Positions 1 through 64,000 of a DNA stretch of 64,000 nucleotides are shown here, in pieces. The first letter of the stretch is position 1, and each line of letters begins with the position of its first letter. Source of the stretch: Haliotis rubra (Eukaryota); the NCBI RefSeq assembly GCF_003918875.1, contig NW_025766625.1:1178001-1242000 (forward strand). The letters run 5' to 3'. Below the pieces are notes generated by a model. That model made no database searches. It was not told where the DNA came from and saw nothing but the letters and a program-made list of their open reading frames with translations. The position numbers were made by a program, and so were the translations under genes.

Positions 1-3000
1 CAGGGCATATGAGAGTTTCATCAGCATGTCCTCTTGGTATTTCTGTTTTCGCTGCATCAGCTTCAAGATCCTTTTGTCTAACTTCTTTGTTTTGTTTATG
101 TTTCTGCTCTGTACCCAGGACAGATATTGACGGAATCTTCGATCCGACAGCTGTAGCTTTGGTGGGTATGTTTGGGCCCTGTGTATGTCCATTATCAGAC
201 TGTGTCTGAAATCTACCCACAACTGCTTCACCAATCATTAACTGATTATTTTCATGCAGTGTGGTTCTTGAGATTGGGGCAATCGCTTCAATCGATCCAG
301 AATCTGCTGTTGGCTCATTGTAGTTCAGTTCAGTAGACGCAGACATTTCCAGATCCTCTTCTGCCAATATATGCACGAGCAAGACGTCCAGTGTCAAGGT
401 ATGGTCTGGAAGGAAGCAGTGTAAACGGTGTTGTAGAAATTTCCACAGACATACCAATGTTTCAATAACACGATCTGTCTACATATACACTTATTCTGAA
501 AACTCAAATCTTAGATGTTCTTTTGTGCCTTTCCTGCATGACTTTCCCAGTTGTATACGATACTAAACACAGCACAGTCTGTTTACTTTAGGACGTTAGA
601 GGGACTTTATATGCGTGTTTCTATATATACACAGTTAAACAAAAACAGTATATTTACTCTCGTTCCTGAGTATGTCCAAGGCATGTTTGCTGACACAGTT
701 TCTGCTGTATCCCATTTCCAGGGCTCGCTGACACCCCTCCCGTTCCAGGACATCTCCAACGTCTGCTAAAGAAGTGATTCAGTTGGCATAAAAAGAATAT
801 GAGCGATATTACATGTGAATTATAATTTAGTACCGACCCCCTCTCACCAATATCCCAGCTACATGACGGCAGTTACAGATGATCAATCATGTTTTCTAAA
901 CCTTTAAGTGTTTTGTTCTGGGTAATTCTAAATAACTCTACCTCGTGAATCAAAAAGACATCCACTAATGTGTAATATATTTATATTTACCGTCTTGTGA
1001 AATATAGTTTCTTCCATTTTGAAAGCCACGAGAAGCTAAGCACAGTAACGTTCAGTAAAATCATAACATCTGACGTCATTACGCTACAACAGTGTTCACA
1101 GTGGTATCTACATTTCATACAGTGTGTAAAGTCAGTTTATACTATTTTAACGAACTGGCCTATATCGAACCCTTAAGAAAATTATTATGTAATCATTTTA
1201 CATTACCAGCCGCGTTTCCAGCTTGATTTATACTTCCTGGAATTTCATGTTCCTGAAAATAGGCACAGAAAGAGGAACGAATATATTAGTTAGTTAACAT
1301 CTCTTTGAACAGTATTTCGGTTATAGTTGGGCATACATTAGCTTAATGGTGGAGAAGTAGCTAAAGTGATGCAAGTGTAGGACGTTAACTACCTTAAAGA
1401 ATTCCAGAAGCACCATGAATCCCCGTGCCGGTAGGAACAATAGCGTTAAGCATATCAAACCATTAGTTGCTGTTGTTAAGCAGGATGAGTAATCTGACAT
1501 ACCCTCCTTCTCTGCCCTTCCATTGCAAGTGTCTGTGTGATAAATGCTTCTCCTTTGGTGACTCTGACATAGGTACAGGATGCCCTCCAACGTACATGTT
1601 CAACCCAAGGGTTGTCTCCCTTCTCCCAAGTCTTCAAGCCAACACCGCACACGAAACATCGCACACAGTCAGAGAAGCCTGTGGAGAAGAGTTCTTCATT
1701 ATACATAATAGGAAAACAGCGTTATTAGTAATTAGCTATCCTTTCATTCATTGCAGTATCAGTTGTATCTCTTTTCTATATTTGTTTTAAGTCCATCATG
1801 GTATTAATCTGAATTTCACTATAAAGTTCTGACCATTTCTGATATAATAGAAATTTGTTTTACCTGCACAGAAGAAACCAGCTTCGGCAAGTTCTGCTGG
1901 TTTCTTACAATGATCGTTGGGCCACAGTAGGAAGGATGCAAGCCTCGTTGATATGTCCAGGTAGTTTGGATAGACAGCGTTGTCAAACCGTAGCGAATTC
2001 ATTTCTAAGTTATTGTGTGACCTGGTTGCTGAATCCGATTGAACAATAGGCTCCATCCTTTCAAATGATCTTATTACTGTTGCTCCACTCGACACAGGCA
2101 GATCCGGTGTATTATTGCCATCTTCACTGACAGATTCAGGACTTGTTTGGAATGGTGGACTGTGAACACCTTCATCAGAAACAGACGCAAATGCTCTCGT
2201 GTGGTCATCTTTCACAGATTCACCTGATGGTTTGCATTTGTTGGAAGTATCGAGATGTCGGTTAGAATTTTCCAAAACATTTCGTATTGCTGATTCGAAA
2301 AGAGCGCCATTTGTTGAATTTACCTGCATGGTTGGTTGAGGGCCATCGGTTTGGGTTATTACGTCTAGAGTTTTGTGCATGACAAGTGCCATACCAACAG
2401 CGCCTTCTGAATCATCCAACACGACTGGTCGTGATGCAGTATCGTGTATAGGAGGAGGGTGAATCGGTATATTCCTTTGGTCAGTTCCCAGTGCATGAAG
2501 ACAGGTTGGGGATATGTGTTTATGGATGACGAAGATGTTGTCCCCTTTCCGCCAGCACGAGTGCCTGACACCACAGCTGAAGCATTTAGTCTCATCACCT
2601 TTTCCGGTAGCATAGAACCCTGCTGCTGCTAGACGGATGCAAGACGCATTTACATTAATATTCGAAAACGAACTAAGTCTCAAACCCTCCTGTAGCATTT
2701 TATCATCATTGGAAACATGTTCGTGATTAGCTATCTTTTCAAAGTAGCTTTGTAAAGAAAAAAAGGGTGCAACAGTTGGTATTGGCAAGGACTGAATATA
2801 ACTATCTATATCAAAATGACGAAACATGTCTTTGGAAGGCAATTTAGACTCAGCTGTCTCGGTTTCTTTCGTTGGAAAGGGACTGCTTTGGTGGTAAAGG
2901 TATGTATCAGAGTGGGTAGTACTTGTATTTCCAAATTCTTCATGTGTTTCATGAACGTCAGTCAGATCATAGAGTGCACACAATTCACTGACGCTGCGTG

Positions 3001-4060
3001 AAGTCGCTTTTATATCACATTCAAGGGGCGTTGGCCTATGTTCCTTTGTAATAGATGCCCGTTGGGTATCAGCCAACACCCCACTAAACACGATTCCAAA
3101 TTCCGTGTGATAGTTTGGTTCCTTTTGAATTGACAGACGGAGGGCAGTGGGGTGAGAATCAGTCATTCCTTGGATCTGTTCATGTTCCAGATCACTGAAC
3201 AATGTTGGTTGGTTTGAGCCAATTTGTTCTTCGCACATGGAACCACTTGGATGTTGCTTCCAACATGTATAGACATTTTCATTTTCTTTTGTCACATTAG
3301 TCTTGTTTTTCCAAGTATTCACACACTGATGATCCTCATAGCCTCTGTCATAATTATGTTCGAATTCTGTTCTTTTTTGTGATGTAACAAAGAGAGATAT
3401 ATGAAAACATATCAGATTATCACTAAAGCGAAGTCGTTCTGATTTTGAAACATACCTTCCGTTATGAAATTCACTGGCTTCTTGTTTCAGATGTCTTCCT
3501 TCCTGTACACACTGCTGCACTTGTACCTTTCTGCTCCCCATACATACTGGAGATTCCCATTTAGTATGAGTTTTATCACCAGTGGTATATGATTTTCGAT
3601 TACCTGTGTCAACACCATAAACTAGAACTGTGTATTTGTCAGTCTCCACCTCATTGATTTTACTTCCTGATTTGGAATTCGGAGCATTGTAATATATGAC
3701 ATGGCTGTTAATGTACTTCTCAGTCGGCCGCTGGTTGTTTAACAACGCAAATCGTTTTTGTTGACAATGAATATAAGCAGTTCTCTCTTGGTGGATTGTA
3801 CTTTCTTGGTGAATTGTTGTTCCAGTTTGCTCGCGTTCTTGACTGGTCGGTATGTTTAGGCGTTTTAAACCGCTTACACCATATTCAGTGCTTTTCCTCG
3901 TATTTACAGGTGAAGATCCGACCTGGACAATTTCAAAATCATATATTGTTGTTTTATATAATTGCTTTTGCAATTGAGAATCTGAACATGTTCCATTTGT
4001 CTTGTTCTCAGACATGCCATTGCATGGACCATGAGACCGTTGAATATAACCGATCGTCAT
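1..4060 (-). CDS. IAP-1: baculoviral IAP repeat-containing protein (long N-terminal extension, BIR, BIR, UBA-like; 3' end outside the window). Exons 4060..1864, 1678..1503, 1252..1207, 765..658, 405..<1
   Basis: BIR1 is LRLSSF...LAAAGFYATG...CFSC-x16-H-x6-C. BIR2 is split by a phase-1 GT-AG intron (AEAGFFCAG|FSDCVRCFVCGVGLKTWEKGDNPWVEHVRWRASC). The UBA-like exon reads RALEMGYSRNCV. All hand-placed GT-AG junctions keep the frame. Confidence 0.9.
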
Positions 4061-6258
4061 TTTAGTCAGTCAGTTGACCGATTCTGCTTGGAAACATCCA
4101 ACTCTGCTCAGAGCCGTGGTCAAAGGTTGATACTGTAATTTAGAAAATAAAACATACATTATAATTCGTAAATACACATTTGATAGTGTCTCTGTCTTTT
4201 CTGTACCCGATTGGCATTTCAGTATCGTATCGCTTCAAGCGGGCGTTCCTTTATTATGGGCAACAGGTAACTATACTCGATAACGGTTGTGACAGTTCGG
4301 CTGACAAATCATGAAGTTCCCCTAAATAGGGATGGCATCATAAGTACCACTTAACCTAAGCTAGCAAAGGCAAAATATCACATTCTCCTAATTGATCAGC
4401 AGGTCTACATTTGTATGTCCCATAATATTTCTAGGTTTGTTAGCATCATATTGTGATTTAACTTGAATACTGATTGAAGTTGACTTTAACACAGCTTACT
4501 CCCATTATCAACACAAGAGTCCAACGCAAGAGACAGCACAACAATCAAAACTTCACGATGTACCTTGGTTCATATATGAAAGTTGTTGGTATATACTACC
4601 CGTCAACAGTGCAGCCACTTACTTCAGTCAACTGTTCTAAACTAGATTTTGCAAAATATTCCATACTGCTTAAAGATACTATTTACACATGATCTGATGT
4701 ATTGTAAAACAAATTCGTAACGTTGAAACGATTATTGTCATGAGTTCAATAAATGATGAAACTCAGTGAAAATTGGAGAATTCTTAACAAACTTTACACC
4801 AAACCGCAGCTGTTCACATGCAAGATATTTGCACATGCTTTTCAGCAATTTGATGCATGATCTTCGTGCAATTCATCTGCATAAGATATTCAGTTGGTTC
4901 CCCCAAGTTAGTGGGAAAATTCATCTTCCATGTAACCACACATATATACATAACGTTTAGTGGAATCCAGGACAAAATCCACCCGGACAAAATCCGTTTA
5001 GTGAGTGCTTTAAGTGAGTCTAAACTTTTGATGGGTAGTAAATGGTCGACTGGGCCTGAAAGTAGCCTTGTCTGTTAGCTGTAGTTTGTGAACTTAAATA
5101 CATAATCGTTAGAGAAAATGAAATATACTTGTAGTTACTTCGGTCAAAGAAATTGTCTGGACGTCCAAAGTACATAGTACGAAATAGAATATTAGAAAGA
5201 ATATTCGTAGCAGTTTATGATGAAATGGTTTGCAATGCCGAGGCCATTTTGGAAATTAATATCATAAGCGCTAAATTACACTTGACATAATTATCAGATT
5301 TGCTACAGACACCATGAATGTGTGGGTAGTTGTAAACCTGACTCCTTTCACATTTCTACTCGGACATTTCCATGAATTACCAACATAATTATTTATATTG
5401 TGTATAATATGGATACCCATACTGCCATAACCTAAATGTATATATCGGTATATCAGATTTCAGCAAACTGTCCGAAATTGTTGAATGGGCTTTGACACCG
5501 AGCAGTTTACTTTATCGTTACCTTGACAGCGGAGAGCAGTCACACAGTGAACCCTAGTACATCCAACATAGTGTGTCAAGTCACTACAGATTGTAATTTA
5601 ACCAACACGATGTCCTGTGTCTGTACGTGTATGTACTGTAACGTTTACATCTTCATCACTGGAAATGATGTCGCAACAATATTATGTTATTGTTATGTCC
5701 AGCCATATACATATAATTGTAAAGTCAGCAAATATTTCTGATATATCTCTTAATACCAGTATACTAGTAAACGCCCCCGCTGTGCAAATCGATTCAGTTT
5801 ATGGGGAGAGGGAAGAAACAGATAATACCGTAATAAAGACAAAATTACCTGAAGAATGTTGTTGGTTCTCATTGATTGTAGATCTTATTACATTTTCTCG
5901 CGTTCTTTGGACTTGTGGCAACGACTGAGTACAAGATAAACATTTAATATGATGAGGTGGTACATTTTAGGTTCGAGTCGGCGGTGTTGGAATGAAAATA
6001 AATGGGGAGGGGGGGGGGGGGAGTGTGTCGGCAATAAAATGAAAAGGGTCGGTCGGGCGATGAGAAACACAGAAATAAATATGCTGCCCTGACATAGACC
6101 GCGATCATAGTTTAAAACACAACTTACCCCATACGAATGAGACAGATATCCAGAACCGCTGTTTCTCCTCTGACCGAAGTAACAGGAAGTTTAGTTTCTA
6201 GATAGGAGTAAAGGGTACATTAATGATTATCAGTCACAACTCATGTCTATTTATAGTC

Positions 6259-6268
6259 GGGTTTCCCC
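6259..6268. promoter_or_regulatory. NF-kB-like site GGGTTTCCCC in the divergent IAP-1/IAP-2 intergenic region
   Basis: Close match to the kB consensus GGGRNWYYCC (reverse strand GGGGAAACCC). IAP genes are established NF-kB targets in animals. Confidence 0.35.
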
Positions 6269-7301
6269 AGGATCAGTTCATGCATGACGTGTTATTCAAT
6301 TACACTAAGAGTCTCCTGGGCGTGCAGCAGGCCTTACGCAGTGACTGGGTGCTATTTAATGTCACAAAGGAAGTTCTGCAATACCTAAAATATATCGGTG
6401 GAAACTGAGACGACCGCTTGGTTTTGATCCAGGTAATTCTTAAACATGATACCATTTGTCAACTTCATTCCATATCTATCTTACACATGTTGAACGCGGT
6501 TTGTCTTATTCAGTGAAACCTGTTCAAATGTTTTAGGCCCAGACAAATACCACCCCTTCGTATTTTAAATGACGACACATGTCGTGTAGACGGACCCTGT
6601 ACTGACGCTGATGATTTCTTCGTGCGTTTATCTCAATGGGGATGAGTTCGCTGCAACTGTATCTAGTAAAATGTGCGTTAAGGGCAGCCATCTTTATCTC
6701 CTGATTCATGTCACATTGTGCTTGTATTACCAGGATATCAATGGCATTATTAAACCGAATGAGACGTTAGCGGTACATGATTAGCTGTTGTAGTCCATAT
6801 TATCAGCAACAGTGACTCCTTCCTGTTTACTTATTCTTTGAAATACCCAGCTAAAAATAGTGCACGAAACGTGTGTCGCGTGAACTCATCATCCAATCAG
6901 AAACAGGTAAGGAAACTGAGCGTCATTGTTGAGGGCTATCTCGAGGCGAGGCTATGAGGTACAGGCACTGAACAAATCTATGATAACTTGTGTACTGGTG
7001 GATATTTACTAGAGGTGGATAAGAAATGTTTGTGGAACAAATATTGATTGAGGTAATCACTTGAACGCGCATGGCAGTCTCTGTCCTTTACATTGATTTC
7101 TAGTCATGATCGAGAGGGTAACAGTAGTTGTCTATTTATAGGTCCAGCGTGTCAATAGGTAGGTATGTCCATTGCTGTGCAGACATGTGTGACTCATAGA
7201 CCTAGGCCTGCTTCAGTTATCATCCTACATTAACACTTGTCAGAGGGGTACACAAGATACGTGATGTAGACCACTAGCTGTCCGACTTCCATTTGTGTAA
7301 A

Positions 7302-7639
7302 GGTGAGGTGAAATTGGGTTTAACGTCGTGCTTGAGAATATTTCGCTCATATGACGACGTGCATGCGTGTGTATGTGTATGTGCGGCTGCTTGTACTAGC
7401 CCAGACTTAAGCTGGTTTTATAGTGCTAGCTCACTGAAATACCATGCCGCAGTGAAGCATGAATACCCCACTCAGACACAGTATACTGACTCCGAGCCGA
7501 CCAGTCCTTGCTGTACCCAATAATGCCGAGCGCCAGGCAGGGACCAACAAGTACCATGTTTTAACGTCTTTTGGTATGACGCGGTCGGGTATCGAACCCG
7601 CGACCTTTCGCTCTCCGGGCGGACGCTCTAACCACTACA
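7302..7639 (-). mobile_element. tRNA-derived SINE, Meta-SINE-like
   Basis: Pol III A/B boxes (TAGTGGTTAGAGCG...GGTTCGATACCC) on the - strand and a central domain resembling mollusc Meta-SINEs. 13-bp target duplication CCATTTGTGTAAA at 7289 and 7640. Confidence 0.8.
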
Positions 7640-7946
7640 CCATTTGTGTAAAAGCAGCGGTGGCTGTCTGCTTGTGATTAAGTGCCTGACTCTGACTTTG
7701 CGTTCGAATTCCGGGTGGGACAAGTTGTAAAATATGTACTTTACTGGGACGGTGTAATGCCAAATACGACATATGTTACATTCGGATAGTAGGAACCAGT
7801 AGATTTAACATCCTTGAACACCTTGTATTTGTGGTAATGGTTGTGCTCGTCCTGTATTTCGTTATCAATTATTTGTGGTTTGTGTTCCAGAAGGCATGGA
7901 ATAAACCCACCAATCGGATTTACGCATTATACTAGATCTCACAGCC

Positions 7947-8666
7947 ATGAGAAAACATCAAAGTGTCGTCTTATTGGTGTACAGCGACAAGTTGTACATC
8001 TACTTTCATCTACTATCATATTCTTATGATGTATTGCTGGAAAATGCAGTCCAGCAAAAGGATTTTGTGTTTCGTTATGCCCATATTTGGGTGTACCCGA
8101 CCATTTCTTTGAGAGGTAATTTTGAAGCTCTCATGACTCGGAATGGAGTACCGCTGGAGTACGTCATGGTTTTGAAGCCCGGAGACTGAAGTCATTCCTT
8201 GGTGTGGACATAGCTGTATCCCGGATCGAGCTTGCAAAGGCTGGGTTCTACGCAACAGGAGATGGTGATGAGACTAGATGCTTCAGCTGTGGCGTGAGGT
8301 ACAAGAACTGGAGACAGGGAGAAAGGCCTGACAATGTTATTCATAAGCATAACTGTCGACATAGCCATGGTTTACATCGAGGAAATGTGCCCTTTACCGA
8401 AGACCCACTACCTTTAAGTACTGACATTACTTCGTCACGCCTGTGGTACCCAACATCGGATTACGATCTCCATGATCCACAACCAGAGATCCATTCACCA
8501 TACCTACCTCCTCGTCCAGGGTCTCTAATTTCCTCAGTTCCCGGAACTGATTACCACACACCCGATTACAACCAAGGATCTGATAGACTCGCATCGTTCA
8601 GAGGGTGGCCAAGGGAGAGGGGACCGACTCCGCGTCAACTTGCTGCAGCTGGTTTTTACTATACAG
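7947..8666 (+). CDS. IAP-2 first coding exon (pre-BIR motif, atypical BIR1, first half of BIR2), with a 1-nt frameshift at the T-run 8170..8173
   Basis: ORFs 7947..8189 and 8204..8707 join into ...VMV(F)EARRLKSFLGVDIAVSRIELAKAGFYATG..., matching paralogs IAP-3 and IAP-5. Donor GT at 8667. Confidence 0.85.
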
Positions 8667-8926
8667 GTATTTTTCAAAAAGTGTTTCATGCCTCAGATTG
8701 TTTATAATGACAAACTACAGAAAAATGCTTGATGATAATGTGATATATACAGTGGTAAATTATAACAGCTGTGCAATAAACGTCTGCAAATTTTGAATGA
8801 ATTGTAATTTGGAACTTTCCATAACGTCTTATTTCTTTCCACATGAATACAACTTTACTTAACATCGAAATAGTCCTGTACGTGCAATGTAATTTAAGGT
8901 TTACAATATACCTCATCTACCGGAAT

Positions 8927-9088
8927 GGGGAGGTGGGGAAGCCTAGTGGTTAAAGCGTTCGCTCGTCACATTGTAGACTCGGGTTCGATTCCCCACAAGG
9001 GTACACTGTGTGAAGACCATTTCTGGTGTCCCCCGCCGTGATATTTCTGAAATATTGTTAAATCGGCGTAAAACTAAATTCACACACC
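8927..9088 (+). mobile_element. tRNA-derived SINE family A
   Basis: GCCTAGTGGTTAAAGCG...GGGTTCGATTCCC head and shared body; about 9 copies in the window. Confidence 0.8.
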
Positions 9089-10489
9089 CATCTAGCTGAA
9101 AATTTATCTCTTAGTCCTTTTTTATTTAACTTGTGAAAGGGAACTTCCTTCAATAGTTCCGAATTTTCCTCATCAGTGCACTTAATGAATGTAACTTCTC
9201 AAATAACTTCATTCTTCTATTGAAGATTGTTTTGAAACCATCGATTTCTTGTCCCTGTATTTGCGTAATACGTGTATACTGCTTACTTGTGTTGTTTCAT
9301 TTCTAGCAGCGAGAACTTAGTCCTTCTCACAACAACTAAATTTTGTGTTCCATTTGAATGTCTCTAACTGCTTGTTGTATAATCCGCTCTAATTCTACTT
9401 CATATTTTGATTGTTCTGAGAGTTAAACCTCTGAAATCTTATACCATCTTCTGAATCTGTAATTTTACCATCTCACTTTACATTTCTTCTTAAATTGTAT
9501 TAAACATCAACCTGAGATAAATGTGATTTTTCATTAATAATAATAAATAATAATAATGAATTTTACTAAACATGCAGTCACCACTGTGTAATTTAACCAG
9601 AAACAAAGTTAAGATAACTGGATTATTCCTTTCCTCTTCCAAGTCATAACAGCAAAGATGGGAATTAACCCATTTATGCATAGGGTCTTAGATTTTCATC
9701 AAAATTTGTGAGCTGGCCATGGTTTCTTTTGGCAAGCAATGAAAGGAATGAAGTGTCATTTTACCAGTAAATACATTTTTCCATACTTTGTTACACTGCA
9801 AAAGTGCGTCTCATAAATGGGACAATATGCAGATAATAGTCCAGTAGAATTAGTCTAAAAAATCAGTGAACCTCCCAAAAATTGGTACATAAATGGTTTT
9901 GTGTTTATATCGTTTACAGTAGTATCTGAACATAAGTCCAGAAAATGGTATAAAATCTTGCAAACCATACCACTGAAGTGTACAAAATAGTAAATAATAT
10001 AAATTAAAACTGGAAAACAATTATGACATGAGGTTTGACTTAGATTTTGGACACTCCAGCACACTGGAAACAAGTAAATGAGAGTTATCGCCCCTTTGTT
10101 TACTATAGATGTAGAAGAATGGAAAGGAAAGGTTATATCTTTCATAAAGCTAGATGAGGTTATAGTTAGCCAAATAGATAAAGGGTTAAAAAGACAGCTA
10201 AAAGCTACAATTAGGAGGAGGACTGAGGTGATTCTGCTCCCATAACTAGCCCACAGAACTATATTCACTGCGGTCGTGTAACACTACGAATCTTGGTGAT
10301 AACTGGGACATTCTGTATCAAGATTTAACAGAACTTGAAAAAACATATGCCAGAATGATAGATTAGGAAATATGATACCATTTATATTTTCTATGCTATG
10401 AATTTTAAAACAATTTCAAAAGGTGATTGAAGGATACGTTTGTTCTCTTTTAACTTTAACTGGCAACTACATATTATTATGTGAGCAGA

Positions 10490-10627
10490 GTGAGTGAGTA
10501 TGTTTTTACGCCGCTTTTAGCAATATTCCAGCAGTATCACGACGGGGGACAATAGAAATGGGCTTCACACAATGTGCCCATATGGGGAATCGAACCCGGG
10601 TCTTCGGCATGACCACTAGGCTACCCC
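10490..10627 (-). mobile_element. tRNA-derived SINE family A (partial)
   Basis: Reverse copy flanked by a TGTGAGCAGA duplication. Confidence 0.75.
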
Positions 10628-10798
10628 TGTGAGCAGAATGGAGTAACCGGTAACCCTTGTAAATATTTATAGCATAACTGGTATTTTTTATATCTGACTT
10701 GAAATCTCAGCAACATTTAAAAACGGACTGAAATCTTCGTGAAAAACTTGAAACTGATTCACATACATTAGACATATAACACATATTTTTCTTAAAAC

Positions 10799-11008
10799 TG
10801 GAATATGCCAGCTATGGCGGCGGTCTGTAAATATTCAAGTACGGACCAGACAATCCAGTGATCAACAGCATGAGCATCGATCTACGCAAATGGGATACGA
10901 TGATACGTGTCAACCAAGTCAGCCAGCCTGACCACCCGATCCCATTAGTCGCCTCTTACGACAAGCATGGGTTACTGAAGGTCGATACTAAACTGGATCT
11001 TCATGGGT
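10799..11008 (-). mobile_element. SINE-like interspersed repeat family B
   Basis: Homologous to 42228..42463 and 56114..56337. Confidence 0.7.
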
Positions 11009-12449
11009 GCTGATCAAAGCTCTAGAAAGGTTTTGAAAGCACAAACCAGTATTCTCCTTTTTACTGCTAGTAAACTTTTTTTAAATATTGGTTATTTTTG
11101 AAACTGAAATAACTAATGGACAAATACTTTAAACATTTCAAATACTTAAATTGTTGGTGGTGCATGCTTGTTTATCAGTCATCTTTAACATTTGCTCAGG
11201 AAACGAAAAGACCTCTGACTGACTGAGGGATGACTATATATATATATTCCATGGTATTACATGTCGTTGGGGGTAACTGTCATGAAACCATGTACAATTC
11301 AATGTACCGGTAAGTGAAAATCTATTGCAAGCACCGTTGAATCAAATCACCTCACCCAACCAAGTCTCAAATATTCAAGTTAGTCTGAACACAACCCTTC
11401 AAATTATTGGACTTCTTTTACTCAGAATATCTTCTGTTACTGTTACGTTTTGCTTGGAATTGTCACCAAGCATGATATTCAAAATTAATTCAAATATACA
11501 GACTATGAGACCAAGGGTATCTCTGTCAAGCCCTTGGTGTTCAGGGTCGCCAACGCTATAGTTCAAACCAGCAGATATGATAAATAACATCTTGTTCATT
11601 ATTACAATCTTTAGTTACAGAAGAAGGAGTTAAGTGCAAAGCATCCGAAAATTGGTGTACACGGGGTCAGTTCATTCAGTTTGCAGCAGATAATGTAGAT
11701 TAATCTGAGAACATGGATTAATGCATACCAATGACGTTTTTGCCAATTAGGTGACTGTTTGCCAAAAATGCTGAGGTGTTGATACGCTAAAAGGGATGGG
11801 TTCATATGTCCTGGGTTCATATGTTACGGAGATGCTGAATCAAATTGCTTGATGTCTTGAACAATTCTTGTAGAATATAAAATGAATCACTAGATTGTAT
11901 CATTCTCAGTATTGAGTTATGTTTCATATGAAAGCCAGTTTGGTTGTATTCCATGAAAGCTTTCAAATAAAAAGAGTCAATTTTGAGATTTAAGAGGCTG
12001 ATCTCCCACCACCTAAGCCTAATGTATTACCTAATTTAAGTTCACTTGTCTGCACGGTACTTTGGCGGAAAATAGAGTATGGAAAAAAATGCAAACCATT
12101 TTCATTTTATTTTTCTATTTGAACAACGAAAGTTTTAGACGCATTTTAATGAACTTACATAGTTAAAATAGCACACTTCGCCGAATTGGCAGGGACCTGC
12201 CTTGCCACTGGAAGAGGCCATGCTTAAAGAACTTAAAATCTACAAGTAATATGAATGGTTTAACTACTAACAATTTACTCAGCTTCATTCACGTCTATAC
12301 TGAAAGTTTCTATCTTCATCATAGGAGAGGAATGCTTTTTTGAAGTACCCGTCCCACGACGGATATGCATAAATGGGTTAACCATCGGAACCTTCTACAA
12401 TGTAGTAATGCTCATTCATATTTCTTACGAGTATCTTGGCACATTACAG

Positions 12450-12595
12450 GTTTCCTTGACAAGGTCCGATGCTTCTGCTGTGGAGTTAGGCTGAGGGAAT
12501 GGGATGAAGAAGACGACCCGTGGAGGGAGCATGCTCGCTATAGCCCAAACTGCCGTTTTTTGACAGAAAGATGTCCTACAGATACTACACCACAG
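12450..12595 (+). CDS. IAP-2 exon: second half of BIR2
   Basis: G|FLDKVRCFCCGVRLREWDEEDDPWREHARYSPNC, bounded by AG/GT. Confidence 0.9.
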
Positions 12596-12725
12596 GTAAT
12601 ACTGAGATGCATGTTAAGGAATTACTGAAACCCGAACACCTCTTTTACAAAGCTAGATATGTTGTATAAATATCGAATATTTGTTGAATTATTTTCTTTC
12701 CAATAATATCAAAATCTATGTTTAG

Positions 12726-13245
12726 GTTACTGGATCAGGTTCCAGCGAGATTCATCCTCAAAGAGCAGCTATGAAGCGCAAAAATGAATCCCAGGATAAC
12801 AGACAGTGGAATCGGTGCATACTATGTCTGGATCACCCTGCCAACATAGTATTCCTCCCATGTGGGCATCTGGTAGTTTGTGTCATGTGCAAACAAGTTA
12901 TACAACGTTGCCCAGTTTGCAGCATCCGTATCCGGGGATGTGTTCGCATCTATCCAATGAGTCATCAAAGTTCAAGACACCCGTCCTCGGATCAAAGTTC
13001 AAGACACCCGTCCTCGGATTTCACTCTTCGTGATCCGTCGCCAGAGATCCCTCCGACATCCATAATACCTCCAGATCACCGTCCTACATCTATAATGTCG
13101 TCAGCTTCTAAACCAGAGACTGGAACGAATTACTACGCACCTGATTACCACCTTGAAACTGATAGACTGTCGTCGTTCCAAGGCTGGCCGAGCGAGAGGA
13201 CTCCGACACCGCAGCAACTTGCTATTGCTGGTTTTTACTATACAG
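12726..13245 (+). CDS. IAP-2 exon: internal C3HC4 RING, linker, first half of BIR3
   Basis: CILCLDHPANIVFLPCGHLVVCVMCKQVIQRCPVC runs without a stop into DRLSSFQGWP...LAIAGFYYTG; AG/GT bounded and in phase. Confidence 0.85.
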
Positions 13246-13918
13246 GTACTGTTAAACACGTGTTTAATGTCTTTCACTGTTCAAAATACCAAGCCACAAT
13301 AGTGTACATTTTCAATAGGAAAACTTGTTTTGTAGAATGCTAAGTTCTAAGGATGCGCAAAGAAAGTCTAACAATACTACATGTACAGTGATTTTTTTAG
13401 TATCTGTATAAAAAGTTGCTCGATCGGAATTAATGTCACCTTGAAAGGTATTGGGGTTTCATGAGGATGCATCGTGTTGCTATGGGAGAAACTATGAAAG
13501 TTACACAGATCTTAGGCATTTTCGTGTGACATTTTCAGAAACTTTTCAATATCAAAATGTGATGACATCTATCGTCCAAATGCCATTATAGTGTTTAGTC
13601 TTCTCACTTCTACATTATTACTGTATTACTTATTCTTTATTGGTTTAACTGTAGTGAAAAGTTTAACTTTGTCGAAGAGCTGTGAATCGTAGAAGAGATA
13701 GGATAATCATATTAATGATCTTCAGAAACAAGGCATGACATTAAATATAATTACCAATCAGAAACGCATACAACTCTAAGATGCAACTTATATTGTCTTA
13801 AACGGTGTCCCCATTGTCCCAAAACATGATGAATTAACCATGATAACATTCTACAATGTTGTAATGCTCATTCATATTTGTTCTTAATATCTTGGCACAT
13901 TGACATACCTCCCCGCAG

Positions 13919-14064
13919 GTTTCCTGGACAAGGTCCGATGCTTTTGCTGTGGAGTTAGGCTGAGGAAATTGGATGAAGAAGACGATCCGTGGCGGGAACA
14001 TACTCGCTTTAGCCCAAACTGCCGTTTTTTGGCAGAAAGATCTCCTGCAGATACTACACCACAG
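13919..14064 (+). CDS. IAP-2 exon: second half of BIR3
   Basis: Near-identical paralog of exon 12450..12595. Confidence 0.9.
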
Positions 14065-14190
14065 GTAATACCAACATTCATTCATGTTCATGCAACCCAA
14101 AGAAATCTTTTTCATAAAGCTGTATATGTTATTAAACAGTAAATGTTTGTTGAATACTACTTTTACAAACTCCTCAAAATGTATCTGTAG

Positions 14191-14217
14191 GTTACCGGTT
14201 CAAGTTCCAACGAGATG
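14191..14217 (+). CDS. IAP-2 last exon, 5' part (VTGSSSNEM), interrupted by the LTR element
   Basis: Acceptor at 14190; homologous to the start of exon 12726 (VTGSGSSEI); continues at 23109. Confidence 0.85.
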
Positions 14218-14539
14218 TGTCGTAACTGGCGTTTGGGTGTTAGTAAACCCTACCACCGTTACCTATTAATTATGGTCGTTCCACATTGTTCGGGGAGATG
14301 GTAGCTCTGGCGCTCCACTCGCTTGGTCCGTTGCAGGACGCTAAGTCAAGGAGTGAGGGTTCTGACGACCGTGACTCCTAATTAACCACATAACATTCAT
14401 GTACTGGCACACATACATTCAAAGATAAACGCAACACCAAGTTTATACTCACATAGTTTTTTGAGCAAAACTGCAAATCTAAATACAAATCTGATGTAAT
14501 TCTCTCACGGTTTTGGGGATGCATTTTTACCTTATAACA
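14218..14539 (-). repeat. 3' LTR (322 bp, lacking 420 bp present in the 5' LTR)
   Basis: Matches 22363..22606 joined to 23027..23104, with about 5 substitutions counted by eye. Confidence 0.92.
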
Positions 14540-14548
14540 TCCTCCGCC
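14540..14548 (-). promoter_or_regulatory. Polypurine tract GGCGGAGGA
   Basis: Purine-rich run immediately 5' of the 3' LTR on the - strand. Confidence 0.7.
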
Positions 14549-16580
14549 TGTGGACAAGAGCTGCCCACAGCTCGGATACATTAAACATGAGCACAGGTCC
14601 GATATGTTAAAGTTAAACACATTGAACACCGTCGAAGCAAAACAGGATCGGTAATTTCTGAGAGGAAATGATAACCCATTTCAAACTTTCGGAATATTCG
14701 GAAAAAGTCGAGGATACTGTACCTTAAAAACGAGCATGCCAAGGAATAAGAGAATGATCCTATGTTACTTCGGGTAACCACAAAGCATATACATCATATA
14801 TATTATGAGATGAAAACACAACAATGAATTAAAGTCAATATTAAATGTGAAAATGTCTTCAATATGGCCAAACAATGGCACCACCATTCACAAAAGTTCA
14901 TAAGTCTCTGGTCCCATCGAATAAACTGGCAAACGTCTACTGGAAAAGTCATGTTCTGAATGTCACTTGATATACACTGAACGCTGTTTACTCTGTGCGA
15001 GGCCACAACAAAATTAATGTCTGAACACAGGGCCGTGTATCACACAGCATAGTTAATTGGCTTGGTCTTCAAAGTGAGGAGACGAAATGTTCTGCACACT
15101 GCGTGAGTGAGCTCTGTAGTTTCACTGATGATGTACCCTGTTGCTTTCGCAACTTGTAGGGGGGCATCGTAGAGGTCTTGCAGTGTCTATCGTCAATACT
15201 GCGCCTTCGTGGGCGGTGTTCAGCGTCGCAACCTGGAACTTGCGATAGCGTTCGCCGGTAACAGCAAGTGTGGAGCCAGATAATCGATGTGGCGTGGACC
15301 AGACGACAGCGAGGGAGGAGCTTATCTGTTCTCCCGTCTGAATGGGGTCCGGCCATTAATCTACAACACTTGAAACAAGTGTTAAACCACGGCGAATATA
15401 ATTAGTATTATAATATACATTAGATACGACAGCAATACATGTTAAAACATGACACGCTCAAATAAATGGCAACCTGTGTACAGGTCACAGTAGACAATTA
15501 CAGCATTCTTGACTGCCGACTGCGTGCCGAATAACAATTTGAGTCCATAATGTTGCATGAATATTCTCTGATACCTATGTAGCATGGCATCAATAAATAG
15601 TAATCAAATGTTATTTTAACCATGGACGACATCTGTAATACCTGTAATAGGTTAAATAGGTGCAAGTTACTCACAACATTCAGTAAATGCTTTGCAGTTT
15701 AAAACAACAAGAACGAACAACACCGATAAATAAGGGATGGACTGAAAGTATACATTGAAACACGGATAAGAATATTTCCTAACAAGTAACATTGAAGAGA
15801 ATCCACAGTAGAATTATGTAATATAAATAACTTCCATCTATCCGTAATGTATGAGACATCAATTCCTAATACAGGTATTGTCTCTATAGAAAAGTTATAC
15901 AATATTGTCGTAAGAATGAGTATTAATATATGACTGAACATTCTCTTTGTGACTTTGTAATTATATAGGGGTTAAGAGCACGATGATCTCTACTGTTAAA
16001 ACATTTAACAAAATATTACTATAACTTTAAAACATGGAGTATTTATCGAAAACTATCGCTTTTCCAATTCTTAACCATTGTGTAGACTCAAATGGTCAAT
16101 GTACCCAAATGACAAGTGTTCTAACACTGAAAAATGACTGGTCGTTAAAAGTTTGTTGAACTCCATTATCAAGATTACGTGCTGATTTCGTCCTCTGCAC
16201 AATGCGTTTCCACGGTGACAGTCCACCATAAGATAACGGTTGAATTCGTCATCGACATAAATACACTTTGCTGCGACCGTTATATCTGGCATTTGGCGGA
16301 GAACAAAAGCTTTCTATTGCTAATAGGATAACCGGGGTCTGCCGTCTGATTTAAGGGGACGGTTGTAATGCCATAATGTTATAAAACCATAAAAACACTT
16401 GCTATAGTTGGAAGGAATTGTTTGAATTGAAACGTTTTTCCAGACATATATATATATATATATAGATGGGGTTTGAATTACCAAAATTGGGGCTATCGAA
16501 CAGTAAATAATATGTAAAGAAAACTCGTTGAATACGAAAGTTAGTCAAAAATTTGCAGCTGACAACGTGAGGTCACGGGT

Positions 16581-18704
16581 TCAGAGATAAAATTGTGGCA
16601 GAACAATCTCATGACAAGAATTCGTCAAATGTAAAACTAAGGTCGTAACCGGTCGATTGAACTTTTTTACTCTGCGAAGAAGTAAAATAAACACCAGAAA
16701 TACTGTCGATATGATGAGGAAAACATCCATTGAAATAGTTGATTTAATCAAAGACATAAAAGATGGCTGGGGATAGTTCGGAGGGGTGGTTGTGTGGTAT
16801 GCTTTCCAATCTATCAAACCATTAGTCGGGGAACCTGCTGTAAGTAACGTTAAAGCAAAAAATAGGCGTCTAACTTTTAACCATAAATACATAACCAGTA
16901 TAAATAGAAATAAGGACAAACCTGCGGCAAAACTAGCCGTTAAATGTTAGGGCTTGGTTAAGGACCCATCCAAAGCAGACGATGGAAGGGAATTCATCCA
17001 ATTATCTTCAATTAAATTATCCGAAATCACTTGTGCCTTTTTCATACGCTTGGAAATAAGGCGTAAATCAACTTGAAATTTATTTTCCTTTTTCCGAATG
17101 TCATCGAAAACTTTATAATCGATTAATAAATGTGGAATTTTGAACGCAGAATCTTCTAAAAGAAGCCGTAAAGTTTCGTAAGGTTTCAGTACGGATGAAT
17201 TGAAAAATTCCGATAAGAGTAGAAGATTGGGTGGATACAATTTTGAAGTTGTTGACTTTTTTTCACAGTGATGAATTCTCATGTCTATGTCGAATTCATC
17301 CAGTTTCAACGCACAGTGGCAAGGAATTTTAAATATACAAATCTGACAAGCTGGACGCTTCTCAATGCGACCCTTGCAAGTTAATATAATAGTTTTTATG
17401 CCACTGAGCAAAACAAGGCCTGGTTCGATTTCGAGAGCCATCGAACGAAGCCCTTTTAATCTAAATTTAACATCACACAAGGATTTAATTCCTGGTGCGT
17501 CCTGATCAAGCAGAGCAAGTGCGCAGGTGAGAACCAGTGTTTGGTTTGGCGCTAAGAAAAATTGGGCAATGTTTTTTGTGTTCACCAAAACATGTTTGAA
17601 AATCCCTGGTAGAAAATTCAATATACTGATCTTTCGCTTCCGAAACTGCCAAATAATCAGGTAAATTCATAACCTGAGTGACGTGTGAACTTGATTGATT
17701 AATTGGTAGGCCAAATGAATTGATTCGATATACCTCGAGGAGAGTTGAATGAGTCTGGAAAGGAACAATGAGTGAAATTAAAATTGAATCTCCAGTTCTA
17801 GAACAATGAACAGTGCGTTCCCGATAATAATAGCCTGGATCCTTGTGAGCAACGTGAAACAACGGATATTCTGCGTTTAGACGTTTTTGAATCATATTTA
17901 GGGCCTTCTTTACTTCCGTAACTGGGAGCAAAGATGGACTCAAACGTTGGTTAACTAATTGCTGTATTCCAAGATACATTTCATCAATTTCCTGTCGAAT
18001 AGTCGTCAAAAATGTCAGACGATCTAGCAAAATTTTCATAGAAATGAAAATACTTTTTTCTACGTCTTGTACCTGTTCGGCGACCTGAGAAATGTCCCTA
18101 TGATTCGTTTCAATACCTGTTAGAGAGGAAGAAATACGGTCATTGGTTTTAGCTATAAATGACGACATCTGACGAACTTGCACTTGTACAACGCGAGAAG
18201 TATTAGTTACATGCATTGATAATCGTTTGACATACTGCGCCAGCCGTTCTACATCTTCGACTGTAGCAGTACCAAAAATTGAACGACTAATGGATCCGAT
18301 AAATGGAAGGATTGCCCGTCTCGTGCGTGAATCCTTTTGAAAAGTGTTAACATGCGGAATTAATATTTTAATGTCCTTACTGACATTCGTCCAATACACG
18401 AGCAATTCTTGTTCCGCTTTCTTTATATATCCATCTATAGCATTCACAGAATAACAATGTAACGCGTGCGTTTTACAAAACTGTTGGTAATCTGGTCTAT
18501 TACCCATTTCAGACAAATCTGGCAATTTATACTTGAATACATGGATCCATTTATTTTGTGAAATGTCGATACGTGACGTATGGATAAATACAACTCCCCA
18601 TGGAAGTCGTAATTCTGTATGGACAGAATTAACTTGATTCTGGATGATGACAAGCGCCATCAGCGTGAACAAGACCCAAACTGGTCGAAGGAGACTCCTG
18701 GATT
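16581..18704 (-). pseudogene. env: env: class I viral fusion glycoprotein (gypsy-Env/baculovirus-F-like); frameshift near 17530 and an in-frame TAA at 16947..16949 before the TM segment
   Basis: Signal-peptide-like SRSLLRPVWVLFTLMALVIIQ, furin site RTRR followed by fusion peptide AILPFIGSISRSIFGTAT, heptad repeat, QRLSPSLL motif, Cys-rich region, TM GLSLFLFILVMYLWL and a second TM VFLIISTVFLVFILLL. Confidence 0.85.
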
Positions 18705-19830
18705 CTAAAATTCAAAGAACGGGATTATGAACATAAAATAGAAACTTGAAATGAAATCATATACGTCATCAATATTCTTAGGAAAAGTTTCCATCACTGT
18801 AAAACTGCATTCATATGACGTCTTCTCCTGTCAATTGAAACTGACTGTATTAAACATATGATAACAATTGTCACATGCAGGTAATGGTAGTTTCACACTA
18901 GTATTCGTGCGAATAAACAACATTCAACAATAGTAGTAAATTCTCATCAACCTGTTTCATCAGAAGATTTCTCACCACGGAACATATATGTATTGGTACG
19001 GTATAACCATTGAACACTGAATTCTCTTGACTTCCTTTCGAGTCATGTAACTGTAATTCATTGTTCGTCATCGTATTTCATTGAATACCATTGTATTTGT
19101 ATATATATCGTATCATCATCGTCAGATCTCTTTGGATCGTAGTTCATTTCTTTTTCTCGTATATACACGCATAGCGAAACGCTTTGTAATGGTCCGCGAA
19201 TATGTACAACGTCCCTTTTGGACAGCGCGACCTGTAACCTTCCCGTAGAAGTAGTATGAATATGCATAACCTGACCCAAACATTTTGGTCAGTAACCCGG
19301 GAATGTATTCTTCAAGTAGTAATACGAAATGTGACCCAAACCTTTGCAGCGTTTGGTCACTAACCCGTGAATATGAATATATTTTTCAATATCAACCAAC
19401 ACGTGACTGTATGCAGTTGAAGTATTCTGAATATATTCAACAAGACATTTGACAAGAAACAATACACAGTTCAACATATATGCACACTTCTATTTCCTTG
19501 TAACCTGGTGACAATTGCATCATGTAACATCGTAAAGGATGATCTATAGCGTGGGCTAGCACCATGCGTATAGCATCATATAGTGATAATCCTGAAATAA
19601 AACACATGCAAAAATCAATTTGTGGGTGATCAGTCCTCAGCATGATATTTGCAGTGTCGTAACTAAAAAGGTAACGCTTTATAACAATTTGTCAGAAACA
19701 ATATTTCAAATATTTTGTTAAAAATTCTAACGCTTTCGTTTCTCATTTAACGACTGCAGTATCATATAATCATAGGTCTCCTTCAGGGATTTTGGATTCG
19801 TGATTATCTGTAACCACATGTAAAGTGCAG

Positions 19831-21063
19831 TTACCTCATGTAAAGTGCAGTTCTCCTAGTAAATCCTGTAGTATTTCTTTCCACTGAGTATTCTACGCTC
19901 GCATCCATTTTGCTATACAAAGTATTCCTGTATATCCAAGGTGACTTTTTATGCCTGTCCGATGTTAACGGCTTGGAAATGGGGGTTATGATGTCTGTAT
20001 CCGTACCAGATTTATGCAATTTATTAATTTGATTGTAATGACCGACAACTGGAAATGGGTTAGTTGGCCTGTGTCTGTGGTTGACAAACCGCCTAAGCCG
20101 TTTAGCATGACCAGGAACTTTCAGTCGTTTACGATTGTCATAACGTGGTCGTTTGCACGTACACGGTGGCAATTGATTGGACGCGTCATATTGTCTGTGT
20201 GATGTGGAGTAATCTCCTGTCGGGACAGCGGTTACTCTAAGTGAGCTGTCATCATACAAATCTGATGACAAATCTGTTGTGATTGGAATCGATATTTGGT
20301 TGTTGTTATCCGACTGGGGAAGACCACTGTCTGAATTCGGTGAACATTCTGAATACGGAAAGCTTGACAGAATCTCTGTGGGATGCCAGTGTTTGCCCGG
20401 TCGATACTGAACTGTAAAACCTAGGCAGTGTTCCTTTTTTGATGGGGGAGCAATTGTGACATTTTGCCGCGAGCAAGCAGGAATGTGTTCTGACTCCGTG
20501 GGGATTGATTGTTTACCAGCAACAGGTGGTAATAAAGTACCATTCGCCCTCATTGGAACAACTGTTGAACCATTCTGAATAGCCAAAGTATAAGATTGAA
20601 AATTCATGACAGTCTTTTGACTTATCAAGAAATCTAATCCTAAAATCATGGGAGACTCAAAATTTGCAACAACTAGAAAACATTGTTCTGTTTGAAAATC
20701 ACCAATAGTGATGGAAAGTACAACTTGTCCTAATACTGGCATTATATTTTGACTTATCCCTTGAATAGATGGCACATCTGACTTTTCAATAGGGATTTTT
20801 TTCCATAGGCCTGAATCATTGAAAACTTCTAGGCTTAAAACACTAGAACCAGCGCCTGAATCTACAATTGTTGGAACTAACTTTTCTCCCAAAACAACAT
20901 GAATTGTATTAAGCCTGTTGTCGCTTTCAAATGTAGTCTGCGAAAAGTTAGATTTTGGCTGGTTGTAACGAGGAGAATTACAAGCTTGTGGTTTCAAATA
21001 AGTATGGTCAACCGTTTGTTCAGCACAATGGGAAAATTTCCTGCGTGGTCTTGACTGTAATTG
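19831..21063 (-). CDS. pro: Retropepsin (aspartic protease) ORF in frame with gag; remnant pol with RNase H and integrase C-terminal stubs only
   Basis: IVDSGAGSSVL active site and ILGLDFL motif, FTVQYRPGK (RNase H end), VPGHAKRLRRF (integrase C-terminus). No YxDD or DDE core. Confidence 0.85.
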   Translation of the reverse strand, partial: QLQSRPRRKFSHCAEQTVDHTYLKPQACNSPRYNQPKSNFSQTTFESDNRLNTIHVVLGEKLVPTIVDSGAGSSVLSLEVFNDSGLWKKIPIEKSDVPSIQGISQNIMPVLGQVVLSITIGDFQTEQCFLVVANFESPMILGLDFLISQKTVMNFQSYTLAIQNGSTVVPMRANGTLLPPVAGKQSIPTESEHIPACSRQNVTIAPPSKKEHCLGFTVQYRPGKHWHPTEILSSFPYSECSPNSDSGLPQSDNNNQISIPITTDLSSDLYDDSSLRVTAVPTGDYSTSHRQYDASNQLPPCTCKRPRYDNRKRLKVPGHAKRLRRFVNHRHRPTNPFPVVGHYNQINKLHKSGTDTDIITPISKPLTSDRHKKSPWIYRNTLYSKMDASVEYSVERNTTGFTRRTALYMR

Positions 21064-22185
21064 CTATCTGCTAGTTCGGTAACCTGACTGGTACCTAGCC
21101 CTGCATACTCGTTGAAAATGTCCTATCTTGTGACAAAAATGGCTCTGAATATTCCGTGCGGGACAAAAATCAGAATGAGAAAAATCGTACTCACCACCGC
21201 ATCTGTAACACTGCCTTCCACGGGCCATGTTGTCTCCTTGAATGGGGTCTGTCCATTGAGGAGTGGGCTGCCACGGTTGATCTGTATACCTGGATTGTCT
21301 GGGGAACTGGGGACGTTGATTCTGTCGGGACTCATAAGTATTGATCTGTGACGATACCGGAGCGAGTTTTGCCGAAAGTTCAACAATCTGTAATCTCAGC
21401 GTATCTATTGCTAGCATAACGTTTGTACTGTCTTCAGACTGGGGAATGACCGATCTAGCCAGTCGCGCAAATGAAACTGCCTCGTTTAGCACATTTGGTT
21501 GTTTCATTAACACATGTCGCCTGGTATTGTCATCCAGTCCCCTAACGAAGGCGTCCATTACATCTGCATCTGTTTTTCCTAACAGGCTAGCCGTCTCAGT
21601 CAAGTCCGCCAAATAAGTATCTATAGATTCTGTAGAGGATAGCTTTCGACTGACAAAAGTTTCCAAAAGGGCCCAACGGTCAGTAGGATGGACATACTTG
21701 TCCTTGAACAATTTCTCAATCTCATCAAAACGGACTATTTCTTCCTCTGCCGATTCTATCAAATCTTTGTACCATAGATACGCCGCGTCCTTTAAAAACA
21801 GTGGGAAAACTTCAATTTTCTGTGCATCAGTCCACCTTTTAAAGTTATCAAAATGAGCAAAACGGTCAAGCCACTCGGCAGAATGAAACGTGTCCCTACC
21901 TGTGAAATGTTCTGGCATTAAAGTGGAATCGCCCATATTGAAGTCAGGTGCAGAATAAGAACTATTGGTAGATGACAAATCTAAAGAGGAAAATGAGAAT
22001 TCTAAATCCTCCTGAGAAAGAGATAGGGAGAGGTCATTGGGAGCAGATGGAGGTTGAGACGTTGACGTGGGTTGTTGTATTATGCCAAGTCGGGTTGGAT
22101 TAGTAAAAATGTTAGAAGTGATGGGACGAGATTGGACCAGACTGTCATAGGACGTAGATGAATCTGAATCATTTCCACGAGGCAT
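21064..22185 (-). CDS. gag: Gag (retrotransposon capsid domain plus Zn knuckles)
   Basis: PEHFTG...WLDRF...FPLFLKDAAYLWY capsid motif, FVRGL, and CYRCG..H...C plus a degenerate SHFCHKIGHFQRVC knuckle. Confidence 0.92.
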   Translation of the reverse strand: MPRGNDSDSSTSYDSLVQSRPITSNIFTNPTRLGIIQQPTSTSQPPSAPNDLSLSLSQEDLEFSFSSLDLSSTNSSYSAPDFNMGDSTLMPEHFTGRDTFHSAEWLDRFAHFDNFKRWTDAQKIEVFPLFLKDAAYLWYKDLIESAEEEIVRFDEIEKLFKDKYVHPTDRWALLETFVSRKLSSTESIDTYLADLTETASLLGKTDADVMDAFVRGLDDNTRRHVLMKQPNVLNEAVSFARLARSVIPQSEDSTNVMLAIDTLRLQIVELSAKLAPVSSQINTYESRQNQRPQFPRQSRYTDQPWQPTPQWTDPIQGDNMARGRQCYRCGGEYDFSHSDFCPARNIQSHFCHKIGHFQRVCRARYQSGYRTSR

Positions 22186-22346
22186 TACAAAAATTCAAAA
22201 TATCCTGAGGGAAAACTGCAGATAACATATCCCAGCCGCGAAAAGGGAACCTACCGTCAAACGTCAATGCAAGGGAACAAAAGGGTAGGAACGACCATAA
22301 GGAAAACAGCGAAATGGATCGTCTTAAACATTTTGTTCAAGAAGAA

Positions 22347-22362
22347 CCCGCAGACTCCACCA
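22347..22362 (-). promoter_or_regulatory. Primer binding site TGGTGGAGTCTGCGGG (tRNA-Ala-like)
   Basis: Starts with TGG directly after the 5' LTR and resembles the complement of the eukaryotic tRNA-Ala 3' end. Confidence 0.7.
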
Positions 22363-23104
22363 TGTCGTAACTGGCGTTTGGGTGTTAGTAAACCCTACCA
22401 CCGTTACCTATTAATTATGGTCGTTTCACATTGTTCGGGGAGATGGTAGCTCTGGCGCTCCACTCGCTTGGTCCGTTGCAGGACGCTAAGTCAAGGAGTG
22501 AGGGTTCTGACGACCGTGACTCCTAATTAACCACATAACATTCATGTACTGGCACACATACATTCAAAGATAAACGCAACCCCAAGTTTACACTCACATA
22601 GTTTTTACTCAGTCTCAGTCCATCTCTCTAACTACAACTTCAACATCAGACAAGGCAGGTTCGTACCACACGGGGCAACTGAGTGGCGTGAACTGGCTTC
22701 CGTCACTAAAAAGCGCGCACCACTCGCTCAGTGCCCAACCTGTCTTTTTATATGGTTCGAGCCTGGCCTGATCTTGATCACATGTTTGAACTAATCATTT
22801 TGATTCGGTTAGCCTGTATCCGACCTTGCACTCATGAATATTACGATTGGAAAAGTACCGGTAAGAATCGTTCGGTTACTCATCCCTTTGTTGTTTGTTT
22901 CAATGTAAGATTAATCTGTTATGTCTTTCAACAGAATGTGTTCTGTCTCTCTTTCCATAGCCTACGGCTAAACGCCATTCTATGGAAACTTTCCGTCTCC
23001 ATACCGTGCCTAACCGTTATGACTCATGAGCAAAACTGCAAATCTAAATACGAATCTGATGTAATTCTCTCACGGTTTGGGGGATGCATTTTTACCTTAT
23101 AACA
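22363..23104 (-). repeat. 5' LTR (742 bp) with TATAAAAA at 22752..22745
   Basis: TGTTATAAG...TTACGACA on the - strand, homologous to the 3' LTR. Confidence 0.92.
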
Positions 23105-23105
23105 G

Positions 23106-23351
23106 ATGCAACCTCAAAGAGCAACTACGAAACGCGACGAAGAAATCCATGGCAGAAGAGAGTCCAGATTGTGTAAGATCTGTCTGGAGGACCCCGCCAA
23201 CATCGTCTTCCTCCCCTGTGGACACCTGGTTGCCTGTGCCTTGTGTGCCCCAGCTCTGGAGCGTTGTCCAATCTGCAGAAAACACATCCAGGGAACTGCC
23301 CGTGCCTGTAAAGCCGATATGGCGTCTCGACAGAAACGTACTAACTGTTAA
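23106..23351 (+). CDS. IAP-2 last exon, 3' part: C-terminal C3HC4 RING separated by the LTR insertion
   Basis: CKICLEDPANIVFLPCGHLVACALCAPALERCPIC; joins 14191..14217 in frame when the element and one TSD are removed. Confidence 0.9.
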   Translation: MQPQRATTKRDEEIHGRRESRLCKICLEDPANIVFLPCGHLVACALCAPALERCPICRKHIQGTARACKADMASRQKRTNC

Positions 23352-23789
23352 TAACTGACACTGTAACTGAGAGTCCTCATGTCATAGAGCATAAATAACA
23401 TTCGAATCTTGCTTTTTGTCAAAATTAAGATGACAAAATATGCCATCGTAGCCGTAGGAATTATTTCAGATATCGTTATTAACAGTGCCCAACCTCCACA
23501 AACAAACGTGTTTTTACAGCGAGAAGCAACCTCTTTCCATTTCTATTCTTAAATCTGGTCCAATAAGTTTTAGACTCGACGAGAGAAGGGCTTGAGAATT
23601 GTTAAAATAACGAAAATATGTCACAATGAATAACGCGACATATATCGATGTTTTAGAAAGGGCGGCAACTTCACAAGTTACACTCTAGGATTCGATACTG
23701 AAGTGATAGAAGACAATCAGTTAAATGACAACGCTTTTTAATTCACATTGTTGTTATAATTGCAAAACAATTCTACACACTGAATGGTA

Positions 23790-24012
23790 GTATACATGTA
23801 TATACATGTATGAATTAAAATGTGAAATGGTGTTGACATGTATATACATTTATGAATTAAAATGTTAAATTGTGTTGACATGTGTATACATGCATAAATT
23901 ATGTTAAATGTTAAATGGTGTTGACATGTATATACATGTATAAATTAAAATGTAAAATGGTGTTCACATGTATATACATGTATGAATTAAAATGTTAAAT
24001 GGCGTTGACATG
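23790..24012. repeat. About 40-bp AT-rich tandem repeat (about 5 copies)
   Basis: Unit TATACATGTATGAATTAAAATGTTAAATGGTGTTGACATG. Confidence 0.85.
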
Positions 24013-24450
24013 CCGTATCACTTTCCTGGCGCAGAAGTAAATCCTATTGGTTTCACGAACAGAAATACCGAGACATTTGATGTGTCATTTTTCACTACAG
24101 TGGGAACGATTGACACAGCCGTCTGAGATTCGCTGTGGAGAGTTGCGTCCCTTGAGCAGGCCAGACACCCCTGACCGCGGGTTCGATTCCCGGATCGCCG
24201 CAGTTATGTTTCTAGTTTTGTCTGTATCAAACCTGTAGTAGTGATTTTTGCCCGAGTGGTAAACGTCTAAGACCTACATCACATGTCATTGCTCAAACCG
24301 TTAGCTGACACGCCATGATATATGTGGAACAAGTTAAAGGTGGCATCGTTCATACATACTTGAAAAGATGAAATATACATATTATACACATACAACTGCT
24401 TGAATGTACTGGCCAATAGTATGCTTGTTCCATTGTGTTTCTTTGGATGT

Positions 24451-24830
24451 TTGTTGTTTAACGCCACACTCAGCAATATGACACCAGTATGACGACTGTC
24501 TGTTCATAATCTACTCTTGACCTTTCAGCCCAGTGATTGACACCATGAGCATCGTAATGCGCAGTTTGTATATAAGCTTGGGACGGTGGGGTAGCCTAGC
24601 CCTTAAAGCGCTCGCTCGTCACGCCGTAAACCCGGGTTCGATTTCCCACACGGGTACAATGTGTGAAACCCATTTCTGGTGTTCCCCATCGTAATATTGC
24701 TGGAATATTGCTAAAAGTGGTGTAAAACCAGACAGTCAGACAAAGTATATATACCACGACATGCAACAGCCAAGTCAGCGAGCCAGATCATCCGATGCCG
24801 TCTGTCACAGAAGACCAATTCTAACTGGTC
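24451..24830. mobile_element. SINE family B (- strand) with SINE family A (+, 24580..24742) nested inside
   Basis: The two halves of family B flank a complete family A copy. Confidence 0.65.
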
Positions 24831-25029
24831 TCGTCATGTGCTATCATGTTATGTTACAACCGGTTTATCCATCCTTCCGTTCAAGAAGATTGACATAAGA
24901 AAAACAAAAGCTTCGGGTGCATTTTCTGATAGTTTTATTTGCCAAAGCCACAAAATATGTGTGCAAGAGTAAATGACCATCATCTAAGGATCACATATCA
25001 ACTTCAACGGAATAACGACAGTGCACGCT

Positions 25030-25680
25030 ATGTATGGCATATCGACAGAGCATACTTTCTGTCTGACATATCAACTGAGCATACCTTTTGTGTCTGGTAT
25101 ACACACAGTTCAAACTGTGTCTGGTACATCATCAGAGCATAATTCCTGTGTCGTGCATACCAACAGAACACGCAGTATCTGGCATATTAACATATGTCTT
25201 CGGTGACTGTCATATCAACAGAGCATACCTTCTATGTCTGGCATATCAACAGAGCATACTGGCATGTCCACGGAGCAAATCTCCTGTGTCTAGCATATTA
25301 ACAGAGCATACTTTCTGTGTTCTGGCTTATCAACAGAGTACGTTGTAACTGGCATATACACAAACCCATACTCACTGTGTCTGGCATATCAACAGAGCAT
25401 TTGTTCTGTGACTGGCATATCAACAGAGCATATGTTTTGTCTGGCATGTCCACAGAGCATCCTTCCAGTGTCTGGAATATCAACAGAGCATTGTTTCAGT
25501 GTCTGGCATATCAACAGAGCATTCTTCCAGTGTCTGGCATATCAACGGGGCATTCTTCCAGTATCTGGCATATCAACAGAGCATAGTTTCAGTGTCTGGC
25601 ATATCAACAGAGCATACTTTTAGCGTTTGGCATATCAGCAGATCGCTCTTTCTGTATCTTGTATATCAATAGAGCTCTAC
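25030..25680. repeat. About 31-bp minisatellite (CATATCAACAGAGCAT...TGTCTGG)
   Basis: Directly visible; same family as 38200..40920. Confidence 0.9.
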
Positions 25681-26017
25681 TGTCTGCATCTAAATGTGGC
25701 ACAACAGCAATCTCTCTGGTTACATCCGAACCTGTCACAATTTGGGGCACATGTTATATCTTCATAAGCATTTTATACACGTGCGTTGTCAGTGACAGTG
25801 GGAAATTACATAATCACAAAGCGTGATCAAATCAACAACGTATTTTAATCCTTGGTAGGATTGCAGATGTGCACGTACATTTGTACCACATACTCATACA
25901 TACACATTGCACATGTCGCGTTCATAAAAATATGTTTGTATTTCCTCGATAATTCTGATCATTTTGATGTTCTTTATTAGTGTAAAAGTATCTGAAACTC
26001 GAAAAAACATCGGTCAC

Positions 26018-26058
26018 GGGGAATTCCTGGATCCAAAAGGTTCTACTTATTCCCGGAA
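26018..26058. promoter_or_regulatory. Adjacent kB (GGGGAATTCC, 26018..26027) and STAT/GAS (TTCCCGGAA, 26050..26058) motifs
   Basis: Two consensus matches within 41 bp, about 2 kb upstream of the IAP-3 CDS. Confidence 0.35.
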
Positions 26059-27624
26059 GTATTTCAAGTGAATAAGTTCGGATGCTCTCAATCTATCTAC
26101 ACTTGAGGGTAAATGACCACATATGATAACAGTCATTTCGCAATATTAATGAGAGAGCAAATGGGTCGTATGTGTTCAGAGGTATAAGAATTGGTCTTTT
26201 TTCTGTTCAGTGCTCAGATGTTTTGGACAAAATGTGCAGTGAAGATTACATTGTAGTAAAATTGTAGTATTTAGTGTTTTATCGAAAACAAACAATACAC
26301 CTATATCGCAAAATATGATTTGGGTCACAAAACATATTTTCGTTCACTCTTTACATTCCGATATCTTTTTACCCCATTTATAGATCTCATTGTGTCACAC
26401 GTTTCAAATCGTATGAAAGAACTAATGCTTGATAGCAGGCATGTGAAGTTGTCCGATGCATTTGTGGAAACCGAAATGCTTGCTTTGTCTTAACTAGTAT
26501 TTTGTAGTTGTATCTCAGTGTGAGAGCCATGGGACACACCACGTTCTCAGTAAGGAATGTCGTTTTGCTGGAGACTAAATATAAATCATTGATAATTTTG
26601 TACACACGTTACATTGCAAATTCAGCGTTTAACATGTTTCCACGAAAGGAAAAGGCAGCGGAAAAATACATACGTAGATAAGGATGTCATCCGGAATGGT
26701 TGACGTGGCTTGGTCAGCAGCAGGGACTGCAAGACCTGGTTTTCGCAGGGACGACACAATCTGAAAAAAAGAGACACAATTCCTTACCGGCAATGACGTC
26801 ATTGTCATTCACAGAACTATTAATGCCTCCGTGAAAAACGCACGGTTCTGTTTCAGCAAAACACCTATGCATTGTTTTTATTGCCATGAGACGAGTGGAG
26901 TGTTCAAACAATGTAATCGTTACAAAAACCAGGCGCATCTGTCCAATCTGTTTGATTGGCATTTAGAAGTTGGTGACTAATAAGAAAGTAAGAAACAATA
27001 TTACTTTCTTAAAGAGTTTCCAGGCGATAACTGTCAACAATAGACTAGAAAATGTATATGACTGTATATTAAGCAGTGACGTGTAACATATATACAAAAC
27101 ACAATCATTATCACTGCTGTTTAGATCTAGCAATCAACGGTAGTTTATGATAGGAAAAAGGTGTAAATCAATGCTGTGGAAACATGACATGATTGTTCCG
27201 AAAAACTGTCGACTAGCTCTCCGGTTGCCATATCAAGCGCCCTCGTCGAGATACGTCAATATACGTGTGCTGGTACTAAAAATAGCAAGACATACTCAGT
27301 GTTGCTGATACAATAAGTTTCCTCGCACACGAAGGCGCAAAACATGTAACATGTATTATTTTACACCTCGGTATGGGCTCAAAGTGAATCCTTGGCTTGA
27401 AAACATTTTCACCAACGAAAGGGGGTTGTGTTAATGACAGAATATGGGTCTTCGATATTACAAAGGTGGACCAGTATGTTACCCCATCGTATTACCATGT
27501 ATTTGGGTGGGTCAGTCGTCATTAAGACAATTCCTATGTTTGAATCCCGTTAATCATGTCGTGGTGACGAATGATGTTCATCGATGATGTATCTGGGAAA
27601 CACCTTCTTAAAATATCACTTTGT

Positions 27625-27730
27625 GGGAAACCCCGGCTCTATTAATGTTGAACAAGTCAGGTGATCTCAGTGGTTTGTATTGTCGCGAGCTGCGTCAGCC
27701 GATGAGTCATTCGGCGCCAGACCCTCGAAG
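27625..27730 (+). promoter_or_regulatory. Putative IAP-3 promoter/first exon: kB GGGAAACCCC (27625), AP-1 TGAGTCA (27703), donor AG|GTAAGG (27730)
   Basis: Motif cluster upstream of the acceptor at 28017. Confidence 0.4.
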
Positions 27731-28026
27731 GTAAGGTTGTGTGTTTAGTTCTCACGCCACCTCAACACGTCGGCCTGTAGTTACTGGGTTCTGACTATCA
27801 CACACGCAAAACAAATGGCGACATCGTTATGGTAGGGTCTACAGCAGGTATTGAAACAATTCTGCCAATTCTGCCCCACCCCCACCCCACCCCCACCACA
27901 CACACACTCACTCCTGGATTTACAATATTTCTGGTTTTACATTGACTTCAGGACAGATTATACTGTCTGCATAAACCTTCACATACATACATTTACCAAA
28001 TTAATTTTCTCTTGCAGGAAACAACG

Positions 28027-29488
28027 ATGAGGATAAAAAGTCATACACTTATGTATATTTATATCCGATGCCTTTATGTAATACCACCAAAAAGCAAATA
28101 TGTTTTTGAGTTGAAGTATGGAAATATTATCACCAAAAAAGTCGGTGGTGGACACTTGCCCGACATTGTTGTTAATATCACCTGTTTTGATAAGCTCTCA
28201 AGTTATTTTACAAAATCACATAAAAATATGGCGTTTCCGATGTTTTATATGCCGGAGCTAAGAGCGTTCCAGCACATTAGTATCGTGGTATATACAAACC
28301 CATCGATATCACTAAATGGGAATTTTGAAGCTCTGGTTGCTAGACGTGGCGCCACCCTGCAGGAAATCATGGTTTATGAAGCTCTTAGATTGAAATCCTT
28401 CCTTGGAGTAGACACAGCAACTGTATCCACTATACATCTGGCGGCAGCAGGGTTCTATGCAACAGAGCGTTCAGGAGAGATCAGGTGCTTCAGCTGTGGC
28501 ATCCGCCAAAGGATAGGACCACAGGCCCCAGAACGTCACCAAACTGATTGTCGACACAGAAATGGGTTACCTTGTGGAAATATCACCTTTGCTGATTGTC
28601 CCTTGGCTTCTGAGTGGAATATTATTCGAAACCTTCCCAGATACCCGACCACAGATATCGATCTTCATCAACCACAGATGCGACCAACCGCAAGGCAACT
28701 ACCTGGAAACGTCGCTAACAATGCATATGAACCCCGTCAGGCTAACCACGCAGTGCCTGATTACCCTATAGAAGCTAGTCCGGCAGCGCTCGGAGTAAGG
28801 TTGAGAGAGGGACGCCAGGCTCCGCAAAAGACCCCTGGAGAAGATCCTAAACGAGAAGGTACAGTTTGTACGTGGTCGTTATAATCCGATGTAAGACTTA
28901 TTTTATGTGAATGTGTTGGATAAACATTTTTTTCGAGTCTTTTTCGAGCGAAAATGAACAAAACATAAGAAATATATGTGGCGATATTTTGGAGGTAAAA
29001 CACAACTGTGACACCTTTAATAATAATGTGTGAATCCACCCTGTTGCAGGCTCCCCCGGCTTCGTTGGGCCCCGCGAGTTGGATGAAGATCAAGGCAGAT
29101 TGTTTAGAGATATTAACAGGGGATATAATTTCCCCGTCGGCGACAGATCTGGCACTTTCACCTCCTTACAGGTAACATGAATTTAGCTGAATGAAATCGT
29201 ACTGATTGTAACACATTCACATGAGACGTTTGGGTATAAAGCTAACTATACTATTTTTCTGGAAATTGTATTTTGCAGGTGACGCAGCTGGGTAACACCC
29301 CAGAGGCTTTCGGCAATGCTTTTAGTGGACATGGACTGGAACACCCGCAGTTTATGGAATCGAGCTTGTGCAGGATCTGTCGGGAGAACCCCCGCAGTAT
29401 CCACTTCCACCCCTGCGGTCATCTAGTGGCCGGTACCTTCAGAACACCTTCAGAACGTTGCCCAGTTTGCAGGCAACATTTGGCATAA
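28027..29488 (+). CDS. IAP-3: divergent IAP (atypical BIR1, degenerate BIR2, degenerate RING). Exons 28027..28858, 29050..29171, 29279..29488
   Basis: RLKSF...LAAAGFYATE...CFSC; same exon phases as IAP-2; RING CRIC...PCGHLVAGTFRTPSERCPVC lacks one Cys pair. Confidence 0.8.
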
Positions 29489-29529
29489 TTTCATAGTGTT
29501 ATTTAGATTGAGCTGATTTGCTGAAATTA

Positions 29530-31005
29530 TTTTTTATTCAAATATATATGTTCGATCAAATTATTTTCTCGGTTATTTGGCAATGAAAGTTTACCTTTCA
29601 AAATACAGTTTTATCGAATGTGATCATTCACACGTATACGTTCGATGAATTCTATTTTCTCGGTAAATTGGCCATAAAAAACTACCTTTCACAAATCTAA
29701 TTCCAACATCCATCAGACAACCATCATTATGATACAGTGAATATTCTTTTCGAATATTACTACTTACGTGAACACGTTCGATGAAATGTATTTTCTTGGT
29801 TTATAAGCCATAAAAATTTACCTTTCAAAAATCCACTTTCAATATCCGTCATAAAATCATCATTATGATATAGTGAATAGTTTTATCGAAAATTATTATT
29901 CACATGTATGCATACGTTCGAGGAAATATATTTTCTCGGTTAATTGGCCATAAACAAATTACCTTTGTAAATCCACATTAATGATACAGTGAATAGTTTT
30001 ATCGAATATTACTGTTCACATGTATACGTTCGATGAACTAATTTTCTCGGTTTATTGGCCCAAAAATGTACCCTTCAAAAATTCCAATTTCAATATCCTT
30101 CAGACAATCATCATTATGATACAGTGAATAGTTTTATTTAATATTACTATTCACATGTATACTTTCGATGAAATGTATTTTCTCAGTTGATTGGCCATAC
30201 AAAATTACCTTTCAAAAATCTTATTTAAATAACCTTTACAAAAACACCATTAGTGATACTGTGAATAGTTTTATTTAACATTTCTATTCACATGTATACT
30301 TTCGATGAAATGTATTTTCTCAGTTGATTGGCCATACAAAATTACCTTTCAAAAATCTTATTTAAATAACCTTTACAAAAACACCATTAGTGAAACTGTG
30401 AATAGTTTTATTTAACATTACTATTCACATGTATACTTTCGATGAAATGTATTTTCTCAGTTGATTGGCCATACAAAATTACCTTTCAAAAATCTTATTT
30501 AAATAACCTTTACAAAAACACCATTAGTGATACTGTGAATAGTTTTATTTAACATCACTATTCACATGTATACTTTCGATGAAATGTATTTTCTCAGTTG
30601 ATTGGCCATACAAAATTACCTTTCAAAAATCTTATTTAAATAACCTTTACAAAAACACCATTAGTGATACTGTGAATAGCTTTATTTAACATTACTATTC
30701 ACATGTATACTTTCGATGAAATGTATTTTCTCAGTTGATTGGCCATACAAAATTACCTTTCAAAAATCTTATTAAATATCCTTTACAAAAACAGCAAAAA
30801 TGATACAGTAAATAATTTTATTTAATATTACTATTCACATGTATACTTTCAATGAAAAGTATTTTCTCAGTTGATTGGCCATACAAAATTACCTTTCAAA
30901 AATCTTATTTAAATATCCTTTACAAAAACACCAATATTGATACAGTGAATAGTTTTGTTTAATATTACTATTCACATGTATACTTTCGATGAAATGTATT
31001 TTCAA
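29530..31005. repeat. 137-bp satellite array (about 10-11 copies)
   Basis: TCTCAGTTGATTGGCC recurs at 30181, 30318, 30455 and 30592. Confidence 0.9.
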
Positions 31006-33585
31006 AAATGGTCACCAAACAGGAACAACGTCCGACCTCCAAACGTCTCCACAGCAGTTCTTTTTACAGGTCGACATGTTTGGTATTTTTTACAAAAAAT
31101 ATATGCATCATTTAGGCTCCTCAAAAGCAAAACACTCTATTCTTTGACGTGCTGTGGTCACTACATCACCCCATGACTAATAAACTATAGTAATTTGAAA
31201 AAATACTGTTTTTAACATCTTTTGAGATGGCATACACATAATAATTATATTATTGAAAGTTGACAATACTCCTTAAGAAGTGAGCTAACTATTCGTCATC
31301 TGAGTCTGTTGTGAGTTTGTGCTTAAAATATATATACCCGAAATACCAGGTGTGTAATGAGCAGTACCTGTCACTAGGATTTCACTCCAGTGTGCGCTAG
31401 TGACGTTTGAGGCGGCATCACATCAGATACATCGATTTCCTTGTGTCTTTCGAAACTTTCGAATTCAATTTAACAACAAGGAGGTTGTAATAAACTGACC
31501 AGCAATAAAAACGTAATTCAGAATTCATTAAAATTATACTTTTTCAGCATGAGTTTGGATTTAATACTTTAACAAAATTGTTTTGATTTCTGAAATTGTG
31601 TTTCTTTTACTGGTCAGTATATGTATCTAGATGAGTGTGACTTTTCCCCTTTTAACACAGCGAAGATTACAGGGTGGTACGGGCTCAACCATGATTTGAA
31701 CATTTTAGCTTGTTCGAAGAGGCGTCTAAGGAGATCAGACTGTCATTGTATTCAAACTGTATAGATCGATGATCACGATTTCAATCACAAGTCTGTCTAG
31801 CCAAGACTCAAATATTTACTGACCCCCTCCATATGGCTGAAACATACACAAAATTTTCCTTTCATCATTTTCGTAGTACGGTGGGTAAAACTAGTAATAA
31901 CACTCCTGCAATCTTCCGCCTTGATATTGCTGAAAGGGGCCTAACTTCACACTCGCTCATTTACGTGAACATGTCTGTAATTATATCTACATCTGGAAGT
32001 AAATACCGCGATCTTATTTGTTTGCGGCTTTCAAAATTGACTAGTACTAGTAGGACTAAGGGGTGTCTGTATATTCTCTGCTATCTAAATATCAGTGATA
32101 CCCACATACATGTTTGTGCTGATGTATCATCCAGATTTGCTGTTTAGGGAAGTTTAGTTCCACTTTTAGTTTCATAAGTATCCACCACAGTAGTTATCTC
32201 ACTCGATAATGAGTGACTTTATGTTGTGGAGTGTTGTCACATGAAAGCATTGACATCTTCGACGTGAAACTGTACGCCTATTGAGTGTTTGCATGATCCC
32301 AACAATGATATCCCGACGTGGCAAATGTAGCAACATTTATTTGTTTCATTTTCTGTTTAGTTGAGTTTTTAAATGCTCTTTTGTTCCTTTTCTTCATTAT
32401 ATAATACGCGTTATTTAGAATAAGAAAAGCAGAAACATTGTCAGCAGTTGAAAGCTTCACCTCTTTTAGTCTAATTTTCATTATCGTGTCGAGAAGATGG
32501 GTTTCCTTTTAATCTAAGGCACTGTGTTGCTTAGACCCAACATCCGCAGATTCAATTTGTAGCTGTGGTCTGTCGAAGTTCTTTTCTTGAGTTTCCATCC
32601 AACCAACATTTATAATTTCCTGGCCAATTCTTGTGATCATACTATGCTGTGATGTAACCGAAATACTTTTGAGATAGACAATCGGAAAATTATCCCTGAA
32701 CATGATTTTGGCTACCGAACTGGCAAACAGCGAAGGCCTCACTTGAATCAGACACAACACATTTTCCACCATTTGTATGTAGACGTGCGTCTTTTCTTAT
32801 CTTTAGTTAAACTTATTTTTGTTCTTGCTTTTTCGCACAATAGTCGCAGGTATACCTGTAAATCACAGCATATTATTTTCAGATTTCAGTGTAGGCCTAT
32901 TAATAATACAAGTCTAGATCTAATTCCAAGCTATGCTAATTACTATATGTTGTACATAATATATTCAGTCCCAGCATGTTTCTTAGCTGGTGAAATTAAA
33001 TGTGTGTATTTGTTCGTATTAAATTCTGTATATCTGATAATTACTATGTATTTTTAGATTTAGAACAACTTTAAGACTTTTCGTTTTTTGCGTTTACCTT
33101 TTTACCTTTAGTGTGTAAAATATATAGATGTAATTCTTAATTTTTTTTCGCTAATCTGCTTGATGATGATGACCCAGATAACCTTGTTTTGTTTGGAAGT
33201 AAAAAATATTACCTTTCCGTTTTGGGGCAACGTGCATACGCACGTGAGTACTACGTCTTAAATAGCATAGTATTTGTTCCAGGAAACAAACACATTTAAA
33301 CTAATTTTCTTATCTCGAGAAAAAACGTAAATTACATTACAGTACTCACGTATTTACCTAGGTATATCTGGTATCTGGTGCATAATATTTTTGGAATTTG
33401 TCTTGCTTTTATTCATTAATGCTTAATAATGAACAATGTTTATTCCGTTTCTGTAATATTGTTTGACTGTATCTGTTACGGTATTAAATAAAATATTCTT
33501 ATACAATTATAATATATGTTTGAAGAGTAATTATGTTTCGCCAAAGAAGAGGTTTTGAAATTTTGTACGAAGTGTGAATATTTAG

Positions 33586-33781
33586 GAAAACCAAGTTCTA
33601 TGGATAGCCAACTTCTTTATTGCAATGAGTGCGACGTTTCGGTTTAGGTACTAACACCGTCTTCAAGTAAGTCACTTATCAAGCAAGATAACCGAACGTC
33701 GCACTCATTGCAATAAAGAAGTTGACTATCCATAGAACTTGGTTTTCCTTCACCTATACCACTTTTAAAATGCCTCTCAAA
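33586..33781. mobile_element. Short Penelope-like insertion with about 60-bp inverted arms and a degenerate hammerhead motif
   Basis: 17-bp direct repeat GAAGTGTGAATATTTAG at 33569 and 33782; inverted arms 33585..33643 and 33690..33748; TTGAAGA...GAAACGTC on the - strand. Confidence 0.65.
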
Positions 33782-36700
33782 GAAGTGTGAATATTTAGTT
33801 AGCAGAAAATCCTATTTTGAAAATTTCTCATGTTGTAACTTTACTGAATAACCCTTTCATAAAGCTAATTCAGATGTGATGCGACACATACTTGTAGCTA
33901 TTCCAGTATTTTAATTCAAAATATCGCCTTTGGCACACATTGACTCGTTCCACTTCATATGATGTTATTTTGTGGGAAGTAATAATCTCTTTCGATGGAT
34001 AGTTGCCAATCGTTTGTTGTCTGCTATAGCAATTATCCAAGAAGGCTTACCTTGCCTGACTGCACACAAAATGATCATGTGGAACATATACAAGAACATT
34101 TTCATTAGCAAGGTGCACGAACAAATAGGTTAATTACACTGTTAAGCGTCAACGCTGTATGGTATTGCCTATGTTGCAGACCTCCCTAGCAATCAGAAAC
34201 ATTTCAGAGATGATATTTTATTGTCAAAAACGCTTTGAAAAAAGTTATCCTCCTCAGGTAGCCGACTTCATAATGGATATATACACACATTTTTAAATAT
34301 TTAGATAACATTACAAAGTATACGCAATAAGCAGAAATATGATATCATATATTTAAACATTTTTGGAAAAAGACACAGACAGAATGACAGTCCACACAAA
34401 CACATACATACATATAAATATATGTATATAAACAAGTTCAACTGCTCTTCAGGTGTGTACATGTATTCACACACATACAACACACACTTATACTTTAAGT
34501 TGTGACACGTGATGTTAATTTTATGAACATAAGGTATTAATTTCTGCAGCAAATCAACATGTATCCAGGAGTCAAGCTATCATTTCTAGTGCAACATTTG
34601 TCACAGATATGCAGCTCTCTGCTTCAACATTGCTTCAGAAAAGGCAAGCATATGACGCACAAAGAACATTAGGCCGAAGCGCCTTTTGAATTCACTGCGC
34701 TATAAATAATTCCATTTCACTGACTAAAAATACCCTTTCGTCATACACTGTAACACGCAATGCACAAGATTGACCTACCGTAAAGAAAGAGTACAATGTC
34801 AAAGCGTCAGGGCTGCCTAGATCCTCGTATGTGACGTGGCTGTGGTATCCTTCCCGGTCTCTTGTTGAGACACCCTGGCCAAATCTTGTTATTTATCACC
34901 TTACCAGAGCAACACGGGATAAATATATCCATGCAAGTGTCCTTATTCATAGAGCATGTGTGTCTCTTGAAAACGTTAATAATGAAGTTATTTTCAGGAC
35001 ATAAACTGTTAATATGTAACAAGTATTAGTGGTCCAAACACTTATTTCACCTACACGACAACTACTTCTTGGAAAGCGATACGGGTCTACCCTCCCATTT
35101 TCAAGGAAAGCTTGGTCGAAATGAGTCACTTATAGATTACATCGTTCTGTCAGCCAATACTGTGACTAGTACGGTATCAGAAGGCTTTCATGGGCACGTC
35201 ACAGCCAAGAAAACCAACCAATCTACGACAGGCTATGAATCATGTGATGGCCGCGGCGATAACTGTGAACGCTTCACGTGTGACTGCTGGTTGCCGGCTT
35301 TCAAAGTGTTATTGAGCCTCCCGAAAACATAACTGTGTTCACCAATCCTTGCCCTCAACAAAACCATTACCTGCGCTGGCAGTATGAATAGAACGCTCCT
35401 GGATTCAGTTGTGTTTTCCAACAGCTGTTGATCGATCATGTGCAAACCAGACATGTCTAAAATTCAACTGGCCCATAATACATAATACTATGCTGCTGGT
35501 TAAGCCGTATGCACATTATCAAAGGTCGCAGATCTCGCTATTCACCCGACGAGATAAGGTGGTGTGTACAACCTGAAGTCTAGCCTATCATTATGTCCTA
35601 TAAACTCGGGTATGCTCAAAATGGGTCTCGTTGGGATCTCAACGTAGGTCACTTGGGAGTTTAACAATATCTTTTTTAAATAATCCATTCTTGTCGCTCC
35701 ATAAAACTGACATTTAAAAGTTCTAAAGCCGAAATGTATTGTTTGTATTATTAAAGGAAATGGATACTTCCTTTAAATATATAATGACAGACGTTTACAA
35801 ATGCGTGTAAGGAGTATTTTTTCGCTAATCATGTATGCTACTTGTTACTGAGATAAACACATACGCCACGAGAGCTGATATGAAGTCAAAGTATATTAGT
35901 TCCTTTTGAAGTAAGCCTCCATTAGTATGGACACACATATGAATACCCATTAAACACCCTTTACGAAAATTATATGATAAAAAGCTTACATGTTTGAGAT
36001 AATTCTCCTTCACAAAGCAGAATGCTGGTGTTCTCTGAAGTATGAGATATGCTATGCAGCTCTCTGCTCTCAACATTGCTTCAGTATAAGGCAACTATGC
36101 TAATGTTTGTTTAACTGTCTTTTGAGGACAGCTTTTATAGCATTAAAAGATACTGAATGTCCAAACCATCGTATCATATGTCTGAAAGACCTCCATTTGT
36201 AACGTATTCACGCACATAAAACATTGAAGAATTCGAAACACCCAGCATCATAAGCCCAAACAAATACCACCAATGTCAAGGCACATCTTCTCTTGGCTAA
36301 AACGCCTGGCCGAGATATATTAATATGCGTCAATGAAAGATTTTACTATCGTATATTTGGCTCCATATCATTATCCGTTTCTTCTCATACACCCCCGATC
36401 ATATTTATTCTTAAAACTCTCTGAAACATAAACAATACATCCTAAATTTAACTTTCAAAATGAAGGGTATCTTCATGGTCCCAGTTATCACTACGACTGT
36501 GCACCCAACCACATCATTTTCAGGCTGGAAGAACCATTTTTACTTTTTGTTTTCATTTACTTCAAGTGGTATTACATTTAATGTATTCTTGCCGAGGCAC
36601 AAGAAATATATGGAATCCAAGAGGAATCCTATGGGTCAGGTCAGAATTCAAATAATTTTAATGATTATTTTCACACGTTTCGGTTTCCTTGTCACGGGTC

Positions 36701-38199
36701 AGACTGTCCTAAAAATAGGTCAGTTTGGCTGTTTTATTGTCGTGACTTAAACAATGTGATCGATCATCTTACAGTAACTTGCTGGGTTTTTCAATCGTCG
36801 CATAGCAACAGTTCTTAATATTGGAACAAACAAACACTTGTGTGAATGGCGTTTGCTGCCAGGAAAGCAGGCCCTGTTATTCTTCTCGACAACATCTGTT
36901 GACATTAATCATTATTCCATTATTCAAATAAATTGATTTATAATTTTGGCTGTAACGCGCTTTCTATTTTGCATTTACAGGCATAAGTTTTGGCCATTTC
37001 GTTAGTGACAAGGAATTGGAAGAAGATGGTTGTTTAACATATTGTTATTTTATATTCACACTACATGATAGCGACCTGTAAATATTCGTGTTTGGACTAG
37101 ACAGACTTGTGACTGGCAGTGAGATGAATCCACGCCGTCATCGTACGATGACACGCTCAGAACAAAGTGATCTGGCGTGACCACTCGATCCACTAAATTC
37201 ACACGGTGTTCATATTTCGCCCCGATTTCCAACTCTTTCGGAGACAAATCCGTGCTCGTGCTTTTTTTTTTGTAAGTGGTAAACGTCTGAGATCTGCATT
37301 GCGGGTGTTCATCCTAAAGTCAGTTGACACACCATGATGTAAGTGAAAAATTGTTAAAGGCTGCGCTTAACTCAGCTCACACACATCGTAATACTCGATT
37401 ATATAGAGAATGTCACCAAAGTGTCTACTGATATCAGTTACAAATAGTTACAAATATGAGTGTTGATATATTTGTTATCAGTAGACACGAGGGTGAGATT
37501 CTATTTATCATCGAAAACCACTCTTCATTATTTTTCAATGAAAAATGTACATCTCTGAACACGGTACTATCATTAGACTTGCAGGGCGGCCATGCCATAG
37601 CATTGTGACGTTTTCAAGTTCATGACGTCATAGCATTGTCAAGGCATTGTACAAAACCTACTGTCAAAACGATATCTCGTTTGATCTCGCACAAGCAATA
37701 TCTCCTGTGGAACACTGTTTTGGATGAAAACTTCATATTTGAATTGCTTGCATATTGTGACAAACAAATCAGTCACTGTTGTTTGTATTTGTTTTTTATG
37801 TTTGTTTTTTGTTGGTTTTTTTGTTTGTTTCTTTTTAGGGGGGATGTGGGGGATGTGGAGAGGGGTTACTAACCTAGTAATTGTCTGACTATATGAGGGG
37901 GGTCTGTTCATAATAGAGTGTGGACAAGACAAGTGACTGAGACCATCAGCATCGATTTACTCAGTTGGTATACCACGCCATGCATCAGCCAAACCCGTCA
38001 GTCAACTCTTGAGACGAATAGTGGAACACCAATTCCAACCCGTATCGTCACAGACTATTCTGGTAGGTTAGGGGTCGGGTTATCCATCCCTTCGAAAAGA
38101 AAACTGTCACAAGAAAAGAAAGTGCAGAGTTTATTTGCTAGAGCTACATAATACATGTCCAAGATAGTACTGCGAGCCTAAGAATAGGGTGTCAACTTT

Positions 38200-40920
38200 A
38201 AGAGAGCATACTTTCTGAGACTGACATATCAACAGAGCATACACTGTATGTGACATATGACATAACAGCAGAGAAATTATTTACCTGTCAACGAGCATAA
38301 CATCAGATTCCCACATAGCAACAAAGCATACTTTCTTTATCTAAAATATCTGTAGATGACACATTAATAATCAGGGCATACTGGTTTTATCTGTCATATC
38401 TCTCTGTGTCTTACATATGAACAGAACACACTTTCTGTGTCTGAAGCATACTTTCTGTCTGACATGTCAACAGAGCATATTTCCTGTGCCTGACATATCA
38501 GCATAGCATAAATTCTGTCTGACATATCAACAGAGCATATTCCCAGTGTCTGACATATCAACAGAGCATATTCCCGGTGTCTGACATATCAACAAGGCAT
38601 ATTCCCAGTGTCTGACATATCAACAAGGCATATTCCCTGTGCCTGACGTATCAGCATAGCATAAATTCTGTCTGACATATCAACAGAGCATATTCCGAGT
38701 GTCTGACATATCAACAGAGCATATTTCCAGTGTCTGACATATCAACAAGGCATATTCCCAGTGTCTGACATATCAACAGAGCATATTCCCAGTGTCTGAC
38801 ATATCAACAAGGCATATTCCCAGTGTCTGACATATCAACAGAGCATATTCCCAGTGTCTGACATATCAACAAGGCATATTCCCGGTGTCTGACATATCAA
38901 CGGAGCATATTCCCAGTGTCTGACATATCAACAAGGCATATTCCCAGTGTCTGACATATCAACAAGGCATATTCCTTGTGCCTGACATATCAGTATAGCA
39001 TACTTTCTGTGTCTGAAACATTAACGGAGCACATTCCTTGTGTCTGAGATACCAACAGGGCATATCCCCTGTATCTGACATATCAGCATAGCATACTTTC
39101 TGTCTGACATATCAACAGAGCATATTCCCTGTATCCAACAATCAGCATAGCATACTTTCTGTCTGACACATCAACAGAGTACATTCCCTGTGTCTGACAT
39201 ATCAGCATAGCATAACTTCTGATTTCATAATTTGCGTCTCACGAACCAACAGAACATATCTACTGTATCTAAAAAACTATAGAACATAACTTCTGTGTCT
39301 GACAAAGCAATAGAACATAACTTCTGCGTCTGACAAATCAACAAAACATACCTTCTGTGTCTGACAAACGAACAACACATCGAGCATACCTTCTGTGACG
39401 AATCAACCTGGCCTTCTGTGTCTGACGAATCTACAGAACATAGCTTCTGAGTCTGACGAATCAACGGAGGGCACTTTCTGTGTCTGACGACTCAAGAGAT
39501 AGTATCGCCTGTGTCTGACGAAACGATAGAACAAACCTTCTGTGTCGGACGAAGCACAACAACATACCTTCTGTGTCTGAATAATTAACAGAACATATGC
39601 ACTGTGTCTGACGAATCAACAGAACAAAGCCTATGTGCCCGGAGGATCAACAGAGCATACCTTCTGTGTCTGACAAAACTACAGAACATAGCATCTGTGT
39701 CCGAAGAATCAATAGAAAATAGATTCTGTGTCTGACGAACCAATAGAACATACCTTCTGAGTCTGACGAATTAAGAGAGCATAGCTTCTGTGTCTGATGA
39801 GCCAATAGAACATAACGTATGTGACTGACAAATCTACAGAACATGGCTTCTTACGAACCAACAGAACATACCTTATGTGTCTGACGAATCAACAGAACAT
39901 CCATGCTATGTCTGAAAAATCTACAGAACATGGCTTCTGAGTATGACGAATCAACAGAACACACATTCTGTGCCTGTAGAACCTACAGAACATAGCTTCT
40001 GTGTCTGACGAATCAACAGAACACAGCTTCTGTGACTCACGAATCAACAGTGCATACCTTCTGTGTCTGAAGAATCAACAGAACATAGCTTCTGTGTCTG
40101 GGGAATCTACAGGACATAACTTCTGTGACTGACGAATTAACAGAACATACATTCTGTGTCTGACGAACCAATATAATATAGCTTTTGTGTCTGACGAATC
40201 AACAGAACACACCGTCTGTGTCTGACGAATCAACAGAACACAGCTTCTATGACTGACGAATCAACAGTGCATACCTTCTGTGACTGACGAATCAACAGAA
40301 CATACCTTCTCTTTCTGACGAATCAAGATAAGACAGCTTTTTTGCCTGACGAATCAATAGCTGAACAGCTTTTTTGTCTGACGAATCAATAGAACATACC
40401 TTATGTGTCTGACGTATCTACAGAGCATATCTTCTGTGTCTGACGAATCAACAGAGCATATCTTCTGTGTCTGACGAATCTACTGAACATAGCTTTTGTG
40501 CCTGACGAAGCTAGAACATAGCTTTTGTGTTCTGACGAACCAATAGAACATACCTTCTGTGTCTGACGAACCAACAGAGCATACCTTCTGTGTCTGAAGA
40601 ATCTACGGAACATAGCCTCTGTGTCTGACGGATTAAAAGAACGTATCTTCTGAGTCTGACTAATCAACAGAACACAGCTTCTGTGTCTGACGAACCACTA
40701 GAACATAGTTTCTGTGTCTGCTGAATCAACAAAGCATATATACCATCTGTATTTGCCGAATCAACAGAGCATATTGTTTGTGCTTAATAATTCAACAGAG
40801 CATACTCCCCCTGTCTGACATACATACCAGAGCATATTATCTGCGTCTGGCATATCAATATAGCATTCTCTGCCTAAAGAGTATATTCTATTTTTCACAC
40901 ATATCAACAGAGCATTGTGT
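38200..40920. repeat. 31-bp minisatellite array with two subtypes (boundary near 39225)
   Basis: Units TGTCTGACATATCAACAGAGCATATTCCCAG and TGTCTGACGAATCAACAGAACATACCTTCTG. Confidence 0.92.
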
Positions 40921-41297
40921 GAAGCCGATTTCTGTTATCCCCCGCCGTGATGTTGCTAGAATATTGCTAAAAGCGGCGTCAAACCAAACTCACTCACTCA
41001 CTCACTCAACAGAGCATACTTTTTTTTAGCTTCCCTTAAATTTCCAAGCTTCATAGCTTTAAAATTTGCTTTATACTTTTGCTTCAGCAGCTGTATCCCT
41101 ATGTTCAGGGTTCATGTCTCGTGCTCGGTATGTAAATTTCACTTTGTCAATTACGTAATATTTACATTCCCTAAACGTCATGCTTTTGTACACGTATTAG
41201 GAAGCAACGTAGCATATATTAACATAAAACTACTAAAGGCAGCTGAAGCATACATAAGTAGATAAGGATGTCATCCGGAATGTTTGGCGTTACTTGG

Positions 41298-42919
41298 TCA
41301 GCCTGCACTGCCAGAACTGTGTCGTTTTCGCAGGGACGTCACTTCCTGAAAGATGGACACAATGACTTCATTGCACTATGGATGATCCCCAGTTATGACT
41401 TTTAATACGCAGTTTTGTTTACAAATACAATATTCATAAATTCATTCCCCAGGAATTAGAGTGAAGTGTTCATCTTATGTAATCGTCACATGTACATGTA
41501 ATGCACAGTCAATAGGCGATACACCGTGGAAACATAGTCACACAAGTGGAAAACGAAAGGTTTGAGACGAGAGAGATATATCAATTCACGGAAATCATGG
41601 GGGAAGGGGTGGGTGGGTATTAGGCAAGGAAGGGTGGGTTGGGGATACGCTGGTGCCGCTACATGACATAAAACCCAATAGCATTCTTATAGCCAGCATG
41701 AATAAAATGGTCTGTTATACTGGGTCTTATATTTTCGTTCAAGTAGGTTTTATATCGTGCAATAGTGTCTCATGTCTTTAGAGATTTAGTTATCAATTAT
41801 TAGTTAAAACTAGTTAAAAAGTTTCTTTCTGTCAAATTACGTATGTGTTTTATGCCCAAGGATTTATTGGATTGCAACATGTTGTTTATTTGTAGGCACG
41901 AAGATAATTGTTAATATACTGTCGACAACCAAATTACACGATCAAAGCCTTACTAGACTAGATAGTTCAGGATAAAGAAGCACTAATTCAGATAAAGATA
42001 CACTAATTCAGATACAAGACATAAGAATGTGAGCATGAACTAACCCCTGCTTTGTCCAAACTGCAACCTCTTGTCAGTAAAGGACACTTGGAGTTGAGTT
42101 CGGCGTGGCGCTTCCAGGGACAGTCACCCTCAACCCAGTCATGAAGAATGTTACCACAATGGGCGCATATAAGTGTGTTCCCCTGGCCTGTACACAAAAG
42201 CTAATAGATAGCATTTATATCGTGACTCGACCAGTGAAGATCCAGGTTGGCATTGGTCTTTAGCAACCCATGATTGTCGTAAGAGACGACTAATGGGATC
42301 GGGTTGTCAGGCTCGCTGACTTGGTTGACAAATGTTACCGTATCCCAATTACGTAGATCGGTGTTGATCACTGGATTTTCTGGTCCAGACTCTACTATTT
42401 ACCGACCGGCGCAATATAGATGTAATATTGCTTAGTGCGGTGTTAAACAACAAACCAACAACAACATTCATGACAAAAGATTACATATAAACATATAAAA
42501 AACATATAAACTATTTTAAGAATCACAAGCGTGTTCTTTCTATGAGAGCTCAACGAGCGTCTTAGAGTTATAACGTTACAAGACTTAGCAGTGCTTTCAA
42601 AAATGTATTTACCTGAGTAAAAGAATCCGGCATTTGCCATATCCTTAAGCTGGATCTCCGAGACCCCCTGTAGCAGTGATGATGCTATGTCCTTTAGGGT
42701 CTTCAGGCGTTTCTCGAAGTTCCACATCTGGATGTGACACATGTGCTTGCCAGGACTGGTGGTTCTGATTCTGGTAAGCGCCTCTAGAGTAAGAGGTTGT
42801 GGCTCGCGCGGTGCTCGTGCTAGATGAGCATGTATATTTACTCGCCAATTGACCAGCGCACGAGGTATACAGACCAGCTCGTCGTCCAGGAAGTGTCTGT
42901 ATTTATTACTGCTGTCCAT
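41298..42919 (-). CDS. IAP-4: single-BIR protein. Exons 42919..42613, 42187..42045, probable 41345..41298
   Basis: KRLKTL...MANAGFFYSG|QGNTLICAHC-x16-H-x6-C with GT-AG junctions; the last exon is uncertain. Confidence 0.75.
42228..42463 (+). mobile_element. SINE-like repeat family B in an IAP-4 intron
   Basis: Homologous to the 10799 and 56114 copies; 3' tail similar to family A. Confidence 0.7.
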
Positions 42920-42992
42920 CTACAAATCAATATTGAAGTTAATGTTTCTTTGCAAGATGTTTTAATACTTAGATGTACCAGAACGTTAAAAA

Positions 42993-43508
42993 CATAGTCC
43001 GTTTGGATTCAGATGAGAACGATGAATTATTAAATAACCCAAAATAGGGATAAGTGTACAAAACATAAATAAGACACATAGTCATAAAACCTCTGTAACT
43101 AACAGGATCTGAAATCTGACATTTGATGATCGACCACGGAAAAAGTTGTTTAAGAAACCATCATGTAATATTGTGCTATTTTCACGCTTCACAGCGAGAG
43201 GTGACAAACGACGGTTTCTTGACTAGTTGGGATCATCTGCTGAGTTGCACCTGAAGTGCGTGCCGGCGTTGTTACACCAGCCGCTTGTCACCCCTCACCG
43301 TGAAGCGTGAAAATAGCACGATATTACATTATTACATAATGGTTTCTTAAACAACTCTTTCCGTGAACGATCATAAAACGTCAGATTTCAGATCCTGTTG
43401 GGTACAGGGGGTTTAAGGACCATGTGTCTTATTTATGTGTGGTGTACTTATCCCTATTTCGAGTTATTTAATCATTCAACGTTCTCTCTTGAACCCAAAT
43501 GGTCTATA
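42993..43508. mobile_element. Foldback/MITE-like element with about 220-bp imperfect inverted arms
   Basis: For example AACAGGATCTGAAATCTGAC / GTCAGATTTCAGATCCTGTT and GCTATTTTCACGCTTCAC / GTGAAGCGTGAAAATAGC. Confidence 0.8.
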
Positions 43509-43642
43509 CCTTTGCGAACAGATCAATGACAAACACCTCCAACACACATGGTCAATACCATGTCGAACGTTTGTTCCTTAATTGTCATGACAGCACCTGT
43601 TTGTTCGGATTTAAAAGGAAGCTAGACTATCACTTAGAAGGA

Positions 43643-43812
43643 CTGACTGACTGACTGAGTTTGGTTTTACGCCGCTTTTAGCAATATTCCAGCAACATCA
43701 CGGCGGGGGGACACCAGAAATAGGCTTCACACATTGTACCCATGTGGGGATTCGAACCCGGGTCTTCGGCGTGATGAGCCAACGCTTTGACCACTAGGCT
43801 ACCCCACCGCCC
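43643..43812 (-). mobile_element. tRNA-derived SINE family A
   Basis: Full length, with TSD TCACTTAGAAGGA. Confidence 0.85.
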
Positions 43813-45005
43813 TCACTTAGAAGGAAGCTAATGTGATTACACAAACCGTATCCATAAGCGTCCTGCCGATACGAGCTCCACCTCTCTTGTACTCCTTTTC
43901 TGAGATATAAATACACGTCACTGACACATCACTGCCAAATATATCTATCCATTATTTTGTCACTATAACCGGCGAATAAGCCTATAAATAAACGTCAATG
44001 CAAACATGGCATGCTCTTCCAACACAATTATTTGTTTCCAGTATATATTTTGCCGTCCGGATTGCCTGTACTGATACGAGCTCTTGTACTCTTTTCCCTC
44101 AATTGCTATTCATTCGGGAACAGCTCGCAATATATGTACAATTCACTGATACATCACTGCTAAATAAATCTACCAAGCATGTCAATGCAAACATGACATG
44201 GCCGTCCAACTCAACTGTTGTCTTCAGTATGTAGCTTAGCGTCCCGATAGCCTGCCCGGGCTATAACATCTAGGGGTTATGATTGTGGTTATTGCAATGC
44301 AAGCTTCCACGGACGTTGATAATGTACAGTTACTTTGTTGGCATTATAAATAGACAATGTACGTGACTCATCAAAGCTGAAGAGTCCTGGTTTGTTTGGA
44401 TATATTTGGTCGATTGTTATAGTGTGTAGGGTTGACTGTATCATGTCAGTTTAAACACTAACGGAATCGATACTGCTCCATCTGGCCTTAAGAATGTGTC
44501 GTCAGTTTGACTCGGATGATGTCAAATGTCCTACAAATGTGAGCGAATAGATCACTGAACTGGCTACCTGAATTTGTTTATGTAATAGTAACTCTGCCCA
44601 AGTATTGTTCAGTGGAAGCTACTTCACATCCATTCTCACTTTTTAAATTGGTGGCATCTTTTGTTTTCGCAGGTTTTGAAGCGTAGTCGCTACAGACCGA
44701 AGCCTAATGCACTATACCCTTCGTCCTCGCCGCCTGACTGTCTGTTGTCCACAGTTTAGAGCATGAAAATCAATCACTTTCATAAGCACAGATTTCTGTT
44801 AGTGTTGACGTTTTACCATTTAGTGGTCCATTCTCAAAACGTTATTGTGCCCTTTTTTTAAAAAACTTAATATGTCTGTTTGGTTGAGGCACATGTTGTT
44901 AGTTCAACCGTATTCGTAACAAAACAAATGCATGAGTGTCATTAAGGACATGATTTCTGTCCTGAAATCTGTAGTTGATATGGAGCCTCGAGACCCTCTT
45001 CCAAA

Positions 45006-45161
45006 GGGGGATGGTGGGGCAGCCTAGTGGTTAAAGCGTTCGCTCGTCACGCCAAAGACATGGGTTCCCCACATGGATACAATATGTGAAGCCCACTTCT
45101 GGTGTCGCCTGCCGCGATATTGCTGGAATAGTGCTAAGAACGGCGTAAAACCATACTCACA
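45006..45161 (+). mobile_element. tRNA-derived SINE family A
   Basis: TSD CTTCCAAAG. Confidence 0.8.
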
Positions 45162-46034
45162 CTTCCAAAGCTACAGGCTTCTGTAGATTCTCCTGTGACA
45201 AGACATAAAAAAAATGGACAGGGAGTGTTAGTGATACATGATGGGTTATCAGCTTGGTTAATTCATCAACTCAATTTATGCTCAGCTCTGCAAACAGATT
45301 CATACATCAATGTCTTCCTTGGTACATTTTCTTCAACTTATGTTTTTATTATTGTTGTAAGTGAAATATTATCATATTCATTGTTTCTCGTCTTAGAAAA
45401 CAATGCTTTAATCTAAAATACAAATGATGATGCTAAAATCTTTACGTGAGCGCCATATATGACAATCGTGGGAGTAAATTGTATATTTGTATTATATCTA
45501 TATACTTCAGTTGCAGTTCATAATCGAAAATGGGGGACGCATGCAGTTATTTTCTTGCAATGTTTGACGCATTAGTTCGTATTCGTAAGCAAATTCCTGT
45601 GCATTTACCTTTACAGTGTAGAATTAAATTATATTCAGTGGCCACGTCAGCGTTATACTTTGACTGGGTTTTCCAACGTCCTTCTTTTGTAGACGACGCA
45701 AGCTGTTATCAACTGACGCGACACTCGTTGCTTGTGTGTGAGAGCTTGACTGTGGAGGAAGTCACGGTGACCTGCTGGCTGTGCTGCGCCTGGCTGTGAT
45801 AGTCCACCTCGATTGCAGTTATTTTCCTGATATTTGCGTGGGCCGCTTTTATGCAAATATCTTACGTACAGATTATTTTGTCACCGTAATAAACGGAAAA
45901 CGCTTTCTTGGTGAGATTTCTTGATATGAATCATTCTAATTTTACCCCAAACATATTTTTAAAAATACAATATTCGGGTATGTTGGACTGTTTTGGATTA
46001 CATGCGTCCATGCCTTAGCAGTGCAAACTTGTGT

Positions 46035-46730
46035 ACAACCATGACACATGGCGGTGTTCATCTGTATGTACCAGTGATACGGTGGTGTTTATCTGTGTGT
46101 ACCTATGATATGGTGGTGTTCATCTGTGTGTACTTATGAAATTATGACTTGGTGATGTTCATTTGTGTGTACTTATGATTTGGTGGTGTTCATCTGTGTG
46201 TACCCGTGTCATGGAGGTGTTCGTATGTGTGTACCAATAGCAGGGTGGTGTCCATCTGTGTGTGTACTTGCGTCATGGTGGTGTTCATCTGTGTGTACCT
46301 GTGTCATGATTGTGTTCATCTGTGTGTACCTGTGTCATGGTGGTGTTCATCTGTGTGTACCTGTGTCATGGTGGTGTTCATCTGTGTGTACATGTGTTAT
46401 GGTGCTGTTCATCTGTGTGTACCTGTGTCATGCTGGTGTTCATCTGTGTGTACCTGTGTCATGCTGGTGTTCATCTGTGTGTACCTGTGTCATGGTGGTG
46501 TTCATCTGTGTATATATGTCATGGTGGTGTTTATCCGTGTGTACCTGTGTTATGGTGGTGTTCATCTATATGTACCTTTGTCGTGGTGGTGTTCATCTGT
46601 GTGCACCTTTGTTATGATGGTGTTCATCTGTGTGTACATGTGTCATGGCGGTCTTCATCTGTGTGTACCTGTGTCATGGTGGTCTTCATCTGTGTGTACC
46701 TATGACTTGGTGGTCTTCATCTGTATGTTA
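46035..46730. repeat. 31-bp minisatellite CATCTGTGTGTACCTGTGTCATGGTGGTGTT
   Basis: About 22 tandem copies. Confidence 0.92.
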
Positions 46731-47109
46731 ATGGTGATATTCATGACCTTATGCTGTAAGAGGAATCTGTTATTAAAAATGTTCCTAAACCAGTAACCAC
46801 GGTTATAACGAGATTTTATGAAATTATAAAACTTCTGACGATACACTTTCTGTAACATGTAAACCTGCATACATACGAGCAGTGTGGTACTAATGATACA
46901 GTATTGCCGTAGCAATAACAAATAATACTGGAATCCGACATAATTTTATTAGCTAAAAGAGCTTTAGAATTGACAAAAATGTTATAAAACAGAAGCACAT
47001 AACTAGTGTCCACAATACAATATATAATGTTCTCTTAATTAAATGGGAATTTGACGTTCCCGTTTGATCCCAACTTAGTAACACAGATTGACAGCACTGT
47101 TACTTTATA

Positions 47110-48632
47110 TACTCACACACAAAAGAAACGCAAGTTTCTTACTCAAAGGGGGAATTAAACTCAGACCCCTAAAATTATAACAACGTTGATAAATAAAGAT
47201 GGCTGATGGTGTTGTTAACATTTGCTGTTGCGTTTTGCAAAGCCAGTGTGGGAACAGAAGGAAAAAACGAATCGCCAGAACGCACCGCTTCAATGGCGAT
47301 GTGGGCACCATACACACTTTCCACATGCAATCAAACATGCACGAGTTGTCACCATCTCCAGTGGGTATAAAACTGAACCAAAATCTTTGGCCAGTCACTC
47401 TTTGTTCAACAATGCCACGTTTAAATCAACTTGAGAAGAACCAGGCTATCGGACGGTTGGAAGCTGGAGAGTCTGTCCAAGATGTTGCCCGTCACTTTAA
47501 TGTCAACATAACCACGATCTACTGTACTGTCTCCAGCATAGATACAACTCAACGCAGACTACAGATGACCTTCCCCGAAGCGGCCGACCTAGGGTCACCA
47601 CCCCTCGACAAGATCGACACATTACACGTCAACACCAGCGAGATCCTTTCCTGACAGCAAGCCAGACTGCTCGAGACACCATAGGAACGCATTATCGACG
47701 CATCAGCCGTGACATTGTCATCCGACGTCTGCGTTCCAACAACCTACGATGTCGCCGACCAGCACGTCGTCCTGTCCTCCAACCACAGCATCGACAAGCA
47801 CGACTTCAGTGGGCACAGGGTCATCAAGACTCGCGTCAACGTGAATGGAGACGTGTCATGTTCTCTGATGAGAGTCGGTTTTGTGTGTCACATGCAGATG
47901 GAAGGGTCAGAGTTTGGCGACATCAGGGAGATCGTTTTGCATCGGGTCGCATGGGATGGACCTAGTGTCATGATTTGGGCCAGAATTGGACTTAATGCGA
48001 GACTTGGACCAATGTGCTTCCAGAATGTGAGTCAAGGTCGAGGACATAGGGTCACAGCTCAGCGTTACATTGGCCAAGTCATCAGACCCCATGTTGTTCC
48101 ATTTTTCGCCCGACATCGTAACCACCTTTTCCAGCAGGATAACGCTCGTCCACATGCTGCAAGAGTTACCATGGACTTTCTTCAACAACACCGTGTCCTA
48201 CCGTGGCCAGCTCTCAGCCCTGACCTGAACCCTATCGAGCACTTGTGGGATGAGGTTCAAAGGCGCCTGAATGAAGTGCGACCAGTGCCTACAACTGCTG
48301 ATGAACTTCGTACAGCTGTTCGAGATGTGTGCAGGAGGATCCCCAGGGCCTTTACGAATCGCCTGATCCACTCCATGTACAGGAGATGTGTTGCAGTGAT
48401 CAATGCTAATGGTGGCCACACCAGGTATTGAATGACGTCATGGCAATGACTAGAATCTGCGCAACTCTTTTGCTGTAACAAAATGTAATGACGTCATCTA
48501 TTCTTGTTGCCAATGAACTGTTCTTGCTCAAATTTCTGTATATCTGACGCTGTTGGTATTTGTATTATATACGGTTAAAAATAAGTGCATATATACTTTA
48601 TACTAGACTTGCGTTTCTTTTGCGTGTGAGTT
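47110..48632 (+). mobile_element. Tc1/mariner transposon with a frameshifted transposase (47412..48431)
   Basis: TA-flanked TIRs ACTCACACACAAAAGAAACGCAAGT; HTH MPRL..., FSDESRF, QQDNARPH and SPDLNPIE motifs; two frameshifts. Confidence 0.92.
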
Positions 48633-50254
48633 TATATTCGATATTTTAATATAAATTTTACACTTAAACAGCCCAACATTATTCATCAGTTCAAAAGAAT
48701 ACCGAGTTTTGACAATCATTACAAACAGATTCCATTTGGTGTGAAGGGCAAAATAGCCGTGAAACACATGTGAATGGGCTGTAAAGCAATGTGTGCATTG
48801 GCTAACCCTGGATGAATATATCTGGAAAATATTGTACACGGTTGAGACTACATAATATGCTGTGTAATAAAGGAAAGTAAAAGAGGGTAAAATAAGTCCA
48901 CCGTATAAACACACACGTATTTACATATGTAGATACATAGACACACATATGAACATGTCAGGAAACAGATACATTTTAGTAGATATATATGTACACATCT
49001 ATACATACGTATATATACATCTGTGACACAATCACCATCTGATCAATGTAGCAGAGAAATCCATTTGTAGACTGCAAGTGGTCACATTGGGAAAAATGAA
49101 CAGTTTCAATCCAAGGATATTAAAAACAGGATAACGAACCATGTAGCTTCTCGTTATAAGAGTGCAGGATCGCTCCTCTGTCAAAACTGATGTAATACCA
49201 TATATGGTACTAGACCACAGTAGGCAACTGTGAAGATAACAACACAGCTTAACAGAATTAATGTTATATGATATGATACATCTTGTACATACAGCTTCAA
49301 TTGTCCATCCTTGATTATCCCCCGAAATTGTCCATTGGGTAAATTAGGCGAAATAGTGTTGTACAGTATATAAAATAATCATTGAAATTCAGTGATGTCC
49401 CCCGTGTTCGCAAGTAGAGTAAGCATGTCCTGTCGTATCGGTATCATCCGTAGACATTTTGCATGGAATACATCAATTGCTGTGTTGACATCTTCTGGTG
49501 ATGCAAGGACAAAACTTTATGAGCAACTGGATCTGAGCCTAAAACAATACGTATGTTTTAAGAAACTACACATGAAGAAAGAAAACATTACCATGACATT
49601 ACCATGGGGCACAAGACCTGTTGTAGAGAGCATTAGCTTTGACATATAAGCAAGAGCTAGCCCAGAAACGTGGTGGTAAACCAAATAGAAGCTGTTATAC
49701 ATAAGATTTGTCTTGTAGTGATTACAATTATGTCATCCTCAGATCAATTTATCAGTTCATACAAGCTCTTTTAACATAGTATATTGTATCTTAGGCTCAA
49801 AGAAAGTGTCGTGCATATGTCTAACACTGACACTATATGCATGGATTGTGGAATTAGTATGCTTTTTAATTTATTCATGATGGATGTAAACAAATAAGTG
49901 TTATGTTGGTACAGAAAGGAACAATTTGGAAATTGAATTGTACTACATTCCCTTCGAGAGTGTAGTATTTTAGTAAACACACTCGAAACAAGTAGGTCCG
50001 ATGAGATTTCCTATTTTGACTTCAACCCCCTTAGATAAATCTTATTTGAGGACTCGCAGAATACTACAAGGATTCTCTCCCGAACATCACACCCCTATTA
50101 AACACTAAAGGAAAAACTTACCCCTCCTGCCCCACGCCCTATCCCTTCCCAGACCACCCCTACCAACAGAATGATACAAGTATATTAGAAGCAAATAAAT
50201 AACATATAAACAGAAGAAAAGCAATATTTATGGATGTCAACTTCTTAATTGTGA

Positions 50255-50299
50255 ATAACACGACGTTTCGGAGTATATGCTTACTCCTTCATCAGGTGA
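50255..50299 (-). ncRNA. Minimal type I hammerhead-ribozyme motif of a Penelope-like element end
   Basis: CAC-CUGAUGA-A-GGAGUA-AGCAUA-UACUCC-GAAAC-GUC-GUG on the - strand. Confidence 0.6.
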
Positions 50300-50984
50300 A
50301 TGGTATAAACAACATATACACAGCAAATCTTAAATCAAATTTGTTTACCATTTACTTGTTTGTCACCGTGTACAAGTACTTGAACAGAAGTATGCACATA
50401 GCTATGCTTAGGTATTTTCAAGCACTTGATACCACTGATACTGAGCATAAGGACGACAGAGACAAATGATATTTTGCACACTATAAGCGACAAAACGCTT
50501 TCCATATACAATTGTGACTATATCATGAGAATATGTTTGTTTTTCCCCAGTATTGCAGCTGTACAATGTTCTTTGTAAACAAATCTAGCCTGGGCCAGAC
50601 TATCCAGTGATTGTTGCCATGCGATACGATGACAGAGCATGTGTCCATGAATCACTATGCAATAGTGGTGATACCAGGTGTTCTCGAAAAGGAATGAACA
50701 GGATTTTATCACTCTGAATCTGTCTGCATAGATCTAAATACGAGGCGGTCTCACTTGTCTCCTTAATTTCAAGTTCAGGTAGGTAATCAGTGGAAGGGAA
50801 ATGGCTCTTAGATGTTTATTGAACTATATAAAATCATCGATATATGTGCACATGAATCTTAAAGTCATTTGGCCAAGAAGTTTTGCTTATGTTGATTTTG
50901 TCAACCCAAGCAGAAATGCCGATTCATATGCATAACGAAACAGATCCGCAAGAAGGGGAGCACAATTGATGCCCATGGGGATGC

Positions 50985-53900
50985 CTACTCGAAATGTAAG
51001 TAGCCCCTTATCCTTTCTCCGCAGCTAATTTGCAAGCAATCTTGTATTTCAGAGGCACATTTGCTGCAGGTTAGCTTGTGTCCACAAGGCAGAAAGATGG
51101 TGTTGACCGCGTCCTTCCGACACACTTTACATGTTGCGTTGTCTCCAAACTGTACTGTAGAACCTCTATCCCTCAACAAGTCATCAAGAAGAAGCAATAA
51201 AGTTGGTGATGATGTTCCTGCAGGAATGGAATGACATACAAACTATCATTGTTAGAAGTTGTTTTACAAACTGGTTGCCGTTATGAATTTGAATGTCATA
51301 TAAAGCATTTTAAATAAATGAAATGTTAAATGTTCTATATGAATGTGAAATTCAGGTTTTGTTTTCCCACCTGCTGTTTCACTTTCAAGTGCCAAATGGT
51401 AGAGCCATGAAGCAATTAGACAGATGAGAAAAATTACCTGTTTTATTCAGAACTCGAAGCGCCGCACGTTCGACTTCCTGTTGATTAAAGCCAAGTTTAA
51501 GGCATCTGCTGAACATCTCTACCAGTTCTGAAAGAGTGTAAACCATTCGGTATGATAGGCCCAAGCGTTCTACATGAGAGTTTAGTGTGGTTTGCACCAG
51601 AATGACTATTTAGAAAGGATGTTGACACGATGTAACCAGTTGGGGTGTTTAGGCGATTGTAATCATACTGTTATTTTCAGAAATGACGTTCCTTGATAAC
51701 TCACCATGCTCTTGACAGTTTAGGCGAAAAGTGTCCTGGCGTTCATCGATTTCCTATAGTAACGTAAAGAACTGTTAGTTAATACACGTACAGTGCACCC
51801 TGGTTATAATGCCACCCAGGATATATTGCCATATTTTTCCAGAACGGATTTCCTCCCTTTACAATACCCTAGTTATAAAGCCAAACTGGATATAATCACA
51901 TTTGCCAATGGGCTTTAGAACAAAAGTCATTTTCCCCTGATTATAATGCCAATTACACTGGTTGCATGTAGTATACATACATATTTGGTTAATTGACATG
52001 ACTCAAATTAATTAACCAAACTCATTAAGTAGTCTTGTAATCCCAGATAGGATAACACAGTGGAGCGGCTAAGACCAAGTTTTCTTAAGAATTGTGCATT
52101 TGATTATACAAGCACCAAAATTGGTCAACATATAAAAGAACATGTCTGAAATAATTTCAGATATGGAGGCACCTTAAATTTTGTATCTTGTGCGCATGCG
52201 CAGTACATAAACTTTGACATACTATTTTCAGCTTTGCCCCTTAAATCTTGAATATTGCCATTCATTACACACCTATAATTTTCATAACCAGTGATTTACA
52301 GGTTCATAAAAAGAACCCCCATGAATTTAAAAACACAAATCATCTGACAGCTGCTTATTAAAGTCCAACTTGATATTTTTGGATTCATCGTTTCCATGGA
52401 AATCATGAAACATATAAATGCCAAAAATCTGCAAACAGCAAAAGGCACTACTTCAAGATCTATTTGCTATATCTGTCAAGTCTTGTAGAAATATATTGAA
52501 CGGTTTGAAGTCCCAAACTGAGAAAAATAGTAATGCCAAAAATCTGCGAATAGCAAAAGGCACCACTTTGGCTTCTGTTTGATATATCTACCATGTCTTG
52601 AAGAAAGATATTGAACGGTTTTCGAGTTAAAATCGTTTCTATGGGACCCAAGCAAAAATGACAAAAATCTGTAAATTGCAAAAGGCACTACTTTATGTTC
52701 TCTTTGATATTATATCTACCAATGTTTGTTAAAAAATATTGAACGTTTTGTTTAGTTAAGCTCCGGAAACAAAATGATTACGGATGGACAGATGGACGAG
52801 GCGTCGACTATATCCCCCCACATTACATGCTGGGAGGATAAAACGTCTTGGATATGTTTAACAATCAAAATCTATGTGATTATTCCCCAACTTCATGGCT
52901 CAAGGGCAAGCAAGGGAGATACTTCAGGTTGTCTTTTGCAAGGGAGCAGTCTTTTTTTCCTGTGGAAATCATACTTAATTGGTTTTATTGTTTAATGGTC
53001 AATATCGTGACCAAGTCTCTGTCTCTTCACTCTCTCAAATTAGTGCCAACAGGGTTAGACTCACACCATGAAGGGCCAACATCAATCAGCTAACTTGGAT
53101 TGCAGACGGGCTACCTATAGCTTCCCCATCGAAGGATCGTCCTCCTTCACCTTACCACCAATTGGAGCAACTTTGTAAGTCATCAAGAACCAGAGCTACC
53201 AGAACGAAGGGTCTTCCCAGCTTGCTCAGCCTGATACTATTATCAGACGAGTCTTCCTGGACCTCGCCATGTCCAGATCCATCAGCAAGGCGATGATATC
53301 ACACTTCAAATATCCAGAGTCCGACAAAGAACGTATGCCTTTGTCCATGGTCAACCAGCAGAAGTACCAGGATTCTATCTCCTACCAGATCTGCTCAGCA
53401 TGAGTGGGACTCACATGGAAGTATTGGCCAAACTGGGATCTTCTAGAAGACCCATTCATCACAAAATCTTAAGGAACAGATATACCATTCTGGTGAACAC
53501 GACGCCACTGCTCCACCCTATCTTCCGCAAATAGATTATGCAGAAACCCTACAACCCAAGCTCACAGATGCGATAGAAACACTTCTATCCAAAGAAGCTG
53601 TAGGTCCCAATGCAACAGTGCATCTTCGTCTCTGTTTGGATTTTATTGCCAAAAGTCAACCAGACTGACAGTTTCACATCGCATGATTATCTTCAATATT
53701 TTGCAATGAAGATAAGGAAGACTTATCACTGCGTCTGTGCTAGAGTCCTAGGCATCGATCTACGTAGAACGAGCACCAGACGTCTGAAGTTAAGACTCTT
53801 CATCCCGCTCATGAGATATTTCACAGCAGAAGTAGCCAGAACAATTATTTCCTTCTGGATGAGATCGGTGATACTTCGAACATACAGAGATGTAGGCTTA

Positions 53901-55768
53901 GAACCTCCCTCAGCTTCCAACCCACACGAAGTAAGAGCACTATATGGCAATTGCTCAGTATTTTGGGTCAGTATTTAAAAAAAAGTCGTCCTAGTAGAGT
54001 ATTGAAGACAGGCCCAAAACTATATATATAACGGTAGCCAGAAAAGGCAAAATATCATTTATCTACTGCGCATGCGCAAAATGAAATTATTTTGAGTGCC
54101 TCCATATCCTAAAAAGTTCATCGGCCCATAAATATGCAAAGTTTCATGCTTTTATCTTTAAATGCACATTTTATCTTCTTAGCCGCTCCAGTATGTCACA
54201 ATACACTTCCTGCCACCTATAAGTAACCTGCAGTCCCGAGCAGCTGAGGTTAGCCATTCAAGGCTCATTATAGAAGACATCAGCTCAATCACCTTGTTGA
54301 TTACACAGGTCCCCTGACTGTCCTACCTGGTTATAATGCTACCCTGGATATAATGCCATGTTTTCCCCTGAACACCAGGGTATATTGTACATACATACAT
54401 GCATGCATGCATGCATGCAGACAGACAGACAGACAGACAGACAGACCTGGCTGGCGATTGTGACCATGAGCTCTATGTGTAGTTGTTGTCTTCTTACAGA
54501 CTCTATATCCAGGTTTCCCAATTCCATCCCACACGAATGACTCTGGACATAGTCTCGGTTACCTTCGATGCAAGCATCAATATATTTAGTGTAAAGGTGG
54601 TGTCGACCATAATACTCGTGACGCTAATACACAATATATCATGGAATGGTTATCATAAAGTTAACGTCATGGAGAAAGGGTGCTCCTACCTAAACACAGA
54701 ACAATCCCGAGGGGAATGATACAAGATTACATAATGAACTTATTATTCGCCATCACAATCAGAATTCAAGCTTATCTCGTTCAAATGGTATTTGAGGAAG
54801 AGACATTTTAGCATTCATTTTTTGTCTCATTGTGTGTCAGTGTCGCTTTAGCAGGTTAATGTTATCAAAATACCACTATTTGAATAGATTATGTATATGT
54901 TCTTATTTGCTGGCTGGAAGTTTCTAAACGTGGCTGGTTGTATATGAACATCAGCCCCCCCAAAAACTGATTGGTTATAATGATGTTATTTTTTTTTCTG
55001 ACCTGAATAGATAAAACCTGCTCCTGTACGTTCTGTGGGTTGAGTGATATTGATGCCACGACATAAGAATCTGTTTGTCGAAGGGGGATCCTGGTTCATG
55101 CTGATAGTATTTGCGACTCCACTTGCTACAGGATTGTTCTGACGAACTGCAGGATTTGTATGAGAACTACTCGATGCGTCCGGTCTTCTGCGATGTATAT
55201 CAAAATCAGTAGGGAAGGCAAGCTGGTTGCGAGTCTGCATCTCAGAATTCGTGGGCAAAGGGTTTTCTTCAAATCGGATATTCCAATGAAAGCCATCTCT
55301 ACACCATGCCTTGTGCCCCACATCGGCAGGTTTGTCCCCTTGTCTCCAGTGCCTATGTCTGATGCCACAGCTGAAGCATCTTGTCTCGTCCTCATTACCT
55401 GTCGCATAGAACCCTTGTCTCGCTAACTCCAGGGCTGACACTGCGATTGTCATGCCATTAAAGGACTTACAGCGCATTGCCTCAAATCGCATGATGTCCT
55501 GAAGAAGAGTACCATTTCTTCGCACTAGGGCATCAAAGTCTCCACGCAGAGATATTGATGGAAATACAGATATAATGATAGAAAACAGCATAGATTTCCA
55601 GTATGTAAACACATTCGCTGGTTTGCTTTCAGCTTGTTGGTGAATATTGAGGTTTCTGATGGCCAAAAGGAACACTCTCCTCACAGCCATACGTCTGTCA
55701 ACCTCAATCACCAGTATCGTACCATACCATAGTATAACCAAGTCCTTGGTGCACTTCTTTTTCTTCAT
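50985..55768 (-). CDS. IAP-5: atypical BIR1, degenerate BIR2, UBA-like, RING. Exons 55768..55003, 54562..54447, 51753..51705, 51527..51438, 51217..50985
   Basis: LARQGFYATG..CFSC; GAGFIYSG|NRDYVQSHSCGMELGN; LKLGFNQQEVERA; CKVC..FLPCGHKLTCSKC...CLQISC. Junction phases are consistent and parallel to IAP-1. Confidence 0.82.
51791..54387. mobile_element. pogo/Tigger-like non-autonomous element containing a second inverted-repeat element (about 52060..54192)
   Basis: TA|CAGTGCACCCTGG ... CCAGGGTATATTG|TA; inner TGGAGCGGCTAAGA ... TCTTAGCCGCTCCA with subterminal inverted matches. Confidence 0.55.
53050..53980 (+). pseudogene. DIRS-type tyrosine-recombinase retrotransposon remnant (RT N-terminus and YR fragments)
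   Basis: DPFIT..ILRNRY...DAIETLLSKEAV, and LFIPL...TIISFWMRSVILRTY...PHEVRA (YR HxxR box). Confidence 0.65.
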
Positions 55769-56113
55769 AATTGAAGGTCGTTGTTATTCACCACTCTGTT
55801 TTTCTCTCGTTTATGTGATTACATAAAGTTTGTTCCAGAGAGTCAATAATATTCCAATCATATGTGGGAGGTGATTACATAATCTGGATTTGATGAGCCC
55901 TAAAATGAAAAAGCGAAGTGAAATATTTTACACATGATTATTTAAACAAATCATTAAGAACATGCTTATTTGTCATTTACAATGAAGAAATAGATCCGCA
56001 ATTATTTGTGGAACACTTAACACGTCAAGTTAACGTTACATTTCTCTGGGAAACTACAAAACGTCAACGCCAAAAAATATTCAGTTGCGATTCTCTGTGC
56101 CATCGGGCGTAGA

Positions 56114-56337
56114 GTGAATGAAGGGGTTCAGTTTTACGCCGCACTCAGCAATATCCCCGTAATATGGCGGCGGTCTGTAAATACTCGAGTCTTGACCAGA
56201 CAGTTCAGTGATCAACAGCATGAGCATCGATACAAGCAATTGGGATACGATGACATGTGTCAACCAAAGCAAATTAGTCGCCTTTTACGACAAACATTGG
56301 TTACCGAATATCAATTGTAATCCGGATCTTCACGGGT
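56114..56337 (-). mobile_element. SINE-like repeat family B
   Basis: Homologous to the other family B copies. Confidence 0.7.
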
Positions 56338-56664
56338 CATTGGGCGTAGAAGGAAGTAGTGGTGAAATAACTGAAAATCAGTAATGACGGCATAATCAGC
56401 ATGCTCCGCCTGAGCACTCTCATATTTGAATTAGAATAAGTACTTGTTTGTTTGATAACAAACGACTCACAGCAATACCGTTGCCACAAAAATGCGTTGT
56501 AAGCCGTCGAGTCTTGTCCAGACAACCAAGTGAAACAATGACGCATTTACTGATTATAGTTTAATTCGAGGGCTGTGTAAAATAAATCAGCATTTATAAT
56601 TTACAATGTATGTGTTGTCACTGAAAAGGACAGTCCAATTCGCCATCTCTCACTTCTAGTTGAC

Positions 56665-56841
56665 GGGGCGATGGGGTAGCCTAATGGTTAAAGCGTTGGC
56701 TCGTCACGCCGAAGACCCGGGTTCGAATCCCCGCATGGGTACAATGTGTGAAACCCATTTCTGGTGTCCCCCGCCGTGATGTTGCTGGAATATTGCTAAA
56801 AGCGGCGTAAAACCAAACTCAGTCAGTCAGTCAGTCAGTCA
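56665..56841 (+). mobile_element. tRNA-derived SINE family A
   Basis: Full length, (CAGT)n tail, TSD TCACTTCTAGTTGAC. Confidence 0.85.
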
Positions 56842-57497
56842 GTCACTTCTAGTTGACCATACAATCCAACGTGTCACGTTTTTGGAAGACGGAAATCCTT
56901 TACAAATCTTGGATTTGACATTCAAATGAATAAATAGTGTAATTATATCCTAATCATTTAGATACAATCAGTAACAGTTACCGGTCACCTCGCTGTGTTA
57001 TACAACTTGCACAACAGGTTTACAGGTTTGAGACCGCCTGTGTTATTTTCAGTAGCCGAGTGGAAGTAATCGCTGTACAGTGTGATCTATGGAGTATTCT
57101 ACACAGCGTGAGTCATTATTATAAACGTTTTGTTGATAAGATAGAAATGATAATAAAGCCAATTGTGTGCTCACTCGCATAGGGTCTTCCTTAAATCCAC
57201 TGTTCAACCTGTCAAAGCTGTGAACTTCACGTGTGCCGCGACGGTTATATAAATGATTAACATATACCTGGCCCCTTGCCAGACATCTCGGCCATGAGTT
57301 GAGCTAACTGTGCGGATCTGTTGACACGTGACTCTTAAACAGCAGTTCATAATAACGATTATCTCAGAGGACGCTTTCAGAAACGCCCACATTCGGTGCG
57401 GGTCCGTGCGGACCACCTTAGTTCCATATTCGTTATTAGAAATAAAGAAAATTGAAAAGTATCATGCATTGAGATCGATAGGGTGTCTACCAAGTCA

Positions 57498-57880
57498 GGG
57501 GCGGTGGGGTAGCCTAGTGGTTAAAGCGTTCGCTCGTCACGCTCGATTCCCCACATGGGTACAATTTGTGAAGCCAATTTCTGGTGTCCCCCGCCATGAT
57601 ATTGCTGGAATATTGCTAAAAACGGCGTAAAACCATACTCAGTCAGTCAGTCTACCAAGTCAAGGCAAATATGACGTTTCTGTTCAAGATGCGCGAGGCT
57701 ACTGTAGTACTGACTGACTGACTGAGTTTGGTTTTACGCCGCTTTTAGCAATATTCAAGCAACATCACGGCGGGGGACACCAGAAATGGGCTTTACACAT
57801 TGTACCCATGTAGGGAGTCGAACCCGGGTCTTCGGCGTGTCGAGCCAAAGCTTTACCCACTTGGCTACCCCACCGCCCCC
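57498..57880. mobile_element. Two SINE family A copies tail-to-tail (+ 57498..57649; - 57711..57880)
   Basis: Direct sequence match to family A; the first copy has TSD GTCTACCAAGTCA. Confidence 0.8.
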
Positions 57881-58301
57881 GCAATTCACCGGGTTGAAGA
57901 GAGGCGCTTGGTTATAGCACAAACTATTTTGATAACGCTACTCACAATTCAGAGTTTATAAATCATGAAATGCTAAAATGCATCGGTAAAGTAATAACAA
58001 TGAAAGAAATGTTTAGTGATCAATAACATACATACCTGGCTGAGGAAAGTGTCAATGGCTATTTCCTCGTAATCAAACAACTTGGCTACCCCACCGCCCC
58101 CGCAATTCACCGGGTTGAAGAGAGGCGCTTGGTTATAGCACAAACTATTTTGATAACGCTACTCACAATTCAGAGTTTATAAATCATGAAATGCTAAAAT
58201 GCATCGGTAAAGTAATAACAATGAAAGAAATGTTTAGTGATCAATAACATACATACCTGGCTGAGGAAAGTGTCAATGGCTATATCCTCGTAATCAAACA
58301 A
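57860..58301. repeat. 221-bp near-perfect tandem duplication
   Basis: 57860..58080 is repeated at 58081..58301. Confidence 0.9.
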
Positions 58302-59305
58302 TGTTCGACTGTTGGCTGGATCCCGGTCAACGCGACCATGACATTTGCTCAAGATTTCTCTTGTCAGAGTCACGGGTAACCATTGTGTTGAAATAGTTTT
58401 ACCCTCCTTTGCCAAATTGCAGATAACGGAGATTTTTTATGAGGAACGCTTCATAACATGCGTGACAACTGTGTCCAGTAAATCTGATCCTCCTGCTTGA
58501 CGCCGTGTTTCACACTGATTAGCATCCGGACAAGTGTATTGAGGTCAGGGTATTTCATCGGTTGATTAAACATACCAATCAGTTTGCATTACGCAACATT
58601 ACGTTTAGCCACACACAACAACAATGTTTTGACCCAGTGACAATACCCTACGCGACAACTTAATTAAATAAGTCAAAGTGCATATCTCAAAATCCAATAA
58701 ATTGCATTATCCATTAACGAGGTACACGCATCAGGCAGCGATTAATAGTTTAACAACGTTACACCTGGGATAATACTTTCGCAAAAAAGGCATAATGTAT
58801 TCATAGCTGGCCCAAACTGCAATATCTAAACACTCATTGCCTTGTAAATAGGCAACGTGCAGCAACAATGAAACTCAGTATATTCTATTGACACGTCAGC
58901 GCTAGATTTAGATACATGGTTTTTCCAGTCTAGCAGGAAATGCTTCGCTGTGTGTGACCAGGAAATGGTCTGTGACTACATGTGTGTCCTCACACTGTCA
59001 GTATCATATACACAAAAGTCTTGTTCTTGGAGACAAGACTTCTTTGAGAGGCATTTAGAAGTTGGGTCAGTAAGGAAGGTATCAAGTAACACCGGTATCA
59101 AGCAAGTGTTGGACTGCATAAGGATGAAGGGGCATATATACAAGTTAGAGCAGATGTTTGTATAGTACAATGGGGATTTGGAAGCCAGACACAATAACAA
59201 CACAAGGGCTAGAAGCCAGACACAATAACAACACAAGGGATTAGATGAACGCGTTAACAACTGAAGCCTGCAAAGTACACAATGGAAAGTGAAGCCTGTG
59301 ATATA

Positions 59306-60523
59306 TAGTATGACCAGAAATTATTGAGAATTTTAGGAATATGTTTAATTACATTTCTAGTATTAACAACCTTGACCAGTTGATTTCATTCAAGAGAGAC
59401 AACTCCGTTAATCCTTTTTCATTAGTTTGTGAAGAGTTATCCCCCTTTGTTTACTTGCTAGCAGACGACATTTTCAGTGATCCTCAGTATGGATGATTTA
59501 GAGAACAGGAAGTTGATTTTAGAGTATTATAACAAGGACATCAGATCATTTCAAGTAGAACAGGCATCCCTTTGTCCACTGTTTATCGTGTTTTGAAAAA
59601 TATTGCAAATGAATATGGCATTGAGCACCACGGGAGACGCAGGTAGGCCCTGAAAATTGACTGTCGTTGACAGGAGGCGGCTTGGTATTCTTGTTTCTAA
59701 AAACAAACGAAAGAGTTTAGAAAACTGAAGGCTGGATATGATTGATAGAGGAACTGTGGGGCTGTCTGTAAGGAGACAATTAGAACTGAGCTGCATGCAA
59801 TGGGTTGGCCGAAAAGTCGAGGAATTCCATCACCGATCATGAAACCTGAACAAAAGGAGCGAAGGTTGAACTGGTGCTTACAGCATAGAAATTTTAACTG
59901 GGACAATGTGATTTTCTCAGATGAAATTTCTGTGTGGCTGTTTCCTGATACACTGAAATTCTGGACCAAACAAACTGAAAAACCTATGTATCAGCGCCCA
60001 AAGTACAGTCCGAAATGTAACGTGTGGGGTGGCATATCTGTGTTAGGGGCAACGCCCCACTGTGTATTTGAAGGGAATATGAGCAGTGAGCGGTACACAG
60101 ATATTTTTGAGGGACATTTACTTCCATCTGCTCACGTGTTCTAAGGAAATGTTTGGATTTTCCAGTAGGACAACGACCCAAAACATATAGCCCTGACCTA
60201 AATCCAATAGAAAATGTTTGGGGACGTATGAAGGAAAGTGTCAATAAGAAAAATCTGACAAATATTGCTGAAATGAAAGAAGAGGTGGTCCGATATTGGG
60301 ACAGCATGGACCACGACTTTCTAACTTCTTTGATCAGTAGTATGCCCCGCCGCATTGAAGCCTGCATTGCTGCCCATGGTGACTTGTCAAAATACTAACT
60401 GTTCACCTGTCTTTGAATCTGGAGTTATGTTCTGCTAATATTCACATTTAATACGTGAGTAATGAGTGAAAAAAATATATAAAATTACAATCTTTAAACA
60501 CTCAATATTTTCTGGTTGTACTA
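59306..60523 (+). mobile_element. Tc1-like transposon with a decayed transposase
   Basis: TA-flanked imperfect TIRs TAGTATGACCAGAAATTATTGAG; FSDE, DNDPK and SPDLNPIE motifs with stops and a deletion. Confidence 0.88.
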
Positions 60524-60574
60524 TACATACATAGGTGATTATGAGGACGATGCGTTGTATAGATAAATGGGGGA

Positions 60575-60930
60575 TTATCGATGATGAGGATATTTAATGA
60601 GCTGGTAGTACGCAGGAGGTATGTTGTAACCCTGGTCACGGTTGATTGATGGCTGGAGTCTTTTAATGTGGATGGGTTCTTGGAGTTTCCTGAGTTTATA
60701 GTCTTTGATGCTGGTTTTTAGGGTTTGGGTTTTGTCCCACTGGAGGCTGTGGTCGGGATTGTCTTTGATGGGATCTGATAGGGCTGATTTTGAGTCTAGT
60801 TTGGTTACTGAGGTCTGATGTTCTTTGATTCGGATTTTGAGGGGTCTTTATGTTTCACCTACGTGGATCTGTCGACAGTCGCAGGAGACGTGGTAAACTG
60901 TTCCCTGAGGTTGTTGTTTCTGGCTGGTGT
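60575..60930 (-). pseudogene. Penelope-like element GIY-YIG endonuclease fragment
   Basis: Hand translation GTVYHVSCDCRQIHVGET*RPLKIRIKEH...SALSD...W...RKLQEPIHIKRLQPSINRDQG (absent from the ORF track). Confidence 0.85.
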
Positions 60931-61194
60931 ATCAGGAGTTCAATGTAGAGTGCATCTCGGTGTATCCCTGTTCATAGTTTTGTTATAGACTTTGCGTTGT
61001 GTACTTTTATTAAATGATGGAAAGCTTTAAAAAAAACATCGGAACAGTGTACAGCCTTCTTCGGTTCAGTGGCATTTGTCAACTCTTTCAGAAAAATGGG
61101 CGGGAACGCAATTATAAGCCACCCAACCTATTTGTTTACATTAGCAAAACCACGTATATGAAAGCCGCCCAACCTGCCGATAAATAGATATAAA

Positions 61195-61853
61195 CAACCC
61201 ATAACACTATATAACACTATTTTATTCCAACCAACAACCCATAACACTATATAACACTATCTTATTCCAACCAACAACCCATAACACTATATAACACTAT
61301 TTTATTCCAACCAACAACCCATAACACTATATAACACTATTTTATTCCAACCAACAACCCATAACACTATATAACTATTTTATTCCGCAACCAACAACCC
61401 ATAACACTATTTTTATTCCAACCAACAACCCATAACACTATATAACTACTATTTTATTCCAACCAACAACCCATAACACTATATAACACTACTTATTTTA
61501 TTCCAACCAACAACCCATAACACTATATAACACTACTTATTTTATTCCAACCAACAACCCATAACACTATATAACACTATTTTATTCCAACCAACAACCC
61601 ATAACACTATATAACACTACTTATTTTATTCCAACCAACAACCCATAACACTATATAACACTATTTTATTCCAACCAACAACCCATAACACTATAAAACA
61701 CTACTTATTTTATTCCAACCAACAACCCATAACACTATATAACACTACTTATTTTATTCCAACCAACAACCCATAACACTATATAACACTATTTTATTCC
61801 AACCAACAACCCATAACACTATATAACACTATTATATTCCAACCAACAACCCA
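61195..61853. repeat. 40/45-bp minisatellite CAACCAACAACCCATAACACTATATAACACTATTTTATTC
   Basis: About 16 copies; the + strand is almost devoid of G. Confidence 0.92.
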
Positions 61854-62289
61854 TTTCTAAAGTATAAATTAAAATGATCTCCTACACATGATATATTTCC
61901 TTTGTGATTTTCACACCCTGGTTTCCGTAAATGCACAACCGATATTTGTATATTTGAGGAAACATTCAGTATCCAATGTTTAATAAATTATGTAACATCT
62001 TACCTCGTACCAGTTTATCCGTATATAAAATAACACTTACCCTTATCTCATAACTGTTGTTGCTTTAACATGTACATATATAGCTGTCTGTTCCTAATTG
62101 TTTCATCCACCTGATGAAGGAGTAAGAATATGCTTCGTCGTGACCCATCACAAAAAAGAAGTTGACATCCTTAAAATTCTTGCCTTTAACACTTACCCTG
62201 CACCTGTGTTCTGTTTTATCGAGTTTTCACTCACTCTGTACCCCTGTCCACTCTTTGCGCCTGTATTCACTCTCTCTGAACCTTTCTTC

Positions 62290-63930
62290 ACCCCGTCTCT
62301 ACCTGTGTTCACCCTGTCTCTACCTGTGTTCACCCCGTCTCTACCTGTGTTCACCCTGTCTGTACCTGTGTTCACCCCGTCTCTACCTGTGTTCACCCTG
62401 TCTGTACCTGTGTTCACCCCGTCTCTACCTGTGTTCACCTGTCTGTACCTGTGTTCACCCTGTCTGTACCTGTGTTCACCCTGTCTGTACCTGTGTTCAC
62501 CCTGTCTGTACCTGTGTTCACCCTGTCTGTACCTGTGTTCACCCCGTCTCTACCTGTGTTCACCCTGTCTGTACCTGTGTTCACCCCGTCTCTACCTGTG
62601 TTCACCCTGTCTGCACATGTGTTCAACCTGCCTGTACATGTGTTCACCCTGTCTGTACATGTGTTCACCCTGTCTGTACATGTGTTCACCCCGTCTCTAC
62701 CTGTGTTCACCCTGTCTGTACCTGTGTTCACCCCGTCTCTACCTGTGTTCACCCTGTCTGCACATGTGCTCACCCTGCCTGTACATGTGTTCACCCTGTC
62801 TGTACATGTGTTCACCCTGTCTGTACATGTGTTCACCCCGTCTCTACCTGTGTTCACCCTGTCTGTACCTGTGTTCACCCTGTCTGTACCTGTGTTCACC
62901 CTGTCTGTACCTGTGTTCACCCTGTCTGTACCTGTGTTCACCCCGTCTCTACCTGTGTTGACCCTGTCTGTACCTGTGTTCACCCCGTCTCTACCTGTGT
63001 TCACCCTGTCTGCACATGTGTTCACCCTGCCTGTACATGTGTTCACCCTGTCTGTACATGTGTTCACACCCTGTCTGTACCTGTTTTCACCCCGTCTTTA
63101 CCTGTGTTCACCCTGTCTGTACCTGTGTTCACCCCGTCTCTACCTGTGTTCACCCTGTTTGTACCTGTGTTCACCCTGTCTGTACCTGTGTTCACCCTGT
63201 CTGTACATGTGTTCACCCTGCCTGTACATGTGTTCACTCTCTCTGTACCTGTATTCACCCTCTCTGTACCTGTATTCAAGTTAAATTTGGGACTGTACAT
63301 TGGGCGCTGATACAAAGGTTTTTCAGTTTGTTTGGTACAGAATTTCAGTGTATTAGGAAACAGCCACACAGAACTTTCATCTGAGAAAATCACATTGTCC
63401 CAGTTAAAATGTCTATGCTGTAAGCACCAGTTCAACCTTCGCTCCTTTTGTTCAGGTTTCATGATCGGTGATAGAATTCCTCGACTTTTCGGCCAACCCA
63501 TTGCATGCAGCTCATCAGTTCTAATTGACTCCTTACAGACAGCCACAGTTCCTCTATCAATCATATCCAGCTTTAAGTTTTCTAAACTCTTTCGTTTGTT
63601 TTTAGAAACAAGAATACCAAGCCGCCTCCTGTCAACGACAGTGAATTTACCTGTATTCACTCCCCATGTACCTGTGTTCGCTCCCTCTGCACCAGTGTTC
63701 ACTCCCTCTGTACCTGTGTTCCTCCCTCTGCACCAGTGTTCCTCCCTCTGTACCTGTGTTCCTCCCTCCGCACCTGTATTCACTTCCTCCCTACCTGTAT
63801 TCACTCCCTCTGCGCCAGTGTTCACTCCCTCTGTACCTGTATCCACTTCCTCCCTACCTGTATTCACTCTCTCTGAACCCCTGTCCACTCTGTCCATTCC
63901 ATTCCTCTCTCTTGTACCCTGTGTTCACTC
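62290..63930. repeat. 21-bp minisatellite TACCTGTGTTCACCCTGTCTG, interrupted by a Tc1 fragment
   Basis: Tandem units at 62290..63275 and diverged units at 63650..63930. Confidence 0.92.
63279..63648 (-). mobile_element. Internal Tc1 transposase fragment (no TIRs), homologous to about 59655..60020
   Basis: VVDRRRLGILVSKNKRKSLENL...VIFSDESSVWLFPNTLKF on the - strand. Confidence 0.85.
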
Positions 63931-64000
63931 TCTATGCATGCAAGTTATCCTCTCTGAACCTGTGTTTTAGGAAACCATTCCAAGCCGCCTTCCATTATCA

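Follow-up and report, generated by a model that had tools for sequence, protein, structure and literature searches.

Locus organization and gene models

The window analyzed here, a 64,000-nt stretch of the Haliotis rubra genome (contig NW_025766625.1), contains LOC124279784, an IAP gene that sits inside a cluster of tandem IAP paralogues in which both strands are represented. Its coding unit comprises five exons on the plus strand, with canonical AG/GT borders at every exon. Exon 1 (about 8130..8666) encodes a degenerate BIR domain (BIR*), a linker (YPTSDYDLHDPQPEI...) and the first half of BIR2, and although BIR* is degenerate the exon as a whole still matches the Pfam BIR family (E 4e-17). 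Exon 2 (12450..12595), which encodes the second half of BIR2 (Pfam BIR E 6e-15) and has RNA joints on both sides, is followed by a fusion exon (12726..13245; exon A hereafter) and by an exon for the second half of BIR3 (13919..14064; Pfam BIR E 7e-13). The last coding exon encodes RING2 and is present in two pieces on the plus strand, a start of 27 nt (14191..14217, VTGSSSNEM) and a remainder (23105..23351), on either side of a minus-strand LTR retrotransposon (14218..23104) that does not belong to the IAP itself. An IAP family member is expected to have at least one BIR domain with the C-x2-C-x16-H-x6-C zinc site, and BIR2 and BIR3 both match Pfam PF00653 and the pattern C..C..W..H..C.

The 5' end of the gene is less clear. 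The RefSeq model of this locus takes its start codon from a mini-exon, ATGAG followed by gt (6954..6958, plus strand), which lies 1.2 kb upstream and, joined to 8130, yields the model start MSSHDSEW; the reality of this mini-exon is uncertain. Alignment with H. asinina and H. cracherodii shows a 1-nt deletion near 8171, in a T-run 13 codons past an ancestral, conserved ATG (8133-8135), and this deletion puts the ATG out of the BIR* frame. The deletion could be a real lesion that reflects decay of the gene or a homopolymer error of the draft assembly.

In an exhaustive protein search, residues 231-403 of one 842-aa protein (P0001) were the sole match that covered positions 12726-13245 fully. 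This protein is XP_046571620.1, 'uncharacterized protein LOC124279784 [Haliotis rubra]', predicted on scaffold QXJH01000256.1 of the scaffold-level draft assembly GCA_003918875.1. It matches the exons analyzed here exactly up to the end of BIR3, then omits the interrupted RING2 exon and continues into the downstream IAP gene, which has a RING-like motif at 29369-29470. XP_046571620.1 (window positions 6954-29490) is a chimera of LOC124279784, through BIR3, and the next IAP gene, apparently because the retrotransposon interrupts the real last exon of the former.

A single exon joins a RING domain to a BIR domain

Exon A is located on the plus strand between an AG and a GT border, is open throughout its 173-aa translation and ends at a phase 1 donor. 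It encodes a pre-RING helix, RING1, an IAP-type tail (VRIYPMS) with no stop codon after it, a copy of the linker and the initial half of BIR3. In Pfam the translation matches zf-C3HC4_3 over residues 29-70 (E 3.6e-11) and, over residues 147-173, the first half of the BIR domain. Two homologies meet within the exon. Residues 8-98 match the RING2 exon (tblastn E 8e-19, with a DNA alignment also made), and residues 94-173 match exon 1 at 8447-8665 with 55% identity (tblastn E 1e-21), the matching segments starting HPSSDFTLRDPSPEI in exon A and YPTSDYDLHDPQPEI in exon 1 and the exon-1 homology beginning at HPSSDFTL.... At the junction between the two lies a perfect tandem duplication of 27 nt (12964..13017, plus strand) that encodes QSSRHPSSD twice, reported by Tandem Repeats Finder as 12964-13019 with a period of 27, 2.1 copies and a 100% match. 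A first-pass annotation of this DNA had described a first RING that lacks a stop codon and runs through this duplication into a copy of the BIR linker, and the open frame, the repeat and the exon-1 homology all agree with that description. RING1 is an internal domain, the chain continuing for >230 residues beyond it.

The same annotation had stated that the two RINGs have diverged while keeping all eight zinc ligands, which the motif pattern C-x2-C...C-x-H...C-x2-C...C-x2-C bears out at 12816-12920 for RING1 (8/8) and at 23172-23276 for RING2 (8/8). Its further statement that duplicated BIR and RING exons follow holds for the BIR exon, which is 90-92% identical to its counterpart in exon 2, and applies to the RING exon with the qualification that the assembly shows it split by the LTR element.

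Transcription across the fusion exon

Four runs (X1-X4) from one 2017 study supplied transcript evidence; the contigs carry GT..AG joints and therefore derive from RNA. The joints 8661->12445, 12593->12724, 13242->13916 and 14062->14189 equal the exon borders after correction for the cut offset. The 696-nt record 20 of X3 comprises 12445-12593 joined to 12724-13242 and then to 28 nt of the next exon, and contig X4-27 joins 12986-13242 to 13916-14064. Contigs of all four runs cross positions 12950-13050 with no reported insertion or deletion, so the 27-nt duplication is present in the RNA, and in each of these runs the transcripts enter exon A at the 12726 acceptor and continue through RING1. 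In transcription and splicing exon A behaves as an ordinary internal coding exon. These contigs are uninformative on transcript ends and on isoform proportions.

The RNA bears directly on whether the exon is genuine. It has been proposed as a caution that transcripts might break between RING1 and BIR3, or that the junction might be misassembled; contigs from four runs instead span RING1, the duplication, the linker and the first half of BIR3 and then splice onward. Since spliced contigs span the whole of exon A, the exon is neither a misassembly nor the product of two merged genes. A spurious continuity of RING1 and BIR3, caused by misassembly or by the collapse of two genes, might have been suspected from the draft, scaffold-level state of GCA_003918875.1 and from a RefSeq model that visibly runs into the next IAP gene, but it is effectively refuted by independent RNA contigs from four samples that are collinear over the junction, duplication included, and by the independent, chromosome-level assembly of H. 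asinina, in which the junction is of the identical RING-to-linker type.

An A/T polymorphism at 12952, seen in contigs of X3 and X4, changes Tyr to Phe at the position equivalent to F616 of cIAP1, where active dimeric RINGs have one or the other of these residues. Other non-synonymous variants in the RNA are located at 12813 (R>G), 12836 (H>Q) and 12997 (S>N). Record 11 of X2 has an unusual structure in which the end of exon A (13240) is joined to sequence like the second half of BIR2 (12445) and not to the second half of BIR3. This join could represent a converted haplotype, a back-splice (a circular RNA of exon 2 and exon A) or an extra repeat unit.

A retrotransposon divides the RING2 exon of the reference allele

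The last coding exon is interrupted by an 8.9-kb LTR retrotransposon inserted antisense to the IAP gene. The 27-nt start of the exon ends at the insertion point, and the remainder carries the RING2 ligands, an ARAC tail with a 13-residue extension and a TAA stop codon at 23349-23351; it matches zf-C3HC4_3 (E 1.4e-16) and the RING of cIAP2 (E 1.5e-17). The element is delimited by LTRs at 14218-14539 and 22363-23104 and by the target site duplication GATG, and its gag is on the minus strand, where a Ty3_capsid/PEG10 gene call was also obtained. Its two LTRs differ by 5 mismatches in 322 nt, the right LTR carrying in addition a 420-nt insert (22607-23026), and the element is lacking from the orthologous site in H. 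asinina. The insertion is young. Read straight through, the reference allele meets a stop codon 28 codons into the LTR and so encodes a protein without RING2.

The RNA contigs appear to come from a different allele. Record 7 of X1 (409 nt) and record 14 of X2 (243 nt) both pass from 14062 to 14189-14217 and then diverge exactly at the LTR edge; the stretch used for comparison reached 82 nt into the LTR, beyond the point at which these contigs cease to match. In X1 the depth of that bin is fully explained by the 29 nt from 14189 to 14217. About 297 nt of the X1 record remain after the divergence, and by length these would fit positions 23109-23405, namely what is left of the RING2 coding sequence with 54 nt of UTR, to a point about 10 nt past ATAAATAA. 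We also considered that the element might be spliced out after the 27-nt piece, and rejected this: 14218 has no GT, and use of the neighboring GTs (14217/18 and 14219/20) with the AG at 23104/05 would shift the frame. Because such a splice lacks a usable in-frame GT, the contigs that contain 14191-14217 are better explained by an allele free of the insertion, and we regard it as highly probable that the animals sampled for RNA carry or express such an allele. A splice from 14064 directly to 23106 would keep the frame.

One frame over five exons encodes both RINGs in H. rubra, once the insertion is removed, and in H. asinina, and the RNA reaches the first 27 nt of the RING2 exon. From the length and position of the contig remainder, RING2 is likely to be present on the mRNA that bears RING1. 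Database searches for H. rubra proteins that join BIR3 to RING2 returned none; among Logan and other transcript-derived proteins, a word search with the RING2 exon gave only three unrelated ENA proteins (60-64% identity), and a protein search with exon A restricted to 95-303 aa returned nothing. The architecture BIR*-BIR-RING-BIR-RING, which the first-pass annotation had ascribed to intragenic duplication, is upheld in its layout, its origin and, through the RNA and H. asinina, the continuity of RING1 with BIR3, whereas the evidence that places RING2 on the RING1 mRNA is indirect and the exon concerned is split in the reference.

Conservation in abalones and origin of the duplication

The locus in H. 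asinina (L001; protein P0002, XP_067674759.1) is syntenic with that of H. rubra, with neighbors that are alike on both sides. Positions 13170-13662 of L001 are the orthologue of exon A, an intact frame of 164 codons with 69% amino-acid identity, 8/8 RING1 ligands and an identical RING-to-linker junction, and are followed by the exon for the rest of BIR3 and by a RING2 exon that is not interrupted. The recommendation that the architecture be sought in related genomes is thereby answered by an intact fused exon in a second abalone. H. asinina has a single QSSRxPSSD unit and so lacks the 27-nt duplication. Its RefSeq model, XP_067674759.1, skips RING1 through an internal acceptor (...ADTSPQ joined to TGTNYHAPDY), which reads cAG| in H. 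asinina and gAG|, a poor acceptor, in H. rubra. Neither the H. rubra nor the H. asinina RefSeq model displays the full BIR*-BIR2-RING1-BIR3-RING2 architecture: the former merges two genes because of the retrotransposon and the latter skips RING1.

Comparison of the two repeat units dates the duplication relative to the two species. Between H. rubra and H. asinina, orthologous segments share 81-87% identity, as opposed to 52-73% for the paralogous segments of the linker with the first BIR half, the RING and the introns. With paralogue identity so far below orthologue identity, the duplication must long predate the divergence of H. rubra and H. asinina, and the sequences describe an old intragenic duplication whose frame has been kept open in two species. 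The second-half BIR exons depart from this pattern. Within H. rubra the exon at 12450-12595 and that at 13919-14064 are 91.8% identical, and each is only about 86% identical to its H. asinina orthologue, while the other duplicated segments are far more diverged; this difference points to probable gene conversion between the repeat units at these exons.

A single event would suffice to produce this arrangement. A tandem duplication extending from the exon-1 linker to a point just past the RING tail, before the stop codon, would have created one fusion exon in which RING1 reads into a second linker-BIR-RING, giving BIR*-BIR2-RING1-BIR3-RING2. An alternative is that a deletion fused a pair of complete IAP paralogues standing in tandem, eliminating the stop codon and 3' end of the first gene together with the promoter, BIR* and part of the linker of the second. 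The setting of the gene among tandem IAP paralogues on both strands is congenial to such a deletion, as is the published reading of the BIR-RING-BIR-RING proteins of Apis as gene fusions (PMC13159474). It needs two events, however, and the second unit starts exactly within the linker with no trace of BIR* or of a 5' exon; the introns that flank the second-half BIR exons are homologous between the two units, and the syntenic locus of H. cracherodii (L002) has a single second-half BIR unit. We therefore consider fusion by deletion very unlikely and retain intragenic duplication as the origin of exon A.

The H. cracherodii locus was considered as a third orthologue of the fusion exon and rejected, as there is no RING1-BIR3 unit there. 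Its predicted protein (P0003, RefSeq 'baculoviral IAP repeat-containing protein 7-B-like') resembles that of H. rubra in its neighborhood, its BIR*-BIR2 N-terminus and its two predicted RINGs, and differs in having the order BIR*-BIR-RING-linker-RING with no BIR3, an order known from the gene model alone. At L002:6001-10017 the prediction reads BIR*-BIR-RING-130 aa-RING, and the start of the RING exon is duplicated (~8420-8500 and ~8715). As modeled, this layout may be a second, independent duplication or rearrangement of the RING at the syntenic locus.

Selective constraint on RING1

Substitution rates vary along the coding unit. Between H. rubra and H. asinina, dN/dS is 0.22-0.31 for BIR*, the first linker and BIR2, 0.34 for RING2, 0.48 for BIR3, 0.59 for RING1 (49 codons) and 0.86 for the second linker. 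RING1 is thus weakly constrained by this measure, and substitutions alone are no proof of selection on it. A simulation of the chance that exon A would remain free of stop codons was likewise not significant (P 0.21 and 0.10), and for this reason constraint was assessed from insertions and deletions. The three flanking introns have accumulated 17 indels in 857 aligned nt at 82% identity, as opposed to one in-frame indel in the 493 nt of exon A, a deficit whose P(<=1) is 6e-4 over the exon as a whole and 0.006 over the 366-nt part, RING1 and linker, that is intron in the H. asinina model. At the level of sequence comparison, the indels do indicate constraint on exon A. RING1 still matches the RINGs of cIAP2 and cIAP1 at E 1e-12, and the indel deficit, the age of the duplication and the fact that the RING is still recognizable together argue that for most of its history RING1 was a translated sequence.

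These results have to be weighed against the view that RING1 is a tolerated relic, either spliced out to leave a BIR*-BIR-BIR-RING protein or carried as an inert spacer, in an H. rubra gene that is drifting toward a pseudogene. Several features are compatible with such decay: the H. asinina RefSeq model skips RING1, dN/dS is raised in RING1 and the second linker, the linchpin Arg of the RING is replaced by Ser in both species, the groove Trp of BIR3 is lost in both (L in H. rubra; V, with PW->PR, in H. asinina), and the H. rubra reference allele carries both the LTR insertion in its last exon and the 1-nt deletion after the ancestral ATG. Against it, all four RNA runs enter exon A at 12726 and read through RING1, the internal site that would exclude RING1 is a poor acceptor in H. 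rubra, the 122 codons that would then be intronic contain no frameshifting indel where about 7 are expected (P 0.006), and 8/8 ligands have been kept even though the duplication far predates the species split. We judge a relic to be rather unlikely on this balance. The frame of exon A has been kept intact in the two species alike, H. rubra and H. asinina, and translation of RING1 as an internal domain is therefore most likely.

Arrangement of the two RINGs and a proposed role for RING1

The RINGs of IAPs act as dimers, with the interface and a trans-acting tail at the very C-terminal end (PMC7290580). In cIAP1 the linchpin R606 and the tail residues R614 and F616 stabilize E2~Ub in its closed conformation, and related dimeric RINGs carry Phe or Tyr where cIAP1 has F616 (PMC6349121). 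Both abalone RINGs belong to the IAP subtype (PF13920; RING1 E 3.6e-11, RING2 E 1.4e-16), their best solved relatives being the cIAP2 and cIAP1 RINGs, on which the residues were mapped by alignment, those of H. asinina being transferred from the H. rubra/H. asinina alignment. In H. rubra, RING1 has Ser at the linchpin (CPVCS) and a tail reading R-I-Y, or F at the last position in the X3/X4 allele at 12952, whereas RING2 has the linchpin Arg (CPICR) and a tail reading R-A-C followed by the 13-residue extension. In H. asinina, RING1 has Ser at the linchpin with a tail of R-V-H, and RING2 has Leu (CPVCL) with a tail of R-V-Y. The complementarity of linchpin and aromatic residue seen in H. rubra is consequently not conserved in H. 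asinina. Neither RING forms the very C-terminal end of the protein: RING1 is internal and RING2 has 14 residues past the aromatic position, as it likewise does in H. asinina, in comparison to solved IAP chains that stop 2 residues after the tail Phe.

The two RINGs are separated by ~165 residues, comprising two low-complexity linkers and BIR3, a spacing that would be ample for intramolecular pairing. We propose that RING1 may serve mainly as a dimerization partner or tail donor for RING2, within one chain or between chains, and not as an autonomous E3 module. The explanation as a whole, in which an old intragenic duplication would have given rise to an internal RING1 with a partner or tail-donor role in a gene whose reference haplotype has since had its RING2 exon split by an LTR insertion, is in our view probable.

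A more specific form of this proposal is suggested by the residues of H. rubra, where a predicted RING1:RING2 pair would hold exactly one complete catalytic arrangement, though we put this forward as a low-probability idea. The protein would then be a natural, single-chain, asymmetric RING heterodimer in which RING2, with its linchpin kept and its aromatic residue lost, binds and primes E2~Ub and RING1, with its linchpin lost and its Arg-x-Tyr/Phe tail kept, provides the trans-acting tail. We consider this division of labor improbable. If true, it would constitute a constitutively dimeric IAP E3 whose activity is independent of concentration or of ligand-induced dimerization, a natural counterpart of the engineered RNF4 2xRING with a division of labor like that of MDM2-MDMX.

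Comparison with known IAPs and RING fusions

The abalone gene joins a kind of IAP that is known and has so far only been predicted. IAPs with the order BIR(s)-RING(s)-BIR(s)-RING(s) have been predicted in molluscs and insects, for example in Apis dorsata, A. florea and A. laboriosa (PMC13159474, Mol Biol Evol 2026), by authors who flag such predictions as possible annotation artefacts. The abalone gene shares with them the domain order and its reading as BIR-RING units that were fused or duplicated, in lineages whose IAP families have expanded. It differs in the nature of the evidence, since those proteins are described at the level of a catalogue and the abalone join of RING to BIR lies within one exon, is present in spliced RNA from several animals and occurs in two species, which is unusually direct support. 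The aphid proteins Ap-IAP-A1 to A4, with the order BIR-BIR-RING-RING, were reported as unique; they are functional, and in a fly-eye assay their anti-apoptotic effect was the strongest (PMC7768685, PNAS 2020). There too the two RINGs stem from an intra-gene domain duplication; the aphid RINGs, however, are adjacent at the C-terminus, the abalone RINGs are split by the linker, BIR3 and the pre-RING segment, and the origins are independent. Given these publications, the novelty that the first-pass annotation implied for a two-RING IAP was overstated. Papers on oyster and hard-clam IAPs make no mention of two-RING or RING-BIR architectures (PMC8917759, PMC7831173). Our protein search also returned further database models in which an internal RING is followed by a BIR (P0099, P0004-6, P0009, P0013, P0123 and P0152), any of which may be merged tandem genes.

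Relative to the canonical cIAP1/cIAP2, XIAP, BIRC7 and DIAP1 (PDB 3eb5, 6hpr, 4auq), the abalone protein has the same BIR C2HC and RING C3HC4 folds, and the alignment extends over the whole RING, including the IKGTVRTF-type tail. The canonical chain ends 2 residues after the tail Phe, in contrast to the >230 residues that follow RING1 and the 14 that follow RING2, and it retains the linchpin Arg that RING1 lacks and the tail aromatic residue that RING2 lacks. A precedent for a RING with no free C-terminus is provided by engineered fusions of two RNF4 RINGs, which are constitutively dimeric and hyperactive (PMC7332993, and Plechanovova et al. cited there). These fusions show that a first RING that lacks a free C-terminus can still function in a single-chain dimer. 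The RNF4 constructs place two dimerizing RINGs in one chain, the first with no free C-terminus, an arrangement predicted for the abalone protein too. The constructs are artificial, with identical RINGs and a one-glycine linker, whereas the abalone case occurs in nature and has RINGs that have diverged, with a long, BIR-containing linker between them.

The latest metazoan survey of IAPs left it open whether the BIR-RING-BIR-RING order is real or an artefact, and the abalone locus offers a clean positive case. On the usual view an IAP RING requires a tail that ends freely at the C-terminus, a rule for which a mid-protein RING with its tail motif retained provides a natural test; the protein may also be a natural single-chain RING dimer. 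The reference allele, with its insertion, encodes a form devoid of RING2, and if the uninterrupted allele exists in the population a direct comparison of alleles would be possible.

The surrounding IAP cluster and intronic repeats

The gene order of the tandem IAP cluster is common to H. rubra, H. asinina and H. cracherodii. In the H. rubra window, BIR and RING motifs of neighboring IAP paralogues were found on the minus strand at 1575-1667, 42084-42167 and 51003-51131. Intron 1 contains short interspersed repeats at 8900-9100 and 10300-11100, where the summed depth of RNA contigs rises to ~59,000 and many chimeric joints occur. The consensus of the loose ends at these repeats includes a tRNA-like GGTTCAATTCC box, which suggests that they are SINEs, and a tRNA-like stretch that resembles them is also present at ~7600-7720.

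What the first reader, a model, noticed from the sequence alone, without database searches (positions are those of the whole stretch)
14218..23104. Retrovirus-like gag-pro-env LTR element with no reverse transcriptase or integrase
Seen: both LTRs, PBS, PPT, a 4-bp TSD, intact gag and protease, and a full-length fusion-type env, but no RT or integrase core anywhere in 8.9 kb. The shared LTR parts differ by only about 5/322 nt, so the insertion is fairly young. Common non-autonomous LTR elements lose env or all ORFs; this one keeps the particle-forming and entry genes and drops the enzymes. Inference: a helper-dependent, potentially enveloped satellite retroelement that borrows RT/IN from an autonomous relative.
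Basis: partly seen in the sequence, partly recalled or inferred. Interest (0 to 1): 0.88.

Follow-up and report, generated by a model that had tools for sequence, protein, structure and literature searches.

The report
Pol-deleted env-carrying abalone LTR retroelement
This is an 8.9-kb retrovirus-like mobile element in an abalone genome that has lost its copying enzymes but keeps its coat, protease and (now broken) envelope genes; a second copy with the same losses elsewhere shows it spread in this stripped form, as a dependent passenger of a known element family.

Summary
The LTR element is real. It lies on the minus strand at 14218-23104, with conserved TG..CA ends, a PBS, a PPT, a perfect 4-bp TSD and a paralogous empty site. 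Gag and protease are open. RT, RNase H, the integrase zinc finger and the integrase core are absent: pol has two large deletions, leaving 1.3 kb of about 4.2 kb.

Two details of the finding are wrong. The env is not intact: it has one frameshift and one in-frame stop. The 3' LTR has lost 420 nt.

The element belongs to a Haliotis family of chromodomain-bearing Ty3/gypsy elements with an F-type (paramyxovirus/baculovirus F-like) env. This "ancient errantivirus" kind is already described in molluscs. Relatives with complete pol and identical LTRs exist in H. cracherodii and H. asinina.

A second copy, on an H. rubra contig at an unrelated locus, is colinear over 8.6 kb and lacks the same two pol stretches. 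LTRs differ by 1.55% and 0.27% within the copies but by 3.4-3.7% between them. The deletions therefore predate two separate integrations, so the deleted form was mobilised in trans.

An adapted, enveloped "satellite" is not shown. Env is broken in both copies, I found only two copies, and no helper from the same genome was available. I rate it a new member of a known kind, of moderate interest.

The parts
14218..23104 (-). Whole LTR retroelement (8887 nt), sense strand = minus
   Evidence: LTR pair, TSD, PBS, PPT. Colinear with the H. rubra copy L002 9090-18353.
23105..23108 (.). Target-site duplication, copy next to the 5' LTR (GATG on the plus strand)
   Evidence: The family makes perfect 4-bp TSDs in 5 of 6 related loci.
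14214..14217 (.). Target-site duplication, copy next to the 3' LTR (GATG on the plus strand)
22363..23104 (-). 5' LTR, 742 nt, full length for the family
22345..22362 (-). Primer-binding site (TGGTGGAG..TGCGGG), starting directly after the 5' LTR. Conserved in all 7 copies; tRNA type not determined.
21064..22185 (-). gag, open, 373 aa: capsid (Retrotrans_gag / Ty3_capsid) and zinc knuckle. It ends in UAG followed by CAA-UUA (a readthrough context), and pol follows in the same frame.
   Evidence: 87% identical to H. rubra LOC124269371.
21189..21195 (-). Predicted splice donor G|GTGAGT inside the gag zinc-knuckle codons
   Evidence: Homologous to the donor used by NCBI gene models P0001 and P0002. 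Kept in 7 of 7 copies.
19730..21063 (-). pol remnant, given as one part. The protease domain is open (DSG). RT, RNase H, the integrase zinc finger and the integrase core are absent through 2 large deletions. The integrase C-terminus and chromodomain remnant are in another frame.
18705..18710 (-). Predicted splice acceptor TTTTAG| just upstream of the env signal peptide
16581..18704 (-). env, given as one part. It is an F-type class I fusion glycoprotein gene: signal peptide, RTRR furin-type site followed by a fusion peptide, long helix, Cys-rich region, membrane anchor. It is broken 2 times (1 frameshift, 1 in-frame stop), both private to this copy.
14554..16580 (-). About 2 kb of post-env non-coding region. 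It is present in relatives, with patchy conservation and no conserved ORF.
14540..14553 (-). Polypurine tract region (CCACAGGCGGAGGA) abutting the 3' LTR, identical in all 7 copies
14218..14539 (-). 3' LTR, 322 nt. It has one private internal deletion of 420 nt relative to the 5' LTR and to both LTRs of the H. rubra copy.
13834..14217 (+). Left half of the interrupted host IAP repeat unit (paralog of 12378-12751)
23105..23351 (+). Right half of the interrupted host IAP unit: RING-finger coding stretch (paralog of 12749-12938)

Best explanation
The region is a non-autonomous, internally deleted member of a Haliotis family of Ty3/gypsy (Metaviridae) elements. This family is the 'ancient errantivirus' kind, with a chromodomain integrase and an F-type envelope gene.

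Shown:
- The element has all cis signals of the family: LTR ends, PBS, PPT and a 4-bp TSD.
- It has an open gag and an open protease, read through a UAG in a CAA-UUA context.
- Two deletions have removed RT, RNase H, and the integrase zinc finger and catalytic core.
- The same two deletions are in a second, non-allelic copy in H. rubra.
- Each copy's LTR pair is younger than the split between the copies.

Inferred:
- The deletions arose once in an ancestral copy or RNA.
- The deleted genome was then transcribed, packaged, reverse-transcribed and integrated at least twice, using RT and integrase supplied in trans by pol-complete relatives that recognise the same PBS, PPT and LTR ends.
- After integration into an IAP gene paralog, this copy decayed neutrally: two env breaks, a 420-nt loss in the 3' LTR and 1.55% LTR divergence. 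As it stands it cannot make a membrane-anchored envelope protein.
For: Anatomy and insertion:
- LTRs, PBS, PPT and TSD.
- Paralogous empty site.
- Gag and protease domains.

Loss of pol:
- 0% coverage of the RT, RNase H, H2C2 and rve domains, against 100% coverage of the protease and chromodomain, using the open 1403-aa pol of L004 as the measure.

Pol-complete relatives:
- H. cracherodii L004: pol 1403 aa open, LTRs 100% identical.
- H. asinina L005: pol 1401 aa open, LTRs 100% identical.
- H. rufescens L001 and L003 also carry full pol.

Second deleted copy (L002):
- 8881 of 8887 element bases covered, in one 8.7-kb alignment with 3.3% substitutions and a largest indel of 42 nt.
- Flanks are unrelated.
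- The missing reference intervals are identical in size and ends against L003, L001 and L004.
- LTR distances are 1.55% and 0.27% within copies and 3.4-3.7% between copies.

Decay after insertion:
- The env lesions here are private, while the env, gag and protease-ORF terminal stops are shared with L002.

Env identity:
- Pfam Baculo_F on the relative's env (2.1e-7) and on a family representative.
- A profile hit to solved 'fusion protein' 9w4d at 1.3e-14.
- An AlphaFold model (pLDDT 80.5) that matches post-fusion RSV, hPIV3 and NDV F.

Literature:
- A chromodomain-bearing errantivirus clade in Mollusca, Annelida and Cnidaria with F-type env is described in PMC13524379.
Against: - Only two deleted copies could be found. 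The tools give no eukaryote-wide DNA search, so copy number is unknown.
- The H. rubra copy has no TSD. It may be a recombinant between copies or an assembly mosaic, which weakens it as a clean independent insertion.
- The source species of the window is not identified. None of its ORFs is in the protein collection.
- No pol-complete helper from the same genome was seen. The known pol-complete relatives are only about 74% identical in DNA.
- Deletion junctions cannot be placed to the base against such distant references. 59-979 nt remain unaligned at the junctions, depending on the reference and the junction.
Confidence: 0.75

Rival explanations
1. One-off decay: a pol-complete element inserted here and lost RT and IN afterwards by deletions private to this locus.
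For: This copy has clearly decayed after insertion: a private 420-nt LTR deletion and two private env breaks.
Against: The same two pol deletions, with the same ends, are present in a copy at an unrelated locus in H. rubra.
Confidence: 0.03
2. DNA-level spread: the deletions arose in one integrated copy and reached the other by ectopic recombination, gene conversion or segmental duplication, without any retrotransposition of the deleted form.
For: The H. rubra copy lacks a TSD, as expected for a product of recombination between copies. Divergence between the two copies is uneven along the element.
Against: - The window copy has a perfect TSD and a clean empty-site paralog.
- The flanks of the two copies are unrelated.
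- Each copy's own LTRs are much closer to each other than to the other copy's LTRs, as expected from separate reverse-transcription events.
- Conversion would have to cover both deletions and the roughly 3 kb around them while leaving the LTRs distinct.
Confidence: 0.1
3. Adapted satellite: the deleted lineage is a long-lived parasite of the autonomous elements that keeps its own gag, protease and env under selection and travels in enveloped particles built from its own proteins.
For: - Between the two deleted copies, gag has dN/dS 0.29 (binomial p 1e-5) and the first env piece 0.38 (p 0.01).
- Between-copy divergence (3.3-3.7%) exceeds what post-insertion decay predicts (about 0.9%), so the deleted lineage existed for some time.
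- The env and gag reading frames end at shared stops, and the env breaks are private.
- Both deletions lie inside the predicted env intron, so the spliced env message is untouched.
Against: - The other four coding pieces give dN/dS of 1.0-1.9 at dS about 0.02, which is neutral.
- dS is six times higher in gag than elsewhere, so the gag signal may come from exchange with other lineages, or from a variable low-complexity N-terminus, rather than from selection in the deleted lineage.
- Env is broken in every copy seen, including pol-complete ones with identical LTRs. This suggests env is dispensable for recent spread of the family.
- Only two copies are known.
Confidence: 0.12
4. Host-domesticated gag (and env) gene rather than a mobile element.
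For: NCBI annotates gag or gag-env gene models at related loci in H. rubra, H. rufescens, H. asinina and H. cracherodii. Gag is open.
Against: - Complete LTRs, PBS, PPT and TSD are present.
- The related loci are non-orthologous, each with its own TSD.
- Env is broken.
- The gene models are chimeric: one runs into a host exon beyond the LTR and another into a non-conserved post-env stretch.
Confidence: 0.02

Closest known systems
Chromodomain-bearing 'ancient errantiviruses' of Mollusca, Annelida and Cnidaria with F-type env (env-carrying Ty3/gypsy; eLife 2026, PMC13524379)
   Same: The family to which this copy belongs has gag, PR-RT-RNase H-IN with a C-terminal chromodomain, and a downstream env with a furin-type site, a fusion peptide and a paramyxovirus/baculovirus F-like fold.
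   Different: This copy and its H. rubra twin lack RT, RNase H and the integrase zinc finger and core. The paper catalogues intact elements and holds neither 'non-autonomous' nor 'lacking pol' in its main text. Whether this exact Haliotis family is in its catalogue could not be checked, because no supplement is held.
EAV-HP endogenous retrovirus of chicken
   Same: It is an LTR element that lacks the whole pol gene yet keeps gag and env sequence, and it occurs as insertions at different loci, so it was copied with enzymes supplied in trans (PMC3554524).
   Different: EAV-HP is a vertebrate alpharetrovirus-related ERV (Retroviridae) with part of gag and env also missing. The element here is in Metaviridae, keeps the protease, and has complete gag and env coding regions.
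Gag-retaining deletion derivatives mobilised in trans: mouse IAP I-delta-1 and ETn/MusD, barley BARE2 (named from my own knowledge, not tested here)
   Same: They have the same logic: intact cis signals, loss of enzymatic functions, and spread at the expense of an autonomous relative.
   Different: None of these carries an envelope gene. ETn has no coding capacity at all.
LARD / TRIM non-autonomous LTR elements
   Same: LTR-bounded, with PBS and PPT, and lacking RT and IN.
   Different: They are defined by having no coding capacity. This element has open gag and protease and a near-complete env.
Drosophila errantiviruses (gypsy, ZAM)
   Same: Ty3/gypsy with an F-type env expressed from a spliced subgenomic RNA, and a 4-bp TSD (the Drosophila splicing and TSD are from my own knowledge; the env type is in PMC13524379).
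   Different: The Drosophila elements have no chromodomain. Here the conserved donor lies deep in gag (zinc-knuckle codons) and keeps gag and env in one frame, and gag-pol uses in-frame UAG readthrough signals.

Membership tests
LTR retrotransposon, Ty3/gypsy (Metaviridae) | Two direct LTRs with TG..CA ends, PBS after the 5' LTR, PPT before the 3' LTR, short TSD | tested here: met
LTR retrotransposon, Ty3/gypsy (Metaviridae) | Gag with Ty3-type capsid and zinc knuckle | tested here: met
   Pfam Retrotrans_gag 1.6e-10, Ty3_capsid 5.9e-9
LTR retrotransposon, Ty3/gypsy (Metaviridae) | Pol with domain order PR-RT-RNase H-IN | tested here: not met
   In this copy only PR and fragments remain. The order is met in relatives L004 and L005, so membership is by descent and not by present content.
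Errantivirus-like (env-carrying Ty3/gypsy, F-type) | Third gene downstream of pol encoding a class I F-type fusion glycoprotein (signal peptide, furin-type site, fusion peptide, membrane anchor) | tested here: met
   - Sequence features.
- Baculo_F on a relative.
- PDB profile hit at 1.3e-14.
- Fold match to RSV, hPIV3 and NDV F.
The gene is broken 2 times in this copy. The window's own pieces give no Pfam hit; homology is through 79%-identical relatives.
Errantivirus-like (env-carrying Ty3/gypsy, F-type) | Env expressed from a spliced subgenomic RNA | tested here: inconclusive
   Donor and acceptor consensus sites are conserved in 6 of 7 copies and are used by two NCBI gene models. No transcript data were available here.
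Chromodomain-bearing clade (chromovirus-like integrase) | Chromodomain at the C-terminus of integrase | tested here: inconclusive
   Present and open in relatives (Pfam Chromo about 1e-10). In the window the homologous DNA is kept, but out of frame with the protease.
Non-autonomous deletion derivative mobilised in trans (EAV-HP / IAP I-delta-1 / BARE2 type) | Lacks RT and/or IN but keeps all cis-acting signals of the autonomous family | tested here: met
Non-autonomous deletion derivative mobilised in trans (EAV-HP / IAP I-delta-1 / BARE2 type) | Several non-allelic copies sharing the same deletion junctions, integrated separately | tested here: met
   Two copies, which is the minimum. They have the same missing intervals, unrelated flanks, and LTRs closer within copies than between them. 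One of the two lacks a TSD.
Non-autonomous deletion derivative mobilised in trans (EAV-HP / IAP I-delta-1 / BARE2 type) | An autonomous partner present in the same genome | not testable with these tools
   There is no DNA search of eukaryote genomes. Pol-complete relatives were seen only in other Haliotis species.
LARD / TRIM | No protein-coding capacity between the LTRs | tested here: not met
   Open gag (373 aa) and protease ORF

The most novel reading that the evidence does not exclude
The deleted form may be a stable, selected 'satellite errantivirus' lineage. On this reading it makes its own capsid, protease and F-type envelope, the last from a conserved in-frame gag-to-env spliced message that the deletions leave untouched, and it takes only RT and integrase from pol-complete relatives. 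It would then be the retroelement counterpart of a satellite virus in a mollusc.
Probability: 0.12. Interest if true: 0.7.

Novelty: new member of a known kind. Interest (0 to 1): 0.38.

Why it matters
The finding shows that an env-carrying Ty3/gypsy family of molluscs has produced a pol-less derivative that was copied in trans. This gives a concrete case for studying how such elements parasitise one another outside insects and vertebrates.

It also gives a dated, clean insertion into a member of the expanded IAP (apoptosis-inhibitor) gene cluster of abalone.

Two family features seen on the way may interest people who work on retroelement gene expression more than the deletion itself does. 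One is an in-frame gag-UAG-pol boundary with a readthrough context. The other is a conserved donor inside gag that keeps gag and env in one frame, where env has no start codon of its own.

Tried and rejected
- A protein search with the junction-spanning protease ORF found nothing of 213-679 aa. This says nothing about unannotated copies.
- Pfam on the window's own env pieces gave no hit. The env type had to be shown through relatives, a family profile and a fold search.
- Rfam and tRNA scans of the region found nothing. The 420-nt LTR block is native LTR sequence, not a nested SINE as I first suspected.
- A post-env ORF used by one NCBI model (P0006) is not conserved and carries stops in relatives, so I rejected it as a gene.
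- A test for introgression in the more diverged gag segments was inconclusive. Both deleted copies are equally far from the outgroups.
- I considered a base-level test of whether the deletions are bounded by splice-like signals. I dropped it because the pol-complete references are too distant: 59-979 nt stay unaligned at the junctions, depending on the reference and the junction.
- The supplement of PMC13524379 is not held.
- I did not scan the viral or prokaryote collections for relatives. They are barred or pointless for an animal virus-like element.

Full report
**1. The observation**

The repeat finder and a self-BLAST show one long direct-repeat pair in the region: 14218-14539 and 22363-23104. 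The shared 322 nt differ at 5 positions. There is no further copy in the 64-kb window. All sizeable ORFs lie on the minus strand, so the element reads right to left and 22363-23104 is the 5' LTR.

On that strand:
- The LTRs begin TGTTATAAGG and end TTACGACA.
- TGGTGGAGTCTGCGGG (the PBS) follows the 5' LTR directly.
- CCACAGGCGGAGGA (the PPT) precedes the 3' LTR.
- Both ends are flanked by CATC.

The window is a cluster of IAP-type genes with BIR and RING domains. A neighbouring uninterrupted repeat unit (12378-12938) matches the left flank (13834-14216) and the right flank (23105-23294) end to end, overlapping only by the duplicated bases. That serves as a paralogous empty site. The insertion and its bounds are therefore certain.

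**2. The genes**

Gag (21064-22185) is open at 373 aa. It matches Pfam Retrotrans_gag (1.6e-10) and Ty3_capsid (5.9e-9) and has a zinc knuckle.

It ends in UAG followed by CAA-UUA, and the next open stretch continues in the same frame with only that stop between. UAG-CAR-YYA is the classical type-I readthrough context (PMC3542737). The same nine bases stand at the gag/pol boundary of L002, L003, L004 and L005.

The following ORF holds an aspartic protease (DSG; four Pfam protease families, best 7e-6) and then runs on for about 250 residues with no domain.

Env does not come as one ORF. Its coding region (16581-18704) is read in three open pieces, which means one frameshift and one in-frame stop, both upstream of the membrane anchor. 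The finding's "intact ... full-length env" is therefore only half right.

**3. Host and family**

The first env piece finds H. rufescens LOC125380964 (79% identity) and an H. asinina protein. Gag finds H. rubra LOC124269371 (87%), plus H. asinina, H. rufescens and H. cracherodii proteins. The window thus comes from an abalone, either H. rubra or a close relative.

Fetching the encoding loci gave six related elements. Their LTRs are 688-796 nt. Five of the six have perfect 4-bp TSDs.

| Locus | Species | Pol | LTRs |
|---|---|---|---|
| L004 | H. cracherodii | one open pol of 1403 aa | 100% identical |
| L005 | H. asinina | one open pol of 1401 aa | 100% identical |

In both, the domain order is PR, RVT_1, RNase H, Integrase_H2C2, rve, (SH3), Chromo. 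L001 and L003 (H. rufescens) have the same content with breaks, and L001 also has one nested insertion.

The L001 env piece matches Pfam Baculo_F above threshold (2.1e-7). [quoted passage not shown]

**4. The env type, tested with the window's own protein**

- A full-library HMMER search with env piece 1 gave 1497 representative clusters at E<=1e-3. They are typically 780-850 aa, with the query matching their first ~390 residues. Where named, they come from bivalves such as Mya and Argopecten.
- A profile of 65 of them hits two solved "fusion protein" entries, 9w4d and 9w4c, at 1.3e-14 and 5.9e-13.
- The AlphaFold model of the window piece (mean pLDDT 80.5, pTM 0.67) finds post-fusion RSV F, hPIV3 F and NDV F first. 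Foldseek E is down to 4.9e-8, with probability 1.0 and TM about 0.44.
- The sequence shows RTRR followed by a hydrophobic AILPFIGS-type peptide, a 75-residue helix, a Cys-rich part and a membrane anchor followed by KVRR.

So "fusion-type env" is right: it is an F-type class I fusogen.

**5. What is missing**

I used the open L004 pol as the measure. Coverage by window DNA is as follows.

| Pol part | Share matched by window DNA |
|---|---|
| Protease | 100% |
| RT | 0% |
| RT-RNase H connection | 0% |
| RNase H | 0% |
| RNase H-IN linker | 62% |
| Integrase H2C2 | 0% |
| rve core | 0% |
| Post-core integrase | 36% |
| Chromodomain | 100%, in another frame |

The outer bounds of the pol-homologous DNA are 21063-19730, which is 1.33 kb where relatives have 4.2 kb. 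Against every pol-complete reference the window lacks two large stretches of pol. A third missing stretch is the 3' LTR loss. "No RT or integrase core anywhere" is confirmed.

**6. The decisive comparison**

L002 (H. rubra QXJH01001442.1) holds a 9264-nt copy at 9090-18353.
- It covers 8881 of the 8887 element bases.
- One alignment spans 8.7 kb with 285 substitutions (3.3%) and a largest indel of 42 nt.
- Its flanks share nothing with the window's flanks except short dispersed repeats.
- It lacks the same two pol stretches. The sizes are identical, and the interval ends agree to 0-1 nt against L003 and L001. Against L004 they agree for one deletion, while one end of the other differs by 146 nt, in a stretch that does not align cleanly to that reference.
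- Its per-domain coverage is the same.
- Both its LTRs are full length, so the short 3' LTR in the window is a private 420-nt loss.

LTR distances are 1.55% within the window copy, 0.27% within L002, and 3.4-3.7% between the copies. LTRs are identical at integration. Each copy was therefore integrated on its own after the two lines split, and both already carried the deletions.

RT and integrase must have come from another element (inference). The PBS core, PPT and LTR ends are the same as in the pol-complete members, which fits that.

Caveats:
- There are only two copies.
- L002 has no TSD (GGAG against AATT), whereas all six other copies have one. It may be a recombinant between two such copies or an assembly mosaic.
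- The helper in the same genome is unseen.

**7. Decay and selection**

The window's two env breaks are absent from L002 and from L001, L003 and L004. The terminal stops of env, gag and the protease ORF are shared with L002. The common ancestor of the two deleted copies probably had open gag, protease and env.

dN/dS was computed piece by piece and never across a frameshift.

| Comparison | Piece | dN/dS | dS |
|---|---|---|---|
| Window vs pol-complete relatives | all pieces | 0.11-0.45 | - |
| Window vs L002 | gag | 0.29 (p 1e-5) | 0.135 |
| Window vs L002 | env piece 1 | 0.38 (p 0.01) | 0.068 |
| Window vs L002 | protease, remnant, env pieces 2 and 3 | 1.0-1.9 | about 0.02 |

The first row shows long-term constraint on all three genes in the family.

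Divergence between the two copies is uneven: 6.5-7.4% over the leader and the first two-thirds of gag, 5.8% in one env segment, and 1.2-3.8% elsewhere. Both copies are equally far from the outgroups in those segments. I therefore cannot tell exchange with other lineages from local variability. The gag signal is compatible with selection inside the deleted lineage but does not prove it.

Env is broken, in different ways, in all seven copies, including L004 and L005 with identical LTRs and open pol. That argues that recent spread of the family did not need env.

**8. Expression signals seen on the way**

Two NCBI models (P0001 in H. rufescens, P0002 in H. asinina) join gag to env at the same point.
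- The donor G|GTGAGT sits in the zinc-knuckle codons.
- The acceptor TTTTAG| sits just before the env signal peptide.
- Both are kept in 6 of 7 copies, the window included, and in all six the gag frame runs on into the env frame.
- In L001 and L004 env has no start codon of its own before the signal peptide.

Both pol deletions lie inside this predicted intron, which is 2490 nt here against 5.2-5.5 kb in relatives without nested insertions.

I checked only the phase of the junction. I built no joined product and searched with none; that step is left out.

**9. Verdict**

The corrections are the strand, the broken env and the unequal LTRs.

The interpretation "helper-dependent" is supported. 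"Enveloped satellite that keeps particle and entry genes" is not shown.

The kind is known. Trans-mobilised deletion derivatives of LTR elements are common, and pol-less gag/env-bearing ERVs exist (EAV-HP, PMC3554524). The autonomous family is a described type (PMC13524379). I file this as a new member of a known kind, with moderate interest.

**10. Conduct**

- align_proteins printed a consensus line by itself.
Those coordinates bound the breaks.

Noticed in passing
window 1796-4060, 12771-13343, 23106-23351, 28012-28884, 54986-55768; flanks 13834-14217 and 23105-23351: The window is a cluster of IAP-type genes or fragments with BIR and RING domains. The element sits antisense inside one tandem IAP unit, just before its RING-coding stretch. 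A paralogous uninterrupted unit lies at 12378-12938.
   Followed up: partly
window 21189-21195 and 18705-18710; same sites in L001, L002, L003, L004, L006: A consensus splice donor inside the gag zinc-knuckle codons and an acceptor just before the env signal peptide are conserved across species. They keep gag and env in one frame. Env has no start codon of its own in L001 and L004, which suggests a gag-env fusion precursor with an internal signal peptide. Two NCBI models use this junction.
   Followed up: partly
window 21055-21066; L002, L003, L004, L005 gag ends: Gag ends in UAG followed by CAA-UUA, the type-I readthrough context known from plant viruses, and pol follows in the same frame. 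This points to gag-pol expression by stop-codon readthrough rather than frameshifting.
   Followed up: partly
L001-L006 and the window, env regions: Env is broken in all seven copies examined, in different ways. This includes L004 and L005, which have 100% identical LTRs and an open pol of 1401-1403 aa. Either env is dispensable for recent spread or some breaks are assembly errors.
   Followed up: partly
L002 9086-9089 and 18354-18357: The H. rubra deleted copy has no target-site duplication (GGAG against AATT), while the six other copies have perfect 4-bp duplications. The five bases before its 5' LTR equal the end of the PPT. It may be a recombinant between copies or an assembly mosaic.
   Followed up: partly
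window 21500-22300 and 17500-17900 compared with L002: Divergence between the two deleted copies is 2-3 times higher in the leader and first two-thirds of gag, and in one env segment, than elsewhere. Synonymous divergence in gag is six times that of the rest. The cause (exchange between lineages or local variability) is not settled.
   Followed up: partly
L001, inside the element 8744-23630: The H. rufescens relative carries one nested insertion of about 2.6 kb in pol. It consists of a minus-strand ORF with a weak endonuclease/exonuclease/phosphatase match (a likely non-LTR retrotransposon fragment) and an array of 172-nt tandem repeats.
   Followed up: no
L001 gene 10001-26503; L004 gene 10001-19819: The NCBI gene models at related loci are chimeric. 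P0001 ends in a host exon beyond the 3' LTR. P0006 splices gag to a post-env stretch that is not conserved and carries stops in relatives.
   Followed up: yes
window 47199-48431 and 63064-63897; 23752-24054; 25059-25492: The window holds Tc1/mariner-type transposase remnants (HTH and DDE_3 matches), a 42-nt tandem repeat array directly downstream of the interrupted IAP unit, and a second array of about 30-nt repeats.
   Followed up: no

Follow-up and report, generated by a model that had tools for sequence, protein, structure and literature searches.

A conserved UAG-CAA-UUA stop context, a candidate readthrough signal, between gag and protease of an env-bearing Ty3/gypsy family in Haliotis rubra

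The window analysed here, a 64,000-nucleotide stretch of Haliotis rubra DNA, contains on its minus strand an LTR element spanning 23104-14218. In its own orientation the element comprises a 5' LTR, a PBS-like stretch, gag, a TAG, a second frame (ORF2), about 1.1 kb of non-coding sequence, an env-like gene, a long 3' region, a purine tract and a 3' LTR. Its features, with the evidence for each in brackets, are the following:

23105..23108, minus strand, target-site duplication CATC, 5' side (sequence)
22363..23104, minus strand, 5' LTR, TG...CA, 742 bp (matches to the LTRs of loci L031, L039 and L040 up to 23104)
22345..22362, minus strand, PBS-like stretch beginning TGG, directly after the 5' LTR (sequence)
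21064..22185, minus strand, gag ORF from the first ATG (22185) to the TAG (Pfam Retrotrans_gag, E 1.6e-10; Ty3_capsid, E 5.9e-9)
21103..21144, minus strand, CCHC zinc knuckle, 12 codons upstream of the stop (translation)
21058..21066, minus strand, gag stop TAG (21066-21064) and CAA TTA (21063-21058), a CARYYA readthrough context (sequence; conservation in copies)
19831..21063, minus strand, ORF2, 410 codons, in frame with gag (ORF list, translation)
20608..20904, minus strand, aspartic protease domain, ORF2 residues 54-152, DSG at 20862-20854 (Pfam Asp_protease_2, gag-asp_proteas, RVP)
19993..20418, minus strand, in-frame pol remnants: RNase H end and linker, and a piece after the integrase core (blastp)
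16581..18711, minus strand, env-like (F-type) gene in three ORFs, 18711-17506, 17666-16947 (other frame) and 16946-16581 (likeness to the env of L077)
14540..14549, minus strand, purine-rich tract directly before the 3' LTR (sequence)
14218..14539, minus strand, 3' LTR with an internal deletion near 14462-14468 (LTR comparison)
14214..14217, minus strand, target-site duplication CATC, 3' side (sequence)

The TG...CA LTRs, the target-site duplication, the PBS and the purine tract are those of a Ty3/gypsy LTR element, and the insertion is young, since the LTRs differ at 3 positions over the 244 bp that they share. The gag frame measured from stop to stop (22194-21064) has 376 codons. The blastp comparison showed that ORF2 consists of residues 1-207, 766-874 (RNase H end and linker) and 1246-1307 (after the integrase core) of the Pol of an autonomous relative, L077, joined in frame, and neither Pfam nor blastp to L077 Pol found RT, most of RNase H or the integrase core in the window copy. 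The pol order PR-RT-RH-IN, lost in the window family, is present in an autonomous sister family, and the window element is therefore a deleted derivative, of the non-autonomous type LTR-gag-TAG-pro-env. The original prediction, made from the window alone, had described the element as env-bearing, and an F-type env-like gene does follow pol, recognised by its likeness to L077 env (82% identity for the first piece); Pfam recognises Baculo_F in L077 env (E 6.8e-8) but no env family in the pieces from the window, and the gene is broken in this copy.

At the end of gag, the minus strand at 21069-21055 reads AGA TAG CAA TTA CAG; the nine bases TAGCAATTA, reverse complement of 21058-21066, are thus preceded by AGA and followed by CAG. 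gag and ORF2 lie in the same frame, separated by the TAG, and CAR-YYA stands directly after this stop, which bears out the predicted joining of gag and pro by UAG-CAA-UUA (minus strand, 21066-21058). The predicted in-frame continuation into the protease was also found, over 410 codons from the base after the stop and not over the 22 first counted: 20997, the endpoint of that count, is merely the first in-frame TTG (ORF2 codon 23). The downstream frame has no AUG of its own at the junction, the first Met of ORF2 being codon 108, with none before the catalytic Asp at codon 68 (20862). With the base composition of the element, CARYYA is expected by chance in 1 of 448 cases, and in the window, both strands counted, it directly follows 5 of 1396 TAG triplets; a single CARYYA at a site specified beforehand is unlikely to be there by chance.

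A -1 frameshift at the window junction was rejected because the frames of gag and ORF2 are equal. The 90 bases upstream of the stop contain no slippery heptamer, and the sole X XXY YYZ-like run, 27 bases after the start of the stop, is out of phase, which again led to rejection of a frameshift. Four CARYYA junctions were folded, and no stable fold was present from +1 to +60, with z-scores after the stop of +0.5 for the window, +1.9 for L077, -0.5 for L078 and -0.1 for L079; on these values (-0.5 to +1.9) a 3' hairpin was rejected for the window's CARYYA family. A signal carried by the sequence alone would fit this lack of a stable fold in the four junctions.

A DNA search with the window element gave 40 matches, and 30 loci were fetched, 27 of which align at the junction (window included; L030 ends short of it). 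All 27 carry a stop there, TAG in 25 and TAA in 2. CAATTA is found in 24 and the full TAG CAATTA in 22, the hexamer being altered in 3 loci, and two diverged copies, L026 and L027, have a common loss of the TAG via small indels. The columns around the stop vary no less than their flanks, and because of this the 27 loci are evidence, at the level of the alignment, for inheritance of the stop and not for selection on it. The family comprises two subfamilies of the same layout with LTRs about 78% identical. The 16 of the 30 loci that were read over 10 kb contain no ORF with an RT motif, and RT and integrase are absent in all 16.

Whether the protease frame still matters in this family bears on a reading in which the autonomous family reads through, while in the deleted family the motif and the protease ride along as passengers, Gag (and Env) being all that counts, and the enzymes come in trans. 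Copies of both subfamilies keep ORF2 open, over 358-410 codons, despite 163 substitutions, which under neutrality would be expected to give 6.2 stops (P(0)=0.002). All 3 indels in ORF2 have lengths divisible by three, as opposed to 3 of 13 in the non-coding stretch behind it; both tests used copies picked for an open ORF2. These results argue against passengers, as do a dN/dS of about 0.4 in ORF2 codons 166-300 within the family and the retention of the catalytic DSG. The protease dN/dS between the subfamilies is 0.65-1.0, on few changes, and by itself would indicate no purifying selection (gag is at about 0.2); this value, the TAG loss common to L026 and L027 and the lack of RT and integrase in all 16 copies are what passengers would lead one to expect. 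The evidence for selection on ORF2 within the non-autonomous family is thus mixed, and we consider the passenger reading unlikely, although it is the rival to which we give the most weight.

The sister family, found by a protease search at about 60% identity, has the order gag-TAG-pol-env; its Pol comprises PR, RT, RNase H, integrase and chromodomain and is open up to 1395 codons behind the stop. Of its 12 loci, all but L076, where no junction was located, have TAG CAA YYA: 7 end in TTA and 4 in TCA. This difference between Leu and Ser leaves YYA intact, and variation across the family boundary stays within CARYYA. TAG-CAR-YYA thus recurs across copies in both families, and a sense codon, named beforehand as the observation that would speak against readthrough, was seen in 0 of the 27 loci of the window family and in 0 of the 11 sister loci with a located junction. 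Between the two families, 7-8 of the 21 bases before the stop are identical, 8-9 of the 9 bases of the stop and hexamer, and 13-16 of the 21 bases after the motif; in the first 50 codons behind the stop, dS has reached 1.1-1.8 or saturation. The motif is thus conserved across the family boundary while nearby synonymous sites diverge, in one lineage, and this cross-family conservation is stronger evidence than the chance figure for a single junction. The protease itself exhibits dN/dS values of 0.22-0.29 between the families and 0.12 within the autonomous one. We take the signal at the junction to be real and conserved, and probably functional.

We extended the analysis to 60 loci of the same genome around protease matches (of 150 scored), which formed 16 clusters at 70% identity. 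An in-frame gag stop was found in at least one copy in 14 of the 16, the clusters of L111 and L135 being called on frame and context with no knuckle matched; of the two remaining clusters, that of L092 and L130 shows a -1-type end and the other is ambiguous. In-frame gag stops are the rule, not a rarity, in the lineage of the window element, and other recognised readthrough contexts occupy the homologous site in the related families. In ten clusters the stop reads TAG G.., and G-C/T-A/G-CCTG begins at +7; L125 shares this arrangement but with TGA as its stop. The 11 corresponding representatives have a stem from +9 after an 8-base spacer, with folding z <= -2.6 in 8 of them. At +9 the pair is G-C in 9 representatives and A-T in the other 2; at +13 it is G-C in 9, C-G in one and disrupted in one. 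Because the 3' arm was chosen for its complementarity, the method itself favours pairing. TGA CTA CAA occurs in one cluster (L091, L132) and TGA TGC CAG in another (L095, L134, also L304). As a control, 20 further loci were chosen from an RT search; immediately upstream of the gag stop, 6 of them have GGGAAAC or TTTAAAC and 2 have GGAAAAC, an arrangement typical of -1 frameshifting. These slippery sites belong to more distant families.

In two of the TAG-G clusters, the homologous site is occupied by a sense codon in sister subfamilies (Tyr in L082, L084, L090 and L123; Lys in L087, L096, L113, L114, L126 and L136; Trp in L118). As these have a continuous gag-pol frame, a fusion across the site is a viable reading frame. 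Such frames lend some plausibility to the idea that the TAG is a nonsense mutation in a once-continuous gag-pol frame, with CAATTA following by chance. The stop is, however, common to two non-autonomous subfamilies and to an autonomous family with its long open Pol behind it, and the context has the 1 in 448 chance given above; the nonsense reading is refuted on these grounds, and we give it practically no weight.

The downstream frame might instead have a start of its own, either through a promoter inside the element at the junction or through translation beginning at a non-AUG codon, with ACG (codon 17) and TTG (codon 23 or 58) as candidates. Near-cognate codons do lie in frame upstream of the catalytic Asp, and a junction promoter is described for Tca2 in the available text of PMC2194720. 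No AUG precedes the protease active site in the window, L077, L078 or L079, and a separate start gives no reason for one gag/pol frame in 14 of 16 clusters or for the conservation of known readthrough contexts; we hold it to be very improbable. We give similarly little credence to a route in which splicing, as in foamy viruses, removes the stop from the RNA for pol/pro, or to editing of the UAG in RNA. The TAG is formally a possible 3' splice acceptor, and splicing controls Gag:Pol in other retroelements (PMC2194720, available text), but the 20 bases upstream of the TAG are just 35-55% pyrimidine at the four folded CARYYA junctions, and variation confined to CARYYA would be left unexplained. 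Contigs of two runs whose RNA status is guessed, X1 (20919-21921) and X2 (20916-21213), cross the junction colinearly, and no joint falls at the junction among the joints listed for these contigs; although this points away from splicing, such contigs neither show expression nor rule against splicing or editing.

Every CARYYA case derives from a single lineage of a single genome. The motif was found at the junction in 0 of 160 outside loci from metagenome and viral contigs; in only 33 of these is the protease in frame with RT and a stop visible upstream of it. The 160 comprise 63 loci without protease in the RT frame, 41 running off the contig end, 23 single ORFs, 28 with another arrangement and 5 in-frame candidates, those with a knuckle being L143 (TGA CTA G) and L234 (TGA CTG). 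Viral contigs scanned with a single sequence yielded nothing. The Pol relatives in databases (120 listed of 493) start at Met and are protein records without DNA; named relatives among those listed include Pinctada and Mytilus. These, with a SINE resemblance, would point to a mollusc as host, and the window has the look of animal DNA.

Stops at comparable positions are part of the wider background. Kamikaze of Bombyx and Skipper of Dictyostelium are gag-stop retrotransposons, and the stop context of the soybean sirevirus SIRE1 is CARYYA-like; if the Kamikaze context were CARYYA, an invertebrate precedent would exist. The published systems that follow are compared on the available sections of the sources cited. 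The TMV replicase has the same nine bases UAG CAA UUA as the window junction. There, CARYYA after the UAG is essential for readthrough (PMC2754532; also PMC2194720) and needs no 3' structure (PMC2754532, PMC2194720); at the four CARYYA junctions no stable fold was found from +1 to +60. The motif is active in yeast and human cells (PMC2194720), and readthrough of about 15% was measured with it in a mammalian reporter, UGA and UAG being similar (PMC4132726). TMV differs in being a plant RNA virus whose extension is an RNA polymerase, whereas the present candidate signal lies between the gag and pol of a retroelement and belongs to an animal genome. SIRE1 has stop-codon suppression between two ORFs (PMC2194720, PMC2829016); it is a plant Ty1/copia element with the stop between pol and env (PMC2829016), whereas the stop of the window family is at the gag/pol junction.

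The fission-yeast elements Tj1, Tcry1 and Tosmo1-3 are also chromodomain Ty3/gypsy with an in-frame gag/pol stop and no pol AUG (PMC4600332, PMC10085805); the activity of Tj1 requires its gag stop (PMC4600332). These are fungal, use TGA-CT (PMC10085805) and have no env, whereas the window lineage has TAG-CAA-YYA and an F-type env. MuLV has in common with the window element an env and a UAG between gag and pro, read through at about 5% (PMC2194720), but it needs a purine-rich spacer and a pseudoknot, neither of which the window's family has: the junction starts with CAA instead of G after the UAG and an 8-base spacer, and no stable 3' fold follows. The TAG-G families of the same genome do have the MuLV-type G, the stem from +9 after the 8-base spacer and the hairpin (a comparison that covered these three features). 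RT, RNase H and chromodomain of the sister family are of the Ty3/gypsy type, unlike MuLV. In a catalogue of 1,512 elements, a chromodomain-bearing F-env errantivirus clade is described in Cnidaria, Mollusca and Annelida (PMC13524379), and its members and the sister family both have the order gag-pol-env, an F-type env and a chromodomain after the integrase. Stops between gag and pol/pro are also known in Tca2 of Candida, where the context is suggestive (PMC2194720), and, as a candidate, in RIRE2 of rice (PMC2754532). As the Tca2 context gave no readthrough in a yeast reporter (PMC2194720), a stop context alone can, by analogy, mislead. A 2003 survey reported -1 frames in 28 of 51 animal elements (cited in the available part of PMC5009743).

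Taken with the comparisons above, programmed readthrough at the gag TAG is in our view the best reading of the junction, and we hold it with considerable confidence. The TAG would be a programmed gag terminus in a Ty3/gypsy lineage that has both a chromodomain and an env; the majority of ribosomes would terminate at the UAG and yield Gag. CAA-YYA would weaken termination, acting via primary sequence with no need of a 3' structure, and a near-cognate tRNA would decode the UAG in a minority of events; we infer that readthrough occurs at the junction, and likewise the inserted residue and a rate of a few to about 15% (5-15% by analogy). A ribosome reading through would stay in frame and make Gag-Pol in the autonomous family, and Gag-protease with a short relic tail in the deleted window family, which may be mobilised in trans by the autonomous one. 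The proposal that readthrough sets the Gag:protease ratio would thus describe the window product but needs amending. Because the window copy belongs to a deleted, non-autonomous family, the signal was inherited from a gag-TAG-pol element, in which it would set Gag:Gag-Pol and not only Gag:protease.

Gag-pol readthrough is, as a retrotransposon strategy, already established through Tj1 and Tosmo (PMC4600332, PMC10085805, in the sections available). Our literature search, in which the older surveys of 2003-2004 and RepBase were outside the scope, found no report of CARYYA at the gag-pol junction of an env-bearing animal Ty3/gypsy element, and the available parts of PMC13172572, PMC8310308, PMC4402516 and PMC1142308 make no mention of such a junction. 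The available text of PMC13524379 does not treat pol expression, with 0 occurrences of read-through or frameshift in the text and 0 of readthrough or stop in seven supplements; recoding in this large, recently catalogued group of invertebrate env-bearing retrotransposons is undescribed in the literature searched. If the reading is right, a plant-virus CARYYA signal operates at an animal retroelement gag-pol junction, and readthrough would be the normal mode of Pol expression in that group, whose elements annotation pipelines would take for broken.

We lean towards a broader view, held with much more reserve than readthrough itself, in which an env-bearing chromodomain Ty3/gypsy lineage of animals swapped -1 frameshifting for readthrough and exchanged UAG-CARYYA, UAG-G with 8-base spacer and hairpin, and UGA-CUA at one homologous site; the non-autonomous gag-pro-env family would, as a satellite, keep CARYYA for its own Gag, protease and Env and borrow RT and integrase. 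One genome would then hold all three signal classes at the homologous site together with natural sense-codon variants, so that signal replacement would be directly testable with short reporters. In quick trees the CARYYA family forms one long branch whose place relative to the TAG-G families appears ambiguous, and no order of signal changes follows from them. The RT-RNase H tree groups the in-frame-stop families (SH-aLRT 97) apart from most frameshifters, and the tree of RT alone does so with SH-aLRT 83, here with L092, a frameshifter on a long branch, placed among them; the two trees disagree on L092. L309 (TAG GAT, in frame in 1 of 2 copies) and the metagenome locus L143 are placed among the frameshifters, which suggests separate origins for their in-frame stops.

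The junction survey of protease clusters in the searched genome (G000) showed that gag ends in TAG G.. in ten clusters and in TGA in one, represented by the loci L081, L083, L088, L089, L093, L104, L105, L109, L119, L135 and L125. In all eleven, a hairpin with a stem of the GCCTG/CAGGC type is predicted 8 bases past the gag stop, and compensatory pairs were present in this stem. The spacing between stop and predicted hairpin is like that of MuLV, the likeness being one of spacing.

TGA was also found at the gag end of two related families, with pol in the same frame, as TGA CTA CAA at L091 and L132 and as TGA TGC CAG at L095, L134 and L304 (all G000). At L143, from a metagenome contig, 672 open gag codons including a knuckle are followed by TGA CTA G and then by pol. 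The L143 RT is 40% identical to that of L077, a locus of the autonomous sister family, and L143 was placed in the tree among frameshifting families.

In multi-copy sister subfamilies of G000 (L082, L084, L090, L123; L087, L096, L113, L114, L118, L126, L136), the gag stop is replaced by a sense codon and the gag-pol frame is continuous. At L082, L084, L087, L090 and L096, stretches of 10 kb showed no match to env.

Between the two non-autonomous subfamilies of the window element's family, synonymous divergence was just 0.05-0.10 in the protease (window 20569-20913), whereas gag and the tail of ORF2 gave 0.2-0.4. The low protease value may reflect either recombination between the subfamilies or RNA-level constraint. 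The non-coding interval between ORF2 and env (window 19230-19380) carries short imperfect repeats, whose copy number varies among contigs of sequencing runs.

Two further frames of the window are:

1796-4069, minus strand, 757-codon ORF, BIR (inhibitor of apoptosis) matches in two places, by domain search
13888-14142, plus strand, short frame adjoining the 3' LTR with a BIR-like Cys/His pattern, by translation

Because of these two frames, the element may be inserted in an IAP gene cluster.

Other repeats in the window are:

25049-25702, 38176-40856 and 46003-46790, tandem arrays, 31-base unit
29607-31074, tandem array, 137-base unit
61128-61875, tandem array, units of 40-44 bases
62124-63970, tandem array, 21-base unit
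8916-9099, 24569-24752, 40913-41008, 44997-45175, 56654-56837 and 57487-57884, copies of one short repeat whose head resembles a tRNA

This last repeat, dispersed through the window on both strands, is probably a SINE, judging by resemblance.

Follow-up and report, generated by a model that had tools for sequence, protein, structure and literature searches.

An antisense Ty3/gypsy element in the last exon of an abalone IAP gene and the candidate splice acceptor at its border

The window (the whole stretch of Haliotis rubra DNA that we analysed, 64,000 nucleotides) contains an IAP gene of a tandem cluster whose last exon is interrupted, 27 nt from its start, by a Ty3/gypsy element with env-like frames and without pol that is inserted antisense to the gene. 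A first, sequence-only reading had proposed that the right border of the element supplies a splice acceptor at 23105 through which the element could be removed from the mRNA. The acceptor signal is weak and is common to the element family, so the insertion most likely shortens or disables one copy of the gene; that is, it is probably an ordinary, disruptive insertion through which a single IAP paralogue has one truncated allele, with 23105 serving at most as a minor cryptic acceptor. The CAG at 23105 is a by-product of the element family and occurs no more often than chance predicts for this LTR family.

In the mechanism that we propose, the short native intron of the insertion allele would still be spliced at 14190; the transcript would then enter the antisense LTR, meet the stop at 14302, and either terminate at one of the element's poly(A) signals or be degraded. 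The main product would lack the terminal RING (RING2), and the CAG at 23105 would be unused or used in fewer than about 10% of transcripts; trace use of 23106 is compatible with this mechanism.

The interrupted IAP gene

The host gene is encoded on the plus strand by six exons and has the domain order BIR-BIR-RING-BIR-RING (Pfam families PF00653 and PF13920). It is identified as an IAP by its BIR domains and C3HC4 RINGs (PF00653, PF13920); its homologues are abalone IAPs, and one of these, P0019, labelled Haliotis rubra, is 100% identical to exon 4. The gene belongs to a tandem cluster of IAP paralogues on a single contig; gastropods are reported to carry 22 to 89 IAPs each (PMC13159474).

Exon 1 presumably ends at 6432. 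Exon 2 (7891-8666) encodes BIR1 and the start of BIR2 (PF00653) and is spanned, from 7886 to 8666, by an RNA-like contig (record 25 of run X8); exon 3 (12450-12595), to which P0019 maps exactly, encodes the end of BIR2; exon 4 (12726-13245) encodes RING1 and the start of BIR3 (PF13920, PF00653), and X8 records 26 and 27 stop at its edges; and exon 5 (13919-14064) encodes the end of BIR3 and terminates in a phase-0 donor, 14064^14065 (score 7.2 in our local splice model, in which it was a training site). The native intron that follows is 126 nt in length (14065-14190), and its acceptor at 14190 is intact (score 0.9; this site was held out of training). In the sequence, the first 27 nt of the last exon, that is, nine codons (14191-14217), end in the left copy of the target site duplication (TSD; 14214-14217); the remainder (23106-23351) supplies 81 codons, an intact RING2, and the stop, with 23106-23348 encoding 81 aa that include a C3HC4 RING (PF13920, E 2.4e-16). 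In the orthologues P0002 and P0003, nine linker residues separate the RING region from the last BIR exon, which is the spacing that an uninterrupted exon would give here. In the assembly (G000), the RING2 exon is present at full identity at one locus; a second, empty copy of the insertion site was not found in G000, where the RING2 exon and the exon 5/intron segment each identify one locus and the other matches are paralogues.

In P0019, donor 14064 is linked to 28018, in the next paralogue, and the acceptors at 14190 and 23105 both go unused; as an automated model in which two paralogues are fused, P0019 is poor evidence. The fusion of the host IAP to the paralogue at 28018-29485 across the element is probably a mis-annotation. 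The gene also has the following features: the segments 12350-12760 and 13800-14217 (BIR-end exon, intron, and start of the RING exon) are internally duplicated with 78% DNA identity; a perfect 27-nt tandem duplication occurs at 12964-13019, in exon 4 between RING1 and BIR3; and the domain order varies among orthologues, with three BIRs and one RING in P0003 and two BIRs and two RINGs in P0002.

We compared the window with contigs from four sequencing runs (X1, X3, X5, and X8); X5 and X8 are termed RNA-like, a label that the tool assigns as a guess, and X1 may be the source of the window, so it is not independent of it. Pieces of X8 end at 7886, 8666, 12724, and 13242, that is, at exon edges or within a few shared letters of them; from this we infer that the IAP gene is spliced in organism B. 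X8 record 27 continues for 175 letters past 13242, about 26 letters more than exon 5 would account for. In X5, the match of record 24 starts at 23104 and is preceded by 107 letters; a contig is predicted to start at 23104 for the uninterrupted allele, at 23102 for the 14064^23106 splice, and at 23106 for a splice from a donor in the LTR, so this contig fits the uninterrupted allele in a related organism and says nothing about carriers of the insertion. Among the joints listed (15 of 424, all from repeats, that is, SINE and LTR pile-ups), none concerns 14064, 14190, 14217, or 23105. A search for a protein sequence spanning 14064^23106 gave 18 matches among longer proteins and 3 among proteins of similar length, none of them from the last exon.

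An X1 contig covers 12492-14246 without difference from the window and extends 29 letters into the LTR, just short of the tool's 31-letter bar for bridging; its depth is 75.5 vs 153.4 for the contig at 7800-8478, a difference that hints, weakly, at heterozygosity for the insertion. The summed X1 depth at 12579-14171 is 81-95, approximately half of that at 7800-8330 (169) and at 23199-23700 (151); a second haplotype that is without this unit, or in which it is far diverged, may account for the difference.

The inserted element

The element occupies 14218-23104 on the minus strand, antisense to the IAP gene and within its last exon, and is flanked by a 4-bp TSD, GATG, at 14214-14217 (left) and 23105-23108 (right); the right copy provides both the G of the candidate AG and the duplicated ATG. 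The 5' LTR (22363-23104, minus strand) is 742 nt in length with TG...CA ends. The 3' LTR (14218-14539, minus strand) is 322 nt in length and is without 420 nt of the other LTR; read on the gene strand, it contains a stop at 14302-14304 and a weak in-frame GT at 14239. By reading, no microhomology is evident at the break that accounts for the missing 420 nt. The two LTRs differ at 5 of 322 columns (1.6%); using two borrowed rates quoted in PMC12130899, neither of which is from abalone, this divergence gives an insertion age of 0.6 to 3 million years.

With two direct LTRs, TG...CA ends, and a short TSD, the element has the structure of a Ty3/gypsy retrotransposon. The interior (14540-22362, minus strand) contains gag (21064-22194), an aspartyl protease frame (19831-21063), and env-like frames (within 16581-18711). 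The gag and the aspartyl protease are Ty3-type, with matches above the cut-offs (PF03732, PF19259, PF13650); it is the gag that carries the assignment to the Ty3/gypsy superfamily. Reverse transcriptase (RT), RNase H, and integrase were not found by Pfam in 25 of the 26 minus-strand interior ORFs of at least 55 aa (one 55-aa ORF was left out), and none of 20 further minus-strand ORFs matched Pfam. This copy is, then, non-autonomous, as the order PR-RT-RH-IN expected of pol is not present; without detectable RT, RNase H, or integrase, it cannot be placed on an RT tree. The env-like sequence is split over three minus-strand ORFs (16581-18711), the first of which resembles baculovirus-F/gypsy env (Atlas features, 0.97); this resemblance is in language-model features, with recognition below the tool's threshold and no Pfam match, and is a lead only.

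The LTR family has at least 45 scored matches in G000, and the 4-bp TSDs agree in 11 of the 12 family copies that have both flanks. Other members of the family are differently arranged: a joint from 14735 to 22082, seen in both DNA runs (X1 and X3), leaves out 7,346 nt of interior sequence, pointing to internally deleted members elsewhere; two LTR copies (L011 and L017) are closely spaced and flanked on either side by interior sequence, which suggests a tandem or nested arrangement; and solo LTRs (L028:2237-3163 and L029:2236-3162, a duplicated locus, and L005:2237-2410) adjoin a DDE_Tnp_4 transposase frame and an RT fragment.

The candidate acceptor and competing readings

The sequence features described in the sequence-only reading are present. 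The right LTR ends at 23104 in CA, the G of the TSD follows at 23105, and the ATG begins at 23106, so that a CAG is formed at 23103-23105; the claimed stretch of about 70 nt free of other AGs is in fact 73 nt, as the previous AG is located at 23029-23030, and the candidate region (23031-23105, plus strand; identified from sequence and the local splice model) includes a branch-like motif 33 nt upstream. The pyrimidine tract is also there, with 12 pyrimidines in 20 positions, the median of true sites. Because donor 14064 is in phase 0, as claimed, the 14064^23106 splice is in frame and would join BIR3 to RING2; eight linker residues would be lost because the TSD duplicates the M codon, and these residues are located outside the Pfam BIR and RING matches. 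Reading through from the native acceptor at 14190 likewise gives the product that had been described, with 28 LTR-coded residues and a TAG starting at 14302. We consider this product, which is without RING2, likelier than the one from the 14064^23106 route, although the latter is possible on paper and has a precedent (PMC11249258). The description of the insertion as a "new intron" needs to be replaced: 14064^23106 is an alternative 3' splice site that bypasses the native acceptor and enlarges an intron already present, from 126 nt to 9,041 nt; a true new intron requires a donor in the left LTR, so the label fails.

The strengths of the sites were compared with a small position model of 17 acceptors, taken from four annotated proteins of the IAP cluster and the site at 7890, so the scores are rough; a larger training set from myosin genes was dropped because its exon edges could not be fixed without reference proteins. 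(A sigma-70 promoter scan was also disregarded, the bacterial model being inapplicable to an animal.) In leave-one-out scoring, the true acceptors range from -4.5 to 9.7 with a median of 5.1 (n = 17); the candidate at 23105 scores -1.1, above 2 and below 15 of these 17 sites. It ranks 53rd among the 428 AGs in 14191-23105, nine others of which score at least as high and also have an AG-free zone of at least 40 nt; an AG-free zone of at least 70 nt is found for only 14 of the 428. The native acceptor at 14190 is itself weak; at 0.9, it exceeds the candidate by just 2 points. Read on the gene strand, the element contains 15 poly(A) hexamers (8 AATAAA and 7 ATTAAA), the first at 14580. RNA folding around both acceptors did not differ from that of shuffled sequences (z = -0.81 and 0.76).

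We then asked how often the family would make such a site by chance, using 30 of the 45 LTR matches in G000 (L013 was dropped because it overlaps L011). Of the 21 host-facing LTR ends with this polarity, 8 have G as the next letter (8 of 20 when one duplicate locus is removed; 7 of 19 when the IAP copy is left out as well), and 27 of 29 LTR ends have an AG-free zone of at least 71 nt. In the target 4-mers, the first letter is G in 9 of 26 and the last letter is C in 7 of 26; thus, there is no acceptor bias beyond a symmetric target preference, and selection for targets that begin with G was rejected. With a one-in-three chance of the correct frame, an in-frame CAG is expected in roughly one of eight antisense coding insertions. 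The CAG at 23105 exists because every LTR ends in CA and G is often the first letter of the targets into which this family inserts.

The reading of a disruptive insertion is favored by a native acceptor that is intact and only 126 nt from its donor, by the low score and rank of the candidate, by the family-wide occurrence of the signal, by the poly(A) hexamers, by the start of X5 record 24, and by the low level of wild-type mRNA in the Yaoer case described below (PMC11249258); counted against it are a RING2 that has stayed intact despite an LTR divergence of 1.6%, and a native acceptor that is weak (0.9) next to a candidate with a typical pyrimidine count, a long AG-free zone and a branch-like motif at -33. 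These last features are also the ones that would be expected if donor 14064 often skipped the native acceptor and joined 23106, with the allele producing both RING2-plus and RING2-minus proteins. Such a useful route would be in frame, the residues lost are outside the Pfam BIR and RING matches, and partial splicing of an LTR element together with a host intron has precedent (PMC11249258); however, the score is weak, many better decoys are present in the 9 kb, poly(A) hexamers occur from 14580 on, and the signal is a trait of the family, so we judge this route unlikely. We give about the same low weight to the insertion allele being already dead, that is, to the one-base frameshift in a T run of exon 2 (near 8167-8171, plus strand; orthologue alignments break at 8171-8177) being real on this haplotype, with a stop in exon 2 and degradation of the mRNA; if so, the splice question would be without effect on protein. 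The frameshift is present in the window, and P0019 starts downstream of the break; the location of that start past the frameshift makes P0019 weak evidence either way. In the contigs across 7993-8381, however, X1, X3, and X5 are one letter longer than the window and X8 is 22 letters longer; the extra letter, at its deduced place, would keep the frame open across the T run, the point of the break in the orthologue alignments. The frameshift near 8170 thus seems to be absent from all four runs and is either an assembly error or private to the window haplotype; loss of one base within a T run is a typical assembly error. The X1 contig over this spot differs from the window by five letters and may represent the other haplotype, so the window's own haplotype is not cleared; X3 and X8 are without these five differences. 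The sequence-only reading had itself offered a gene silenced by the frameshift as grounds for abandoning its proposal; the extra letter in the contigs weakens this objection but does not remove it.

A true new intron, in which the native intron is spliced and the GT at 14239 then joins 23106 (14238^23106) with the addition of eight codons in frame, appears very unlikely. In its favor, an intervening exon of 48 nt would stay in frame and end ahead of the stop, and 22 of the 27 other LTR copies also carry this GT, which is located 21 nt into the left LTR; its score as a donor, however, is -6.1, the three in-frame candidate donors before the stop in the left LTR range from -4.6 to -13.2, all below the 15 local donors, and an introner survey gives 0 families for Haliotis rubra (PMC12130899). 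Equally hard to credit is the broader idea that this gypsy family is pre-fitted to escape from genes, in that an antisense GT located 21 nt into one LTR, used with the CA+G acceptor at the other end, would leave a net 24 nt; if it were true, splicing could remove, in frame, any coding insertion whose target starts with G, as about a third of targets do, and the IAP allele would switch its terminal E3 RING on and off, a molluscan LTR introner with a domain-switching effect on an immune gene. Finally, the duplicated ATG had been suggested as the start of a stand-alone 81-aa RING, which would require an antisense promoter in the 5' LTR. The ATG and the intact RING frame are present, and this part of the suggestion stands; the start context is poor (C at both -3 and +4), an out-of-frame ATG is located 22 nt upstream at 23084 with more ATGs before it, the promoter is putative, and the 81-aa protein is absent from the protein collection, so we regard this product as extremely improbable. 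A disruptive insertion remains our preferred reading.

Significance and comparison with known systems

If the acceptor is used, a 9-kb retroelement would be buffered by a splice site made at its own insertion, toggling a ubiquitin-ligase domain in an immune/apoptosis gene of a farmed mollusc. Chance alone is expected to yield a CAG at an LTR end, and RNA evidence is required for such a site to carry weight; for other genes, the mechanism has already been published. The locus also illustrates the fast turnover of expanded molluscan IAP clusters. By title, none of the papers found in our literature searches is on this locus; the single match on retrotransposons and splicing in abalone IAPs concerns oysters.

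Fridell, Pret, and Searles reportedly described in 1990 the retrotransposon 412 in Drosophila vermilion, an antisense LTR element in an exon that is spliced from the pre-mRNA; 412 is said to use splice sites near both of its own ends. The abalone route differs from this classic antisense case, as reported, in that the donor is a host site and the host acceptor is skipped.

The element can also be compared with introners, that is, elements present in many copies that are annotated and spliced as introns, the donor and the acceptor both being located at the element ends; LTR elements are described as accounting for about 12% of classified introners, in which a splice site is co-opted from the TSD (PMC12130899, PMC11282704). 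The abalone element is like introners in that its candidate splice site is co-opted from the TSD and unlike them in being at one locus and in having no strong donor. As an introner, it would require a donor and an acceptor near its two ends; such a pair is not present, as the acceptor is weak (-1.1) and the in-frame donors in the left LTR score below all 15 local donors. We also scanned 23 of the 42 open frames that touch LTR copies, excluding the host IAP locus and frames that enter the element interior and missing exons shorter than 45 codons; three of the 23 match Pfam, all of them to transposon domains. No other family copy in a host coding exon was found among these 23 frames, so the many copies that characterize introners were not seen.

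Env-carrying Ty3/gypsy elements are reported to occur in metazoans, including molluscs (PMC13524379). The errantivirus-like Ty3/gypsy elements described there share with the abalone element TG...CA LTRs, a Ty3-type gag, a protease, and, as a lead only, an ORF that resembles F-type env; the abalone element differs from them in having no detectable RT, RNase H, or integrase (PMC13524379).

A mirror image of the candidate splice is provided by Yaoer, an LTR retrotransposon in SfCHS2 of Spodoptera frugiperda, in which the G of the TSD and the first T of the LTR create a donor (PMC11249258). As described, Yaoer can leave with the host intron, restoring the exact wild-type mRNA at 0.08 of the normal level (RT-PCR, Iso-Seq); the alternative product is truncated by a stop in the LTR after 12 LTR-coded residues (PMC11249258). 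In both systems, a TSD base and a terminal base of the LTR create a splice dinucleotide, the element may leave with the adjacent host intron, and a competing native site retains the element to give a truncated protein, with 12 LTR-coded residues in Yaoer and 28 in abalone (PMC11249258). The two differ in that Yaoer creates a donor whose use has been demonstrated, whereas the abalone element creates an acceptor, a candidate from sequence only, whose use would cost eight codons (PMC11249258).
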